Source: Yuukianura sp. NJ FZ-2021
Taxonomy: Eukaryota
Direction: 5' to 3'
DNA: 64,000 nucleotides
Assembly (NCBI GenBank): GCA_046563655.1
Contig: CM102289.1
Location: 2,356,001 to 2,420,000, forward strand
The translations under genes were made by a program, and so were the position numbers. This document shows positions 1 through 64,000 of this stretch, in pieces (positions within the stretch are counted from its first letter, which is position 1; every line of letters begins with the position of its first letter). Under the pieces are notes generated by a model. That model had not been told where the DNA came from. It saw nothing but the letters and a program-made list of their open reading frames with translations, and searched no databases.

Positions 1-3000
1 CAGATGACCTTGACGGCAATGGCGGTGAGCGTTACTACTCTGCTCTGGGAGCAGATCACGCCTTTTCCGGCATTTTTGACCGCGGAGAAATCATGAACCG
101 CAGAAGTCAACGGTCGGACCGAATTCGGTTTCAGGATCCGGAAGCCATAACAATGGAGGATCTTCCACGATCTGGCATTTTGTCACAATATCATCAAAGC
201 ACTAATCAAGTCAGCCTTCACACTAACTCCAAAAGAAAAAAGATTTTTTTTTTTTGAAATTTTTTAAATGTGATTTTTTTTTATTTTGAGGATGAGGAGT
301 CTCGCTTGTACAACGAAGATCGAGAATCGATGAACCCTGAGCGGCGTCAACCGGAAGTTCGGAGAAATATTTTTGACTCACTCGACGGATGGAACGAAAG
401 TGAAATTGCGTCGACATTCAAAGGCCTTCAACCGCTTCAAGTTCAAGTTTTGGAGGCATGTTGGAAAGGCCAAATGGATCGTCTGCATGATGCTGTGGTC
501 AAAACAAAAGAAATGAAGAAAGGTCAGAATTATGCGCCTTTCATCATAAACCATCAAGATTCACTCGGTAGAACTCCGCTTCACCTTGCATCGGCATTTG
601 GACACTCACAAATTGTCCAGTTTTTAATCCAGGAAGGTAAAAATACGTTGAACTCTAAAAATTAACCCAACTGTTTCATTTAGTTTGAAAATTCAATCTT
701 TTGAAACAAATTTTTAGGCGCCCTTTTGAATCTCTGGGATAAAACGAACAAGGTGACTCCGTTAGGTTGCGCCTGCGCATGCGGAAGTTTGCAAGTAGTT
801 GAGATTTTGATAGCTCACCATGCAGATTTGAACGCTGGGATTGGTCGATGCATGACTCCTTTACACTGGACAATACAAAGTGGATCTGAGGCTTGTTTGA
901 AAAAATTGCTTAGCGCGGGAGCAAATCAGAATGCTTATGCAATGGAAGTGGGCACACCACTCCATCTAGCTGCGGCTCAAAGGAATGAAAGATGCTTGAA
1001 ATTGTTGTTGGAAAATGGCGCCAATATTGAAACATGCAAAGTAGGATTTGTTAAAAAATGAAATTTTATATTTCTCTAGAGAATTTTTATAAATAATACT
1101 TGACCGTGTTAGGGCGGAGAGCTGTGGACGGCTCTTCATATTGCTGCAAATGAAGGTTCAGAGGAATGTGTGGAACTTCTTTTAAAAGCTGGCGCAAATA
1201 TTGATGCCAAAGATTCAAAACAGCAAACGGCTCTTCATATTTCAGCAAGCAATGGTGACAGTGACGTCACTGGGATGTTGCTGAGCCACAGAGCGAATCC
1301 AGGGGCAAAAGATTGTGATGGAAGAACAGCTCTTCACAAAGCCGTTTCAAAAGGTTAGGTGCTAATTATTGCAAAGTAACTTTAATTTTCGTTCATTTTC
1401 AGTTTCCTCGTGAAAACAAAATCTCCTGTTGTTTTGAATTGTGTATCATATTTTTAAAAAATTTGGCTCGTAGGTTACGAATCTGCGGAATGTCTCATAC
1501 TCCTTAGAGAATATTCGGCTGATATTGATGCTCAGGATAACTACGGTCACACGCCATTACATCTCGGTATTTGTATTAGATTTTTCTACAAAAAAATGTT
1601 TTTCGAAAATCCTAAATAGTGAATCAGAAATTGGTAATACACTTTACAGCTGCAATTAACGACTCATCGTTCTCGGCTTCTTATCTTCTACAAGAGGGCG
1701 CTGATGTCACGATTCGGTTTGTACTTACGATATTGTTAATAATAGTAATTGCTTTAGTTTATGTAGAGCATTTTTTTTTCAAATTTCGATATAAACTGTC
1801 TTAAATCTGATTTTTTTTGTTTACCACTTTTGTTACTGTAGAGCAAAAAATGGGCAGAGTGCTTTAGGACTGTTGGTGAAAAAAATGCCTCACGTGATCC
1901 GATATATCCGAGAGAGTTTGGACAATTCTGTGACTATAAATCACATCGACCCGACTGACCCAGAGTGCGAGTTAAAACTAGACTTTCGGTATACCGTTAT
2001 GTAATTCTCAGAGAGAAAAATTGGAGTTTTTAGTAACTAAAAATGAAATTTTAAAATTTTGAAGAGCAATGATTGCAAATCCCACCGGTAAACCATCAAC
2101 AAATTCTCAGCGGTGGCAGGGAACGACCGCGGTAGCGTCGGATAAAAATAACGTTGATGATATGCAACGTGAAACTGAATTTTTGGCATGCCTGATTCGA
2201 ACGGGCTACAAATCATACCTGTCCCACCCTCTTGTCGAGTCTTTCATTGTCCTCAAGTGGCAACGCGTTCGAGTCTTCTTCTGGATTTCACTTCTTTTTT
2301 ACGTAATTTATAAAAAAAAATATATAAATAATGTTAATATTTATGAACTTTATATATGACATGTTAATACTCTGCAGGCATTCATGGTCTTCCTGTACAG
2401 TATATACATCTACGAAGTATTCGTGTTGCGGTGCCCATTCAGTGTTCCCGCCTCGGAACTAATCAAAAACAGTTCCAGTGCTCAATTGTCAAATACTAGC
2501 GGATACTGCAAAATTAGCGCCAACATCAGTATTTTTTTAAATGGAGGCATGATTTGTTTACAAATAATTTTTCACACTAAAACTGTTCTTTTCATTTTTA
2601 GCAATGAATTCCGTACATTGTGACCTCCAAAAAAGCACGCTATTGCAGACAAATTGGTTCCTCCTGGCAATCATTACAGCGGTGATTACGTTGAAGGAAG
2701 TTTTTCAAATAATCCAAGGATTTCGCGCCTACTTTCTTGTGGTTGAGCACTACTTCCAATGGATTCTACTTGCCAACATTTTCATGTCTCTTTGTCCATT
2801 TGTGACCATGACGGACAATTGTTTAGACTATTGGCACTACCCGTCTGCTGCGGTAACACATACATAACCTTTTTATATTTTTTATCGTCTTCACATTTTT
2901 AATTTGCATAGTAAGAATCTAGTACTTCGTTTGTCAAGGTTGGCGTTCTTGCCGCTTGGAGTCTCATGTTTGTTCGAATCGGACGATTTCCTTCTCTTGG

Positions 3001-4234
3001 AATTTACGTTCAAATGCTCGTCAAAGTAAGGCGAAATTGAAGATTATTAGAATTTAGTTAAGTAGCTTCATAGTGCTTAGTTTTCTTTTTCGTAATTTTG
3101 TATAAATGGTACTTCACAATGTACATAGGTAATACAGAATTTTGGTCTGTTCATTGCCGCATATGCCTGCCTCATCATCGCATTTGCGTTTGCATTCACA
3201 ATTCTCTTTAGAGACGTGAGCCTTTGCCAAAATATTTGACAAATTTGAATCCAAAGTATGTAGTAATTTTGCATTTCGTTTATAGGAACCTCCGTTCTCA
3301 ACCATCCCACGGTCAATAATGAAAACAGTGACGATGATGGTGGGAGGTTAGGAAAAAATTTTCATATAATTTTGAAAACTTAAACATTAAACATATTTTA
3401 TCGTACTTTTCACATGTAAGCTAACATTATAGCACTTTTTTTTGAAATTGTAGAATTAAACTACGATGAACTGTTTTACGGAAAAGTGGTAGTGAATGGA
3501 GTAGAGAAAGAAAAACACGGTGCACTCAACTATCCCATCACGGCTCATATTCTGTTTGCTGGATTTGTGATTTTCATTACAATTATTTTGATGAATTTGC
3601 TCATAGGTTTGGCAGTACATGACATCCAGGTAACTTCAAATTCTAATAAGTTTAATTAAACATATAATTATAAAATAATACGATAAATAAATTTAAAAAA
3701 AAACATATAAATTAAATGTGGACATTTTACTAATTTTTTTTTAATTAAAACTTCAAGAGTTTAGAAAAAGGCGCAAGAGTCGAGAGGCTTCTGAGACAAA
3801 CTGCGTCGATTGCCGGGCTGGAGCTGTTTTTATTTTCGAGAGGACTTCATATACTTTTGCCAAATTCAATCGGAAAATTCCTGAGAAAACGGGCGCTTCT
3901 TGTACCATCAGCATACAAGTCAGCTTAAATTATGTTAAATTAAGGCTATATAAATTAGTTAATTGTTAATTTGGTAATTAACGTTAGATGGACATTTTAC
4001 TTCCGTCCGAACGATCCGCGTGACCGACGCCTTCCAAAAGACTTGGTTCGAGAAGCCCTTTGCCTCGCAAGTAGTCGGCAGAGCTCGGGCAAACGGTCGA
4101 GTCAAGCTAGAGCCATTCGTGGAGTTGGAACTGTCCGACTAACAGCCCAACTGGAGAACATGGAACAGCGACTGCGCAATGGATTTAAAAAAGATTTGGA
4201 ATCCGTTTTAGCGCAGTTTAATCAACGTGCATAA
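1..4234 (+). CDS. TRPA-subfamily cation channel (pyrexia/water witch-like), multi-exon, 5' end lies outside the window
   Basis: Successive exons encode ankyrin repeats (GRTPLHLAS, MTPLHW, GTPLHLAA, QTALHISA, GRTALHKA), then HPLVESFIVLKW, six TM segments, the pore region (TVTMMVG/ELNYDELF) and LMNLLIGLAVHDIQ. Short GT-AG introns; stop at 4232-4234. Confidence 0.9.
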
Positions 4235-4443
4235 GCAAACAATTTCATCACACAAAGAAACAAAGCCTATACATTTCAGTCAAATTAAAACAGAAACTGA
4301 CTTTCTAATAAAACAAAATCAGTGCAGTATTCCATCATTTCAGAAATTTCACTAATTCTTTTTTATAATACATAAATACAACTTTTTTTTCCTTTTTCAT
4401 AACTTCGACTTTCTGGCTTTTTATTTCGAAATACAACATTTAT

Positions 4444-4884
4444 TTATTTAACTTTTTTGGCCAAATGGTGACTAACTAGTTCATAGCCGTTGTTCAAGTA
4501 GAGTCGATGAGCGTCTTTTCGCGGGTAACTACTACTATCAATTGACATGTTGACACAATTTTCATGTTTAGCAAGATCATCTGCGAATTTCAATAGTTTA
4601 CCAGCGAAACCTTTACGTTGACTGGCAGAAATCGTGCATAGGTGGTTGATACTTAGCGTTTTTCCATCGTAAAGGTGATTTTGCATTCTCAGTCCCATGA
4701 TTGCTTCTACTTTGCCCTCTTGACCTTGAATGTAGAATAGCCTGTAGCGATCTTCTTTTCGTAGTAGCTGCACTCTTTCTACAAATTCATTTTGAACTAT
4801 TACATCAAGTTCAAAAAATACTGGCCAGCAGAGCTCAATTTCTTGAGGAGTCTTGGCTTCTTGAATGATAACTTCATTAGACAT
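4444..4884 (-). CDS. GNAT-family N-acetyltransferase, bacterial-type, 146 aa, no coding introns
   Basis: MSNEVIIQEAKT... with acetyl-CoA-binding motif A (LCTISASQRKGFAGKLL) and C-terminal DAHRLYLNNGYELVSHH. Predicted 5'UTR intron 5108-4901 (GTGAGT...TTTTCAG). Confidence 0.85.
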   Translation of the reverse strand: MSNEVIIQEAKTPQEIELCWPVFFELDVIVQNEFVERVQLLRKEDRYRLFYIQGQEGKVEAIMGLRMQNHLYDGKTLSINHLCTISASQRKGFAGKLLKFADDLAKHENCVNMSIDSSSYPRKDAHRLYLNNGYELVSHHLAKKVK

Positions 4885-5482
4885 ATTGGGATTTGCAAAT
4901 CTGAAAATTAAAAAGTAAAATTTTTCAATTAAATAAAATTCCAATTCTAAAAATCTGAAACTAAAATGCGTTTGAGAATTCAAATAGGGAAGTATAGTAC
5001 AGCTTTTTGTCTATGCTCAGCATGGAGATGGACCGTTTCAAATTTTTTGAAACTTTGTTTGAATGAAAAATATGCTCAAATCATAGAATTAAAAACGATC
5101 TCACTCACCGGCTAAGGATGAACCCTAGTTGTTGCTTCCTTTACACATAAGATTAGACGAACTAAGATTCTAATAAAAGTTCCACATCATTTGAAATTCA
5201 TTTTTTCCACTAACTTCAAGAATTTCAAATCTCACGCAAATTGTAGATCAGAAATTGGAAATTGTTTTTCTGAGAAGATGCAGTGCATTTTATATTACTA
5301 GTGTTTTATACTCATGTAAAAATTTGTACTTTAATGTGTTAAAATAAATAATAAAACTAATAACTGTACAAACAAATTAGCTTAAAAACTAATTAACTGC
5401 GAATTAATTAACTCTCGAGGAATTAAATAACTATAACCTGAAAGTTGAACTATACCACACCTACACTTTTTAATTTTCTCGC

Positions 5483-6863
5483 TTATTTGAATTTTCTTCT
5501 TATACTTTTTTCTACAAGTGATCTAAGCTCCTCGTCATCTTCCGTAGCACACAATTGTCCTCGTCTATTTACACTCTTGAAACTAGATAAGTCAATTGCC
5601 TTTGGATCTTTAGAGGGCGTCAGCAGCCACAAAAGCGCTGCAACTCCAATTCCAAGCGTCAAGGTCGTGTCAAGCCCCAAATATTCTAAGCCAGTTGTTC
5701 CCAGGAACCAAAAAACAGCCAATCCCACTAAAGTTGTAATTTGACTTGCTGTTGGCGCCAAAATCAATGTTTCAACTGCATCAACCAATCTCTCAATTGG
5801 GTTCAAGCGTTCTTCTGACCCCATGCTTCTTCCTTCCGATCGACATTTTTGCACATTTTTCAAACTTTGGAGATTTTCACTGGAATCTTCTTCTTTTGAG
5901 TCTGCTCGAGCCAACGCCGCTGCGCCTGCCTCTTCCCCTGGAGGAGTGGTTCCATGTGATTTGGTCAGAAAGTGAAAAGATCAAAAGTGAAATGATCAGA
6001 AAAAAAAGGTCAGAAAAGGAAGGAACGTAACCAAACCTAACCTTAGATCTTTTGAATTCTGACCTTTTCACTTCTGATCATTTCACTTCTGACCAAATAT
6101 TTCTGACCATTTCACCTGCTACGGGAGGAGTGACCAACTCCGCTGGAACGCCAGCTAGAGCTGCAAGGGCTTCGACTTGTTCTTGTCTTATTTGAGTAAG
6201 ACGTGGACTATCGGCGCGTAAGGAAACGTTGATACCAAACATTACAATGGCCATGACGAGATTTGCTATAATGAAGGGTACAAGCAGAATGGCTTGCACA
6301 GCGGTAAAAAATGGTGCAGCACCTTGTTCCACCGGAAGTGCGGGAAGCGGAACTCCAGGCGAAGGAAGTCCTTGACGATTGGCAGGGTTGCGATGATTTA
6401 TGACTTCGTAACTAACGTCTTCTTCTGAGTCGGATTCTGCCGATTCGTCAGACTCCACTTTTTCCAGTGATTCTGATTTTGCTTTTTCAGAACTTTGTGG
6501 TTGAGTTGACTCATCGCCTGATTTTTGTGGAACAGTCAAAGTTAGGTTCAGCGTCTGGAGTAACTTGGTGGGATCTGTGATTCCGAGAATGACTAAATTT
6601 GTGTAGTTATTTTTGAAGGCTTCGTAAGTTTCCCATTGAGAACCCAACTCTTGTTTGAATTCATTAACTTTGTTTTGAATAAATTTTGGAACTGGCAGTA
6701 TTTGTTGTGAAGCATTCACGAAGCAAAGGATCCAAATAAACTGAATTCTGTTAATTCAAATTTAAAAAAATAAATCTAAAGAAGCAGAAAACAAAAGTAG
6801 AATTTAAAAACTACACTGCAATAAATGACTTAGAAATATCTAATATTACCCTATTCGTGCCAT
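5483..6863 (-). CDS. Orphan protein with signal peptide and hydrophobic segments (~365 aa); exons 6863-6850, 6747-6116, 5937-5483
   Basis: Splicing gives MARIGIQFIWILCFVNA/SQQ... The ORFs 6078-6719 and 5483-5914 join in frame when the MITE-derived intron 6115-5938 is removed. No recognisable domain. Confidence 0.65.
5948..6123. mobile_element. Foldback/Mutator-like MITE forming an intron of the orphan gene
   Basis: Inverted arms built of GGTCAGAAAGTGAAA / TTTCACTTCTGACC units. Termini GGTTCCATGTGA and TCACCTGCTACG. Direct repeat GGAGGAGT at 5940-5947 and 6124-6131. Confidence 0.85.
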
Positions 6864-8044
6864 TCCATGCACTTTATAATAGGTTTGTGTTGCTGTAAAC
6901 TTCAATCCAAAAACCTTAATGTGTTACTGTACTCTCAAAATCTACACAATGTGTGTCCATTTTTAGAAGAAAAATAAAACCACTACAATATCTTATGTCA
7001 CTTGTTCTATTGGCTGTCGCTTTTCTTCTAATGTGAGTCATAAATGAAAGTGAGTCTTCGCAAATCAATGAAATATGGGACATGAAGACATGATAAACTT
7101 GATTTGAAACTTTCTTTTTTAAACTTGTCAGGCCAGAATTTAAAAGCAGACATAAGTGTGATAAGTTTGATTATAACCCAACCAAGCAATGGGACTTGGC
7201 ATTTGATACATCGTATATGTATAGCCTGCCACTATTTTTCTCAACCCGTTCCACTTGTACTGCAGGAATTTCAAGCCCGCAGCTTGCAAAATGGCTGAAA
7301 ATCGGCAACTTGCCCGAACGTGGCTGCCAATAAAGCTCTTTCTGGAAGCCCGTCTGCAGCCCGCGCAATCTACGCAAAGTTAGCTTGCAATAAAACAATA
7401 AATTGTGTTATTCATTACAACCACTTCAGATACTCCGTTTTCCTTTAATTTCCATTGTTTAAACGCGCTATAGTTCGTATATGCTATGGGACACAACATT
7501 ATAGAGTAACCAAAAACGCTATCCAATTTTACTTTTCAAGAAACAAATTTTACTGTTTCTTTCTTCATTTTTTGTGAGATTTGAAAGTTCAAGGCAAACA
7601 ATAACCAACACTCACGTTAGTACAACTGCTAACTTTGAATTGCGTACTATATTTTTTAAGTTTCAAAATTTAGCCCTTTTGAAATTGCCAGAAAATAACA
7701 AGCTAACTGTGCGAAGTTTCAAAAAAAAAAAGGTGAATTTCCGAAAACGTAAATATATGTGTTTTTGTAAACAAAATTGAAAAATATATTTTTTGGTTAC
7801 AAAGATAAGTATACTAATATTCATGTTAACTTTCAAAACAAAATAAATGGCTACAAAATTGATTCTTTTCTCCCACGAAGTTTAGCTTACACATGTAAAT
7901 TTCTATCTTAATTATATTTACAACACAAATTATACTAATAGATTATACTAATTAAAATAATATCTAGTTTAATTATTTTAACAACTTGGTTTTCCAGAAA
8001 AAAGATATGGATTTCGTGTCTATTTTATGATCTTTTAAGAATAA

Positions 8045-9045
8045 ACCGGTTGTAAACCGCCCATACTGATAATAGCGAAGCAATAGGCCCCCCGAAGGGG
8101 GTTTGTTCCCTACCACTTTCCTGCCTCCCCCCCGGGGGGAGTGGGGGTATGTTTTGCCGCTTTTTTGCTCCGCACCCCAGGAAGCGTGGGGGTGTGTTCC
8201 CCCCACTTCCCCGTCCCCCCCCAGGAGGCGTGGGGGTGTGTTCCCCCCACTTTCCCGCCCCCCCCCCAGGAAGCGTGGGGGTGTGTTCCCCCAACTTTTC
8301 CGCCCTTCCCCAGGGGGTGTTGAAAGGTGAGACGTGACAGCTGAGGCGTGACAGGTGACAGGTGAGACGTGACAGGTGACACCCGGCAAGTGACACTTGA
8401 GGGTGACAGGTGACACCCGGTATGTGACAGGTGACACCCGGCAAGTGACACTTGAGGGTGACAGGTGACACCCGGTATGTGACAGGTGACACCCGGCAAG
8501 TGACACTTGAGGGTGACAGGTGACACCCGGCAAGTGACAGGTGGCAGGTGACACCCGGTGGACACAGTGCATGAGTGTGTAAAGTGTCTATGTCAACTGC
8601 GTAATAGATTTTTTGCTAAGCAGAGAACCAAGTCCCACGCCAATTGCCTTCCCAGTCTCACAAGAAGAGTTTTTGTTACACACACTTGCAAGTGACCTTT
8701 GAAATCGATTTTGACCCGGAAGCAGGTGACCTAGGGTCACACATTACACACAAAAGTTGTTCCCCTCGATGAGATGAACAACTTTTGTAGAAGTCATTTT
8801 CCCGGTTACCAGGGATAAAACCGGTTGACCTTGACCTTTGACCCGGAAGGAGTTAACACGCGGGGGTCATATTCAATAGTGACCAAGCCCGGGTCATGAC
8901 ATGGTCACTGGTGAAAACCGGAATCAAATCGGACCAGTAGTTTCTGAGATAATTAATCTGGACAGACAGACAGACGGACAGACAGACAGACAGACAAACC
9001 ACTTTTATCATAATAGCTTCGCTATTATAATAATGAGCGGAAAAT
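8045..9045. mobile_element. Non-autonomous Helentron/HINE (DINE-1-like) element with internal minisatellites
   Basis: Subterminal inverted repeats ATAATAGCGAAGC (~8069) and GCTTCGCTATTAT (~9015), a small hairpin near 8047, and a (GACA)n tract at 8961-8996. Internal GGGGTGTGTTCCCCC repeats at 8095-8320 and GTGACAGGTGACACCCGG repeats at 8325-8565. Confidence 0.7.
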
Positions 9046-9867
9046 ACTAGTGCAAACTGTGTGAGAGTAAACAAGGTCAAATTAACAAATAGCTTACGCT
9101 ATTTAATAACCGGCATTTTTTTTCGTGCATCCTGTTCCTGGCTCTATTTATTGTTTAGAAACGTCATAAGCACGTATGTAAGTTATGGAAAAACCTGGAA
9201 CCGTGTTTTGAGTTGTAATTGTTTTCCTTCACCTTCTACTGGTCGTTAACCTTGATTATTACTTAAACCTAAGTTTAAATTTCTTGTTACCCCAACTGGA
9301 ACAGCACCTTAGTGAATTCAATTTCTTTCAACTTAAATTCCTAAGTCTACGGATTTAAGCCATAGTACTCTTATTTGTCGCTGTTTTTGGAAATGTTGCA
9401 TTAAATTTAAGTCAACTAGGTGTGTAAAGTAATGTGAACTAAACTGACAAACTGCAAATAAATATATTGGACTTTGGCTCGAAGAGTTTGTGCAACATAT
9501 ACATGTAAAAGTTGTTGCAAAATTTCACTTTCTCACACTTCACTAGCTCGAATTTTCGGTCAAAACATGATAATTGACGTAGGTGAATTCTATGAATGCC
9601 AAACATGAGTTTTTCGTAATGATTACAAGAAAAACAATTGTGAAACACTGTGTTAACACTATCTAAAAATTGGAATAAAATCTTTATTACTAAAATTAAT
9701 TATAATTGTGAGAATAATTTTTATACCTGTTGATTACACACAACTTAAATTCTTGTATAAAACCAGAACGTTCGTGGCATTGTAAACATCATTGAGAATT
9801 TCAGAAAATTGCCTTTAAATTTTCAATTTGTCCACGAACTTTGGTGTAAAACGCGAAAGGTAAGACT

Positions 9868-10175
9868 CAAGGTTCAAGTAGCAACGAAATAGTTTTTCTT
9901 TAACAGGTTAGCTAATAAGTCTCTCTTTTTTTTCAAAAATTTTGCTGCAAACAAATATACAGCAAACATCCCACTGATTTTCCCCCAACTTATGCAAAAA
10001 TTTAACAGTTTGCACAAACAGGAACGTTCCAAATGAAAAAAAAAGTTCGAAGGAAAAATTTCCCGGGAAACGAGAGTTACCGATAATTTTTGAAATTTTG
10101 AAAATTAAAAGAAAAAAAAACAACATATTGCCTAACCTGTTACAGGAAAAACTATTTTCTTATTTACAAACATCG
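9868..10175. mobile_element. CAAGGTT-family MITE in the predicted PKS 5'UTR intron (9860-10252)
   Basis: Begins CAAGGTT, has internal ACAGGTTAG/CTAACCTGT inverted blocks and a degenerate end AACATCG. Flanked by GGTAAGACT / GGTAAGACC. Confidence 0.7.
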
Positions 10176-10262
10176 GGTAAGACCGATAAGGTCAAAATTA
10201 ATTTTAAAATTTTATTTCTACATTGTTTTTAAATTTTCAATTTTTATTTCAGGTAGAAAGAT

Positions 10263-13200
10263 ATGGGTTCCACGACAATTGGTTCTGGTACGCCTATAAC
10301 CACAAAACAATATGAAATGAGAGATGCAATTGCAATCATTGGAATGAGCTGTAGATTTCCGGGTGCGAATAACGCGAAGGAGTTTTGGGAAGTGCTTTGC
10401 TCTGGTCAAGACGCCATTCGGTCATTTCCGGAGGAAAGAGCACAGGAAGCCAAAAATCAATTTGGGATGGATTCGGACATCAAGGCGGGCTTTTTAAAAT
10501 GTAGAGTGGACGAATTCGATGCTCAATTTTTTGGAATTAGCCCTAGAGAGGCCCCATTGATTGATCCTCAGCAGAGACTTCTTTTGGAGGTTACATGGGA
10601 AAGCTTGGAAGACGCAGGAATCAACGCTCACGAACTCAAAAGCACTTCGACTGGCGTATTCACTGGGATTTGGCAACCAGATTACGATAGGATTCTGCAC
10701 ACTACGACAAAGGATGCAAATGACTTGTTCCATCGCTACCTTGGAAACGCTTTTAGCGCAACTGCATCGCGGGTGTCTTACTGCCTTGGCCTACATGGTA
10801 CAAAACCAAGGTTGCTATAGCGACCATTTATTCAAATGCGATAGCAGGTTATGTCATAACTCACTATTCTCCAAAAACTTTTGGACGAATTTTGTATTAA
10901 TCCCATTTGGTTTATATGGCGCAAGGTCAACAAATTGCAGAAAATTTAAAAACAAACAATTTTTGTTTAAATGGGAGTAATGGCATAACCTGTTGAGGAA
11001 AAATAAAAGAAAAACTTCGATTTAAATAATGTTGGTACAAAACAGGAAAAAAAATTAACTTCCCTACGTTTTATAAAGTTACTGAATTTTTTAAATTTGA
11101 TTTTTAGGCCCGGCAATTGCACTCGAATCCGGATGCTCTTCATCCCTTGGCGCCATACATTTGGCCTGTCAAAGTCTTCTTAATGGAGAATCTTCTCTTG
11201 CTATTGCGGGTGGCGTCAACTTAATCCTGATTGGAGCGAATCCGTTTACAAATGCTACGGAAACCGAAGGAGACTCCATTGTGCTCTCGAAGGATTTCAA
11301 GTGTAAAACATTTGACGAATCTGCTAATGGATTTGTGCGGTAAGACATAAATTTTTTGGCACAAATATGAAATGCTTATAAAACTGAATTAAAAAAAAAT
11401 AACGCATGGCAGAATGCAAATAATCAACAATGTGTTGTATAACCTAACAGAGCGGAAGGTTGTGGCGTTTTGATTTTGAAGAAATACGAAGAGGCAGTGG
11501 ATACTGGGTGCCACATTTTGGGAATTGTTCGCGGCAGTGCAATAAATAACGACGGAAACGGAAGCAGTTTTGGAACTCCGAGTGCGCATGCTCAAGCAAT
11601 GGTTTTCGAAAAGGCTCTTGAAAAAGCTGGAGTGACGCCAGATCAAGTTTCATTCCTCGAAGCTCATGGAACTGGGACTCCTGTTGGTAAGCATATTTAA
11701 CTGCCTTCATATTTCCTTTTTAAAGCAAACTTTTAAATATTTTTCTATGTAAGTGTAGGTGATCCAATCGAAATGGAAGCCATTCGGTGCGTTTATTCAA
11801 AAAATCGAACGTCTCCTCTTTACATCAGCTCTGTCAAGACTAACATAGGACATTGTGAAGCTGCCGCTGGAATTGCCAGTGTCATCAAAGCAATTCTCTG
11901 CATTCAAAAGAAGCTTCTTCCTCCGCATTTGAACTTGAACAAACTCAATCCATACATCAACTTAGACAAAATTCCAGCGATTATTCCAACGGAAACTACC
12001 GAATGGAAATCAGAGCAACGAATCTGCGCAGTAAGCTCCTTCAGCATGAGCGCCACTAACGTCCATGTCATTCTACAAGAACCCCAAGCAATCGCATGTC
12101 AATCCGCTTCTACTTCACACAGCGTATGCCGCCCACTTGTCATCACGGTTTCTGCAAAATCCAAAGAGGCTTTGGACGCTTTGATTCAAGGTTCGTGAAG
12201 GCACAAATGGTTTTTTCTACAACAGGTTGTCCTATAACTCCGGGTTTTTTAATTTTGTGCTTTCAAAAATTAAACCGGTTCATCTTGACCTCCGTTTAGG
12301 TTACAAGTTTATCTTTTTTCCCTTGTAGTAATAGTCTACCAGTTGGAAAAAATTAGAGGAAAAAACTCAAACAAAATTGGTGCAGGAGGTTTGAAGTAAG
12401 ATTTTTGGAAACCCTGAGTTATTGGACAACGTGTTGTAGGAAATACGACTCGGTTGTCAAATAACCTTGCTTTGATTGCAGCTTATGTCAAATATTTGGA
12501 AAATCATACGAACATCACCCTGGAAAACTTTGCTTATGCTGTGAACGTCACTAGGGCGCCATTGCCGCACCGAATTGCTATTACTGCGTCAACGACGCAA
12601 GAAGTTCTGGAAAAATTGAAACGCCAAGATTGGTCATACGCAAAATCATCAAACGTTAAATCAAAAATTGCCTTTCTGTTTCCCGGACAGGGTTGCCAGT
12701 ATGCAGAAATGGTGAAGAATCTCGCAGAATCTTTTCCTGTTTTGCAAAATGCATTGGATGAAGCAGATGAGATATTTGAAGCTTGCCTTCATAAAAAGCT
12801 GACGCATGTCATATGGGAAAACCCAAATCTGTTGAACCAAACACTTTACTGTCAACCTGCAATTGTTGCTGTTGAATACGCCTTGGCACAACTTTGGAAG
12901 TCTTTCGGAATTGTTCCGGATGCAGTTCTGGGACACAGCTTAGGAGAAATAGCTGCGGCGATTTCAGCAGGAGTTTTGTCATTGGAGCAAGGTTTGAAAT
13001 TAATTATTGCTCGTAGTCGTTTAGTCGATAAATTGGAGGAAGGATCTATGTTAGCTGTTAGCGGCAATGAGCAAAGGACAAGATTTCTGATTGCTGAATT
13101 TCAAAAATCCCGCCAGAGTGAATGGATTGACGTAGCAGCAGTAAATTCAAATAGTGAAGTCGTGGTATCTGGCCCTAAAAAAACTATTACGGAATTTGCT

Positions 13201-16200
13201 GAATATTGCCGTGAACAACGCGTGGAAACAATTGCAATATCAGCACAACATGCCTTTCACTCAAGGCAAATGGACGATATCCTCAAACCATTTAGAACTG
13301 AACTAGAATCGATTTTAGAAAAAACAGGAAGTGCACCAATCATAAAGTATATTTCGGGAACAGAAGCCAAAGTTGTTGAAACTAGTTTAGCATTTGGTCC
13401 TGACAATTGGGAAAAACACCTACGAAATCCAGTTCGTTTTTCGCGCGCAATTCAAACTTTGCTGAATGATGAATTCCGGACGTTTGTTGAAATTGGGCCC
13501 AGTCCTGTCCTTCTTGGCATCACAATGACAAATGCTGCCGAAACTTCTTTCACCGAACTGAACCTTGTACCTTCCGCCCGGCGTACGGATCCTACACGAC
13601 TTACATTTCACGATTCACTAATCAAGTTATATTTACAAGGACACAGAATTAACTGGAGAGGGCAGACGCCCAACAAAGGCCAACATCTCCAAATTCCGAA
13701 GTATCAATTTCAACGACAGTCATACTGGATAGGACAAAACGTTGACCACAACATGTCGGATGCTGCCCAAATTGGGTCATGTTTTAGTGGCGTTGCGAAT
13801 CAAGACAAAATACATCCGCTCCTCGGTTTAGAAGTCTTCATGCCAGCTTCATTACGCACTTTTGCAAACTTCGTAACGGTTAAACACTATCCATATTTGG
13901 CGGATCACATCGTAGCTGGACTTAAAGTATACCCCGCTGCTGCTTTCATTGAAACTGCATTTGCGGCTGCGCGAGAAATTTTACAGGAAGGCGGTACACT
14001 CAAATGCCCGTTGACCTTACAAAAATTTGGAATTGATGCGGCACTTGACATTGCTACTGGAGTGGAGTTGTATACGACAGTAGAGCAACTTGAAAGTGAA
14101 CATGGACTTACCTACAACTTGGAAATTTTGAAAAAGGTTAAAAATGGAACATTCAAACGGAATATTTCTACAAAATTTGTACCAGGTTGCAAAGCTTTAA
14201 ACAAAAAGCAACTGGATATCAGCGACATCAAACGGCGATTACAAAAGAAAGAAAGTGGAGCAATCGATCGTGTTTATTCTGCCATCGCCAGTAGGGGAAT
14301 AGAATTCGGACCGACATTTCAAAGCATCAAATCCGTCTACACATCAGACAATGGTGAATTTCTAACAGAAATTTGTCTTCAGGAAAATGCGACCTCTGCC
14401 GAATACATTTGTCATCCTGTTGTGATTGATTCATTACTTCAAACAAAAGCGCTCCAAATATACTTTGTAGATGCGAGTAACAATATGAACGTCGGTGACA
14501 ACAAAATCTGTTTACCAATTGCAATCGAACAAATCACGTGGTTTTCGGAAACACTCACGCCGAAACTCTACACTTACTGCTTTCCAAACGAAATAGATGG
14601 CAACTCTTCCGTTTTTTTGGTAAACGAAGATGGGAATTTGCTACTTGAATTGAAGGGGGTAGAGCTAATTGAAACTACTGCTGAAATAGTGTTGAACTCA
14701 ATTGAACATCAAATCCCAAATGACATGAATTTTTCAGCGGAGGTTTGGCGCCCAGTTTCAAATTATACTAAAAACATAGTATCAAGTGTTGTCGAACATT
14801 TTTGCGAAGTTTCGGCTGAATCCGAATGCATTCGGAAGTGTTTAGACGACATCCAACAAATACACGATTTCCATAAATCGGACGATGATTACGATAAACC
14901 TGGATTGCTTGCAATTATGAATGCAGTGCAAGTTTGTGGGTGGCCATATCAGGTACATTACGAAACTGAAAAAAAAACTTTATTATTTAAAGATATTATT
15001 AATTAAACTAATTAGCTAATATCTATATCTGAATTCCAATTTGTTGTAATTTTTATTCCCTGCGATAATGTTCCAGGTCGGAGCGATTTTGAACCCAGAA
15101 GATTGGAAATGTCGAATTCCAGTGGGCGTACCACAGCAAGTCGTCGACTTTTATTTGTACAAGCTTGAAATGACAGGATACCTCCAAAGTGTACAAGTCT
15201 CTGAAGGTTCAGGGTATCGCGTACTGCGACAATTGGAATCACCGTCAAATTGTGAAAAACTTGTTCGGGAAATAGGAGTTAAGGCAAGAAATGAAATATT
15301 CAGTTTCAATATGGCTTGGATGGTTAAGTACTGCGATGAGCTGCCACTAGTTCTGAGTGGAAAAATGACGCCTATAGAATACCACTTTCCCACCGATACT
15401 ACAAAACTAGGTGCAATGAAATTCTACACTGAGGCAATAGCTTACCGACATCAGTGCGTCATGGCCATTGACTGTTTGATTCAAACTGTTAAGAATCTAA
15501 CTACTCCGAATCCGAATACATCCGACGAACATGGAAAAACGGTTTATCCCAACGAAAAAACCTTGACGACACAAATTTTGGAAGTTGGGGGTGGAGGTGG
15601 AATGGCCACTGAGTTGCTCATTTCTCAGTTGAAATCAACCTCACATTCTTTTGAATACACGTTTACAGACATTTCACCATTTCTTGTCGATGCAGCTAAG
15701 AAAACGTTTTCAATCTACCCTGAATTTGCTTTCCAAACTTTCGATATTGAGAAAGATCCACTTCCGCAAGGCTATTTGCCAGAATCATTTGATTTAATAT
15801 TTGCATGCCAGGTATTGCATGCAACCCGAGATTTGGCAGAAACTCTACAAAACTTGAAGGTTCTTCTGCGATCTGGTGGGCGCTTAATTTTTACAGAGTC
15901 GTTCGGAATTATGGAATTTTTTGATTTGACTTTTGGACTGTTAGAAGGTTGGTGGAGATTTAGCGACTTTAGAAAAGAAGAAGGAAACTTAACACCAGTC
16001 GTTTCTTCCGATAAATGGCGCGAACTTTTGATCAGAAATGGATTTGAAAATGTGAAAACAATCGAAACGGCGTACCCGGGTGGAGTAGTAGTAGCTACTA
16101 AATCAAACGCACAGTTGTTGCCTACTGCTGTGCCAATGCATGGTGAACATATTTCAAAGCCTAGCTGGGTCACGGTATCGGATCAAAATCCATTGGCTGC

Positions 16201-19200
16201 AAGTGTGATCGAATTACTACGACAGTCTAATAGAAATGTGACAACGTACAACGTTGAAGACTGCATTCTGAAGGATGTATTGCTAGACGTGAATTTGGAA
16301 GGAGTTTTGTTCTTTTGGACAGGAAGCGACGATGAAGAAGGTTTCGCCGGTGAACAAGAAAAGTACATTGGCAGCCTTCTCCGCCTCCTCAAATTTTACG
16401 TCGTCACAGAAAAAGCGAAAGGCTCCAAAATTCGAATTGTGACTCGCGGGGCGTTTCAAATTGGAGACGACGAAATTCCAAGTCCCAACAAAACAGCGCT
16501 GTGGGGACTTGTGAGAGCGTTTCGCAACGAATGTCAACGGTACGATCCTTTCCTCATAGACTTCGGTCAAGTAGAAGGCAAACACGAAAGTCACCAGCTA
16601 TTTGCTACTCTGTTTACCCCAAAAGCCGAAGAAGCAACCGCTTTTCGAGGTGACCGGACATACGTGCTTCGATTCGTGGATGAACTGCCGAAACGACACA
16701 AAGTCAAACTACCAAATTGCGAGCGCTATCGGTTCATAAATCCGCCGAGTAATTGCTTCACTGATATTAAAATTGGACCTGACACTGCTAGAGATCTAAG
16801 GGACACGGATATTGAAGTTGCCGTCAGAGCATGCGCACTAAACTTCAAAGACATTTTTTGTGTACTAAAACCAAAGGAATTTCAAATTCCAAAAGAACAT
16901 CTGGAACATATCGGCCTCGACGTTTCTGGAGTCGTGACCCGAGTTGGGTCAAAAGTTACACGACATCAAGTTGGAGACGAAGTAGCCGGAATATCTTCGG
17001 CGTGTGGTATTGCGAGTCATACAGTATCCTCTGAATTCGGATTTTGGAAAAAACCTAAAGAAATTTCGTTTGCGGCTGCTGCTGGATGCCCTACAGTGTA
17101 TCTGACAGCACACTATGCACTACATCACTTAGCCAAAATACAACCCGGCGACCGTGTGTTGATTCATGCTGGAGCTGGCGGCGTTGGCCTTGCAGCTATT
17201 GATATTGTAAAGAATTGTCAAGGCCAGGTTTTTGCAACGGCCGGATCAAAACGAAAACGGACCTATTTGCGAAGATTTTGCGGAGTAAGTCAGATCTACA
17301 ACTCTAGAAACACCAGTTTTGGGCAACAAATTCTTGATGAGACAAATGGGGTGGGTGTTGACATCGTGCTGAATTGCCTCACCGGACCAGGATTCAAAGA
17401 AGCATCACTTGCAGCGACTGCGCTCAACGGAAGATTCGTTGAATTGGCCAAGCTGAACATTTGGACAACCGCAGAGATCAATCAGCTCCGTCCAGACGTT
17501 GACTACAAATTTATTGAGTTGGTTTCTATGGATTTCATGGAAAAGGAGACCTTCCAGATACAATGCGCAAGCTTGAACTTAAATTTCGCGACCAGCTTCC
17601 GAAACTTCCATGTAAAGTTTTTCCTCTAGAGGATATTCAATCCGCTTTTTATTACTTTCAAGAAGCAAAACAAATTGGAAAAGTCGTATTGCGCATGCCG
17701 GCAACAGAAGTTAACAACGGAGCTCTAATTCACATAAACAAAATCTTTAATACGTGTTCCACTTATCTTATTACTGGTGGCCTTGGTGGAATAGGAATTG
17801 AGTTGGCAAAATGGATGACAATCAAGGGAGCTGCAAATATTGTTTTGGTTGGAAGAAAACAAGCTTCTACCCATGCGCAGGCAGTTATTGATGATTTAAG
17901 GAACAAAGGACTCAACATTCTTGTTTTAAATCTGGACATTTCAAAAGAAGAAGACTGTGACAGAACTGTTCCGCGCAGTTGAAGATTCCAAAACATTTCC
18001 GCCGATCAAAGGAATTTTCCATGCTGCTGGAGTACTGCACGACGCAGCATTTGAAAACCAAAGTTGGGAATCACTGAACGCCTCACTTGCTCCAAAAGCC
18101 CACGGCGCATGGAATTTGCACTGTCGCTTTCTAAACACAGATTTGGAATTTTTTGTTTTATTTTCTTCTGCAGCGTCACTGTTTGGCAGCATCGGTCAAG
18201 CACCTCACGCAACTGCAAACAAGTACTTGGATGGGTTCGCGTGGTATCGGCATTCGCTCGGCTTGCCTGCAACGAGCATCAACTGGGGATTGTGGTAAAT
18301 AATTTTGGTGTATTTTGAAACTAAATTTTATAAATCTCCCCATTTTTTTCAAGAACCTATTCCTGCGGCAAATTATTTTTTATTCATTTTTCCATTATTT
18401 AGGAAAGACATTGGAGCAGGAGTTGGTGTCACAAATGACCAAGAAAATAGGCTTGGCCTTAAGGGATTTCCTCCAAGGGACGGTTTCAGGGCATTAGAAG
18501 AACTGATGACTTCAGACTTGCCACAAGTAGCATTCGTACCCACACGCGGCTGGAAAATTATGAAAAGCTTCTTCTCTCTTGGTCACTATTTCGATGAAGT
18601 AGAAATTCACAAGGATACGAGTGACAGATTAGAAGAATTGCAAAAGGAAATTGATGTCATCAAAACCATGTGAACCCGAGTCTACGACAAGAAAAACTGC
18701 GTGTAAGTTCTTGAGTCAATTATCAAAGAAACACTGAGGCTTCCAAAAGACGAAGTTCTGGACATCGACCAGCCACTTGAGTGAAATGGGAGTCGATTCT
18801 CTTATGGGTATGGAAATGAAGACACGTCTAGAAAAGTTAACGAGTCGTAATCTTCCAATCAGCACGCTTCAAGAGTACCGTACTATTCGGAAGCTGTCAG
18901 CGTATGTCGCTCGGGTTCTAGACGACGACAAAGATTCAAACGCATCTTCCATTGATCAAAAGCATGTTTTAAGTTCGGACTCAATTTTGCCGTCCGAGCT
19001 GAAGGAAGCTTTGGAAAATGCTTCGAAGAAATCAGCAACAAACAGAGATTTTAAATCAATTCTTTTGACCGGCGCGACGGGTCACTTCGGCGCTCACGTC
19101 CTTCCAGAAATTCAGAAAATGAGCAAGGAAATTCACATATTTTGTTTGCTTCGTGCAGCTTCTGACGAAATTGCAAGAGAAATTCTTCACAAAACTCTGA

Positions 19201-20226
19201 CATATTATGACCTCTTGGGAGAGGTCAACTTTAACCAAATTTCTGTTATTGCTGGAGACATTTGTCATGACCTGCTTGGATTGCCACAGAAAAAGTACGA
19301 TTTGTTGACTGCACGAGTTGACGCGGTTGTTCATTGTGCCGCAAAGGTCAATCATGTTGAGAGTTACTATGACGGTTCTGGATTTGACATGCGATCGGTC
19401 AATGTCCTAGGCCTTCTGCGCATCCTCAAATTCTGTACAGGAGGACGACTCAAGCATATCATGTATCCATCAGCTTTGTTATGTGTGACGGAACTGGATG
19501 AGGATGGAGCACTTCCAGAACGTTGGCTACCACTCAATTCTTTTGAGAAAATACAAAATGGATATCTTCAATCCGAAAAGCATTTGTGAGGCGCTACTGC
19601 AACAAGCTGAAGAAGCCGGACTTCCGGTCACGCTTTTCCGAATTCCATTTTTGTATGCGAGCTACGCTACGGGAATTCCGAGCAGAGGATTTGATCACGT
19701 CTGGACTCTAATTTCAACTTGTATCAGACTAAGAAAGTTTCCAAACCTTGTTCATACTGGAGGAATTCCAATATTTCCGGCCAATATTTGTGCCCAAATT
19801 TGTGCAGAAATTTTCATGAAAAGTGACACCGAAACTGGAGTATACAATCTCATCAACGTCAAACAAATTACGCAGCAAGACGCACAAGCAATTGGGGCCG
19901 AGCTGGGCATTGACTTTGAAATTGTTGAGTTTACTGAGTGGAGGGACGCTGCATTCGAAGAATTGGATGACGATTTGATGCGACCATTGTTTCCAATCTA
20001 CGCCGACACAGAAAGTGGACAATCAAATGTGTTTGCGTTTCACTCTTTGGGAAACGAATGGAACCGAGCGCTCCACAGGGACTACAGTACAAAAACTCTT
20101 AAAAACCTGCCGGGAATTGAAGCGGTGAATTCGTTTTCTCCACAGGAGTTATTTCGACGTCGCTTAGTGAATTCCGTACAACAAGAACAACAAAAATTGT
20201 CCAAAAAGAACAGCGCTTTTGCATAG
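10263..20226 (+). CDS. Single-module type I polyketide synthase KS-AT-DH-cMT-ER-KR-ACP-thioester reductase (~2980 aa); frameshifted in this assembly
   Basis: KS: DPQQRLLLE, ESGCSSS, EAHGTGT, KTNIGHCEAAAG. AT: FPGQG, GHSLG, HAFHS. DH: HIVAGLKVYP, DSLLQ. MT: LEVGGGGG, VLHAT. ER: LIHAGAGGVG. KR: ITGGLGGIG, HAAGVLHD. ACP: GVDSL. R: LTGATGHFG, GYLQSK. Predicted introns 10798-11107, 11340-11450, 11687-11758, 12191-12481, 14953-15076, 18295-18402. Confidence 0.93.
10807..11034. mobile_element. CAAGGTT-family MITE in the first coding intron of the PKS
   Basis: CAAGGTT ... CAGGTTATGTCAT / ATGGCATAACCTG ... AATGTTG. Flanked by the 9-bp duplication GTACAAAAC, which includes the intron donor. Confidence 0.75.
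12187..12469. mobile_element. CAAGGTT-family MITE inserted in PKS coding sequence and predicted to splice out as intron 12191-12481
   Basis: TIR CAAGGTT...AACCTTG, internal CTACAACAGGTTGTCC / GGACAACGTGTTGTAG, and TSD CTTTGATT at 12179-12186 and 12470-12477. Confidence 0.9.
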
Positions 20227-21007
20227 ACACATTTTTTGAAACGTGTAATCGGGGAATTAATAGCTATTATTACTAGTAGTTAAATCATTCGAGTCTGTAC
20301 TTGCCTATTAGTTGAATGTAATCCGACATAAAAACGAAAAGTCTTTCTTGAATTTGGACAGAGGAACAAACAGACTTACAAAAATATTTACTGAAAACCG
20401 GCGAAATATTTAACTAAATACAATATTCACCAAAAAAGATCGAAATATTTCACAAATTTTGATGCCATAATTTGCGTCTCTAAATCCATCCTGAAGGTCC
20501 CTGGGTCCCTGGCACAATTTTTACAAACTGAGTAAAAATTCTGGATGTTTAATTTCGAAGTGAAATAAATCACCAAGACATCGGCAACTGTTTGCATGTT
20601 TGAACGAAAGGTAGAGCGAATTTCCGTACTCCACACTGATTCATCCGCGGCAAATATATCGATGTCTGTTGTTAAACAGAAACCGATGTTGCAGTTGTAA
20701 ACAGAAACGATTTATGTTAAATAATCAACAATAAGCCGTTTTCCATTGGTACTTCAAGCACTCGACTCCAAAGAAAAAAGTGCAGAGAGTGAAAATCCAA
20801 CTGCAAAAATAAATTGTCACGTCTAATTTATTCACGAACATACGATTGTAATTATCCAATTCTTCCTGGAGATTTCATATGTTATAAAATCCAGTTGATA
20901 AGTTGATTTGTCACTTGAATTCTGCTTTTTATTCAACCAATTAGTACCAGTTGACCTTCGTCAAAGGCTGAACGTGGTTGATGATTCTACTGTAATCAGT
21001 TTTGAAA

Positions 21008-25612
<4,605 letters not shown>

Positions 25613-25744
25613 ATAAAATATATGCATTCTTTGAAAATATTGGCATATTTGGTTTAAAAAAAGTTGTCGTTAGACCAAAAAAGTCAAAAATTCTCACAGA
25701 GATATGGATAAAATTGAGCCGTTCTCATTGAAAATTTTTGCACA

Positions 25745-25804
25745 AAATCGAAAAACCCGAGCTATTGGACAACCTGTTGTAGAAAAAATTGTTTACGAGC
25801 CTTG
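25745..25804. mobile_element. Partial CAAGGTT-family MITE (one end only)
   Basis: CCCGAGCTATTGGACAACCTGTTGTAGAAAAAA...GAGCCTTG is similar to the reverse complement of the left end of the 12187 copy. Confidence 0.6.
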
Positions 25805-26320
25805 AATGTACTGGTCCATTCATTTAAAACAATACTTGATATAATTAACAGTATGACAATAAATTCAGAGTTGTATTTCTGGATTTCTTTTGCAACTTGA
25901 TTCCAGTGCCATAATTTTGAAAACTGTTTACTCTAAACTTTGTTTTATTAACAAAGACTTTCGCATTAGAAATGAATGCAAAACAGTTCTAATCTTAGTA
26001 ATTAACCAAATAAAAATTTCCCATGCCTAGAAATTTTTTCAACTGGGTGAAATTTTTAGTGATTCATTAAATTGTGTGCGTGATTCCATTTCCGTTGCTG
26101 ATTTTGAATGGAGTTGAAGCACAAGACAAAAGAATAGTCTCTCTTTTGTCATTAAAAATTAAAAACTATGAAAATGAATTCGTGCAGTAGTTCTTTTTTT
26201 TTAATTTTTGGTTGACTGATGCAATGTCTCAGATGAATTTGCATATTATACTGTACCGGTTGAGCAGCAATTGTGAGCCACATTTGGTAGATAAGTAAAG
26301 TTTTAAACTTTGGTTTTTAA

Positions 26321-26944
26321 ATGAAACAACAAATGTCAACTGCCGGGTATCTGGGGTGGATTGGAACAGCTTCGTTTTTTCTTATCCTTGTTCTTCGGTA
26401 TGGAATCATTTCGAAATGTATGTACTCTGAAGTAGCCAAGGTAAAAAGATAACAAGGAACGTATTCCAAGTATACATATTTATATTATTCATATTATTTT
26501 ATAACATATTTTATGTTCATATATTTTTGACTAGACAATGTACTTAGAACCTGGAGCAAAAATATGGGACGTATGGTCCGATGTGCCGATCCCAATTTAC
26601 TCCAAGTTTTACTTTTTCAATGTCACAAATTCTTTGGACGTTGTTAATGGGCAGAAACCAATCGTCAAGGAAATTGGGCCTTACGTTTACCAGTAAAGAC
26701 CGAATTTTTTGAAAATTCTTTTTGAAATCGTTTTTATATTGTTTTATCTTCAATAGAGAGCATCGTATGAAGGTCATTCTCAACGTTAATGAAGATACAG
26801 TCAAATATAGGCCCAGGACACATTACTTTTTCCGTGCTGACCTGTCTTATGGTACGGAAGACGACGCCGTGACAATGCTCAATGTTCCATTTGTGGTAAC
26901 AATAATATAGAAATATAATAGTATGTAAAAAGAATAATAATTCC

Positions 26945-27007
<63 letters not shown>

Positions 27008-28581
27008 TATAACAGAATGTGCCATCAGATGTCAATGATTTGATTTTGTAGGGTATTTCTAAGATGGCATGGGACATGTCGAAGCAGCCTTACGTGCTGT
27101 CCACATTGGACGATCTGCTGGTGGAAAAGGGAGAGAAAGTTTTTCAAACGAACAAAGTGCGGGAACTTTTATTCGATGGAGTTCCAATTGAGAATTACAT
27201 GGAACTCCTTTCTCTACCGGTGGCAGAAATGTTTGGACAAAACGGAAAAACACAAGTGCCAGAGAGACTGCTCGATGGCAACTTTGGATTTTTTGACGAC
27301 GTGAGATTTCAAATTGTTCCCGGGATTTCTGCTCCAACTTTTTAAAATTTGATCAAAGGTTCTTCAATTTGAATTCTTCATTTTTTAGAGAAACGGAACC
27401 GCTGAGGATATTTGGATAGTGAAATCTGGGAAGGAAACGTAGATGAATTTGGGCGCATAGTAAGTTGGAATGGACATGCAAAATTGGAGGTTTGGGATGA
27501 CAAAGATGGAGAAACGTGTAACGAGATCAGAGGAACTGACGGTTCAATCTTCCCGCCTTTTGGAATTGGGAGTCAACTGGATATTTTCACTCCGGAACTC
27601 TGTCGGTACAGTGAAAAAAAAATTCAAAATTTTTTCACATTTCAAATTTTAATGAGTTCCTGCAGGACATTGCAAATGAGTTACTTGAAAGCCTCTGAAC
27701 ACCATGGCCTGCCCACGATGTTGTTTACGTTTGCACCAAACGTTTTTGGAAGTTTGAAAAATTTTCCGGAAAACGGATGTTTTTGTAGAGACACTTTCGA
27801 GTATTGCATGAAAGGTGGATTGATGCCGCTCGGAAAATGTCATGGCGGTAACTTTAAAACTAAAACTAAATTTAAAACTAAAGTTCATGCAAAACTTTTT
27901 TCTCAACAAGACTTAACAAGAATTTTTTTCACATGTAGGTGCTCCACTGTTTCTGTCACATCCACATTTCATGAACGCCCACCCCGACTACATCAACGGT
28001 ATCGAAGGAATTCACCCTGATGAAAATGATTACCAAAGTTACCTTCATTTGGACAAGGTTTGTTCTTCGAAATTTTTGAAAACAGTTAAATTAGCTTGAA
28101 ATAATCATTTTTATTTGAAATGTGGAATATTTCAACTAACTGTAGAACATTGGAGTTGTAATTGGCGCCACTTTTCGACTACAAATGAACATAGAGCTGC
28201 AACCATACGACTCCATGTCAGCTTTCACAAATGTACCAAGCGTAATATTTCCTTTGTTGTGGACGGAGCAGGTAAAGTTGTCCATAAACACTGTTTTCAA
28301 TCCAAATATTAGGCTAGTGTATGGCAAAAACTACAATTTCAAAATTTTTGAAACGTTGATAAAAATTATTTTGAATTTTGATCCCCTTATGCTAGAGTGC
28401 AATGGCTACTGATGAATTGCTGGAACCCGTGAAGAGATTCGCCTTTTACGTCCAACTTATAAATACTTGTGGCTACATTCTTCTTTTCATCAGTGCAGCA
28501 TGTATATTTACCTCCGCTTACATGTATGCCAAAAGCAAAAATTGGGAAATAAGCAAAATGATGATGAGGAAGGCCACTTGA
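26321..28581 (+). CDS. CD36 / scavenger receptor class B protein
   Basis: N- and C-terminal TM helices. Motifs FYFFNVTN, KEIGPYVY, CNEIRGTDGSIFPP, IFTPELCR, PENGCFC, APLFLSHPHF and FPLLW. Confidence 0.9.
26946..27006 (+). repeat. (AAT)n microsatellite, about 20 units, intronic
   Basis: Read directly from the sequence. Confidence 0.95.
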
Positions 28582-28670
28582 AGTGGAATAATTTGAAATG
28601 TATTTGCAACATTAAACTTTAAAATTAAAATTGTAAATTCTGAATGCGGAATTGTTGAAATTTCGTACTT

Positions 28671-30836
28671 TCATGCCAACACTTTGCCAATACCGAAGTA
28701 GATGACTATTCCTATGAAGTTGAAAACAGTCAAAACGGCACTGGATGTTTTGGATGTGTCCGTTTCTGTTTTCGTTGTGTTTGGACCGGCAGGTTTGAGC
28801 GTCGGCGCAGTTTCAATTCCGCCATGCTGTCCTCCCTGATTGCCATTCTCAGGCTCCTTATAGGTGTAGGCATCGGCGAGAATTGTAGTGTACACAGAAA
28901 CAGCTTTGTCTTCAGGGCCATCGTGATAGCCAAGTTTTTCACCTGAAAAAAAATATTCACAATAGATGAGTTTGTCAATATGGTAAGTTGAAAATGTTTG
29001 GTACAAAAACCAAAGTTTCAGTAATTCCGTTGTATTTGAAACTACAATTTGAAATACAGTAAAATTTGAGTTGGGATAAACCAATTGTTGATGCCTATTT
29101 CACATGAAATACGCCATGTTATATACGGCATAAGCTCTGTATGTGAGTTGCGGACGCAGCTTATAGTCCACGGATATCTGACATATTTTAACAAAGTTGG
29201 CTTGATGGGATTTAGTTAACCTATGATTGCTGAACAAAACCTAACTTTCACTTTGTATTAGAAATATCACTGGTTTGAAGCGATATCGGTTGGTAGGGAT
29301 ACAACGGCACCAACTCCGGTTTACCTCAACCAAACGTGACTTACGTCCATTTTCTTTGTTGACACTGATTACCGCAGCGCGAGCCATGATTATATGGAAC
29401 GTGTCATTGAGCAGATCAAAATTTCGGCCAACTTCCCTTGTAGTATCCTCCAAATATGCTGTTCTCGTGAACTCACACATTACGTATCCATTAGTGTAAT
29501 TTCCACTGCTTTGTTGTGGCACCAATCCCGTGTACTCGTTCTAAAAACGAAAAAATTTTTTTCCAAAAACGAATTTCTAAAACACAACGCTCAGGATTTG
29601 TAAGTTTTAGTATACAAATACAATCGTTAAAAAAGTTTTTGGTACCTGAAAAATTGAGTTCTGTTGGGTATTAGGCAAGTTAAAGTAAGATTTTGGTTGA
29701 ACTTTGCCATTTTTGAAAACACAGCCGATGACACTATCCGAACCCTAAAAAACGTTTAAAAAACGAAAAAATTGTGAACATAAAGCGTGCAGTCATACTT
29801 GATTTTTTAATAAGTTCAAATGTGACTTACCATGTACTTGTCATGCGACAGACCAGACGAAACATGTCCCTGTGTCAATGTTTTTGTGTCGTCGTACGTT
29901 CTCCATCCCGGCAATCTTCCAGCGATTTGAAACCTGAATTGATTGTTGGACAATTTCTTCCAGGAAGTGAACATGTGACATAGCGGAGCATTTGGAGAAG
30001 GATCGGAGTAACAGTTTAGCGGGAATCCAAAACAGCCTTTGTAGTGGTCACATCCAGCATAGTACTGTTCCCGCATCACCTTAGTAATGGCGCCAAAGGC
30101 ATTCGAACTTTCATGCTGCAAAAGTCAAAATCTTGAACACTCAGGAAAAAAGAAGTTGAAAAAACGAAAATTTTCAAACAACTAAAAAAAATACCTGAGG
30201 CATGCCTTCGTCATAGTCTTCATCTTCCGGAAAGTAGTTTGGATCTCTTGTTACCCGGATTTCTGCTGACTGGACTCTGAGCCAAAACGTTTTATAGTCT
30301 TTCACAAACGTTACCAAAATGACAAACACTCCATCTTCATTTGGCGGCATCCAATCAAATTCGATGTTGTTTTTCAACGAAGCATTCTTGTGAGTCAATG
30401 CAGAATGACGAATTCCAAAACAATCTAGTGTTTGTACATTGGAATTGGCAGGAATCAATGACGCAATTGTTCCAGTAAGTGGTGGTCCAGAAGGAGGCAC
30501 TCCATTGGAACGCACTTTGTAACCAATAGCAAGGAATCCCTTGAAGGGCACCGTAGGGGCCGCAAGTCTAACACGAACAGTATCACCTCCTTTGATATCC
30601 AGTTTGGACACGATCACTTGATACGGCGATACAGATTTTTGATCTGAAAAACGGAACAAACGTTAATGAAAACAATTTTTTACAAAATCAAAATTTTTGA
30701 AAATGTTTGTCATCTGACCTTTGACATTGTGACTTGGAAACATATCCATACACTGGTCAATCGGTGCTCCGCCGGGATAAGCCATAGAAAGAACCACCAT
30801 TTGAAAAAAGCACCAAAATTTTAGCAAGGTCGCCAT
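28671..30836 (-). CDS. Reeler + DOMON domain protein (ferric-chelate reductase 1 / defence protein-like), probable GPI or TM anchor
   Basis: Signal peptide followed by YPGGAPIDQCMDMFPSH. Reeler motifs FKGFL, ALTH, FDWMPP and TFVKDYKTFW. YAGCDHYKGCFGFP linker. DOMON motifs GLSHDKYM and CEFTR...FDL. Hydrophobic C-terminus; no cytochrome b561 domain seen. Confidence 0.8.
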
Positions 30837-31463
30837 TTTTGTTAAAAAATTTTCAAGAGTTCCAAAAAATTGCGTGCGATATAAAACTGACACTTTGAGA
30901 CTAATTTGCAAAACTTTTTTTGTAACCCGAGAACACGGAAAATCAGGAAACGTTGAAAATTGAAAATGCCACAAAGTGTTCCGTTTTCCTGTTCGCACTC
31001 TCTGCTGACACAGTTTTTGGTTTAGGAGCTTCCTATTAGTCAAATTCGCACACTAAAAATCAGTCGCACTTTAAACTTGATTTTAACGCCTTGTTTTTGT
31101 TTTCCTGAATTTTTTGTTCCAGTGAGTCACAAAATCTTAGTCAAAGTCATTCCTAGAATTGCTGTCATCTGAAGTCACTTATGATTCTAAGAACTTTGGA
31201 TTCAAAGTTTTGGGAACTGGATGACTACAGACAAGCCATATGTTTGAACTGAAAGCTGGATAAAAATTGCAAAGTTTCTTCCTCTTCGTAAAATGTCACA
31301 AAGACTAAATATTCACACTAATTTAATCGTCAAAGCACGGAGTTGAAATTCAGTCTTCAGTTCACTTTCATTGGTTCAAGAAATTAAATAGGATATTGCC
31401 AAGTAGTAATCAGAAAAAAAGTAAACTGCGAAATCAAATCAAAGGGTTTCATCTAAATAATAT

Positions 31464-34400
31464 TCAATTGTTTTCCAAAGAATCCAAAAACGACCAGTCC
31501 AATTTCTGTCTCGACCCGCGAACTTCTTCCGCCCCTTCAATGGACCGCTTCAGTACTTCTCTCGCTCTAGATAGTTAAAGTCAAAATTATCAACCTAAGT
31601 TTTCAATGTGATTGTCTTTACACTTGTAGTACAGCTTATCATTCGCTTTAGGCTTACTCTGATTCTATTTTCATCGACTCCGTCATCAACTCTGAGAGTT
31701 TCTCATCCGCATTTTCATTTCCTTCTGCTGCAGCCCCAGGAATTGATTGTGACATGCCATGAGCACGAAGAACACCGGAAGTGAGAAGGTAACGCTGTTT
31801 TTCCAACCGGGCTTCAATGAACTCTCGTTTCCAACTCTCAAGGGCTTCATAAGTACTGCGAAATGAAGAAGAACTGGCAGCTTTTTCCAACAACAAATAC
31901 TTCTCCACCTCGCTCCTAGAATGCCAAATGGGCAAAAATTCATAAATTACTTCCCATAAAACTGAATACAGAAGCATAAAATAGGTGAAATCAAAGTTTT
32001 CCACGCCCAAATCCAGCGCCTTCGTGGATAGAATCCCATTTATTTGAACAGTATATGTTTTTTTACTTACCGGAGAGTACGGACGCACAACGGGAAGTGT
32101 AGTTTATGAATGCCCAAGTACTTGTCAATGTAGAAATTGGTAACATTTGGATCAAGGGATTCATCGCCCTGGCGCCAACAGTCATAAAGTTCCAAAATTT
32201 GGTCATTGCTGGAGTTGAAATTGAAATTAATTCCACAAACAACTACTTGTACGTACTTGCTATTACTTTTTAAAGTTATTTTCTTGTTTGATTCTTAGTA
32301 TCGACTTACATTCGTTCCAAACACTTTCTGTCCTCAAAAATGCCCAGAAACTTTTCTTGGTTGGTTTTGGCCATTAGATTAGATAAGGCTTCCTTCTCAT
32401 CTTCAAATGATTTGCGGATACTGCCCAGGGCCTGACGCCACTCCTCCATGCTCTTACTATGAAGATTACAAATCAAAATAAATTTCATGTGAAGTTGGAA
32501 ATAGAATTCCAAAAACTGACGTCGTATTGAGATCCCTGCTCTTGTTCTTGTCATATTTTTTGAAATCTTCTTCGACGTGTCGTAGCTCCTCCTCCATGAA
32601 CAGAACTCCCTGCATTCGTTCCATTTCGAAGTCCACTTGTTCCTGCTTGTCGTGTACCCGCGGATAGAGGAACTTTTCATTATGTGTTCTAAATATCCAA
32701 AGAATTGGTTTCAAAAGAGCAGAACTTAATTAACGTAGTGCTTATATTAGTTATGCTCAGTACTGTAGTAAACAGTAACTTACCGCAGGGCAGAAATTGC
32801 CCGACTCATCATGGTCAATTCCAATAGTGTTTTTCGCATGTAATGGATAAGAGAAGCCCAAACTGTACGTTCCAGCGATGAACATTTTTTCCCAATTTGA
32901 ATATTTGGGGATAAGTCAGCAACAGATTTGGGAGTTGGCACCACAGCGTTTACGTCAACTCCGTAGTCCTTTGGTATCATAAACCACTCCACATCCTGCA
33001 CAACGTTAAAGAAAATCTCATCGTTACTGATGCCGACAACAGTCTCTCTCTCTAGAGCGTAAATACACAGTTATAATAGGAAGAGCTAATTTTTTGCACA
33101 AATCTTGTCGCTTCCTTACAGGTAAGTCACGAAGAATAGGAAGTGGAGCGTCAGAGGGAAAGACCATCATCCCGTCACTGTGTAGAAATAGTTGATCTTC
33201 TCGTGGAACACCAATGTCCCGCTCAATCCAACCACTCACGTCAGCCATCGTGGTGGAATTGCCAATGGCGAAGCTCAGTCGTTTCGACGGACAGAAAATG
33301 TGTAGCATATCCATTTGAAGGATTGTCCGTAGAACTCCTAGACCAATTGTCTCCTCTCCGATTTTTGAGCTCTGTCCAATTCGTCTTCCCCTCTTGTTTG
33401 GATCCGTCTGCAGCATCATCTTTAACCACATCTCCAAGCATTGCTTTAACCTCCTGAAAACACAAAAACAAAAATCAATTGGTACAATTTTCAATTGTTC
33501 GTAATTACTTCAAGTCACGTGAAACGCTTACTCTGAGAGATGTGTGTTGTAGGGGAACTTGTTCGACTGAATTTTTCGTCCGTCTGCTGCTTCGTGGATA
33601 GCTATTACTTCGTCTCCTTTGGCTTGAACACAAGGAATCCTATACGAAAAATATCAAAAACAAGAACGTCGTTGCTTAATACAGCCAACACAAAACAAAC
33701 ACAACGACAAGACAAGTACCGCCGGCTATACCAATCTAAAGGTGTGGCAGCACATTCTTAACTAATGTTGATACTAAATGGTTATCTTACCAGGTACTTG
33801 GCGGTTGTCCATGAAGAAAAGGCCTCATTCCGCAACAGACTTCAAAAGCAATTATGCCGAAACTCCAATAATCAACTGTAATGTCATATCTAGCAGAAGA
33901 AAGTAATAAAGTTACTAACGACATAATTGACCGCGTTCGTTTTCAGTGGATATCCAGTACAAAATGTTTTACTTACGGCTTGCCAAGGTATATTTCTGGT
34001 GCTAAGTATTGAACTGTTCCAACGACAGTAGATGAAAGGCTATCTTTTTGAAGAAGTCCTTTGGCGAATCCCAAGTCACCCAACTTGTAAAGCACCATCC
34101 ACCTATTTGGAATTTACAACATCAGTCATTCATTTTGTTATTAAGGACCAGCAGAATCTAACAAAGAGTCACCAAGGGTGAAGTGCGTAGAATGTTCTCG
34201 GGCTTTAAGTCACGGTGAATGATATTAATTGTATGTAGATAGGAAATGGCGCCACCAATTGCTGAAAGTATCTTTCTGACTTCTTGTTCAGGAAGTCCTG
34301 AAGCATGTTGCGGCTGCCGTAGGATCTGCCGGAGATCTCCCCCGGAACAATACTCCATCGATAGTAAAAGTTTACCGGGAATGGAACCCAGTTCTGTAGG

Positions 34401-34712
34401 AGTAGGAAGTGTCGATACAATGTAAAGTGATTCAACTTGATTTAGCATCAAGTCTACTTCGTTTCGCCAGCGGACCTCAACTTCACGTACAGTTTCCTCG
34501 CTCCATTTCTCAGACACTTGAAATGTCTTGATTGCTAGAAGAAAAAAGTAATCACGTTCTTAAGACTTTTAATCGATTTCCATATAATTGAAAAATAACT
34601 TACCTCGTTTCTGCTGGGTCCGCTTATTTATCCAAAGCGTAACAATTCCAAAATTTCCACGGCCGATGATCTGGTCACATTTCCAGTCACCAGCAACTGA
34701 TCCGACCTCCAT
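31464..34712 (-). CDS. IKKbeta: IkappaB kinase (IKK-beta/alpha-like)
   Basis: IGRGNFGIV, MEYCSGGDLR, IIHRDLKPEN, YKLGDLGFAK, VGTVQYLAPE and VDYWSFG, a ubiquitin-like domain, a helical region, and a terminal LDWSFL NEMO-binding-like motif before the stop. Confidence 0.88.
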
Positions 34713-36879
34713 CTTGATAAATTTGGGAGTCGTTGGAGTCCGGTCAAACACGCGATAATTAAATCCTGGTTCAAATCTGCTAAAGATAATTATTGACGTC
34801 TGACGTTACTTTGATTCGACCTGAGTTTCTGCTGAAATCGTTTCTACTACTGCACCACCGTCACCTCATGATGTTCTCTCTCACACATAAAGTAAACAGT
34901 GAAAAAAAAAAGACGGATTAACTTCAATAACATGGGGTACTGACTATTCCACATACACTGCGGAACAGCAGAAGTCCGCATATTAAAAGGTTATCTTCAT
35001 TGAATCGAATCATGCGCGATATCGCATAGTCCACAAGAAATGACAGACGTGCGATCTGAAAAAAATAATAAAAGCTAGTCTCTACCTCTTTGCAAAAAAG
35101 AAAATTAATAAAGCGACTGAGTCATAAAAAAGGAATATCAAAAAGAAGAACATTTCCGTAATTTACTGTCTTTCCATTGAATGTGGACGAGTTTTTCGTT
35201 TTCGCATTTACGGTATTGCAAATGCGATCTTGGGTTGGCGTAAGGTTTCACGCTTGTCATTGTGAGGAGCAGTGTATCCAGAACGACAACTTTAGTAGCT
35301 ACATTGGAAGATTGAGATTATACAGTTTAGTTAACTTCGGTAAAAGTGGGCGCCTAAAATACCACTCAGACGCAAACAGCTTTTGTTGCCGTTAAAAATT
35401 GTTGCGTAGTGGCACTGCAAGGTAACAAAAACTGTCGTTAATCCTTAAAAGGACACTCAAATTTGTCGCATTTGATAAAGTTCCCTTCAGTCTGAGGAAT
35501 AGTCAAACCCTATAAATGACAAAGTCAACTCATCAATTTCTTAATCCGGTGAATCAGCTGTGCCGGAATTTTTATTTGGGCTTGGTGGACTGATCGATAT
35601 GTGAATTAAATTTTGTACTAGATTCTACGTCAATTCAATTAATCTACAGTTAGTCGTTTCGTCCGACAGGGTAAGCCAGCTTCACAAATTTGAACTGTAT
35701 AGATTTAGATTAAGATTTCAATTCATTGACATTAAGTACATAGTACACTAACGACAAGTTGTCGTCGACAACTTCACTTTAGGTAACAATAGTCACTGAA
35801 AGGATGTCCCAATTGTTATTTGTTATTGTTATACTACGTATGTACAATTTAGAAATTTTTTTTTTTTAGATCCGTGCCGAGTTTGCTAGCTGTCACACAT
35901 TGAATTAAGGGTTGCTTAAAGGCTCAATAAGAACGGAGCACGCGCAGTGACAGGGACCAGTCATCATTTCGTTGTTCACCAAACAGCCGATATATCGAAG
36001 TTTTCTGATCAAATTCACAGAACAAAATGCTGGTGAGTGAATTCTAATTTATCCCGTTTTGAACTTTACATTTATGCGTTGTGTGCTGTAAAAGTAATGA
36101 CATGAACAAGTTCTGGAAAAACGATAATAATCACGAAAGAACAACAATTAGCATTGCTCAATTGGCGTTTTTACTAAAAACTTCTTAGTACCCCAAATTC
36201 TTTGTAAATTAAAACCTTTACGACCAAGGGAAGAGATACAATCAGTTTCTTCGGTTATGCTTCAACAAAGAGAGAGATTATTGTTACACAGAAACTATTA
36301 CTAGTACTATTGTAACTACTACTTTTAAGAACTTTTGCTACGTTGACCTTGGCAGTTACTTCTTTCCAAAAAATGATATCTGAATACTTCCGTTCACCTA
36401 GCACTTCCACTTGTGAAGTCAATTTTATGACACCACGCAAAATATGGAGATGAACAGTATTGCATGGGTTAGTTATTTTTAGTTTTTCCATGACGCGTCG
36501 GAATGGTTTGTGAAAACCGCTCGTTTAGTTAGGGTGAGGCCAATTTTTGACTGAGTGTGAATGACACCCAATCCAATTCTAAATTAAATTACCCTTTCAA
36601 GCAATTTAACGTCATATGTTGGTATAGGCACTCACTGACACTAGATAACAACGAGGGTTTAACTTATAAACTTTGTTAAACGAGGAAATATGTGCGTGTT
36701 GTATCGTATCATCACCATTCTATGCATTTAGAGGGTGTTTTTTGTCAAACAATACAAGACGCCTTTCATAAACTAACTCAATTCTTCCGTTTTCTACTCT
36801 CAATTGAGGTTTCAGTGTTGCAAAATTTAGTTTGGTGACAGTGCTACTTAGACATATCGTTAGTTGAGTAAAAATTGTA

Positions 36880-38923
36880 ATGGACGGTCTTTTCAATTCT
36901 GGGCCTGAACTGCTTCCAGTGTCACTTACAACGGAAGAAGAGGTTTTGTAAATTTGTTTCAACTGAACTCTGAAATAATGAAGGAAATAAGTTTTGATTT
37001 AATTTAATTCAAGATCAAATTTTTAAAAAACTCTTTATAATTTCTGGATTTGACAGCCATCACGTGCGGAGGCAACTGATCTGACATCGGACAATGCCTT
37101 AGTGGTTGACATATCCGATGCATTGAGTGAACGAGACAAGGTCAAGTTCACGGTTCACACAAAGGTAATCGATTTTCAAATTTGCAACGATTTTCAATCG
37201 ATTTCAAGAACTTTTGGCGTTGTAATACCCTATGACTTTTTTTCAGACGACGTTACCCGGATTTGAAAAACCCGAATTTTCAGTGGTGCGTCAGCATGAG
37301 GAGTTTGTTTGGCTTCATGACAGATTCGAAGATAATGAAGAGTACGCCGGGTATATCGTAAGTTAAATTTTATCTGGCAATGATTTTATGAAGATGCTGC
37401 AAAACGTGTACTGAATTCAGATATGTTGATTGGTAAATGTGCTTTTAGATACCACCGGCTCCACCGCGTCCTGATTTTGACTCATCTCGAGAAAAATTAC
37501 AAAAGCTGGGAGAAGGAGAAGGAACGATGACAAAAGAGGAATTCACAAAAATGAAGCAAGAATTGGAAGCGTAAGATTTTTCTTTCGTAAAAAACTGATT
37601 GGATGCTGTTGTTCATTTTTTCTTTTAGCGAGTATTTAGCTACTTTCAAGAAGACCGTGGCAAACCATGAAGTTTTTCTGATTCGCCTGGCGAATCATCC
37701 AGTGTTCCGAAATGATCACGACTTTCGGGTGTTTCTGGAGTACCCTCCTTCGGTAAGTACAAGTATAGGCGATAGTCTGCAAAACGATTCTTATTTTTTA
37801 TGTTATTCTTTGGGTTTCTGTCTTTCAGTTGAGTGTCCGCGGCAAAAACAAGAAAGAAATGTTTGGTGGGCTAATCAAATCTTTCGGCCAATCTACAGAT
37901 GAATTTCTTCTGTCAGCGACACAGAAAGATGTGGACGAATTTTTTGATAATGAGCGAACATTCCTGATCGACTATCACTCTCATCTCAAAGATGCAACGG
38001 CCAAGGCCGACAAAATGACCAAAATGCACAAGAATGTAGCCGACGGTAACATTAAAATTTCATCCGAACTCATTCAATTGGCTACAATTGATACGAACGA
38101 ACTTGAAAAATTTCTTACCAAGTTCGCAGATGCTCTGGAGAAAGTTCGGGTAAAAAAATCTGCTTTTGAAAATCTGTATGATCGTATGTGATTCATGACG
38201 TTTTTTTTTTCATTTCATGTTTGTAGAAAGTTGAAAATCGTGTAGCTTCAGATGAGGATCTAAAACTTTCTGACATCCTAAGATATTACATGCGGGATTC
38301 CCATGCTGCCAAGAACTTGCTCTACAGAAGACGTCGTTGTTTGGCCAACTATGAAACTGCGAACAAAAATTTGGACAAAGCCAGAGCTAAGAACAAAGAC
38401 GTTGGAAGCGTAAGTTGAAAACTATAACGATTTACTTTTTGCTGAGCGTTGAATATTTGCTTGGGCTTATGTTTAACCCGACATTGTATTTGTTGTGGCT
38501 GCTTCAGGCATTGGATGTGTCAGAAGTAAGAGAAAAGATGAATGTCTTCGACCTTAACATTCCTAAGGTGTACTTTAACTGTAAAAATTTTAATTTTTTT
38601 TACGGTTTAACAGGCAGAACAAGCTCAAGACGAAGCGTGTAAGAAGTTTGAGTTGATATCATCCAAAGCCAAAGACGAACTAATGGAATTCAAATCTCGG
38701 CGCGTAGCGGACTTTCGAAAACATCTCTTAGAACTTACTGAACTCCAAATCAAGCACGCCAAGGTTAGTTTTCCTACATTTTGAGTCACGTGGACGTGAC
38801 CTTATGCGACCTTGCCTTAGTGACAATGTTAAAAGTCCTAATTTTATTCAACTTTTCTTTGATTTGAAGACTCAGGCTCAAGTCCTGGCAACTGCAATTG
38901 AGTCCCTCAAGGAGGATCTTTGA
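36880..38923 (+). CDS. SNX6: Sorting nexin 5/6 (PX-BAR); a possible upstream micro-exon ATGCTG|GT at 36027
   Basis: [55 protein letters not shown] and [10 protein letters not shown]. Confidence 0.93.
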
Positions 38924-39838
38924 ATCTGCTACAGACATTCCGTTTGTCTCTCAGTTGGACCAGTACTGCGCATGCTTACTTTAATTGTACCGAAAATCAA
39001 GTGTAACCGATCCTAACTGAACTTCAGTTATTTAAATCGTGTTTAATCAGTTTAGTTGAAAAAAAAAATCATGACGACTAATGCTAGTTAAAAGGAATTA
39101 AATTCTGAAAAAAATAAATATTGGTGGGTGATAATTGACTTTCTGTTCTCAGTTTTTTTTTCGTTCCGGAGTGATAGTAAAGTTAAACGGTTCTTAGATT
39201 TAAATGTCTTTAGATTAGTTTCTAGTTATGCTATCCAAATGAGGCTTTCTGTGATGATAGAATTCAAGGCCACGTTGTAGTGATACTCCCAAGTCAAAAC
39301 TTGTATGTAAAAAGTTACCAATTTACTATCGAATTTCGTGTGTTTTGTTATTCAGGTTATAGGAGGTTTGACTTTAAAATTGACAGAAAATGCAGCCGAG
39401 TCATTTGAAATTTTAAGAAAAGGATTCATAAAAAAAATTTTTTTTAGAAAGCAATGTTACCAGGTGAGAGTTATAACTTGTGAAGGGTCATTTTTCTTTT
39501 TTTAAATTTGATCGACAGGGCTTTCCTGTTCTAAAAAAAAGTTAGAACAAGCTTTTGTTTCAGACGACGCTCTGCCGTTTGTTCGTTGTTTCAGGAAAAA
39601 GAAACTTTGAAGCATTGAGTCAGTTTTGTTCTTTGACGCCTGCAAAGCAAACGCGTTCTTGGAACATCAAAAGACCATTTTCAAGTTAATTTGAAAAATA
39701 GTTTTTGATTTTTTGATTTTTTTTTTGAAATTTTGTTGTTACAGTGTTAATTTCTGTGACTAAAAACTTTTTACTAAATTCAGTTTAGTGCTTAAGATTT
39801 GTACAAATTGAGGTTCCTTCGTGTTTCCACAAAAAAAA

Positions 39839-45748
<5,910 letters not shown>

Positions 45749-46603
45749 ACTTACAAGTCCTTATAGCACTTGCTAAATGCATCATAAAAAGATCAGGAAT
45801 TGCTTTTCTGGAATTTTTGACATGCTTCAAAAACTGGGTGTATGATACCCACTTAATAAAATAGAATTACAGAAATATGAACACAAGCTAATAGTAACAT
45901 CGAGCATTCTATTAAATAAATTTTGAATTTCAATATTGTGATTGAAGTTTTCATTGTAGTTCTGCTGTACCAGGTTCGGTACAGCAGAACGTAAGGCATG
46001 AGTTTAATAAGTACAAACTTTCCAAGTTAGAAAAAGTGCAAAGTACAAAACAAATGATAGCTGAGGAATACAAAATAACTTAGATATATACACAATACTT
46101 GACGGGATACCCACGAAATGACATATGAAATCGGCTCATCGTTTAGGAATCTTTGACAAGAATCCAAGAATTCGGAATATTAAAGTCATTAAAAAATAGT
46201 ATTACAGAAATATGAATGCATACTAATGGTAAGGTCGAGTAGGGTATTAAATAAATTGACAGTCTGAATTTCAATATTTTGCATTCCTCCTCCAAAGTTT
46301 GAAAACCGTCATACTTCCACGAAGTATTTTTTCAATAGTTTAAAATTTCAGAACGAAATTAAGAATTTCCATTATCTATGTTTGTGAATTTAGTTCAAAA
46401 TTTCTATTCGTATATTGAAAAAGCTTCTTCTTTTTTTAAGAAAGTATTATTAAAGAAACATGTCTTTTAAGTGGCTTTACTTTGATGGAATCAATACAGA
46501 CTGTCTAAAATGGCTAAGAATTTCAAAAGAAATAGGAGAATTTTCAGGCTATATTGAGCTTTTTTTATTGAACTTCATTTTAGTTCGAAATATATATTCA
46601 AAC

Positions 46604-48141
46604 ATGAAGAAAACTCTCCCTCCGGATATTTTGGTTCTACTGCGCTCAATTGCAAATGCACACCAAACTTATCAAAATCCATTGCAGTACAATCAACGGC
46701 GTAACCGTTGCACCTTAGACGAATCAAAAAAGTATCAAAATTGGTCATTTTGCGTTTTATTCGTCGACACATTTGCACTGTTCGTGCTTGGCTTCCTGGC
46801 GTCAATTAACTACTTCAAAGATCTCAGTCCATTGCTCACTTTTCACTTACTTTCAATAGTTTTAATGGATGGTCACAACATCGTATGTGACATACATGCT
46901 GTATACAGAGGGAGAAAGCTCTGGCAACAAGTACTCAACGTGATACTACAACACCTAGACAAAAACAACGGTAAATTAAAATTAACCGTTGTAAATGCCG
47001 TAGGGCAGTAACGAAATAAATTTTAAGGCATTTGCCATGCACTATTTGATTGCATGCAACCTTTAAAAGCTGTACAGTCAAAGCTCATAGGGTGGCCTTC
47101 ACAATTTTTTTTTTAACGAGAGGTTGTTTCTCTCGATTTACAACGAGGGGTCGGAATTCAGTGGCTTTTTGCGGAAACTCGAATTCCGAATACATTGGAA
47201 TTTTAGTCAGCCAAATTCAAATTCAAATTCGAATTTCAGCTTCCCTCTTCCCTAAGGTTTTTGATTAAGAATATTTGATATTTGAATATTTTGTCTGTTT
47301 TAAAGAATTCTTTTTCTATTATGCAGATTCACTTTTTCGCTGGACAGGAGCAAAGGTCAATACACTTCGTTGTATGAAGGTGTTCTACTATTTGACTCCA
47401 GTGTTTGGCACAGGCTACGTGTGCACTACTGTCATTGGATTTTACAGTGATGCTGTACGCCTAATAGAAGTAGTCATGCTGTACATGTCACTAGATATCT
47501 ATTTGCATAGCGAAATATTTATCATCGTATCACAGTTTTTGGTATTAGTCGTTTTTGGATTTTTTGCTTTTTTAATATATTTAACCACATACAAATATAT
47601 TCAGTATGGCCTTGTTGTGCTTGTTCTTCACGATCTAGCACAAGCTTCATTATCTACTGCACAATTCAACGAGAAAGCCACCGAATTTTTCTTGCACTTG
47701 GAAATTCAGCGCTACAAAGCATTCTACATTTTGGTAGCCTTAGTCAGCGACTTTTTTCTGCTACCGTTCGCGTCATATGTCATACTAGCCTCTGGGTTTA
47801 CATCAATATCATTTGCTGTATTTTTTAAAATTGGGTTTAAATCAATTTATGGCTATCTTATTGTAAGTATGGCGACGATAATATTGGTTTTCCTAAATAT
47901 TTTCCTCTTCGCTGCGGAGTCGTTAGGTTCTGCTTCCAAGAACTTCATCTCTAAACTAATGAAAATGCCTGGAATGTCAAAAGAGGGTGTTAAGGTAGCC
48001 AGCTGCCTAAAACCAAGCTTTATAAGATGTGGAACACTGAACTACGTTGATAGTGGAATGATTATGAACATCAACGCAAATATTATAGACTACATGATAT
48101 CTCTACTCATCTTACTAAAGGAAACATCTATTTCAAACTGA
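46604..48141 (+). CDS. Gustatory-receptor-like 7TM chemoreceptor, copy 1 (intron 46971-47326)
   Basis: ~390 aa, multiple hydrophobic helices. The C-terminal FIRCGTLNYVDSGMIMNINANIIDYMISLL resembles the arthropod GR TM7 motif. One of four paralogues. Confidence 0.7.
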
Positions 48142-49294
48142 TGTAGATTCAGACTGTGCCTAACTGTACACAACTAATATGCGGCATCCTTATTTCTGTT
48201 TTGAATCTTGTGTTATATAAAGGAAATGCTTAACGTATGTAGTAATTAAAAAATAGAAATGAGAAGGTTGGAGTTCGACATCAAACCTTTTCAGGAAACC
48301 ATAATCGGCATTTTCATATACGTTCAGAAGTACTTACGAGAAATAGGTTTGCAAGTCGTTAAGTATGGCATACGCTACACAAAAAAGTCAGGAATCGCAT
48401 CCGGAGTTAAACGTTAGGTTAGATAATAAATGAATTTGTTAAATAAATTGACAATTTGAGTTATGATAGAGTTGGTAAGCTGTTTTCGTTAACTTCAAAA
48501 TACCAAACTTTTCAAATACAGTGTGTAAAATAGTACAAATAGTAAATACAAATAGTAAAATATAACCTAACCAGGTTATAGATGTAACATCGTTGGAGTG
48601 GCGACCGATTCAAAGCGTCGTGTCAAAATAACATTTGTAACGCGGTATAAAATTCGGAGACTTTTAGTGATTATCGGTTACAACTTTAAGTAAAGCAAAC
48701 GCCCGTTAAAAACTAAACTAAATATGGTGTATATATTGTTTTATATATGCCAGAATTAAATATCAAATTATTGCAAAAATTTAAGTTTAATTGTCCCCCT
48801 ACGTTAATGTGAGCATCAAATTAATAACAAAATGCACGGAATTGAAAAAAAAATTATAATGTAAAACTACGCAAGAGTTGACATACCTAAGAAGGTTTTG
48901 CTGAAGCCAATAGCTTTGATAGATAATTCGCTTAACTCACCCTTTAAAGATTTAGTATTTTTCTTCAAGAGTTTAAAACAAAATAGTAGGTAGTTCCAAA
49001 GGTATTATAGTGAGTCTTGAATAAATACATACCACTCCATCATACTCTAATTGACGACGCGACCGACCGACCGACCGACCGGCCAATGCTAATAGCATGG
49101 CCATGCAAACTATATGTGCAAAAAACTCTCTGTGTGGAAGAGTGGAACGATCCTGGGGTGTCCCTTTTACATTACTCCTCCAAGCACAGACTTTCAAAAA
49201 TTCCATCTCAACTCAAAAACCAAAAGAAGTGGGGGGGGGTCTGGGGGGGCTTGCCCCCCCAGCCTCGACAATACATTTTCGATTCAACTATTTA

Positions 49295-49445
49295 GACGGA
49301 ACCCGTGATGCTTACGCATCACCAAATAACTTGAAGCACTAGGTCATACTCGGGTCAAACGAAAAAGCTAGCGGATTTTTGACAAAATGTTCAACATCAC
49401 CCTTCCTTCATGTCATCGTGATGTGTAAACATCACGGGTTCCGTC
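49295..49445. mobile_element. ~150 bp MITE with TA flanks
   Basis: TA|GACGGAACCCGTGATG ... CATCACGGGTTCCGTC|TA. Confidence 0.8.
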
Positions 49446-49744
49446 TAGTATACTGAAAGCATTTTCTTGTTTTTTTAAAGAATAATAAAAGAAACATACA
49501 ACGATTTCTAAATTGACTGGCTCCACTTGGCTTATCTGGAATAAATAATTTCTGTTTTTTAGCATTATTGGATTCATTCCCGGTCGTAAATTTGGAAACC
49601 GTCCCATTTCCTATACTTTTTAAGTGTATTAGAGAAGTAGGCGGTTTGCTTCCAGTATTGCATATTTTTTGCGGGGTTAATTGACATTAGCATTTGCGCT
49701 CTATCAACAAGGGTAGGGAATTTCTTAGGTTGGGTTGAGGTCAT

Positions 49745-49889
49745 ACAGGGTGAGGCGGTGGTCCAGTCAAGTAGTTGGCGAGAAGTTCTGCGGCGAGAAG
49801 TCGTGTCGGCGACTCCGGGCCTCGAACCCGCGCCCAACCATGGTGTTGGTAGGACAGGGAAACGCTCTATTCCCCTCGGACTACTGGCC
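49745..49889 (-). mobile_element. tRNA-derived SINE head (3' extent uncertain)
   Basis: Minus strand reads GGCCAGTAGTCCGAGGGGAATAGAGCG (A box-like) ... GGGTTCGAGGCCC (B box). GC-rich island in AT-rich DNA. Confidence 0.6.
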
Positions 49890-50019
49890 TTGGACTCAGT
49901 GTTGTATATTTCGTATCTGCTCTAGAATAGCTAAAAAATTTCAAAACGAAGACAATAATGTTCAAGTTAAATGGAGTTTTTTCTTTAACATAATTTTACC
50001 TCAAAAGTTCTATTCGAAC

Positions 50020-51324
50020 AGGATCGAACTCTTCCCGCCGGACCAAGCTATTTCGCTTCTATTGCGCTCAATTGAAAATGCACACCAAACATATCAAAAT
50101 CCACTGCAGTACAATCAATCGCGTAACCGTTGCACCTTGGACGAATCAAAAAAGTATCGACTGCGGGCATTTTGTGTTTTACTGGCAAATACATTTGGAT
50201 TGTTCGTGTTTACCTTCCTTGCGTTTATTAACTACTCCAACAATCTTACTCCGTTGCTCACTTTTCACTTTGTTTCAATAGCTTTTCTTGATGTTCATAA
50301 CATTGTTTGTGATATAAATGCAATATATAGAGGAAGAAAACTGTGGCAACAAGTACTCAACGTGATACTACAAAATCTAGACACAAACAACGGTAAGATT
50401 AAATTAATCCGTGAATGTCGAAAACGTTGTAAAAATTTTTTGCAAAACAAGTTGATAGAGTAACAGTTAATACAAGACTGATAGACTAATGCAATTGATT
50501 ATGCAGAAACTCTTCTTCGATGGCCAGGTACAAACTACAATATATTTGGCCTTATGAAAGTGGTCTACCATTTGGCTCCAGCGTTGACCGCTGGCTACGT
50601 ATGTGCCACTACCATTGGATACTACAGTGATGCTGTGCGCCTTATAGAAATTGTAATGCTGTATATGTCGCCGTGTTTCGATTTCCATGCCAACATTTTT
50701 GCAATTATTCTTTCACACTTTTTTGTCTTGCTCCTTTTTGGATTTTTCTCCATTTTAGCATATCTAACTGCATACAAATATGCTCAGTATGGAGTTTTTT
50801 CATGTGTTTTTTACGAAATGGTGCAAGCCTACCTATCTACTGCACATTTTAAAGATAACGCCAACGAATTATTCGTATACGTTGAAATGCAGCGCCAAAA
50901 ATCCGTCTATATTTTGATAGACTTATTCAGCGACTTTCTTCTGCTACCATTTGGTTCATATGTTATACTAGGCTCAGGGTTTATATCAATATCTTATGCT
51001 TTGTTTTTAAAAATTGGTTTTAATTCTATGTATGGTTATCTTATTGTAATTGTGGCGACGTTCATATATGTTTTCTTAAATTTTTTCCTCTTTGGCGCGG
51101 AAGGAATGCGTTCTGCTTCAAAGAAGTTCATCTCTAAACTAATAAAAATGCTGGAAATGTCGAAAGAGGGTGCTACGGTAGCCAACAGCCTAAAACCAAG
51201 TTTCGTCAGATGCGGAACACTCAATTACGTTGATAGTGGAATGATTATGAACGTGAATGCAAATATTATAAGCTACGTAATATCCCTACTCATTTTACTA
51301 AAGGAAACATCCTTTCCGAACTGA
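50020..51324 (+). pseudogene. GR-like receptor copy 2; start codon ATG replaced by AGG, otherwise intact (intron 50393-50506)
   Basis: Paralogues read TATTCAAAC-ATG, this copy reads TATTCGAAC-AGG. The downstream frame is open to the stop at 51324. Confidence 0.55.
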
Positions 51325-51480
51325 TGAAGTTTGCTTCCAAACAGATGAAGCTTTACACAATTAACCTTGCATAATATTTTATGTAATGCATAATGCAACG
51401 GAAATGGAATCCTTCCTCGTCTCTCTTGAAGTCTCCCTCCTCATCTTCACATCTTTCTGTGTGTCAGGATAAAAGTTTAT

Positions 51481-51552
51481 TGGTCGGTGTGGGACTCGAA
51501 CCCAAACCTTTCTGCATTCCGGGGAGCTTGCTCTGTCCTCTGAGCTACCGGC
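51481..51552 (-). mobile_element. tRNA-like sequence, probably a SINE head or tRNA pseudogene
   Basis: Minus strand GCCGGTAGCTCAGAGGACAGAGC...GGGTTCGAGTCCCACACCGACCA. D and T arms are present; acceptor and anticodon stems are imperfect. Confidence 0.6.
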
Positions 51553-52129
51553 ATGAACAAGTGAACACCCTGTTTAGCCGTGCTGGTTCTCCCTGGCACG
51601 CAATTTAGCCGTGCTATCTCACGACGCTAGGCTTGGGACTTTTTAGTAAATGGAATATTAAAAATAGAATTACAGACATATGAACACATACTATATGGTA
51701 TGGTCGACTTTGCTATTAAATAAACACCTTGAATTCTGATATCAAACCACTCCGACATTGAGATTGATGTTTTCATTGTTTTTGTGCATGATTCGGATTT
51801 CACTTGTCATTTCCAAAGTAAGTTCCCAAATAATTTCATTTTGGGTTTAGTTAAGCATAGATCAATGCTGTCCAGGCGAGGCTTAACAAATAATTCACTC
51901 AAGCTTCACTTCAACCTTCAAGCTTGGTATTTTTTTGCCTTAGTTTTCTTCGAAATTGTATTCCAGAACACGTCCACTTTATGGCAAAATGCATTGAATT
52001 ATTTAAACAAGTTTTCTTAGGGACTTGAAATTCGGAAATCAGAAGTTTGGATTTCTCAATCCACTTTAGTAGAAAAAACTAGGGAGTCATGAACAAATAT
52101 ATAACACTCCATATACTGCAAAACATTAT

Positions 52130-53904
52130 TAAGTATCGTCAGATACTTATAGGGATCGCCTTGTCCGTCCGTCTGTCCGTCCGTCCGTCTAATGCTTACA
52201 ACTCGATAACCACTGCATTGATTTCTAAGCGGTGTTTTTAAATTAGTAACTACTGACCAGATAACTAAAAATTAGTTTTTGGATTCACCTCAAGTGACCT
52301 CTAATGGTGGCAAGGGTCAAGCAGGTCAGGCTATTTCCAATTGTGTTATTTAAAAAGAGTGATTTTCCTACTAAATTTTTAACGTTTTCAAATTTGGAAT
52401 TATGTTATTTAAAAAGAGTGATTTTCCTACTAAATTTTTAACGTTTTGAAATTTGGAATTATGTTATTTAAAAAGAGTGATTTTCCTACTAAATTTTTAA
52501 CGTTTTGGAATTTGGAATTATGTTATTTAAAAAGAGTGATTTTCCTACTAAATTTTTAACGTTTTGGAATTTGGAATTATCTTATTTAAAGAGAATGATT
52601 TTCCTACTAAATTTTTAACGTTTTGGAATTTCAAATTATGTTATTTAAAAAGAGTGATTTTCCTACTAAATTTTTAACGTTTTGGAATTTGGAATCATGC
52701 TATTTAAAAAGAGTGATTTTCCTACTAAGTTTTTAACGTTTTGAAATTTGGAATTATGTTATTTAAAAAGAGTGATTTTCCTACTAAATTTTTAACGTTT
52801 TGGAATTTGGAATTATGCTATTTAAAAAGAGTGATTTTCCTACTAAATTTTTAACGTTTTGGAATTTGGAATTATGTTATTTAAAAAGAGTGATTTTCCT
52901 GCTAAATTTTTAACCTTTCGAAATTTGAAATTTTGTTATTTGAAAAGAGTGATTTTCGTACTAAGTTTTTAACGTTTTAGAATTTGAAATTATGTTATTT
53001 AAAAAGAGTGATTTTCCTACTAAATTTTTAACGTATTGGAATTTCAAATAATGTTATTTAAAAAGAGTGATTTTCCTACTAAATCTTTAACGTATTGGAA
53101 TTTAGAATTATGTTATTTAAAAAGAGTGATTTTCCTACTAAATTTTTGACGTTTTGGAATTTGGAATTATGTTATTTAAAAAGAGTGATTTTCCTACTAA
53201 ATTTTTAACGTATTGGAATTTGGAATTATGTTATTTAAAAAGAGTGATTTTCCTACTAAATTTTTAACGTATTGGAATTTGGAATTATCTTATTTAAAAA
53301 GTGTGATTTTCCTACTAAGTTTTTAACGTTTTAGAATTTGAAATTGTTATTTAAAAAGAGTGATTTTCCTACTAAATCTATAAGCACTACATTGATTTGT
53401 AAGCGATTTTCTTAAATTTGTAACTGCTGACCAGATGACTAAAAATCAGTTTTTGGATTCACGTCAAGTGACCTCTAATGGTGTCCAAGGTCAAGGCTAT
53501 GCCCCATTTACAATACGCAAACGAACGGACAGACTCAAAAGCGGTTTTGATGGGTTTCTGGTGACATCGAGCGACCTCTAGTAGGGTCAAATGTCAGGGT
53601 CACCATTTTCTGTGCAATTCGGAGACGAATGGACCAATTCGGAGCGCGGAGCGGTTTGCGGGGATCCGATTTTTATGACCTCCTTTGACCTCTAACAAGG
53701 TCAAGGCTCAAGGTCATAGTTTTCTCTACAATTGGGAAACGGATGGACGGATTCGGAAGTGGTTTCTGGGGATGGATGTTTGACGACGCGAGGACTAAGA
53801 TTCCGAATGTTGTTTGACCTCAAGTGACCTCTAATAATATCAGAGATCCAGGCCAACAATATCTCTTACGCGGCAACTCTCTACAATTGATCTGACGATA
53901 CTTA
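52130..53904. mobile_element. HINE/DINE-1-like element carrying a tandem array
   Basis: Inverted repeats TAAGTATCGTCAGAT / ATCTGACGATACTTA, (GTCC/GTCT)n at 52163-52190, and ~110 bp direct repeats at ~52213 and ~53386 flanking the array. Confidence 0.75.
52336..53380 (+). repeat. 59-bp tandem repeat, about 17-18 copies
   Basis: Unit TTTGGAATTATGTTATTTAAAAAGAGTGATTTTCCTACTAAATTTTTAACGTTTTGGAA, head-to-tail with no unique spacers. Confidence 0.95.
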
Positions 53905-54254
53905 TTTAAATCGTCTTTGCAAGAAGTTTATTTCTTTTTTTTATATATTGAAAAAGTTTCTTATTTTTCTTAAGAAGGTATATTAAAGAACCCTGTCATT
54001 TGAGTGGGTCTCCTTTACATTTATGAAATCAATAGAAGCATTCCCACTTTTAGCATTGTTGGTTCCACTCCTACTCCAAAAGCATACCATCCCATTTCTA
54101 ATTTTTTTGGTTATTAAAATCGGCGATATGACAAAGTATTGTATATTTCGTAACTGCTCTAAAATCCCTAAAAATTTCAAAAGAAATCTAGAATTTTCAG
54201 GTTATATTGAGTTTTTTCTTGAATTTAATTTTAGTTCAAAATTGCTATTCAAAC

Positions 54255-55535
54255 ATGACGAAAATTCTGCCTCCAGCAATTTCGCTTATATTGCGCTCTA
54301 TTGAGAATGCACACCAAACATATCAAAATCCATTGCAGTACAATCAATCACTCAACCGTTGCACATTAGATGAATCAAAAAAGTATCAAAAATTGTCATT
54401 TTGCGTTTTATTGATCGACATGTTTGGATTGGTTGTGTTTAGTTTGCTGGCGTCAATTAACCAATCCAAAAACCTCAGTCCATTACTCACTTTTCACTTT
54501 GTTTCAATAGTTTTTCTGGACGTTCATGGCATTGTATGTGATCTGAATGCAATATATAGAGGGCGAAAGCTCTGGCAACAAGTACTGAATATGATATTAC
54601 AAAATCTAGATACAAACAACGGTAAGGAAAAAATATCTATCCTATCCCACTAAAATCAAGAACAACAAAACTTCAATGCTTTCGATACATACGTTGTTGC
54701 AAAAATGATCTACTAAATTATTACTTATCATGCAGATTCACTTCTTCGCTGGCCAGATCCAAGCTACAACACTTTTGTCATTATGAAGGTCATCTACCAT
54801 TTGGGTCCACTGTTGGGCATAGGCTACGCATGCACTTCCATTGGATACTACAGTGTTACCATACGACTGATAAAAGTAGTAATGTTGTACATGTCGCCAG
54901 GTTTGGATTTCCATGACGACAATTTTGTATTTCTCGTGTCGCACATTTTGGTATTGCTCGTTTTCGGATATCTGACTATTCTAGTGTATTTAACTACATA
55001 CAAATATATTCAGTATGGCCTTATTGTACTTTTTCTTCACGAGATGGCGCAAGTCAACCTATCTGCTGCACAATTGAAGGACAAATTCTCCCTGTACTTT
55101 GAAATTCAGCGCTACAGAATCGTCTATATCATGGTGGCTTTAGTCAGCGACTTTCTTCTGCCAAATTTCGGTACATATGTCATACTAGCCTCTGCATTTA
55201 CATCAATATCGTATGCTGTATTTTTCAAAATTGGTTTTAAATGTATTTATGGGTATCTTATTGTAATTGTGACGACGGTCATATTTGGTTCCTTAAATGT
55301 TTTCCTCTTTGTCGCCCAAGCAATATATAGTTCGTCAAACAAGTACATCACTAAACTAAGGCAGGAAACGTCGAAAAAGCGTGCTACCATCACCCGATGC
55401 CTGCAACCATGCTTCATAAGATGCGGAACACTCAACTACGTTGATAGTGGAATGATTATGAGCGTGAACGGAAACATTGTGAGCTACACAATATCTCTAC
55501 TCCTCTTATTAAAGGAATCATCTATTACAAACTGA
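54255..55535 (+). CDS. GR-like receptor copy 3 (intron 54622-54735)
   Basis: Same two-exon structure and motifs as the other copies (LRSIENAHQTYQNPLQYN, RGRKLWQQVLN, FIRCGTLNYVDSG). Confidence 0.7.
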
Positions 55536-56434
55536 TGTAGTTGTAGAACTTTACACGATTTACTTTGACGCAATAATTTATGTATGTAATATGTAAACAC
55601 GTGTTGTATGTAATAATGTGTGTAATATTGTAAAGGCGTAACATTATCGTTATTTCAATTCTGAATCATGTGCTGTATGGAAATTAAGTTCAGGTAGTAA
55701 TTAAACCCTAGGAAGGAAACCTAGCTTCTCAGAAAAGCAGACTCGCCATTTTCAATTATACACAGAAGTGCTTAGGCAAGTCAAATACAGTATAAAAAGA
55801 TCAGGAATTGTTTTTTTTAGCTAATCGTTTAGGAATCTTTGACATACTCCAAGAATTCGGAATATTAAACCTAGTAAAAAATAGAATTATAGAAATATGA
55901 ACACATACTAATGGTAAGGTCGAGCATGCTATTAAACAAATTAACAGTCTGAATTTCAATATTTTGCATTCCTACTCTAAAGTTGGAAAACCATTATATT
56001 TCCACAAAGTACTTTTTCAATAGTTTAAAATTTCAGAACAAAGTTAAGAGTGTCCATTTATCTTTATGGACTTTAATTCAAAATTTCTATTCGTATATTG
56101 AAAAAGCTTCGTCATTTTTGAGAAAGTATATTAAAGAAACATGTCATTTAAGTGGCTCTACTTTATACTGATGGAATCAATAGAAGCATTCCTAGTTTTA
56201 GCATTATTGGTACCACTCCCATTCCAAAAGCAAGCAACTCCCACTCTATCCCACTTCTAAATTTTTTGGTATACTATAGATGTTATAAAAATCTGCGATA
56301 TACACAAAGTATTGTATATTTTGTAATTTTGTAATTACTCTGAAATGGGTAAGAATGTCAAAAGAAATTGAAAATTTTCATGCTATATTGATGTTTTATC
56401 GAACTTTATTTTAGTTCGGAATTGTTATTCAAAC

Positions 56435-58312
56435 ATGAAGAAAATACTGCCTCCGGCTGTTTCGCTTCTATTGCGCTCAATTGAAAATGCACACCAAACG
56501 TATCAAAATCCACTGCAATATAATCAACGACGTAACCGTTGCACTTTAGACGAATCGAAAAAGTATAAAAAATTGTCACGTTGCGTTTTATTCGCCGACA
56601 CATTTGGATTGTTCGTGCTTGGCTTCCTGGCATCAATTAACTACTCCAACGGTCTCAGCCCTTTGTTCAGTTTTCACTTCGTTTCAATAGTTTTCATGGT
56701 TGGTCACAACATTGTATGTGACATAAATGCAGTATATAGAGGGAAAAAGCTTTGGCAACAATTACTCAATGTGATACTACAACATTTAGACAAAAACAAC
56801 GGTAAGATAAAATAGATAAAACTAACCGTTGTAGATTCCGTATGGCACTACCGAAATAAATTTCAAGGTATTGCCATGTACGGTTTGGTTGCATGGAACG
56901 CTTCAAAACAGTAAGTCAAAAGTGAATATCACCTTCAAAAACGTTGCTTATCTCGATGAGCAACCTTGAATACTATTTTTGTTAAAAAAGTATTTGACTT
57001 TGACTTTGACTCAAACGTTGTCCACTTTTGGTCAACCCGGAAACCACTTTTTTACTTCCAGCCCATAAGGAATCGATCTGTAAAGACAGATTGAAGACAG
57101 GTTCCAGAGTTATCGTGACCAGTAGACAGACGGACGGACAGACAAATAGGCACGTTCACTAACGTAAAGTAGCAAATTATTTTTCTACTTAATAAATACG
57201 CGACTCTAGCGGTACAAGAATGTTGTCAGTTTTACAAAAAGTATAATCAAGTAAGATTTCGAAACAATACAGTTAGTGCAACAATTAATTGATCAACTAA
57301 AATACTTATTATTATACATGGAAAATACATTTAGCTTCCTTCCCGTTAGCTAAACTCATATTTTGGATTTTTTTATTATTAAATATTTATTGACTTTCCC
57401 ATGCCCTTAATGTTAATTATGTAACTATTTTAAATTTGGTTAAAAATACAGGATATATAAATATTTTCTCTGTTTCAAATAATTGTTTGTTTTTATTATA
57501 TAGATACAGATTTTCTTTTTCGCTGGTCGGGTACAAACTGCAATACCCTGCGTTTGATGAAGGTGTTATATCATTTGGGTCCATTGGTGGGTACAGGCTA
57601 CGTGTGCACTACTATCTTTGGATTTTACAGTGATGCTGTACGCCTTATAAAACTAGTCATGTTGTACATATCGCTAGATGTCTATCTGCATAGCGAAATT
57701 TTGATATTTATTGTATCACATTTGTTGGTATTGGTCCTTTTTGGATTTCTTGCTTGTTTAATATATCTAACTGCATACAAATATATTCAGTACGGCCTTG
57801 TTGTGCTTGTTCTTCTCGATCTAGTGCAAGCCTACCTATCTACTGCACAATTCAACGAGAATGAAACCACATTGTCTGTGCACTTGAAAATTCAACGCTA
57901 CAAAGCATGTTATATTTCAGTAGCCTTAGTCAGCGACTTTCTTCTGCTACCATTCGCGTCATACGTCATAATTGCTACTGGGTTTACATCAGTATCATAT
58001 GCTGTATTTTTGAAAATTGGATTTAAATCTATTTATGGTTATTTTATTCTAAGTATGGCGGCGTTAATATTCGTTTTCCTAAATATTTTCCTTTTCGCCG
58101 CGGAGGAAGTACACAGTGCTTCAAAGAAGCTGATCTGTTGTAAACTAGTGAAATTGCTGCAAATGGCGACGAAGGAGGGAAAGGTCACCAAGTACCTGCA
58201 ACCATGCTTTGTTAGATGCGGAACACTCAACCACGTTGATAGTGGAATGATTCTAAATGTCAACGGCAATATTGTTAGCTTTATGATATCTCTACTCCTT
58301 TTACTAAAGTAA
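56435..58312 (+). CDS. GR-like receptor copy 4 (intron 56802-57509)
   Basis: Same structure; the stop falls about 6 codons earlier than in the paralogues. Confidence 0.7.
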
Positions 58313-58701
58313 AAGGAAAGATCTAAACAGGAAAAGAGAGAAGTTAGTCGTAACTATTAGTCTAAGTTTATTTTAAATAAAGTCTATTTAACTAAAAGTC
58401 AGTCTACTAGTTTCACAGCTATATGTACACAAACACAATATGCTTAATTTACATCATATCTTATGTTATGTAATATAGTCCGTGGTGGTTCTCACTTTTT
58501 ATGTTTGTTTTCAATTTGAATCAGGTTGCTGATTAAAGTCGAAAGAAACTTTCATATTCAAAAGTTTTTAACAAGATCGGGGAAATAAAAATTTCACAAA
58601 CATACACCATTTTAAACTTTCTATTATGTTTATTCTGGCATTTTTCGTCAATTCAATTTACACACCTCTTTGTATAACAATTTGAAACGAGTATTTCATA
58701 C

Positions 58702-59384
58702 GGTTCCATGCCATTGGTGCGAATGAATTGGTGCGAAGCGCAATGGTGCGAATGAATTGGTGCGAAACCAATTGGTGCGAATGCTGCATTGGTGCGAATG
58801 ATTTATTGGTGCGAAAGAGCATAAGTGCGAAACCAATTGGTGCGAAAGATTAATTGGTGCGAAAGATTAATTGGTGCGAATCCTAAATTGGTGCGAAAAG
58901 ATTATTTGCATAAGGGCATCGAACATTCCCTAAAGGTTAGGCATTGAAATGACTACGAAATGATTTTTGTAATCACTACTGTCAATTCAATAACCTAACT
59001 CCGCGCCTGTCGGCGCGGGAAAATTAAATCAAAGTATAAACGACTACCGGTTTGAATATTGTATTTCACAAAATGGTTTTTAGGACCTAAAAATTGTAAA
59101 ATTTTTGTGGGCCTAAATTATTTGGGCCTAACGGCAGGGAGGGCCAAATTGTTTTGAGCCTAATTCATTGGGCAATGGCGTGCTTTGTGTCGTAGCAATT
59201 AATCTTGCGGAGGAAATAATATTTTGCACCAATTAATCCTTCGCACCAATTAATCTTTCGCACCAATTGGTTTCGCACTTATGCTCTTTCGCACCAATAA
59301 ATCATTCGCACCAATTGGTTTCGCACCAATTCATTCGCACCATTGCGCTTCGCACCAATTCATTCGCACCAATGGCGTGCTACC
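58702..59384. mobile_element. Foldback/Mutator-like non-autonomous transposon with repeat-built TIRs
   Basis: Arms made of (ATTGGTGCGAA)-like units and their reverse complement. Termini GGTTCCATG / CGTGCTACC. 9-bp TSD ATTTCATAC / ATTTCGTAC. Confidence 0.88.
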
Positions 59385-59802
59385 ATTTCGTACCGGCTGC
59401 ATTTCGAATTTGAATAAAAAATTTTTTTTCAATTTCATTTTGTACTTGACGTTTTAAAAGCTGTATTCATAACCCATATTTAATGTTGTCTCGTTAAAAA
59501 AGGGAACTTTGTCTTTTTAACAAAAACTGTTATTTCCGCTAAAAATACACAAATAGAGAAAACAATAGAGCGAATATACCCTGATTTGTATAGAAATGTA
59601 GCATTATACTTGTGTAGATGTAACTTAATGTTAATCTATGTGAACTAATTTCTCCCAAATCGAAGGATTTCATTTAGTTTTTGTAGGAGCAAGGTATCTT
59701 AGTTATACATTTTAACAATTTTGGAACGCATTATGGAATGTAACTTTGCTTGCTTTCTAGAGAACATTAAATTTGAGTTAACCTCATACTTGTGTTATTT
59801 GT

Positions 59803-62800
59803 TTAGTTTTTAAGTAGATGTTGTTCTGGCAAAAATTGTCTGCGCGGGCTTCCGTTTTCTCTCTTTCTCCCATTGACTTTGAGGAGTCCATTACATTTGT
59901 GTACAGTTAGTCTCCAGAAAGCAGTGCGGAAGTCAGGATTGTAAAAAGCGTAGATTGCTGGATTTATTGCCGAATTTCCCCAACCTACCAACCAAATAAA
60001 AAATAGTTTTGTTAGGACCGGCTCAAGTGTACTTGAATCTGATCCAAGCTCATGATCCATTCCATTGAAACTCAATGAGACATTTAGTAACGGAAATCCT
60101 GCCCTGGAGAATCTGTATGCGATTTGGCAATTGAGCACAAAAGGAGTTCAGCCAAGTTTGAAAAGTAAAGTGTTTTGGACGGAGTAACTAAGCGTGTAAA
60201 AATTGGCGTGAAAGCAAAAAAAAAAGTTTGTAAAAAAAGAAAAACTGGAGGAAAAAAGTTCGTGAAAGTGGAAAACTGCGGAACAAAAAAAATGCCCCAA
60301 GTCAAACCAAACCAAAACTTTTCAAAACCCATAAATTCAAAATACACAAAAAAAAAATTGCCAAATATACATTTTGTGTAGCACGCATTAATGTTTCCGC
60401 AATTCTTCCAGATATATATTCCTTACTTTTACCAATTATGAAAAACTTTCAAAAACTTTTGAAAAAAAGTTGTCTTACCTAACCACACAAAGTATTCCAT
60501 CGTGTGCCTGGAGATCGAATCAGCTTTAATGAATGGTCCAGAAACGTAGGCCACAAAAAACGGAAGCCAGCAAATAATAAAACCGCCTACGACGGCAGTT
60601 AACGTCTGCGCCGTTTTAGTTTCTTTTTTGAAAGAAGAAACGCGATTGGCCGTAAAAGGACGAGTGTCTTTGGATGTCCCTGCTGGTTGGACGTCGCTTT
60701 GCTGCTGCGTCGTTGTCACTTTTACGCTTCTACTTCGCACCACGTGACTCGGAGGACAGCTCCATCTAGTTGTAGTTCCAGTAAGTGTAGAGCAGCTTTG
60801 ACTCTGTACTTTGCCTACGTGTTTCCGTAAGCCTTCTTTAGGTGATGACGTGGAGTAAGCGTGAACGGAGATATGCGTAGGGCGACTGCGCAAGTCTTCT
60901 ATACTGTTTCGTCCTTGCGATGCTTCTGATAAAACCCGTTTCTCAACGCAGTTACGACTAGATTCATGGTCTAGCATAAAAGCTGATTGTGTCATGCGTA
61001 TAAGTTCTTCTTTTCCTTTATGTCTTTCATCGTTTATTGTCCAAACGCGAGGTGGCAGGAGATTTGTCAATTCGGATTCTAAAATTTCAAAAAAATCGAT
61101 TTACTAGTTGAAACTTGTAAAAAATCCAAAGATTACGCCTGTAGGCCTGTATTTACTTCTTTTTTTCTGTTTAGTAAACTCGTGCTTGTTGAGTTAGTGC
61201 TGAGTTAAATTCTTCAGTGGCATTGAAAACAGCAAATTTTTTTAACGTAGAAATTCCTTATTTTTTTAAATTTCTTTAGTAAACATGCCAAACTCATGCC
61301 AATTGCAAAGGTAAACTTGAACCTTAGCTTTTCATTTTATTTCGTTTTCCTTCTACAATACTTAATTCAACGGATTTTTTTGCTTTGTAGAAAACATGGC
61401 AGAATGAATGGGATTTTTTCTTCTGAATTTTTGCCTTTGTGAAAAGGGAAAATTTCTGAAATGGAGGAATGCGTAGAAGTAAAAGTACAAAAATAGAATT
61501 TTGTGTCGAAATTGAAAATTTTGAAAGGTTTTCTAAATCTGATGATCTCTTCCATTTCCTCCTGGATGTTGTAAAAGACACGGAAAGGCAAGAACTTTCT
61601 CTTTCAAAAGGTGAAAGCAACTCATCTAATCTGCGAAAAAAAAAATCTTGTGAGCATCTCCATTCCAGTTTTCCTGAATATAAAGTTTGAAGAAAAAGCT
61701 TCTTCTTTTTTGAAGACTTTTTTGAAACTCCAAGTTACACTGAGTCAAAGCAAAACTGTTGACTTTAGAAGTAGAAAAAGAAAAGCAATTACAACTCCAA
61801 AATTAGTTTCTGTTCTATTTCGAAAAAAAAAACAAGTTTGTAGGAAGGTTAAATTCGATTTTTGAAGTTGGTGACACAAAATCCGACAAGCGTCACTCCC
61901 TGTTGCCCTGCAGCAACACTATCACTGTATCCACTACTTTTGAACTTTTCTTTTGTTCAAAATAAAGTAAAAGAGCTTTAAAACTTTTTTTGGGAGCTCC
62001 CTAGTCAATGACTTCTAAAATTTTCTAAAGTCAATTAAACGCTGGTTCTGGAGAACACTGCGACAATTTCTCAAAATCTAAAACTTTTTTTCCGCGTTAT
62101 TTTCTACAACTAACTTGTCACTTTGTTTTATCTTCGGAAGTTTGTCCAAAACTTTTTCTGAGTTCTAAAACTAAAGTTTTTTTTTTATCACAAGCGTAAC
62201 TAGAAGTAGTATTATTTTTAACAAGTAAGTTGAGTAAAAGCGGTTGAAATTGATTTCACAAGAGTAATTGAGCCAATCGACACCAAACTTTTTGAGTCAA
62301 GTGTAGTTTTGCTTTTGAACAATTTTGAAAAGCTAGTGATTGGTTGAATAGTAAGCTCAGTTGAAACTTTCAAGTTGAAAGTCTCTTCATATTTATGTGA
62401 AACGACGGTGGCAGTCATCTGCAGACATAGAACTTGAAAGGAACTGGACTCCGGATGTACTATTTAAGTGAATTTCAACGGAAAATGGAAAAGTTTTTGA
62501 TGAAAAGTTTTAGATCAGAAACAAAAGGAATTCAAACTTTATTTAACTCGTTTTAACTTCTGCCTTTGATTCATTATTAAATTTACTTTGTCAAATTGTC
62601 TGTTTGTCTTTCGATACTTGTATACACCCGCTTTTTTTTTTACTTCTGCGAGCTCAAAAAGCCTCGCTGTTCCAAAATCTAATTTTACACGACGCGATTT
62701 CAACTTTGTGTTGTTGTTTGTGCATGAATGCTGGATAAAACTTAAGTTTTCACTGCTTTCAAAGTTTTGAAAATTAAAACAATAAAAAATAAAAACGAAG

Positions 62801-63468
62801 TTTTTTTAGCTTTTCTAAAAAACAATGTGTGATGCAGTTTATGGTAGGTCAGGTTTTACATGTTTATTAGATGTTAAGTCGTAAAGCCGCTTTGAAAACT
62901 GGCGCTTAAATTTCCCTTTCTTTGAATTTCAATGACACGGAAGACAAATATTTTCTTTTAGCTTTCCGCATTTTCAGCTCCGTTTTACAGAAACTTTTGT
63001 TTCAACTTTCATCTTTCACTGGAACTAAAAGTCAGAAAAGAGCCAAGGATACATCAAATGTCCATCAACACATTTCCATCTCAAGTCCCATTTAGACTTT
63101 CATCCACCATGAAATATTATGTTTCACAACTCAGCTCGTGGTTTGGCTCAGTCGAGCTGAAATTTGAATATAAATAGTTACATACACCGAAAACTTTTCC
63201 TGATCTTCTAAACAGTTTCCATTCATCTCCGAAGAAGTTCTGTATAGAGCGGAAAATTCTGTTTCAGTGGTTACCATTCATCAAAAATTGTAGTAAACTT
63301 ACTTGAAAACGTTGTTACACGAGGAGTTACTGATGAAGAAGAAAGTTGTACATTTAGGTTCGGAATGGTACTTCCTGGTGGACTGGTACTTGTAATGTTA
63401 TGGTTGCAAAGACGTGAACCAGTTCTGGAGGTCATTCGCAAGCCAGAGCGAGAATGCCCAAGGTTCCT
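59803..63468 (-). CDS. 3' part of an aminergic GPCR, tyramine receptor 2/3-like; 5' exons lie beyond the window and the ICL3 exons are uncertain
   Basis: TM6 KETKTAQTLTAVVGGFIICWLPFF and TM7 WLG/WGNSAINPAIYAFYNPDFRTAFWRLT. Candidate Ser/Thr-rich ICL3 exon at 63468-63303. Confidence 0.8.
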
Positions 63469-64000
63469 ATAGCAATAAAATAGATTTTAACTGGTAAAGC
63501 TATAAGTCCATTTTTCAGAAAAATTTTTCCCCAAACATTTTTTTCACCCAAGTATCACCCAAAGTTGTTCATTGCTCTTTTTGGGCAAAAGTGTAAAACT
63601 TTGCCCCAAATTGAATTATGGAGGGGCATTAACGACTTTAAATATTATTTATTTATTTTACATTTTTAAATAAATTTTTTCTTTAATATAAAAAAAATTC
63701 AAAAACAAAAAAAAAGTTTTTAAAAAAATATTTTTTTTTGTATTTTAAAATAATTTTTTACATTTAAAAATATTTTTCCATATTTAAACTATTTTTTTTA
63801 TATTTTAAAAAAAAATCTGTACAGAGATGTTTTTTTTGTCTAAAAAGTTTTTTTTTCATAATGAAAAAAAAACTATATTTTTGGCCACAAAAATATAAAT
63901 GTGGGACACAGTGCATAAAAAAACTTTCTAAATAACAACTCATGGCTGTGACGTCATAAGCCAGGATTCGGTGGTCTTAAGTGAAGGTTCATTTCGTCCT

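Follow-up and report, generated by a model that had tools for sequence, protein, structure and literature searches.

A foldback transposon of 176 bp has recently inserted into a coding exon, and a haplotype with the empty site is present beside the filled one; about this we have hardly any doubt. The element lies at 5948-6123 of the window (the whole stretch of DNA analysed, 64,000 nucleotides), where it interrupts a gene on the minus strand. From its splice-like signals, we put at about even the chance that it is removed from the transcript as an in-frame intron of 178 nt. The origin of new introns is a long-standing question, for which introners, transposons that create introns, are the best-documented answer. 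At the present locus the filled and empty alleles stand side by side, with a predicted spliced product 6 nt longer than the product of the empty allele. If the element is spliced, this case joins the known introner-type introns; if it is not, it is an ordinary heterozygous disruption of an exon. The gene content of the window looks animal and includes CD36, a Reeler domain, a rhodopsin-type receptor and an ABC transporter. A protein search with the Reeler-domain ORF returned no matches at E <= 1e-8, and Rfam had no matches in the window.

A foldback element interrupts a minus-strand gene

An earlier note on this DNA had described a foldback of ~176 bp, flanked by direct repeats, that splits a gene. 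Its coordinates hold, with the refinement that the flanking direct repeat is really 9 bp long (GGAGGAGTG, 5940-5948 and 6124-6132 on the plus strand). The element itself comprises the 176 bp between the direct-repeat copies.

5940..5947, no strand: left copy of the target-site duplication, GGAGGAGT; a 9-bp direct repeat if 5948 is added
5948..6123, no strand: foldback MITE with ~15-bp GTGAAANGGTCAGAA subrepeats and inverted arms; right end possibly at 6124
6124..6131, no strand: right copy of the target-site duplication, GGAGGAGT, placed from the direct repeat and a contig joint

The element folds as a single long hairpin. Its DNA fold has a z-score of -7.2, and the RNA fold of the intron predicted below reaches -79.6 kcal/mol (z -10), a value equalled by none of 200 shuffles. 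The terminal inverted repeats match at 18 of 30 end positions, and a perfect 10-nt core, TGGTCAGAAA, sits 8 nt inside each end of the element with matching GTGA immediately outside it. The window contains 8 instances of the core octamer GGTCAGAA where 1.82 would be expected, 5 being within the element, and none of 100 shuffles reached 8. On the sense strand the element has stops in all three frames, as befits a short non-coding MITE, and its size (below ~800 bp), its terminal inverted repeats, its target-site duplication with an empty site and its many copies are all those of a MITE. A duplication of 8 bp would presumably suit hAT or P-type elements, lengths of 7-9 bp being indistinguishable here. 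No further copy of the element was found elsewhere in the 64-kb window.

Two minus-strand ORFs bracket the insert, 6078-6719 (213 aa) and 5483-5914 (143 aa), both of which the earlier note had listed. Alignment to two related proteins, P0002 and P0003, indicates that they are one gene whose coding exon was formerly continuous. The gene model is as follows.

6850..6863, minus strand: putative first exon, 14 nt, with ATG at 6863; would encode a hydrophobic N-terminus as in P0002
6748..6849, minus strand: putative first intron, 102 nt, GTAATA..AACAG, from the gene model only
6116..6747, minus strand: exon 2, with ...ELVTPPVA and the opening base of a Gly codon at its end; aligns to P0002 and P0003
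5483..5937, minus strand: exon 3, including the stop at 5483-5485; acidic linker followed by hydrophobic segments; aligns to P0002

P0002 is a continuous ORF of 360 aa with its own ATG, found at L001:7150-8232 in a metagenome contig of 11.4 kb. The upstream half of the split gene aligns to its residues 37-201 at 45% identity (E 3e-39), a region of ~165 residues that includes a near-invariant membrane segment, and the downstream half aligns to its residues 240-314 (E 4e-10), collinear with the upstream alignment. P0003 aligns to the upstream half (E 5e-22) and reads through the insertion site. The halves were placed by pairwise alignment to P0002, since in a multiple alignment that also included P0003 the second half came out in the wrong position. 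A homologue search with P0002 among 1.84 billion representative proteins gave two matches, P0002 itself and P0003. At the insertion site P0002 reads ...EIVNPNDDEDEAAAA..., P0003 reads ...ALVNPNSDP... and the window reads ...ELVTPP[VA]GEEAGAAA.... The earlier note had looked to orthologues reading VTPPGEE; both relatives are uninterrupted at the site. The acidic linker into which the element has inserted, between hydrophobic segments, differs in length among the three proteins, so that two extra residues should be harmless there.

With the putative first exon included, the spliced model has 366 codons (...VTPPVAGEE...) and the empty-site model, for which 5940-6123 is taken out, 364 (...VTPPGEE...). 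The other haplotype carries a 12-nt insertion and a 1-nt deletion in the putative first intron (places 6787 and 6832), which fits non-coding DNA. Neither half of the split gene contains a Pfam family, and among Atlas look-alikes the best score was an uninformative 0.81. The gene is probably lineage-restricted and is predicted to encode a membrane protein. The contig that carries P0002 (L001, 1-11380) has a G+C content of ~37%, similar to that of the window, and on it the homologue is intron-free and adjoins an F-box/leucine-rich-repeat-like ORF. No gene order common to L001 and the window was found, and L001 contains no copy of the 176-bp element.

An empty-site haplotype in the same sample

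A search for sequencing runs that cover the locus listed five of DNA and none of RNA, and contigs from four of the DNA runs, all public, were compared with the locus. Three of the runs (X1, X3 and X4) come from one sample, and the fourth (X2) belongs to a different study and bears a different organism label. In X1 and X3 a contig joins 5939 to 6124 and skips 184 bp, corresponding to the element plus one copy of the duplication. Nine letters at this joint can be assigned to either flank, and the match on the shorter side is 40 letters long; because those nine letters are shared we argue that the joint is direct, the intervening letters being recorded as not known. The depth of the empty-site contig (153 in X1, 214 in X3) is like that of the unique flanks, so that it looks single-copy, and since X1 and X3 share one sample the empty site counts as one observation. 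The joint was also considered as a splice product, which is ruled out by its GG..CG ends and by its length of 184 nt, not 178. The empty-site version of the gene encodes VTPPGEE. The ancestral reading that the earlier note had reconstructed, and the empty-site allele that it had proposed as a check, are thus both found in this contig, which is shorter than the window by 184 bp. In X2 a contig of a divergent haplotype begins 10 letters before 6124 and mismatches the element there, which fits the empty site, the overlap being too short to serve as a demonstration.

At least one further haplotype, 4-9% divergent, extends across positions 4400-7900 of the window beside window-identical contigs, in runs of both organism labels; one stretch has 27 differences in 306 nt. 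This suggests either very high heterozygosity or diverged gene copies at the locus. Differences between haplotypes include in-frame indels at 5534 (+3), 5853 (+3) and 6447 (+6). These indels say little about selection on the sequence 3' of the insert: they sit in triplet-like, acidic, low-complexity runs, where triplet slippage would be expected anyway. As the insertion is polymorphic, the intact downstream ORF likewise says little about selection, and with an intact haplotype present a null allele would be tolerated.

Two other differences were seen nearby. At 7314-7631, 318 bp are swapped for 6 letters in another haplotype of the same sample (joint 7313 to 7632, in X1 and X3), and no clear inverted ends or duplication were seen at this difference. 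At ~7714-7785 the summed depth rises ~20-fold in X2 only (98 against 4.7), with loose contig ends at 7714 and 7785, and this may be another small repeat.

Many copies of the element family

In the DNA runs the element behaves as a member of a transposon-type, many-copy repeat family. The two bins that span 5921-6154 have summed word depths of 37,369 and 69,304 in X1, where the flanks are mostly at 100-430; the element bins reach 29,046 and 36,562 in X3 (flanks about 100-300) and 1,875 and 1,424 in X2 (flanks ~4.5). The summed depth of the element is thus roughly 150-400 times that of its flanks in X1-X3, and because summed depth is not copy number this is read only as many copies. Dozens of loose contig ends occur at 5947/5948 and at 6123, 6124 or 6125, in all four runs. 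Contig ends stacked at these positions indicate that the ends of the family coincide with the direct repeats, and since other copies stop matching at 6123, 6124 or 6125 the length of the duplication is settled only to 7-9 bp. Among the X4 records listed, seven of eight match the element alone; their contigs are 597-9,897 nt long, and the matches show 4-15 differences per 66-133 nt.

The flank consensuses of the other copies are A+T-rich and of low agreement (0.45-0.63), which suggests that most copies of the family are not in exons. The present insertion is the one genic copy seen.

Signals of a candidate intron

In the course of events that we propose, a foldback DNA transposon of the non-autonomous type (a MITE), with copies at many loci, recently entered the coding exon and duplicated ~8 bp of target; within the sample, one or more other haplotypes still lack the insertion. 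In its present orientation the element supplies three of the four intron signals, namely the donor CAG/GTGAAA, a pyrimidine-rich 3' arm and a CTGAC motif, and the host CAG just past the second copy of the duplication would act as the acceptor. The transcript would then most likely be spliced with removal of a 178-nt phase-1 intron, and 6 extra nucleotides (Val-Ala) would remain in the acidic linker between hydrophobic segments. The outcome would be a new, transposon-made intron of the introner type.

5938..6115, minus strand: predicted phase-1 intron, 178 nt, donor CAG/GTGAAA and acceptor CTCCTCCAG/G, from sequence
5964..5968, minus strand: CTGAC branch-point-like motif, with its A at 5965, 27 nt before the last intron base

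The GT of the candidate donor stands at 6115/6114 after CAG, and the AG of the candidate acceptor at 5939/5938. Removal of 6115..5938 in silico keeps the frame and adds Val-Ala (6 nt), and the fusion of both ORFs that the earlier note had put forward is borne out on paper: excision of these 178 nt, GT..AG, gives VTPPVAGEE, a gain of two residues. The donor GT is 8 nt inside the element end; the pyrimidine arm and the branch-type CTGAC, the latter the reverse complement of the GGTCAG core of the family, are also element-borne, and the acceptor AG belongs to the host, 2 nt outside the duplication. We take CTGAC at 5964..5968 to match the branch-site consensus. Pyrimidines make up 73% of the 3' half of the candidate intron and 35% of its 5' half. 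Past the pyrimidine tract, the proposed acceptor is the first AG. Of all candidate pairs the proposed one looks best; its donor lacks what we take to be the consensus G at +5.

Local introns offer a standard for these features. Five introns of a PKS gene elsewhere in the window, verified by a stop-free join of 1,424 codons, are 72-310 nt long, have the donors GTACAA, GTAAGA, GTAAGC, GTTCGT and GTACAT, and have 10-14 pyrimidines among the last 20 nt ahead of the AG. The candidate intron, at 178 nt and with 13 pyrimidines over that stretch, falls inside the range of these five. As a foldback, one arm of which is purine-rich, the element would offer a GTGA donor near the 5' end and a pyrimidine-rich, CTGAC-bearing 3' arm whichever way round it inserted, and we infer that the structure of the family is well suited to being spliced. 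Preservation of the frame was set aside as proof of splicing: 19 of the 132 GT/AG pairs surrounding the element leave the frame intact, so that this would be expected by chance and is weak evidence.

Alternative explanations

It is quite possible that the insertion is a simple knockout of one haplotype, in which the MITE is not (or not usefully) spliced and the empty haplotype supplies the function. The protein of the filled allele would then read 12 codons into the element, to a stop at 6078-6080, or the mRNA would be degraded. That early stop and the stops in all three frames are what a knockout would have, the empty-site haplotype occurs in the same sample, chance frame-keeping GT/AG pairs are as common as noted above, and the donor is base-paired within the very stable hairpin of -79.6 kcal/mol, which could hide it from the spliceosome. 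Against a knockout, donor, pyrimidine-rich arm, branch motif and acceptor are correctly ordered and spaced, within the range of the five local introns, and the shortness of those introns (72-310 nt) together with their loose donors suggests an intron-defining spliceosome that tolerates variety. Moreover, two of the PKS introns, which must be removed for the 1,424-codon frame to be open, contain another foldback family.

Removal from the transcript need not follow the proposed sites. Insertions of Tc1 into exons of C. elegans, and of Ds or Mu into exons of maize, are removed from mRNA through cryptic splice sites, several of which may serve one insertion, and this precedent counts in favour of removal of the present element through other or several cryptic sites, or inefficiently, with a mixture of in-frame and aberrant products. 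The case here resembles Tc1 and Ds/Mu in that a DNA transposon in an exon may be removed imprecisely by the spliceosome and leave extra codons behind; in most of those cases function is reduced and the allele is a laboratory or mutant one, whereas ours comes from a natural assembly and has a predicted product in frame. AGs recur every 6 nt just downstream, and the 19 frame-keeping pairs include three more acceptors within 18 nt of the proposed one with the identical donor; examples of other pairs are donor 6115 with acceptors ending at 5932 or 5926, and donor 6122 with 5930. Against this, splicing usually takes the AG that comes first after the pyrimidine tract and branch-type motif, a place that the proposed acceptor holds, and we regard use of the other sites as improbable. 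Lastly, the 'gene' might be a decaying or never-expressed ORF, in which the insertion would be neutral and the splice reading meaningless. Its two relatives among 1.84 billion representative proteins and its want of Pfam families speak for this, but open frames are kept in both halves, the ~165 residues that are 45% identical to P0002 include the near-invariant membrane segment, and P0002 is a complete ORF of 360 aa with its own ATG; a non-functional gene thus seems to us very improbable indeed. Removal of the element as the proposed in-frame intron is the reading that we carry into the comparison below.

Comparison with known transposon-made introns

In those parts of the literature on which we draw, introners are described as MITE-like DNA transposons that create spliceosomal introns, in Micromonas, Aureococcus, dinoflagellates and others (PMC9860276; PMC11282704). 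The survey of Gozashti et al. 2022, in the sections used here, counts 27,563 introner introns in 175 of 3,325 genomes (PMC9860276). By the same sections introners have been found chiefly in protists and fungi, with just two groups of animals among their hosts, whereas the gene content of the window looks animal (PMC9860276). Sponge introners are mentioned in a 2025 paper, of which an excerpt was available (PMC12130899).

The present element shares with introners, so far as these excerpts describe them, a short non-coding body, inverted ends, a target-site duplication and insertion into a coding exon. In some introner families one splice site comes with the element, and the duplication or the neighbouring exon provides the other (PMC9860276, in part); here too one splice site would be element-borne and the other recruited at or next to the duplication, although, in comparison with those introners that recruit a site from the duplication itself, the acceptor AG is host sequence 2 nt past it. 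The site is absent from another haplotype and from the homologues, as for recently gained introners in the excerpted accounts. A few extra codons are also common to both: an Aureococcus introner lengthens the sequence by 12 bp (4 aa) compared with an isolate without the element, made up of 4 bp of element and 8 bp of duplication (PMC9860276, same sections), and the predicted addition here is 6 bp. Unlike the introner families described there, the present family has a single genic copy seen here, and its splicing is predicted from sequence.

Hairpin introns offer a further comparison. MITE-derived introns whose inverted ends pair are reviewed in PMC11282704, from which we draw on selected passages. 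The hairpin introns of the tunicate Fritillaria borealis and the non-conventional introns of euglenids, according to those passages, resemble the candidate intron in their pairable inverted ends, their transposon origin and the duplication-like repeats at their exon borders (PMC11282704). In the same passages these introns are mostly non-GT/AG and require an altered spliceosome, in contrast to the candidate intron, which has GT..AG ends and a pyrimidine tract (PMC11282704).

A second foldback family and the PKS gene

The PKS gene that contains the five verified introns has the following place in the window.

10263-18300, plus strand: PKS gene of bacterial type, KS-AT-DH-MT-ER-KR-ACP-reductase, with at least five short introns

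A search with this gene gave mostly bacterial matches (best named ~30%), together with one springtail protein at 33% and P0004 (2,023 aa) at 47%. P0004, the closest relative, is continuous across the window introns 12191-12439 and 14953-15076, and the PKS looks like a horizontally acquired gene with later intron gain.

A second foldback family, unrelated to the 176-bp element, occurs at ~9893-10150, upstream of the PKS gene, and inside the PKS introns 10798-11107 and 12191-12439. Its ends are ...AACAGGTT(A/G).. on the left and ..AAC(C/G)TGTT..AG/GAAA on the right, its termini being given also as ...AACAGGTT... and ...AACCTGTT.CAG. It is probably the family that the earlier note had treated as its first MITE family. 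In the intron at 12191-12439 the right end of the element supplies the acceptor AG and seemingly reaches ~10 nt into the exon, and the window PKS has ~10 extra residues there relative to P0004.

The idea that transposon-made introns are frequent in this genome rests on the 176-bp copy described here and on the second family in two PKS introns. The continuity of P0004 and the introns that hold the second family fit this wider idea of the earlier note and do not establish it. That two or more unrelated foldback MITE families are now adding introns to the genome, with one insertion polymorphic and the others in the PKS gene, is a tentative proposition that we think rather unlikely. If it were true, this would be among the very few animals with active introners, and the locus would provide a natural pair of filled and empty alleles with which to gauge the cost and efficiency of a newborn intron.

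Two further features of the region were recorded. At 17533-17560 and 17964-17996 of the PKS gene the homology to P0004 switches frame twice, with too little room for an intron; these switches may be either frameshifts in the gene or small indel errors in the assembly. Tandem arrays rich in G+C, built of GTGACAGGTGACACCCGG... units with periods of 45 and 55 bp, occupy 8097-8543 and give rise to long spurious ORFs on both strands.

Follow-up and report, generated by a model that had tools for sequence, protein, structure and literature searches.

What becomes of a coding exon when a transposon lands in it, and can the newcomer thereafter be carried as an intron? The question is raised by a PKS gene in a 64-kb window (the whole stretch of DNA analysed, 64,000 nucleotides), in which a small repetitive element sits squarely between two stretches of open reading frame. 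The initial annotation took this as an intron newly created by a transposon. Our own reading, which we hold to be probable, is that the locus contains a single transposon-derived intron, its splicing predicted, in the linker between the KS and AT domains.

The host gene occupies positions 10263..20226 on the plus strand and, as delimited by open reading frames (ORFs), tblastn and the Pfam domains of its relatives, is ordered KS-AT-DH-MT-ER-KR-ACP-reductase. Translations of its ORFs carry the catalytic motifs GCSSS, EAHGTGT, NIGH, GHSLGE, HAFHS, HxxxGxxxxP, EVGGGGG, HAGAGGVG, TGGLGGIG, GVDSL and TGATGHFG. Pfam adds PP-binding and NAD_binding_4, and the relatives of the gene product in protein searches are PKSs. 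Judged from its sequence, with KS, AT and ACP and their catalytic residues present, the gene is a type I, single-module PKS, and it looks alive: its ORFs are long and the motifs of KS, AT, DH, MT, ER, KR, ACP and reductase are kept. Contigs from four DNA sequencing runs (X1-X4, from two studies), which were compared with positions 10200-24000, disagree with the window at three of the four frameshift sites in the gene (17544, 18670-18707 and 19573-19575; the fourth lies near 17970). That this is an animal gene, as had been claimed, is borne out by its company, since the window also holds CD36, Reeler, rhodopsin-type 7TM and carboxylesterase genes. An ABCC fragment matched proteins of named animals (fish, a tardigrade and a mealybug) at 30-36% identity, and loci with features like those of the tandem gene family were for the most part arthropod clusters, a weak pointer to that group. 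Two exons concern us here, both on the plus strand. Exon D (11759..12190; ORF 11737..12198, acceptor AG at 11757-11758) encodes the end of KS and the start of the KS-AT linker, and residues 1-138 of the nearest relative, P0001, match 11773-12183 at 68% identity (tblastn). Exon E (12482..14952; ORF 12418..15006, donor CAG/GTACAT at 14953, the slash marking the cut) encodes the remaining linker, AT and DH, and P0001 residues 137-958 match 12469-14955 at 47% identity (tblastn). The other PKS introns recognised from the sequence and from relatives are short (10798-11107, 11340-11450, 11687-11758 and 14953-15076, plus strand), and a further one on that strand starts at 18296, its 3' boundary being approximate.

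Between exons D and E lies a non-coding, hAT-like MITE of 283 bp (12187..12469, plus strand), recognised by its inverted ends, family copies and depth, with internal ORFs of at most 48 codons. Its 5' end reads CAAGGTT and its 3' end AACCTTG, as first described, but the inverted repeat is longer than was then stated: the arms are imperfect, 61 nt each and 74% complementary, the left one (12187..12247, plus strand) containing the predicted 5' splice site AAG/GTTCGT and the right one (12409..12469, plus strand) a possible branch point. On either side stands a copy of the target-site duplication CTTTGATT, perfect at 8/8 positions, of which the left (12179..12186, plus strand) is coding, supplying Leu-Ile codons, and the right (12470..12477, plus strand) falls within a pyrimidine-rich run ahead of an AG; once the element's final G is included, the exact direct repeat extends to 9 nt (GCTTTGATT). 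A direct check of the window sequence thus upholds the description of a 283-bp element between two CTTTGATT copies. The element lies in sense orientation, its 5'-type end toward the upstream exon.

It is not alone. A profile of the element's ends finds six copies or ends within the window, the PKS element included, the five others being at 9868/10171, 10807, 21232/21433, 23366/23610 and 25804. One related MITE precedes the start codon of the PKS by about 90 bp (9868..10177, plus strand; duplication GTAAGAC[T/C], 7/8), a second in the pre-existing PKS intron 1 (10807..11035, plus strand; target-site duplication TACAAAAC, 8/8; flanking direct repeat GGTACAAAAC at 10797-10806 and 11034-11043), a third immediately upstream of a carboxylesterase exon (21232..21433, minus strand), where only a 9-bp duplication with one mismatch fits, and a fourth in an intron of the adjacent carboxylesterase gene (23366..23610, plus strand; AGTAATA[C/G], 7/8). 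Family members resemble each other at their ends only (76-85%). Summed contig depth in run X1 reaches 19567 in the element's bin against 535 and 282 in adjacent bins, a 37-69x excess, and tens of contigs with unlike flanks stop at 12469 and 12389 or start at 23366. Non-coding units below about 600 bp, inverted ends, duplications of fixed length at independent insertions and many copies are what define a MITE; the element is a genuine one, belonging to a family with many members. Its 8-bp duplication is that of hAT elements, with the proviso that in two copies (10807-11035 and 21232-21433) the duplication can be read as 8 or 9 bp; no autonomous element with a hAT transposase and matching ends was found within the window. 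Eight candidate 8-bp duplications surround inverted ends in the 64 kb, and only the one in the PKS restores a long ORF.

That restoration bears directly on what stood at the site before. In-silico excision of the element with one copy of the duplication joins a frame of 150 codons to one of 842; the element-removed protein reads ...ALIAAYVKYL and the spliced form ...SAKSKEALDALIQAYVKYL (joined by coordinates from ORFs 11737..12198 and 12418..15006), and both align without gaps to P0001, whose sequence here is ...ALKALTASYIKYL and whose residue at the changed position is Ala. Because the excised sequence is a continuous frame aligning gap-free to the nearest relative, there was no intron at the site before insertion, and the earlier view of a formerly uninterrupted exon stands; the putative intron is the element plus the duplication and nothing more. 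P0001 itself is intronless at the MITE site, yet it is also without the ordinary intron 14953-15076, and its lack of an intron is therefore of little use for timing the gain. With exon E as query, no close orthologue emerged: in the longer-protein set P0001 was best at 47%, all others reaching at most 35%, in the near-length set the best match was 36%, and metagenome contigs yielded one related locus only, at 31%. Nor was there a near-identical protein to the translation of 12469-13500 among the best 150 matches listed (31-40% identity), all of which were 2,520-7,801 residues long with 2-6 matched stretches each, short fragments ranking lower; in these same searches (longer and near-length sets, best 150 listed matches) no transcript-derived protein for the PKS was found.

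If the element is removed from the message, where would the cuts fall? The predicted new intron (12191..12481, plus strand) measures 291 nt, that is 283 + 8, and by frame and length arithmetic is offset 4 nt rightward from the element and its duplication. Its GT lies at 12191-12192 and its AG at 12480-12481, within the host acceptor GCAG (12478-12481, cut after the G), and the 3' end of exon D, CAAG, is the element's own first four bases. The predicted spliced junction is TTGATTCAAG joined to CTTATGTC. Compared with the element-removed form, one codon differs, GCA becoming CAA and Ala becoming Gln, so that frame arithmetic and the in-silico join both confirm the claim of a message unaltered in length with a single changed codon. 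In 358 aligned KS-AT linker segments from 240 PKS relatives, the changed position is occupied by A in 68, E in 65, Q in 52, G in 49 and R in 43; at 52 of 358, Gln is thus ordinary there. A long hairpin is the predicted fold of the interval 12191..12481 (-96 kcal/mol, z-score -4.62, equalled by 0 of 100 shuffles), in whose centroid structure the donor is unpaired.

A plain mechanism may be sketched from the anatomy. A non-autonomous, hAT-like MITE would have inserted into uninterrupted coding sequence, in the stretch linking KS and AT in a type I PKS of an animal. The first bases of its terminal repeat, CAAG/GTTCGT, would serve as the 5' splice site, while a pyrimidine-rich run and an AATAAC resembling a branch point would come from the right-hand repeat together with the duplicated target, and a host AG lying by chance 4 nt beyond the duplication would act as the 3' splice site. 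Since each cut would fall 4 nt rightward of the corresponding edge of the insertion, the mRNA would keep its length and exchange GCAG for CAAG, hence Ala for Gln, at a variable position of the linker. Pairing of the 61-nt terminal repeats might bring the two splice sites together. The AATAAC at 12460-12465, 17 nt ahead of the AG, is a possible branch point; its location, like efficient use of the 12191 and 12481 sites by the spliceosome, is something we infer. In structure the locus resembles an introner, the intron being element plus duplication, its sites carried or co-opted and its frame kept (in silico).

The strongest competitor, possible though in our judgement unlikely, is that the insertion has recently abolished or strongly weakened the function of this allele: the MITE would be kept in the message, or its removal would be inefficient or inexact, the in-frame GT..AG pair would be coincidental, and the intact look of the gene would reflect youth alone. 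A perfect 8/8 duplication suits a young insertion, three other copies having 7/8 or ambiguous ones, and landing without becoming an intron is ordinary MITE behaviour, five of the six copies or ends lying in older introns (two) or gene flanks (three). The donor GTTCGT, moreover, departs from the usage of this genome in carrying T at +3 and C at +4, whereas A occupies +3 in each of the seven other recognisable donors of the window (GTACAA, GTAAGA, GTAAGC, GTACAT, GTAAAT, GTAAGA and GTAATG). By our own estimate a host AG would fall at exactly +4 in about 1/16 of insertions, an expectation high enough that the fit of the AG is by itself no proof of selection. Against such an allele, the element lies in the sole orientation that yields a usable donor, the end now facing exon D giving G at +5 and T at +6, while GTTATT, GTTTTT or GTTCCT stands at the opposite type of end. 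The sole length-preserving pair does exist and swaps one residue for a common one, and all catalytic motifs and long ORFs are intact. A lesser argument comes from the read contigs, where no empty allele joining 12186 to 12478, and so skipping 12187-12477, occurs among the 15 of 90 joints listed across the four runs; no contig crossing the left junction appears among the 32 of 4379 pieces listed. On the right side, a contig of 2007 nt, 6% divergent from the window, starts 53 nt inside the element and extends into exon E (X3 record 19), apparently with the same right junction, which speaks for age, and this one contig row suggests that the insertion is older than that 6% divergence, the gene having stayed open; X4 record 29 is counted to the same diverged copy.

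Far less probable is splicing mainly through other sites. Among the pairs formed by 27 GT and 17 AG dinucleotides, four leave the frame open, and 12191..12481 alone preserves protein length, so that the initial annotation was right to single it out as length-preserving and too strict in calling it the only sensible splice. The three other pairs use acceptors in the right repeat at 12418 or 12439, which keep the frame and add 21 and 14 residues, or donor 12195 with acceptor 12554, which removes 23; the competing GT at 12195 (TTC/GTGAAG) gives a frameshift if joined to acceptor 12481. The linker would offer some latitude for such products, as its length varies, with 137 of the 358 aligned segments gapped within 14 residues of the site. 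Acceptor 12481, however, has the better pyrimidine run (CCTTGCTTTGATTGCAG), P0001, the closest relative, is gap-free against the length-preserving product, and acceptors 12418 and 12439 lie within the stem of the predicted hairpin.

An assembly artefact, in which a repeat copy was misplaced into the gene by error-prone assembly, was considered and rejected as exceedingly improbable. The assembly does show local discrepancies, with single-base indel differences from read contigs at the three frameshift sites given above and a 100-N gap at 22941-23040, but a perfect duplication of the host's own coding sequence marks real transposition and is unlike misassembly, and the right junction is spanned by two independent short contigs, X3 record 19 and X2 record 10, the latter crossing it from 53 nt inside the element with 0 differences over 630 nt, albeit in runs that possibly derive from the assembly's own sample. 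Least credible of all, and likewise rejected, is an older intron already at this position into which the MITE fell, as two other copies did within older introns (10807-11035 and 23366-23610), for those two true cases leave ordinary intron sequence around the MITE (about 72 nt in PKS intron 1), whereas here 291 = 283 + 8 and excision leaves none, only a continuous frame gap-free against P0001.

A single transposon-derived intron thus remains the favoured reading, and a bolder one may be built upon it: that CAAGGTT elements form an active family of intron-making transposons in an animal lineage without known ones, possibly arthropod, the PKS insertion being one gain of many. We regard this as improbable. 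The initial annotation called the element introner-like, and as a statement about the family this finds no support here, one of the six copies in the window forming an intron. Were it nevertheless true, the repeat tip CAAG/GTTCG would be a built-in 5' splice site, every sense insertion upstream of NNAG would create an exact, length-neutral intron, and the PKS case would stand among many recent intron gains in the genome, some still polymorphic.

Intron gain by transposons is described as well documented in algae, fungi and protists and as rare in animals; a survey of 835 animal and plant genomes reports it in two animal groups (PMC9860276), to which a later account adds a sea urchin and a tunicate (PMC12130899). 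If the PKS intron is spliced as predicted, it would show, down to the single base, how an intron comes into being, with a transposon tip as donor, a chance host AG as acceptor, an equal 4-nt offset at both ends and one tolerated amino-acid change as the price. An animal case with so plain a mechanism would be a useful worked example and a reason to survey the genome for others. As a single locus whose splicing is predicted only, it leaves current knowledge unchanged.

How, then, does the element compare with systems already known? With hAT MITEs it shares an 8-bp duplication, small size, the lack of an ORF, many copies and insertions near or within genes. Its terminus CAAGG fits the hAT end motif, YARNG, and its 61-nt imperfect repeats are longer than typical hAT ends. 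Splicing can also remove transposons from exons they have mutated: Tc1 is said to be spliced from mutant pre-mRNAs in Caenorhabditis elegans (Rushforth and Anderson in 1996), retrotransposon 412 reportedly from Drosophila vermilion pre-mRNA (Fridell et al. in 1990), and in maize Ds and dSpm are likewise spliced from mutant pre-mRNA. Common to these alleles and the PKS element is an exonic transposon taken out through splice sites near its ends, with some function rescued. They are, however, mostly imprecise or inefficient laboratory alleles, whereas the predicted PKS product is exact in length and comes from a wild genome.

Closer in structure are the introners of the algae Micromonas pusilla and Aureococcus anophagefferens and, more widely, the intron-generating DNA transposons described by Gozashti et al. 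2022 (PMC9860276) and in a review (PMC11282704). Like the PKS element, the Micromonas and Aureococcus introners are short, non-autonomous DNA transposons with inverted ends and a target-site duplication, in which one splice site comes from the element and the other from the host and mRNA length is kept. They differ in that introners exist as many similar copies, each forming introns, whereas the PKS family has one intron-forming copy in six in the window and a likeness confined to the ends; in that introners take an AG within the duplication, whereas the PKS element co-opts one 4 nt beyond it and alters a codon; and in that the PKS host is an animal, with splicing predicted from sequence. Animal cases are nonetheless known, and on this point the claim of transposon-driven intron gain in an animal gene overstated its novelty, although its anatomy, frame and animal context hold. 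Intron-making transposons are described in copepods (PMC9860276), introners in the tunicate Styela clava and the sea urchin Strongylocentrotus purpuratus (PMC12130899), MITE-derived non-canonical introns in the tunicate Fritillaria borealis (Henriet et al. 2019, cited in PMC11282704), and single transposon-derived introns across many eukaryotes (PMC11282704). What these animal introners and the PKS element have in common is a transposon in animal coding sequence that ends as an intron, in the PKS by prediction. The introners of copepods, tunicates and the sea urchin are described in these sources as genome-wide sets validated by RNA-seq and by intron-lacking orthologues, whereas the PKS case is one locus; and the PKS intron has GT-AG ends, unlike most of those in F. 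borealis.

The GT at 12191 and the AG at 12481 enclose 291 nt, which equals the 283 bp of the MITE plus 8, so that splicing between them would remove the element and one target duplication and nothing else. Upstream, the frame of ORF 11737..12198 encodes the end of the ketosynthase domain; downstream, ORF 12418..15006 encodes the acyltransferase and dehydratase domains. Joined by coordinate, the spliced form reads ...SAKSKEALDALIQAYVKYL and the element-free form ...ALIAAYVKYL. The nearest PKS relative (P0001), a metagenome ORF of 2023 residues with 47% identity over the downstream exon (12482..14952), passes through the insertion site without a gap as ...SAKSSDALKALTASYIKYL, with Ala at the position that splicing would change. 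The element-free join and this gapless relative bear out the proposal of the initial annotation that the site was uninterrupted exon before insertion. When 8-bp duplications around inverted ends were collected across the whole window, eight candidates emerged, and this insertion was the only one at which a long frame (150 + 842 codons) was restored. It is highly probable that the MITE by itself made a new intron-shaped interval in a former exon.

P0001 aligns with window positions 11773-18295, and its ends coincide with intron positions of the window: it starts with the exon upstream of the MITE (11759..12190) and ends in ...INWG(L/V)W, at the start of the window's 18296 intron. Introns are absent from it at both 12191-12481 and 14953-15076; its source is probably eukaryotic too, a related gene with fewer introns. 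The remaining PKS relatives are bacterial-type at no more than 37% identity, so that this animal PKS lineage is poorly sampled. Protein homologue searches found no close orthologue or transcript-derived protein (best matches 47% and 36%), no near-identical protein was found among the best 150 matches to protein representatives, and a metagenome-contig search for related loci returned one uninformative locus. That the gene lies in animal DNA is supported by its neighbourhood, which contains CD36, Reeler, rhodopsin-type receptor, carboxylesterase, ABCC and IKK-like kinase genes. At 46454-58312 the window also holds four or more two-exon paralogues in tandem (e.g. ORF pairs 46454-47011 with 47269-48141 and 49729-50463 with 50485-51324); their products are multi-pass membrane-like and match no Pfam family, and their Atlas look-alikes, by features only, are unnamed and mostly arthropod clusters. 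A low-complexity tract at 7973-8615 has several open frames on each strand (ORFs of 160-204 codons, Pro/Gly-rich repeats GGVFPP...PPGG), and a gap of 100 N (22941-23040) falls inside the carboxylesterase gene.

The MITE occupies 12187-12469, starting CAAGGTT and ending AACCTTG, between two perfect copies of the target-site duplication CTTTGATT (12179-12186 and 12470-12477); the direct repeat is 9 nt exact when the last G of the element is included. Rechecked on the window, the earlier coordinates and arithmetic were correct, and inverted repeats were indeed present, but their extent had been given too short: the arms (12187-12247 and 12409-12469) are 61 nt long and 74% complementary. This complementarity is a family trait rather than decay, since 5'-type and 3'-type ends differ consistently across copies. 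By blastn and an element-end profile, related ends occur in the window at 9868/10171, 10807, 21232/21433, 23366/23610 and 25804. Four insertions carry 8-bp duplications (CTTTGATT, 8/8; AGTAATA[C/G], 7/8; GTAAGAC[T/C], 7/8; TACAAAAC, 8/8), and one copy has a duplication compatible only with a 9-bp reading. Four public DNA sequencing runs (X1-X4) were compared with the window over 10200-24000: summed contig depth in X1 reaches 19567 in the element's bin but 535 and 282 in the bins on either side, and exact element ends are breakpoints at which tens of contigs with unlike continuations stop (12469) or start (23366). The element is a genuine transposon and belongs to a repeat family. Its 8-bp duplication and CAAGG tip fit a hAT-like MITE, the tip matching the hAT end motif; no transposase partner was seen. 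A second repeat of very high depth lies at 21725-22185 (17609 in X1, ~350 nearby); read contigs show many rearranged joints there. The window's six copies or ends all fall between 9.8 and 25.8 kb, three of them in or at the PKS gene, including one at 9868-10177, ~90 bp upstream of the PKS ATG (10263), with the duplication GTAAGAC[T/C].

Around the element, 27 GT and 17 AG sites yield four pairs that keep the frame open. The pairing of 12191 with 12481, initially called the only sensible splice, is the sole one to preserve protein length, but three others remain open: 12191/12418 (+21 residues), 12191/12439 (+14) and 12195/12554 (-23). The predicted donor, AAG/GTTCGT, would come entirely from the terminal-repeat tip and the acceptor from host GCAG/, 4 nt beyond the duplication; the same 4-nt shift at both cuts means that the mRNA would exchange GCAG for CAAG. 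An in-silico coordinate join agreed with the initial annotation that length is kept and one codon changes from Ala to Gln, at a variable linker position (A 68, E 65, Q 52, G 49 and R 43 in 358 aligned segments). AATAAC in the right repeat, 17 nt ahead of the AG, is a putative branch point; the pyrimidine-rich run after it takes in the duplicated target. In the predicted fold of the interval 12191-12481, pairing of the terminal repeats forms a long hairpin (-96 kcal/mol, z-score -4.62), and the centroid structure has the donor unpaired. The element is oriented so that the end at the donor carries G at +5 and T at +6; ends of the other type read GTTATT, GTTTTT or GTTCCT. Splicing at 12191/12481 is likely to be the main product. 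Its main rival, a recent null or leaky allele, is possible though less likely. Against efficient use of the predicted donor count T at +3 and C at +4, where A stands at +3 in seven of seven other readable window donors, and a second GT 4 nt downstream that could compete.

The PKS gene (~10263 to 20226; KS-AT-DH-MT-ER-KR-ACP-reductase) retains the expected catalytic motifs, with four frame breaks in the window: 17544, 18670-18707, 19573-19575 and ~17964-17996 (near 17970). An extra G follows 17544 in all four runs, and run contigs lack single bases at 18670, 18675, 18707, 19573 and 19575; the first three breaks look like indel errors of the assembly. One X2 contig of 634 nt spans 12417-13046 with zero differences, while an X3 contig of 2007 nt (record 19) runs from 53 nt inside the element across the junction to 14417 with 120 differences (6%). 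If that one contig is an allele, paralogue or sister lineage, the insertion predates the divergence with its frame kept open, which would favour a working intron over a recent null. Among the joints listed in run contigs (15 of 90), none was the empty-site joint 12186 to 12478. Parts of the gene are covered by contigs 6% off the window (X3 record 19, X4 record 29). X1 and X2 contigs join 18298 to 18519, thereby skipping or replacing 220 nt around the 18296 intron, a hint that a second haplotype carries a different intron at this place.

That the MITE landed in an older intron can be discounted, as no residual intron sequence is found here, unlike at the copies in PKS intron 1 and a carboxylesterase intron, whose removal leaves ordinary intron sequence. 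Within the 310 nt of intron 1 (10798-11107) lies a related MITE (10807-11035), which begins 9 nt past the donor GT and is flanked by a 10-nt direct repeat, GGTACAAAAC (10797-11043); minus the MITE and one repeat the intron would measure ~72 nt, similar to neighbouring introns.

The mechanism proposed for the PKS MITE belongs to a kind already described. Gozashti et al. 2022 report that 175 of 3325 genomes contain transposons which make introns; some families bring their own 5' site and borrow the 3' site, some cases recruit neighbouring exon sequence, and among animals and land plants that survey found no more than two groups with such transposons, both of them animal, with copepods named (PMC9860276). 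A 2025 follow-up used RNA-seq and orthologues to validate cases from Strongylocentrotus purpuratus and from Styela clava (PMC12130899). Single transposon-derived introns occur in many eukaryotes, with MITE-derived introns in Fritillaria borealis (reviewed in PMC11282704), and Tc1 and 412 are spliced out of mutant transcripts (cited in PMC2586383). The label 'introner-like' is not supported for the family in the window, where one of six copies forms a predicted intron and copies are alike only at their ends. In Micromonas the element supplies one splice site and the duplication the other (PMC11282704), whereas for the PKS MITE the predicted acceptor lies outside the duplication, 4 nt further on, and splicing would change one codon.

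Follow-up and report, generated by a model that had tools for sequence, protein, structure and literature searches.

Gene structure and domain content

The window (the whole 64-kb stretch of DNA analysed here) carries one type I PKS gene at 10263-20226 on the forward strand, predicted to consist of seven exons and six introns (Table 1). The start codon, an ATG at 10263, and the stop codon, which ends at 20226, coincide with those of the original prediction, and the spliceosomal introns it had proposed were likewise recovered as six predicted GT..AG introns of 310, 111, 72, 249, 124 and 108 nt, in that order. Intron 3 splits a KS motif between HGTGTPVG and DPIE. Contigs assembled from public DNA runs bridge the exon-intron borders, with records 17, 19 and 21 of run X3 covering 10808-11649, 14394-15679 and 18091-18764. 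Following correction of the frame breaks described below, the coding sequence is 8985 nt long and open and encodes a protein of 2994 aa.

Pfam analysis of this protein gave the domain order KS-AT-DH-cMT-ER-KR-ACP-R, with matches to ketoacyl-synt (E = 1.6e-45) and Ketoacyl-synt_C, Acyl_transf_1 (E = 1.5e-58), PS-DH (E = 7.8e-18) together with PKS_DH_N, Methyltransf_12 (E = 1.2e-17), ADH_zinc_N (E = 1.1e-12) together with ADH_N, KR (E = 7.1e-40), PP-binding (E = 2.8e-09) and NAD_binding_4 (E = 3.2e-30). No thioesterase was matched by Pfam in the PKS protein, the R domain standing in its place, and no FAS-specific Pfam family scored above the cut-off.

The KS, AT (HAFHS), glycine-rich MT and terminal reductase motifs quoted in the original prediction, KTNIGHCEAAAG included, were all found in the translations, in agreement with the Pfam results. 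The Cys-His-His triad of the KS is present in the spliced protein as ESGCSSSL, EAHGTGT and KTNIGH. The AT carries GHSLGE (GHSxG) and QHAFHS, HAFH being the malonyl-type motif of this domain, and the DH carries HIVAGLKVYP (HxxxGxxxxP) and HPVVIDSLLQ (DxxxQ). In the cMT, SAM motif I (LEVGGGGG) is accompanied by VLHAT and LLEGWW; the His and Glu motifs of such domains are catalytic, and the H, A, T, G, W and R of the cMT motifs were invariant in homologue alignment A1. The NADPH-binding glycine motif of the ER is present as HAGAGGVGLAAI, and the ACP has the phosphopantetheine serine within GVDSL. The R domain contains TGATGHFG and the catalytic Tyr-x3-Lys as GYLQSK, which aligns to GYPVSK, GYVISK and GYALTK in homologues. 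Its best solved relative was MxaA (73.7 bits), which we take to be an alcohol-forming release reductase.

The KR retains TGGLGGIG, the Lys and the Ser, and has His at the Tyr position of the Lys-Ser-Tyr triad, where the textbook catalytic residue is Tyr. This K-S-H arrangement was found in 13 of the 19 clade members with data and in the best KR matches of 146 of 342 other homologues, with K-S-Y in 181. A defect or sequencing error was rejected as an explanation of the His, the variant being common both in bacterial homologues and in the protein's own clade; a literature search on the K-S-H variant returned nothing useful.

Table 1. Positions of the PKS gene features in the window.
Feature	Position	Strand	Content and evidence
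Exon 1	10263..10797	+	Start codon and N-terminal part of KS; GT donor at 10798; Pfam ketoacyl-synt
Intron 1	10798..11107	+	310 nt, GT..AG; small inverted-repeat element (I1) at 10845-10992
Exon 2	11108..11339	+	KS active-site cysteine, ESGCSSSL
Exon 3	11451..11686	+	C-terminal half of KS, as far as HGTGTPVG
Exon 4	11759..12190	+	DPIE, NIGH, beginning of KS-AT linker; Pfam Ketoacyl-synt_C and KAsynt_C_assoc
Intron 4	12191..12439	+	249 nt; very high-copy repeat inside; inverted match (I2) to intron 1
Exon 5	12440..14952	+	KS-AT linker, AT (about 12673-13632), DH (about 13813-14688); Pfam
Exon 6	15077..18294	+	cMT (about 15578-16057), ER (about 16802-17692), KR (about 17758-18294); Pfam
Exon 7	18403..20226	+	Linker, ACP (about 18700-18908), thioester reductase (about 19059-20226), stop codon; Pfam
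Seven 1-nt differences from run contigs, probable assembly errors	17544..19575	.	Contigs of public DNA runs

Relatives and origin of the PKS

Neither of the two unrooted trees includes a fungal or amoebozoan row, an animal FAS or AFPK, or any further animal PKS, and their bacterial rows are those most similar to the query among the matches listed. In the MT-ER tree (93 rows) the window protein was placed in a 24-row clade with both Orchesella dallaii proteins (SH-aLRT 99), and in the KS-AT tree (88 rows) in a seven-row clade which again held both Orchesella proteins (SH-aLRT 100). The named bacterial PKSs all lay outside the springtail-containing clade in both trees, which draw on independent halves of the protein, and in the KS-AT tree every named bacterial row was separated from it by a branch with a support of 100.

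Within the MT-ER clade the window protein shared a subclade with P0001, P0122, P0244 and P0245; the Orchesella proteins fell in another, and the rest of the clade was made up of metagenome contigs, partly intron-bearing. One of these contigs (L023) has a GC content of 37% and an intron-like gap, and another (L001) has AT-rich, gene-poor flanks. P0001 is 49% identical to the window protein; it begins at the equivalent of residue 340, within exon 4, and its C-terminal end (INWG.W) falls exactly at the exon 6 donor of the window gene. The contigs of P0001 and P0122 were not among the listed matches of the metagenome scan. The R domains of clade members were also the nearest to that of the window protein, scoring 139-179 bits compared with 96-124 bits for bacterial ones.

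The two Orchesella proteins (CAL8118587.1 and CAL8085358.1, annotated 'unnamed protein product' / 'Erythronolide synthase, modules 3 and 4') are collinear with the window PKS from end to end and have the same K-S-H in the KR, and of the Orchesella entries P0124 shows the same KS-AT-DH-MT-ER-KR-ACP-R order. They are, however, only about 32% identical to it overall and about 40-41% in KS-AT, and possess about 250 additional aa at the N-terminus, a part that no exon found in the window matches. The type I PKS clusters of Folsomia candida are described as mostly horizontally acquired (PMC5490193). The Folsomia PKSs (including OXA62418.1; PMC10764717) resemble the window PKS, by description only, in being microbial-type, arthropod-resident and uncharacterised; no Folsomia protein was among the listed homologue matches. 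An animal-resident PKS of this kind is thus not unprecedented, since springtail genomes already contain such enzymes (PMC5490193; the Orchesella proteins), and judged by its sequence the window PKS is a further member of a little-studied family which is also present in springtails.

Among bacterial proteins, that of Chthoniobacter sp. (MEA3210677.1; P0134, 2911 aa) has the identical domain order and aligns end to end over residues 12-2900 with 30.6% identity, and that of Aporhodopirellula rubra (WP_184303702.1; P0209, 3002 aa, of the Rhodopirellula cluster) aligns end to end over residues 15-2901 with 28.3% identity. Unlike the window gene, both are intronless, they are only 28-31% identical to it, and the MT-ER tree places P0134 outside the clade that contains the animal proteins. 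When genome contigs were scanned for a close bacterial donor, the best broad matches among those listed had 28-37% identity, and short segments reached at most 44%.

This clade could alternatively represent an old eukaryotic or animal PKS lineage that was inherited vertically and lost in most animals. Vertical descent would fit the depth of the clade, across which the window and Orchesella proteins retain only 32% identity overall, its position in both midpoint-drawn trees as sister to, and not visibly inside, the sampled bacterial rows, and the finding that, among the matches listed, identity of bacterial genome sequences in the MT-ER part reached about 37% at most. A low number of introns, clustered towards the N-terminus, is also a feature of mollusc PKS genes (PMC10764717). 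We nevertheless regard such a history as unlikely. Bacterial cis-AT PKSs stood clearly closer among solved structures than any enzyme from fungi, amoebozoans or animals, and Verrucomicrobia and Planctomycetes possess the whole architecture as a single protein. In published surveys, true PKSs proved very scarce among arthropods, and the one of Folsomia was ascribed to transfer (PMC10764717; PMC5490193).

Most likely the clade descends from an old bacterial acquisition and then gained introns and diversified within the animal lineage; the horizontal origin is inferred, as are the direction and date of any transfer. On the evidence as a whole we think it likely that an arthropod-like animal carries this intron-bearing gene in its nuclear genome and that it encodes a single-module, bacterial-type, highly reducing PKS belonging to a deep, springtail-containing clade of old bacterial acquisition.

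Integrity of the reading frame

The assembled PKS gene contains seven frame breaks, located between 17544 and 19575 in its final third, where introns would not fit. Single-nucleotide indels at exactly these sites were identified in contigs from four public DNA runs (X1-X4). Exon 6 reads through only with an extra G after 17544 and the loss of one base at 17966, and exon 7 only once single bases are removed at 18668/70, 18675, 18707, 18779 and 19573/75; the removal at 18779, which is read-supported, is needed to bring GVDSL of the ACP into frame with its upstream linker. The added G at 17544 was present at full depth in all four runs, records 20-23 of X3 together showed exactly seven gaps (2+3+1+1) with 0-1 other letters, and X4, which stems from an independent 2021 study, backed five of the seven corrected sites. 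This run evidence consists of contigs rather than raw reads, and X1-X3 may derive from the sample behind the window assembly. The corrected protein was collinear with P0001, P0122, P0124, P0246, P0247 and P0260 across every corrected site. Because the run contigs carry the indels and the corrected coding sequence is open and collinear with its homologues, the seven frame breaks are probably assembly errors. At five sites a minority of the contig depth in X1 and X2 keeps the version of the window (for example 56.5 of 250.6 at 18675 in X1), so that a frameshifted allele may coexist with the open one.

Were all seven frameshifts real, the gene would be a decaying pseudogene in which KR, ACP and R do not work. 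The broken frame of the assembly and the X1/X2 depth which matches the window at five sites are compatible with decay, as is the fact that no RNA run containing the gene is listed among the public runs. This explanation is improbable, given that in all four runs the entire depth carries the extra G at 17544, that near-identical X3 contigs contain precisely the seven gaps with concurrence from another study (X4) at five sites, and that after correction no stop occurs in 2994 codons, homology continues through every site and the catalytic motifs downstream are all intact.

The seven 1-nt frame breaks had not been seen in the original prediction. An intron of 36-40 nt at 17520-17560 was considered as the cause of the frame break there and was dropped, as the run contigs show a 1-nt insertion.

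Comparison with FAS, AFPK and other PKS types

When compared with solved structures, the N-terminal piece of the KS scored 115.5 bits against DEBS and 111.3 bits against CurL (third), bacterial PKSs ranging from 105 to 115 bits, compared with 69.5-73.8 bits against human and pig FAS and 70.9 bits against LovB. For the AT-DH exon, CurL (4mz0, 244.6 bits) ranked first among solved structures, with neither FAS nor LovB among the best 60 of the 132 structure matches of this exon. Look-alikes of the MT-ER part in an Atlas search were bacterial, followed by ascomycete clusters only.

Animal FAS and AFPK resemble the window PKS as animal-encoded type I megasynthases with the order KS-AT-DH-MT-ER-KR-ACP. 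In animal FAS the MT is an inactive pseudo-MT, a thioesterase is present and introns are numerous (PMC10764717), whereas the window PKS has intact MT motifs, an R domain and six introns, and the score of its KS drops by about 40 bits from bacterial PKSs to FAS. The difference from animal FAS that had been proposed is borne out by the intact MT motifs, the missing thioesterase and the KS scores (69-74 bits against FAS, 105-115 bits against bacterial PKSs). By structure scores the KS does not resemble that of animal FAS, bacterial PKSs being ahead, and the family to which the gene belongs is uncharacterised.

On these features the PKS is of bacterial type and belongs to neither animal FAS nor AFPK. 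AFPKs are widespread in arthropods, in which they are the presumed makers of branched lipids, and a few of them have R domains (PMC10764717), but membership of that family is very improbable for an enzyme whose KS and AT match bacterial PKSs far better than FAS, whose MT retains SAM and catalytic motifs, which lacks both a thioesterase and any FAS-specific Pfam family above the cut-off, and whose introns are sparse.

Fungal highly reducing PKSs such as LovB (7cpx) are iterative and share the KS-AT-DH-cMT-ER-KR-ACP logic, but the KS piece scored well below its bacterial range against LovB. CurL and the cyanobacterial cis-AT cMT and ER modules of the Cur/Jam type share with the window PKS a CurL-like KS-AT linker and a frequent K-S-H in the KR. 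Unlike it, they belong to multi-protein assembly lines and are not stand-alone enzymes with a release reductase.

Genomic setting

The neighbouring genes of the window encode Ank, GNAT, COesterase, CD36, Reeler, Pkinase, ABC_membrane/ABC_tran and 7tm_1 domains, a set which indicates that they are metazoan. The gene had been described as sitting among ordinary arthropod genes; the metazoan part of this description stands by Pfam, while the arthropod label comes solely from language-model look-alikes of one neighbouring family in the Atlas, the commonest of which were Arthropoda. A search with the tandem transmembrane family at 47269-48141, which covered proteins of 159-508 aa, gave no homologue at E <= 0.001, and Rfam gave no match in the window.

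Contig depth in run X1 reached 2327 over 10584-10917, in the region of exon 1 and intron 1, and 23023 over 12254-12587, in the region of intron 4. The introns, the flanking animal genes and the host repeats within the PKS introns show that the gene is integrated in an animal genome. The domains, introns, flanking genes and host repeats agree with the description of the locus as a microbial-style reducing PKS with C-methyltransferase and reductive release in an animal genome. Although the closest matches of the protein outside its own clade are bacterial PKSs, an origin of the locus from contaminating bacteria or from a chimeric assembly join is scarcely credible in view of the six spliceosomal introns, a gene G+C of 0.39-0.44 close to that of the flanks (0.35-0.43), metazoan genes on both sides in one contig, high-copy host repeats within introns 1 and 4, and run contigs that cross exon-intron borders, with one (record 24) extending about 1.4 kb past the 3' end.

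Predicted product and significance

In the proposed mechanism the AT would load malonyl units, which the KS would condense, either in an iterative manner or by extending a fatty-acyl primer. The cMT would add SAM-derived alpha-methyl branches in some or all rounds, and each beta-keto group would be reduced by KR, DH and ER. The terminal NAD(P)H reductase would then free the ACP thioester as an aldehyde or a primary alcohol. The predicted product is probably a methyl-branched fatty aldehyde or alcohol; we infer the iterative use of the enzyme, its methylation pattern, the chain length and the role of the product, be it cuticular lipid, defence or signal.

One recent survey concluded that true PKSs are rare or lacking in arthropods, whose polyketide-like lipids it ascribes to FAS-like enzymes (PMC10764717), and to this the PKS locus offers a clean genome-integrated counter-example that is intact, intron-bearing and accompanied by at least 23 relatives in one clade. 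No functional study of any clade member was found in the literature searched. Springtail chemistry includes unexplained lipids (PMC10825826), for which a SAM-methylating enzyme that releases an aldehyde or alcohol would be a concrete candidate.

A wider reading, which we put forward tentatively and hold to be possible but doubtful, is that a large, ancient family of animal-resident, bacterial-type cMT/R PKSs exists in soil arthropods and is not confined to springtails. It might provide a route independent of FAS, AFPK and methylmalonyl-CoA to SAM-methylated branched aldehydes and alcohols feeding unusual cuticular or defensive lipids, with the window gene representing a deep subclade otherwise found only on metagenome contigs. 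The locus could also serve as an example, dated by introns, of how a transferred megasynthase gene becomes domesticated.

Domain organisation and gene structure

An uncharacterised kind of PKS, already recorded in springtails, gains a new member in the gene described here. On the + strand, 10257-20226 carries a complete type I PKS domain set across stop-to-stop frames, with Pfam matches in the order ketoacyl-synt and Ketoacyl-synt_C (in four pieces), a CurL-like KS-AT linker, Acyl_transf_1, PKS_DH_N, PS-DH, Methyltransf_12, ADH_N, ADH_zinc_N, KR, PP-binding and NAD_binding_4. This domain set, together with the sequence motifs named in the original prediction, all of which were found in the gene, confirmed the observation of a microbial-style reducing PKS with a C-methyltransferase (cMT) and reductive release, and its coordinates were correct. 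The interpretation, a gene possibly acquired horizontally or from a rare lineage, was supported, with the correction that springtails have such genes on record already. The six introns (310, 111, 72, 249, 124 and 108 nt) are all GT..AG, and four of them lie in the KS region. A passage of PMC10764717 describes mollusc PKS genes as having few introns concentrated at the N-terminus, a pattern also seen here.

Exons of the PKS gene and a neighbouring reading frame (window coordinates)
Feature	Position	Strand	Basis or remark
PKS exon 1	10263-10797	+	junction sequences and scripted exon joining
PKS exon 2	11108-11339	+	junction sequences and scripted exon joining
PKS exon 3	11451-11686	+	junction sequences and scripted exon joining
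PKS exon 4	11759-12190	+	junction sequences and scripted exon joining
PKS exon 5	12440-14952	+	junction sequences and scripted exon joining
PKS exon 6	15077-18294	+	junction sequences and scripted exon joining
PKS exon 7	18403-20226	+	junction sequences and scripted exon joining
Single-exon ORF with GNAT domain (Acetyltransf_1 7.5e-07)	4444-5010	-	5 kb upstream of PKS

By sequence comparison the PKS does not appear FAS-like, in agreement with the predicted contrast with animal FAS. Against solved structures, the KS N-terminal exon scored higher with bacterial PKSs (DEBS 115.5 bits, CurL 111.3, GfsA 111.1) than with FAS (pig 69.5, human 73.8), which speaks against a KS nested inside canonical animal FAS; Dictyostelium PKS16 scored 90.8 and LovB 70.9. 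The AT-DH exon matched CurL (244.6 bits) and DEBS (190), with no FAS among the 60 structure matches listed of 132. No thioesterase was found in the gene by Pfam, and the methyltransferase retains LEVGGGGG, VLHAT and EGWW. For the R domain the nearest solved structures were MxaA (myxalamid reductase), a PKS R domain, the R domain of mycobacterial Nrp and carboxylic acid reductases.

Frame breaks in the assembled gene

In the assembled sequence there are frame shifts at about 17544, 17966, 18779 and 19573 and three more within 18668-18707, none with space for an intron, which could have meant a pseudogene. The stretch was present in four public DNA runs, three (X1-X3) from one 2025 sample and the fourth (X4) from a separate 2021 study, and their contigs differed from the window by single-base indels exactly at these sites. 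No RNA run appeared among the listed runs that contain the stretch. An extra G behind 17544 was carried by all four runs at entire depth. At 17966 one base fewer was seen in 174.8 of 236.9 contig depth in X1 and 79.8 of 79.8 in X4, versus 0 of 108.8 in X2 and 0 of 44.7 in X3 at that coordinate. Further one-base losses were found at 18668 or 18670, 18675, 18707, 18779, and 19573 or 19575. In X3, four contigs (records 20-23) that otherwise differ from the window by 0-1 letters together contained 2+3+1+1 = 7 gaps. When the seven changes were applied, the CDS was 8985 nt without internal stop (2994 aa), and the corrected protein aligned unbroken with its homologues through each site, as for CEPSLRQEKLRVILESIIKETLRLPKDEVLDIDQPLSEMGVDSLM and the corresponding stretch of the homologue P0247. 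Because the indels lie at the same sites, the CDS opens and the alignment is unbroken, the seven frame breaks are probably assembly errors rather than marks of a pseudogene. In favour of the latter, a minority of depth in X1 and X2 retains the window version at five sites; the evidence on both sides comes from contigs, not raw reads, and the window may itself have been assembled from the X1-X3 sample.

The seven indels are clustered in about 2 kb (17544-19575), with none among the rows shown for the preceding 7 kb of the gene, which suggests a locally poorly polished stretch of assembly. The X4 contigs of records 29-31 were about 94% identical to 15502-18293 at a depth of about 80-90, while identical contigs of other PKS parts had a depth of 3-5; these values point to a close paralogue or to the copy of a related organism, plus traces of identical sequence.

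Relatives and origin of the PKS

The AT-DH and MT-ER exons were each searched in a collection of 5.8 billion proteins, and 1.84 billion representatives were searched exhaustively with HMMER, giving 5,667 matches below 1e-30. One near relative emerged, P0001, an ORF from a JGI metagenome with 49% identity over residues 340-2389. It begins within the equivalent of exon 4 and ends in INWGVW, where window exon 6 ends (INWGLW, then GTAA), features that mark it as an exon-bounded ORF of another eukaryote, sharing intron 6 with the window gene and without introns 4 and 5. Several further relatives, none named, had 31-41% identity. Two named eukaryotic relatives, CAL8118587.1 and CAL8085358.1, come from the springtail Orchesella dallaii, and the remainder were bacterial PKSs at about 27-35%. 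No closer bacterial relative was found among the matches listed (one genome per bacterial species), where broad matches reached 28-37% and short segments up to 44% identity.

Two metagenome loci were also of note. In L023 (37% G+C) the R domain is interrupted by a gap of about 110 nt. L001 has KS to R as one long frame (45-52% G+C) between flanks of 36% G+C with only one ORF of at least 100 aa; the frame (1367-10219, about 2,950 codons) is open except for a single in-frame stop in the KS region at 1895-1897. Both Orchesella proteins begin with about 250 additional aa ahead of the KS (residues 1-255, mutually 32% identical), an extension which had no Pfam match at 1e-5 and no counterpart anywhere in the 64-kb window; residues 1-42 of the homologue P0246 are a partial counterpart.

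The MT-ER tree (LG+G4, quick search) was built from the window, all 17 loci covering the region and the top 75 of 215 proteins covering it, giving 93 rows. The window paired with P0001 (support 100) inside a 5-row group (100), itself inside a 24-row clade (SH-aLRT 99) that also takes in L001, the two Orchesella proteins and further unnamed rows; all named bacterial sequences were among the other 69 rows. For the KS-AT tree, 57 of 248 proteins and 30 of 80 loci were taken together with the window, 88 rows in all. Here the window shares a 7-row clade (support 100) with P0246, L001, P0317, P0269 and both Orchesella proteins, and a branch with support 100 separates them from the remaining 81 rows. 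Since both trees group the window with the Orchesella proteins, the two halves of the protein are judged to agree on clade membership, and the R domains nearest to that of the window were those of clade members. The trees are unrooted, fungal, amoebozoan and further animal sequences are absent from them, the composition of many rows is deviant, and rows were picked by similarity to the query; we take the trees as evidence for clade membership, not for the direction or date of a transfer.

The eight-domain layout occurs as a single bacterial protein in Chthoniobacter (30.6% over residues 12-2900) and in a Rhodopirellula-cluster protein (28.3% over residues 15-2901). Given these layouts and the structure-database ranking, it would be most economical to suppose that the whole gene was acquired from bacteria long ago. 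Published work, as far as the excerpts go, points in the same direction: of the 36 biosynthetic clusters reported for the Folsomia candida genome, 30 are type I PKS, with most of their genes called horizontally transferred (PMC5490193), and Lin et al. report that true PKSs are very scarce in arthropods, citing one Folsomia PKS as horizontally acquired (PMC10764717). That the clade is instead an old lineage inherited vertically seems to us rather improbable.

Predicted chemistry

The sequence contains the KS Cys-His-His, AT GHSLGE and HAFH, DH His and Asp motifs, cMT motifs, the ER nucleotide motif, the KR Rossmann motif with Lys and Ser, a single ACP serine, and R TGATGHFG with Tyr-x3-Lys. HAFH indicates malonyl selection, and malonyl units would be the building blocks, with branches added from SAM, each unit fully reduced and the product released as an aldehyde or alcohol. 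As the enzyme consists of one module, with no partner PKS close by, it would act iteratively or extend a fatty-acyl primer.

In the KR (18130-18160, GQAPHATAN) a His occupies the textbook catalytic Tyr position, giving a K-S-H instead of a K-S-Y triad. As the His is common to P0001 and P0122, and K-S-H occurs in 13 of the 19 clade members with data and in the best KR matches of 146 of 342 other homologues (K-S-Y in 181), named cyanobacterial PKSs included, it is not an error. The KR is probably active, since DH and ER remain intact across the clade. Among the papers listed, the literature search found none that discusses the K-S-H variant or describes the function of any clade member. Springtails are known for unusual cuticular and defensive lipids (PMC10825826, in part), which could bear on the PKS only if the host is a springtail. 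Expression and knock-down studies of the PKS would be worthwhile.

Genomic setting

Neighbouring genes carry ankyrin, GNAT, carboxylesterase, CD36, Reeler, protein kinase, ABCC-type transporter and rhodopsin-type GPCR domains, and the G+C of the PKS gene (0.39-0.44) is near flank values. Repeats in its introns reached contig depths in X1 of up to 2,300 (intron 1) and 23,000 (intron 4), versus about 200 for exons. Run contigs cross the exon-intron borders and extend beyond the 3' end. Contamination is excluded for practical purposes by these animal-type neighbours, flank-like G+C, high-copy intron repeats and border-spanning contigs.

Intron 1 holds a 38-nt inverted-repeat pair (10845-10882 and 10955-10992), with a related arm in intron 4 (12212-12241), and the element looks MITE-like. 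The repeat-bearing stretches are 10826-10992 and 12212-12416, and run contigs connect 10826 to about 12213. At 8097-8543, tandem repeats (periods 45 and 55 nt) give rise to long spurious minus-strand ORFs at 7973-8615. At 46454-58312 (+) a two-exon gene encoding a multi-pass membrane protein is present in five tandem copies with a common C-terminal motif, CGTLNYVDSGMI. These had no Pfam family, and no sequence homologue at E <= 0.001 was found among the 159-508 aa proteins of a large protein collection; language-model (Atlas) look-alikes were unnamed clusters, 'commonest Arthropoda'. A scaffold gap of 100 N (22941-23040) lies within the downstream carboxylesterase gene region.
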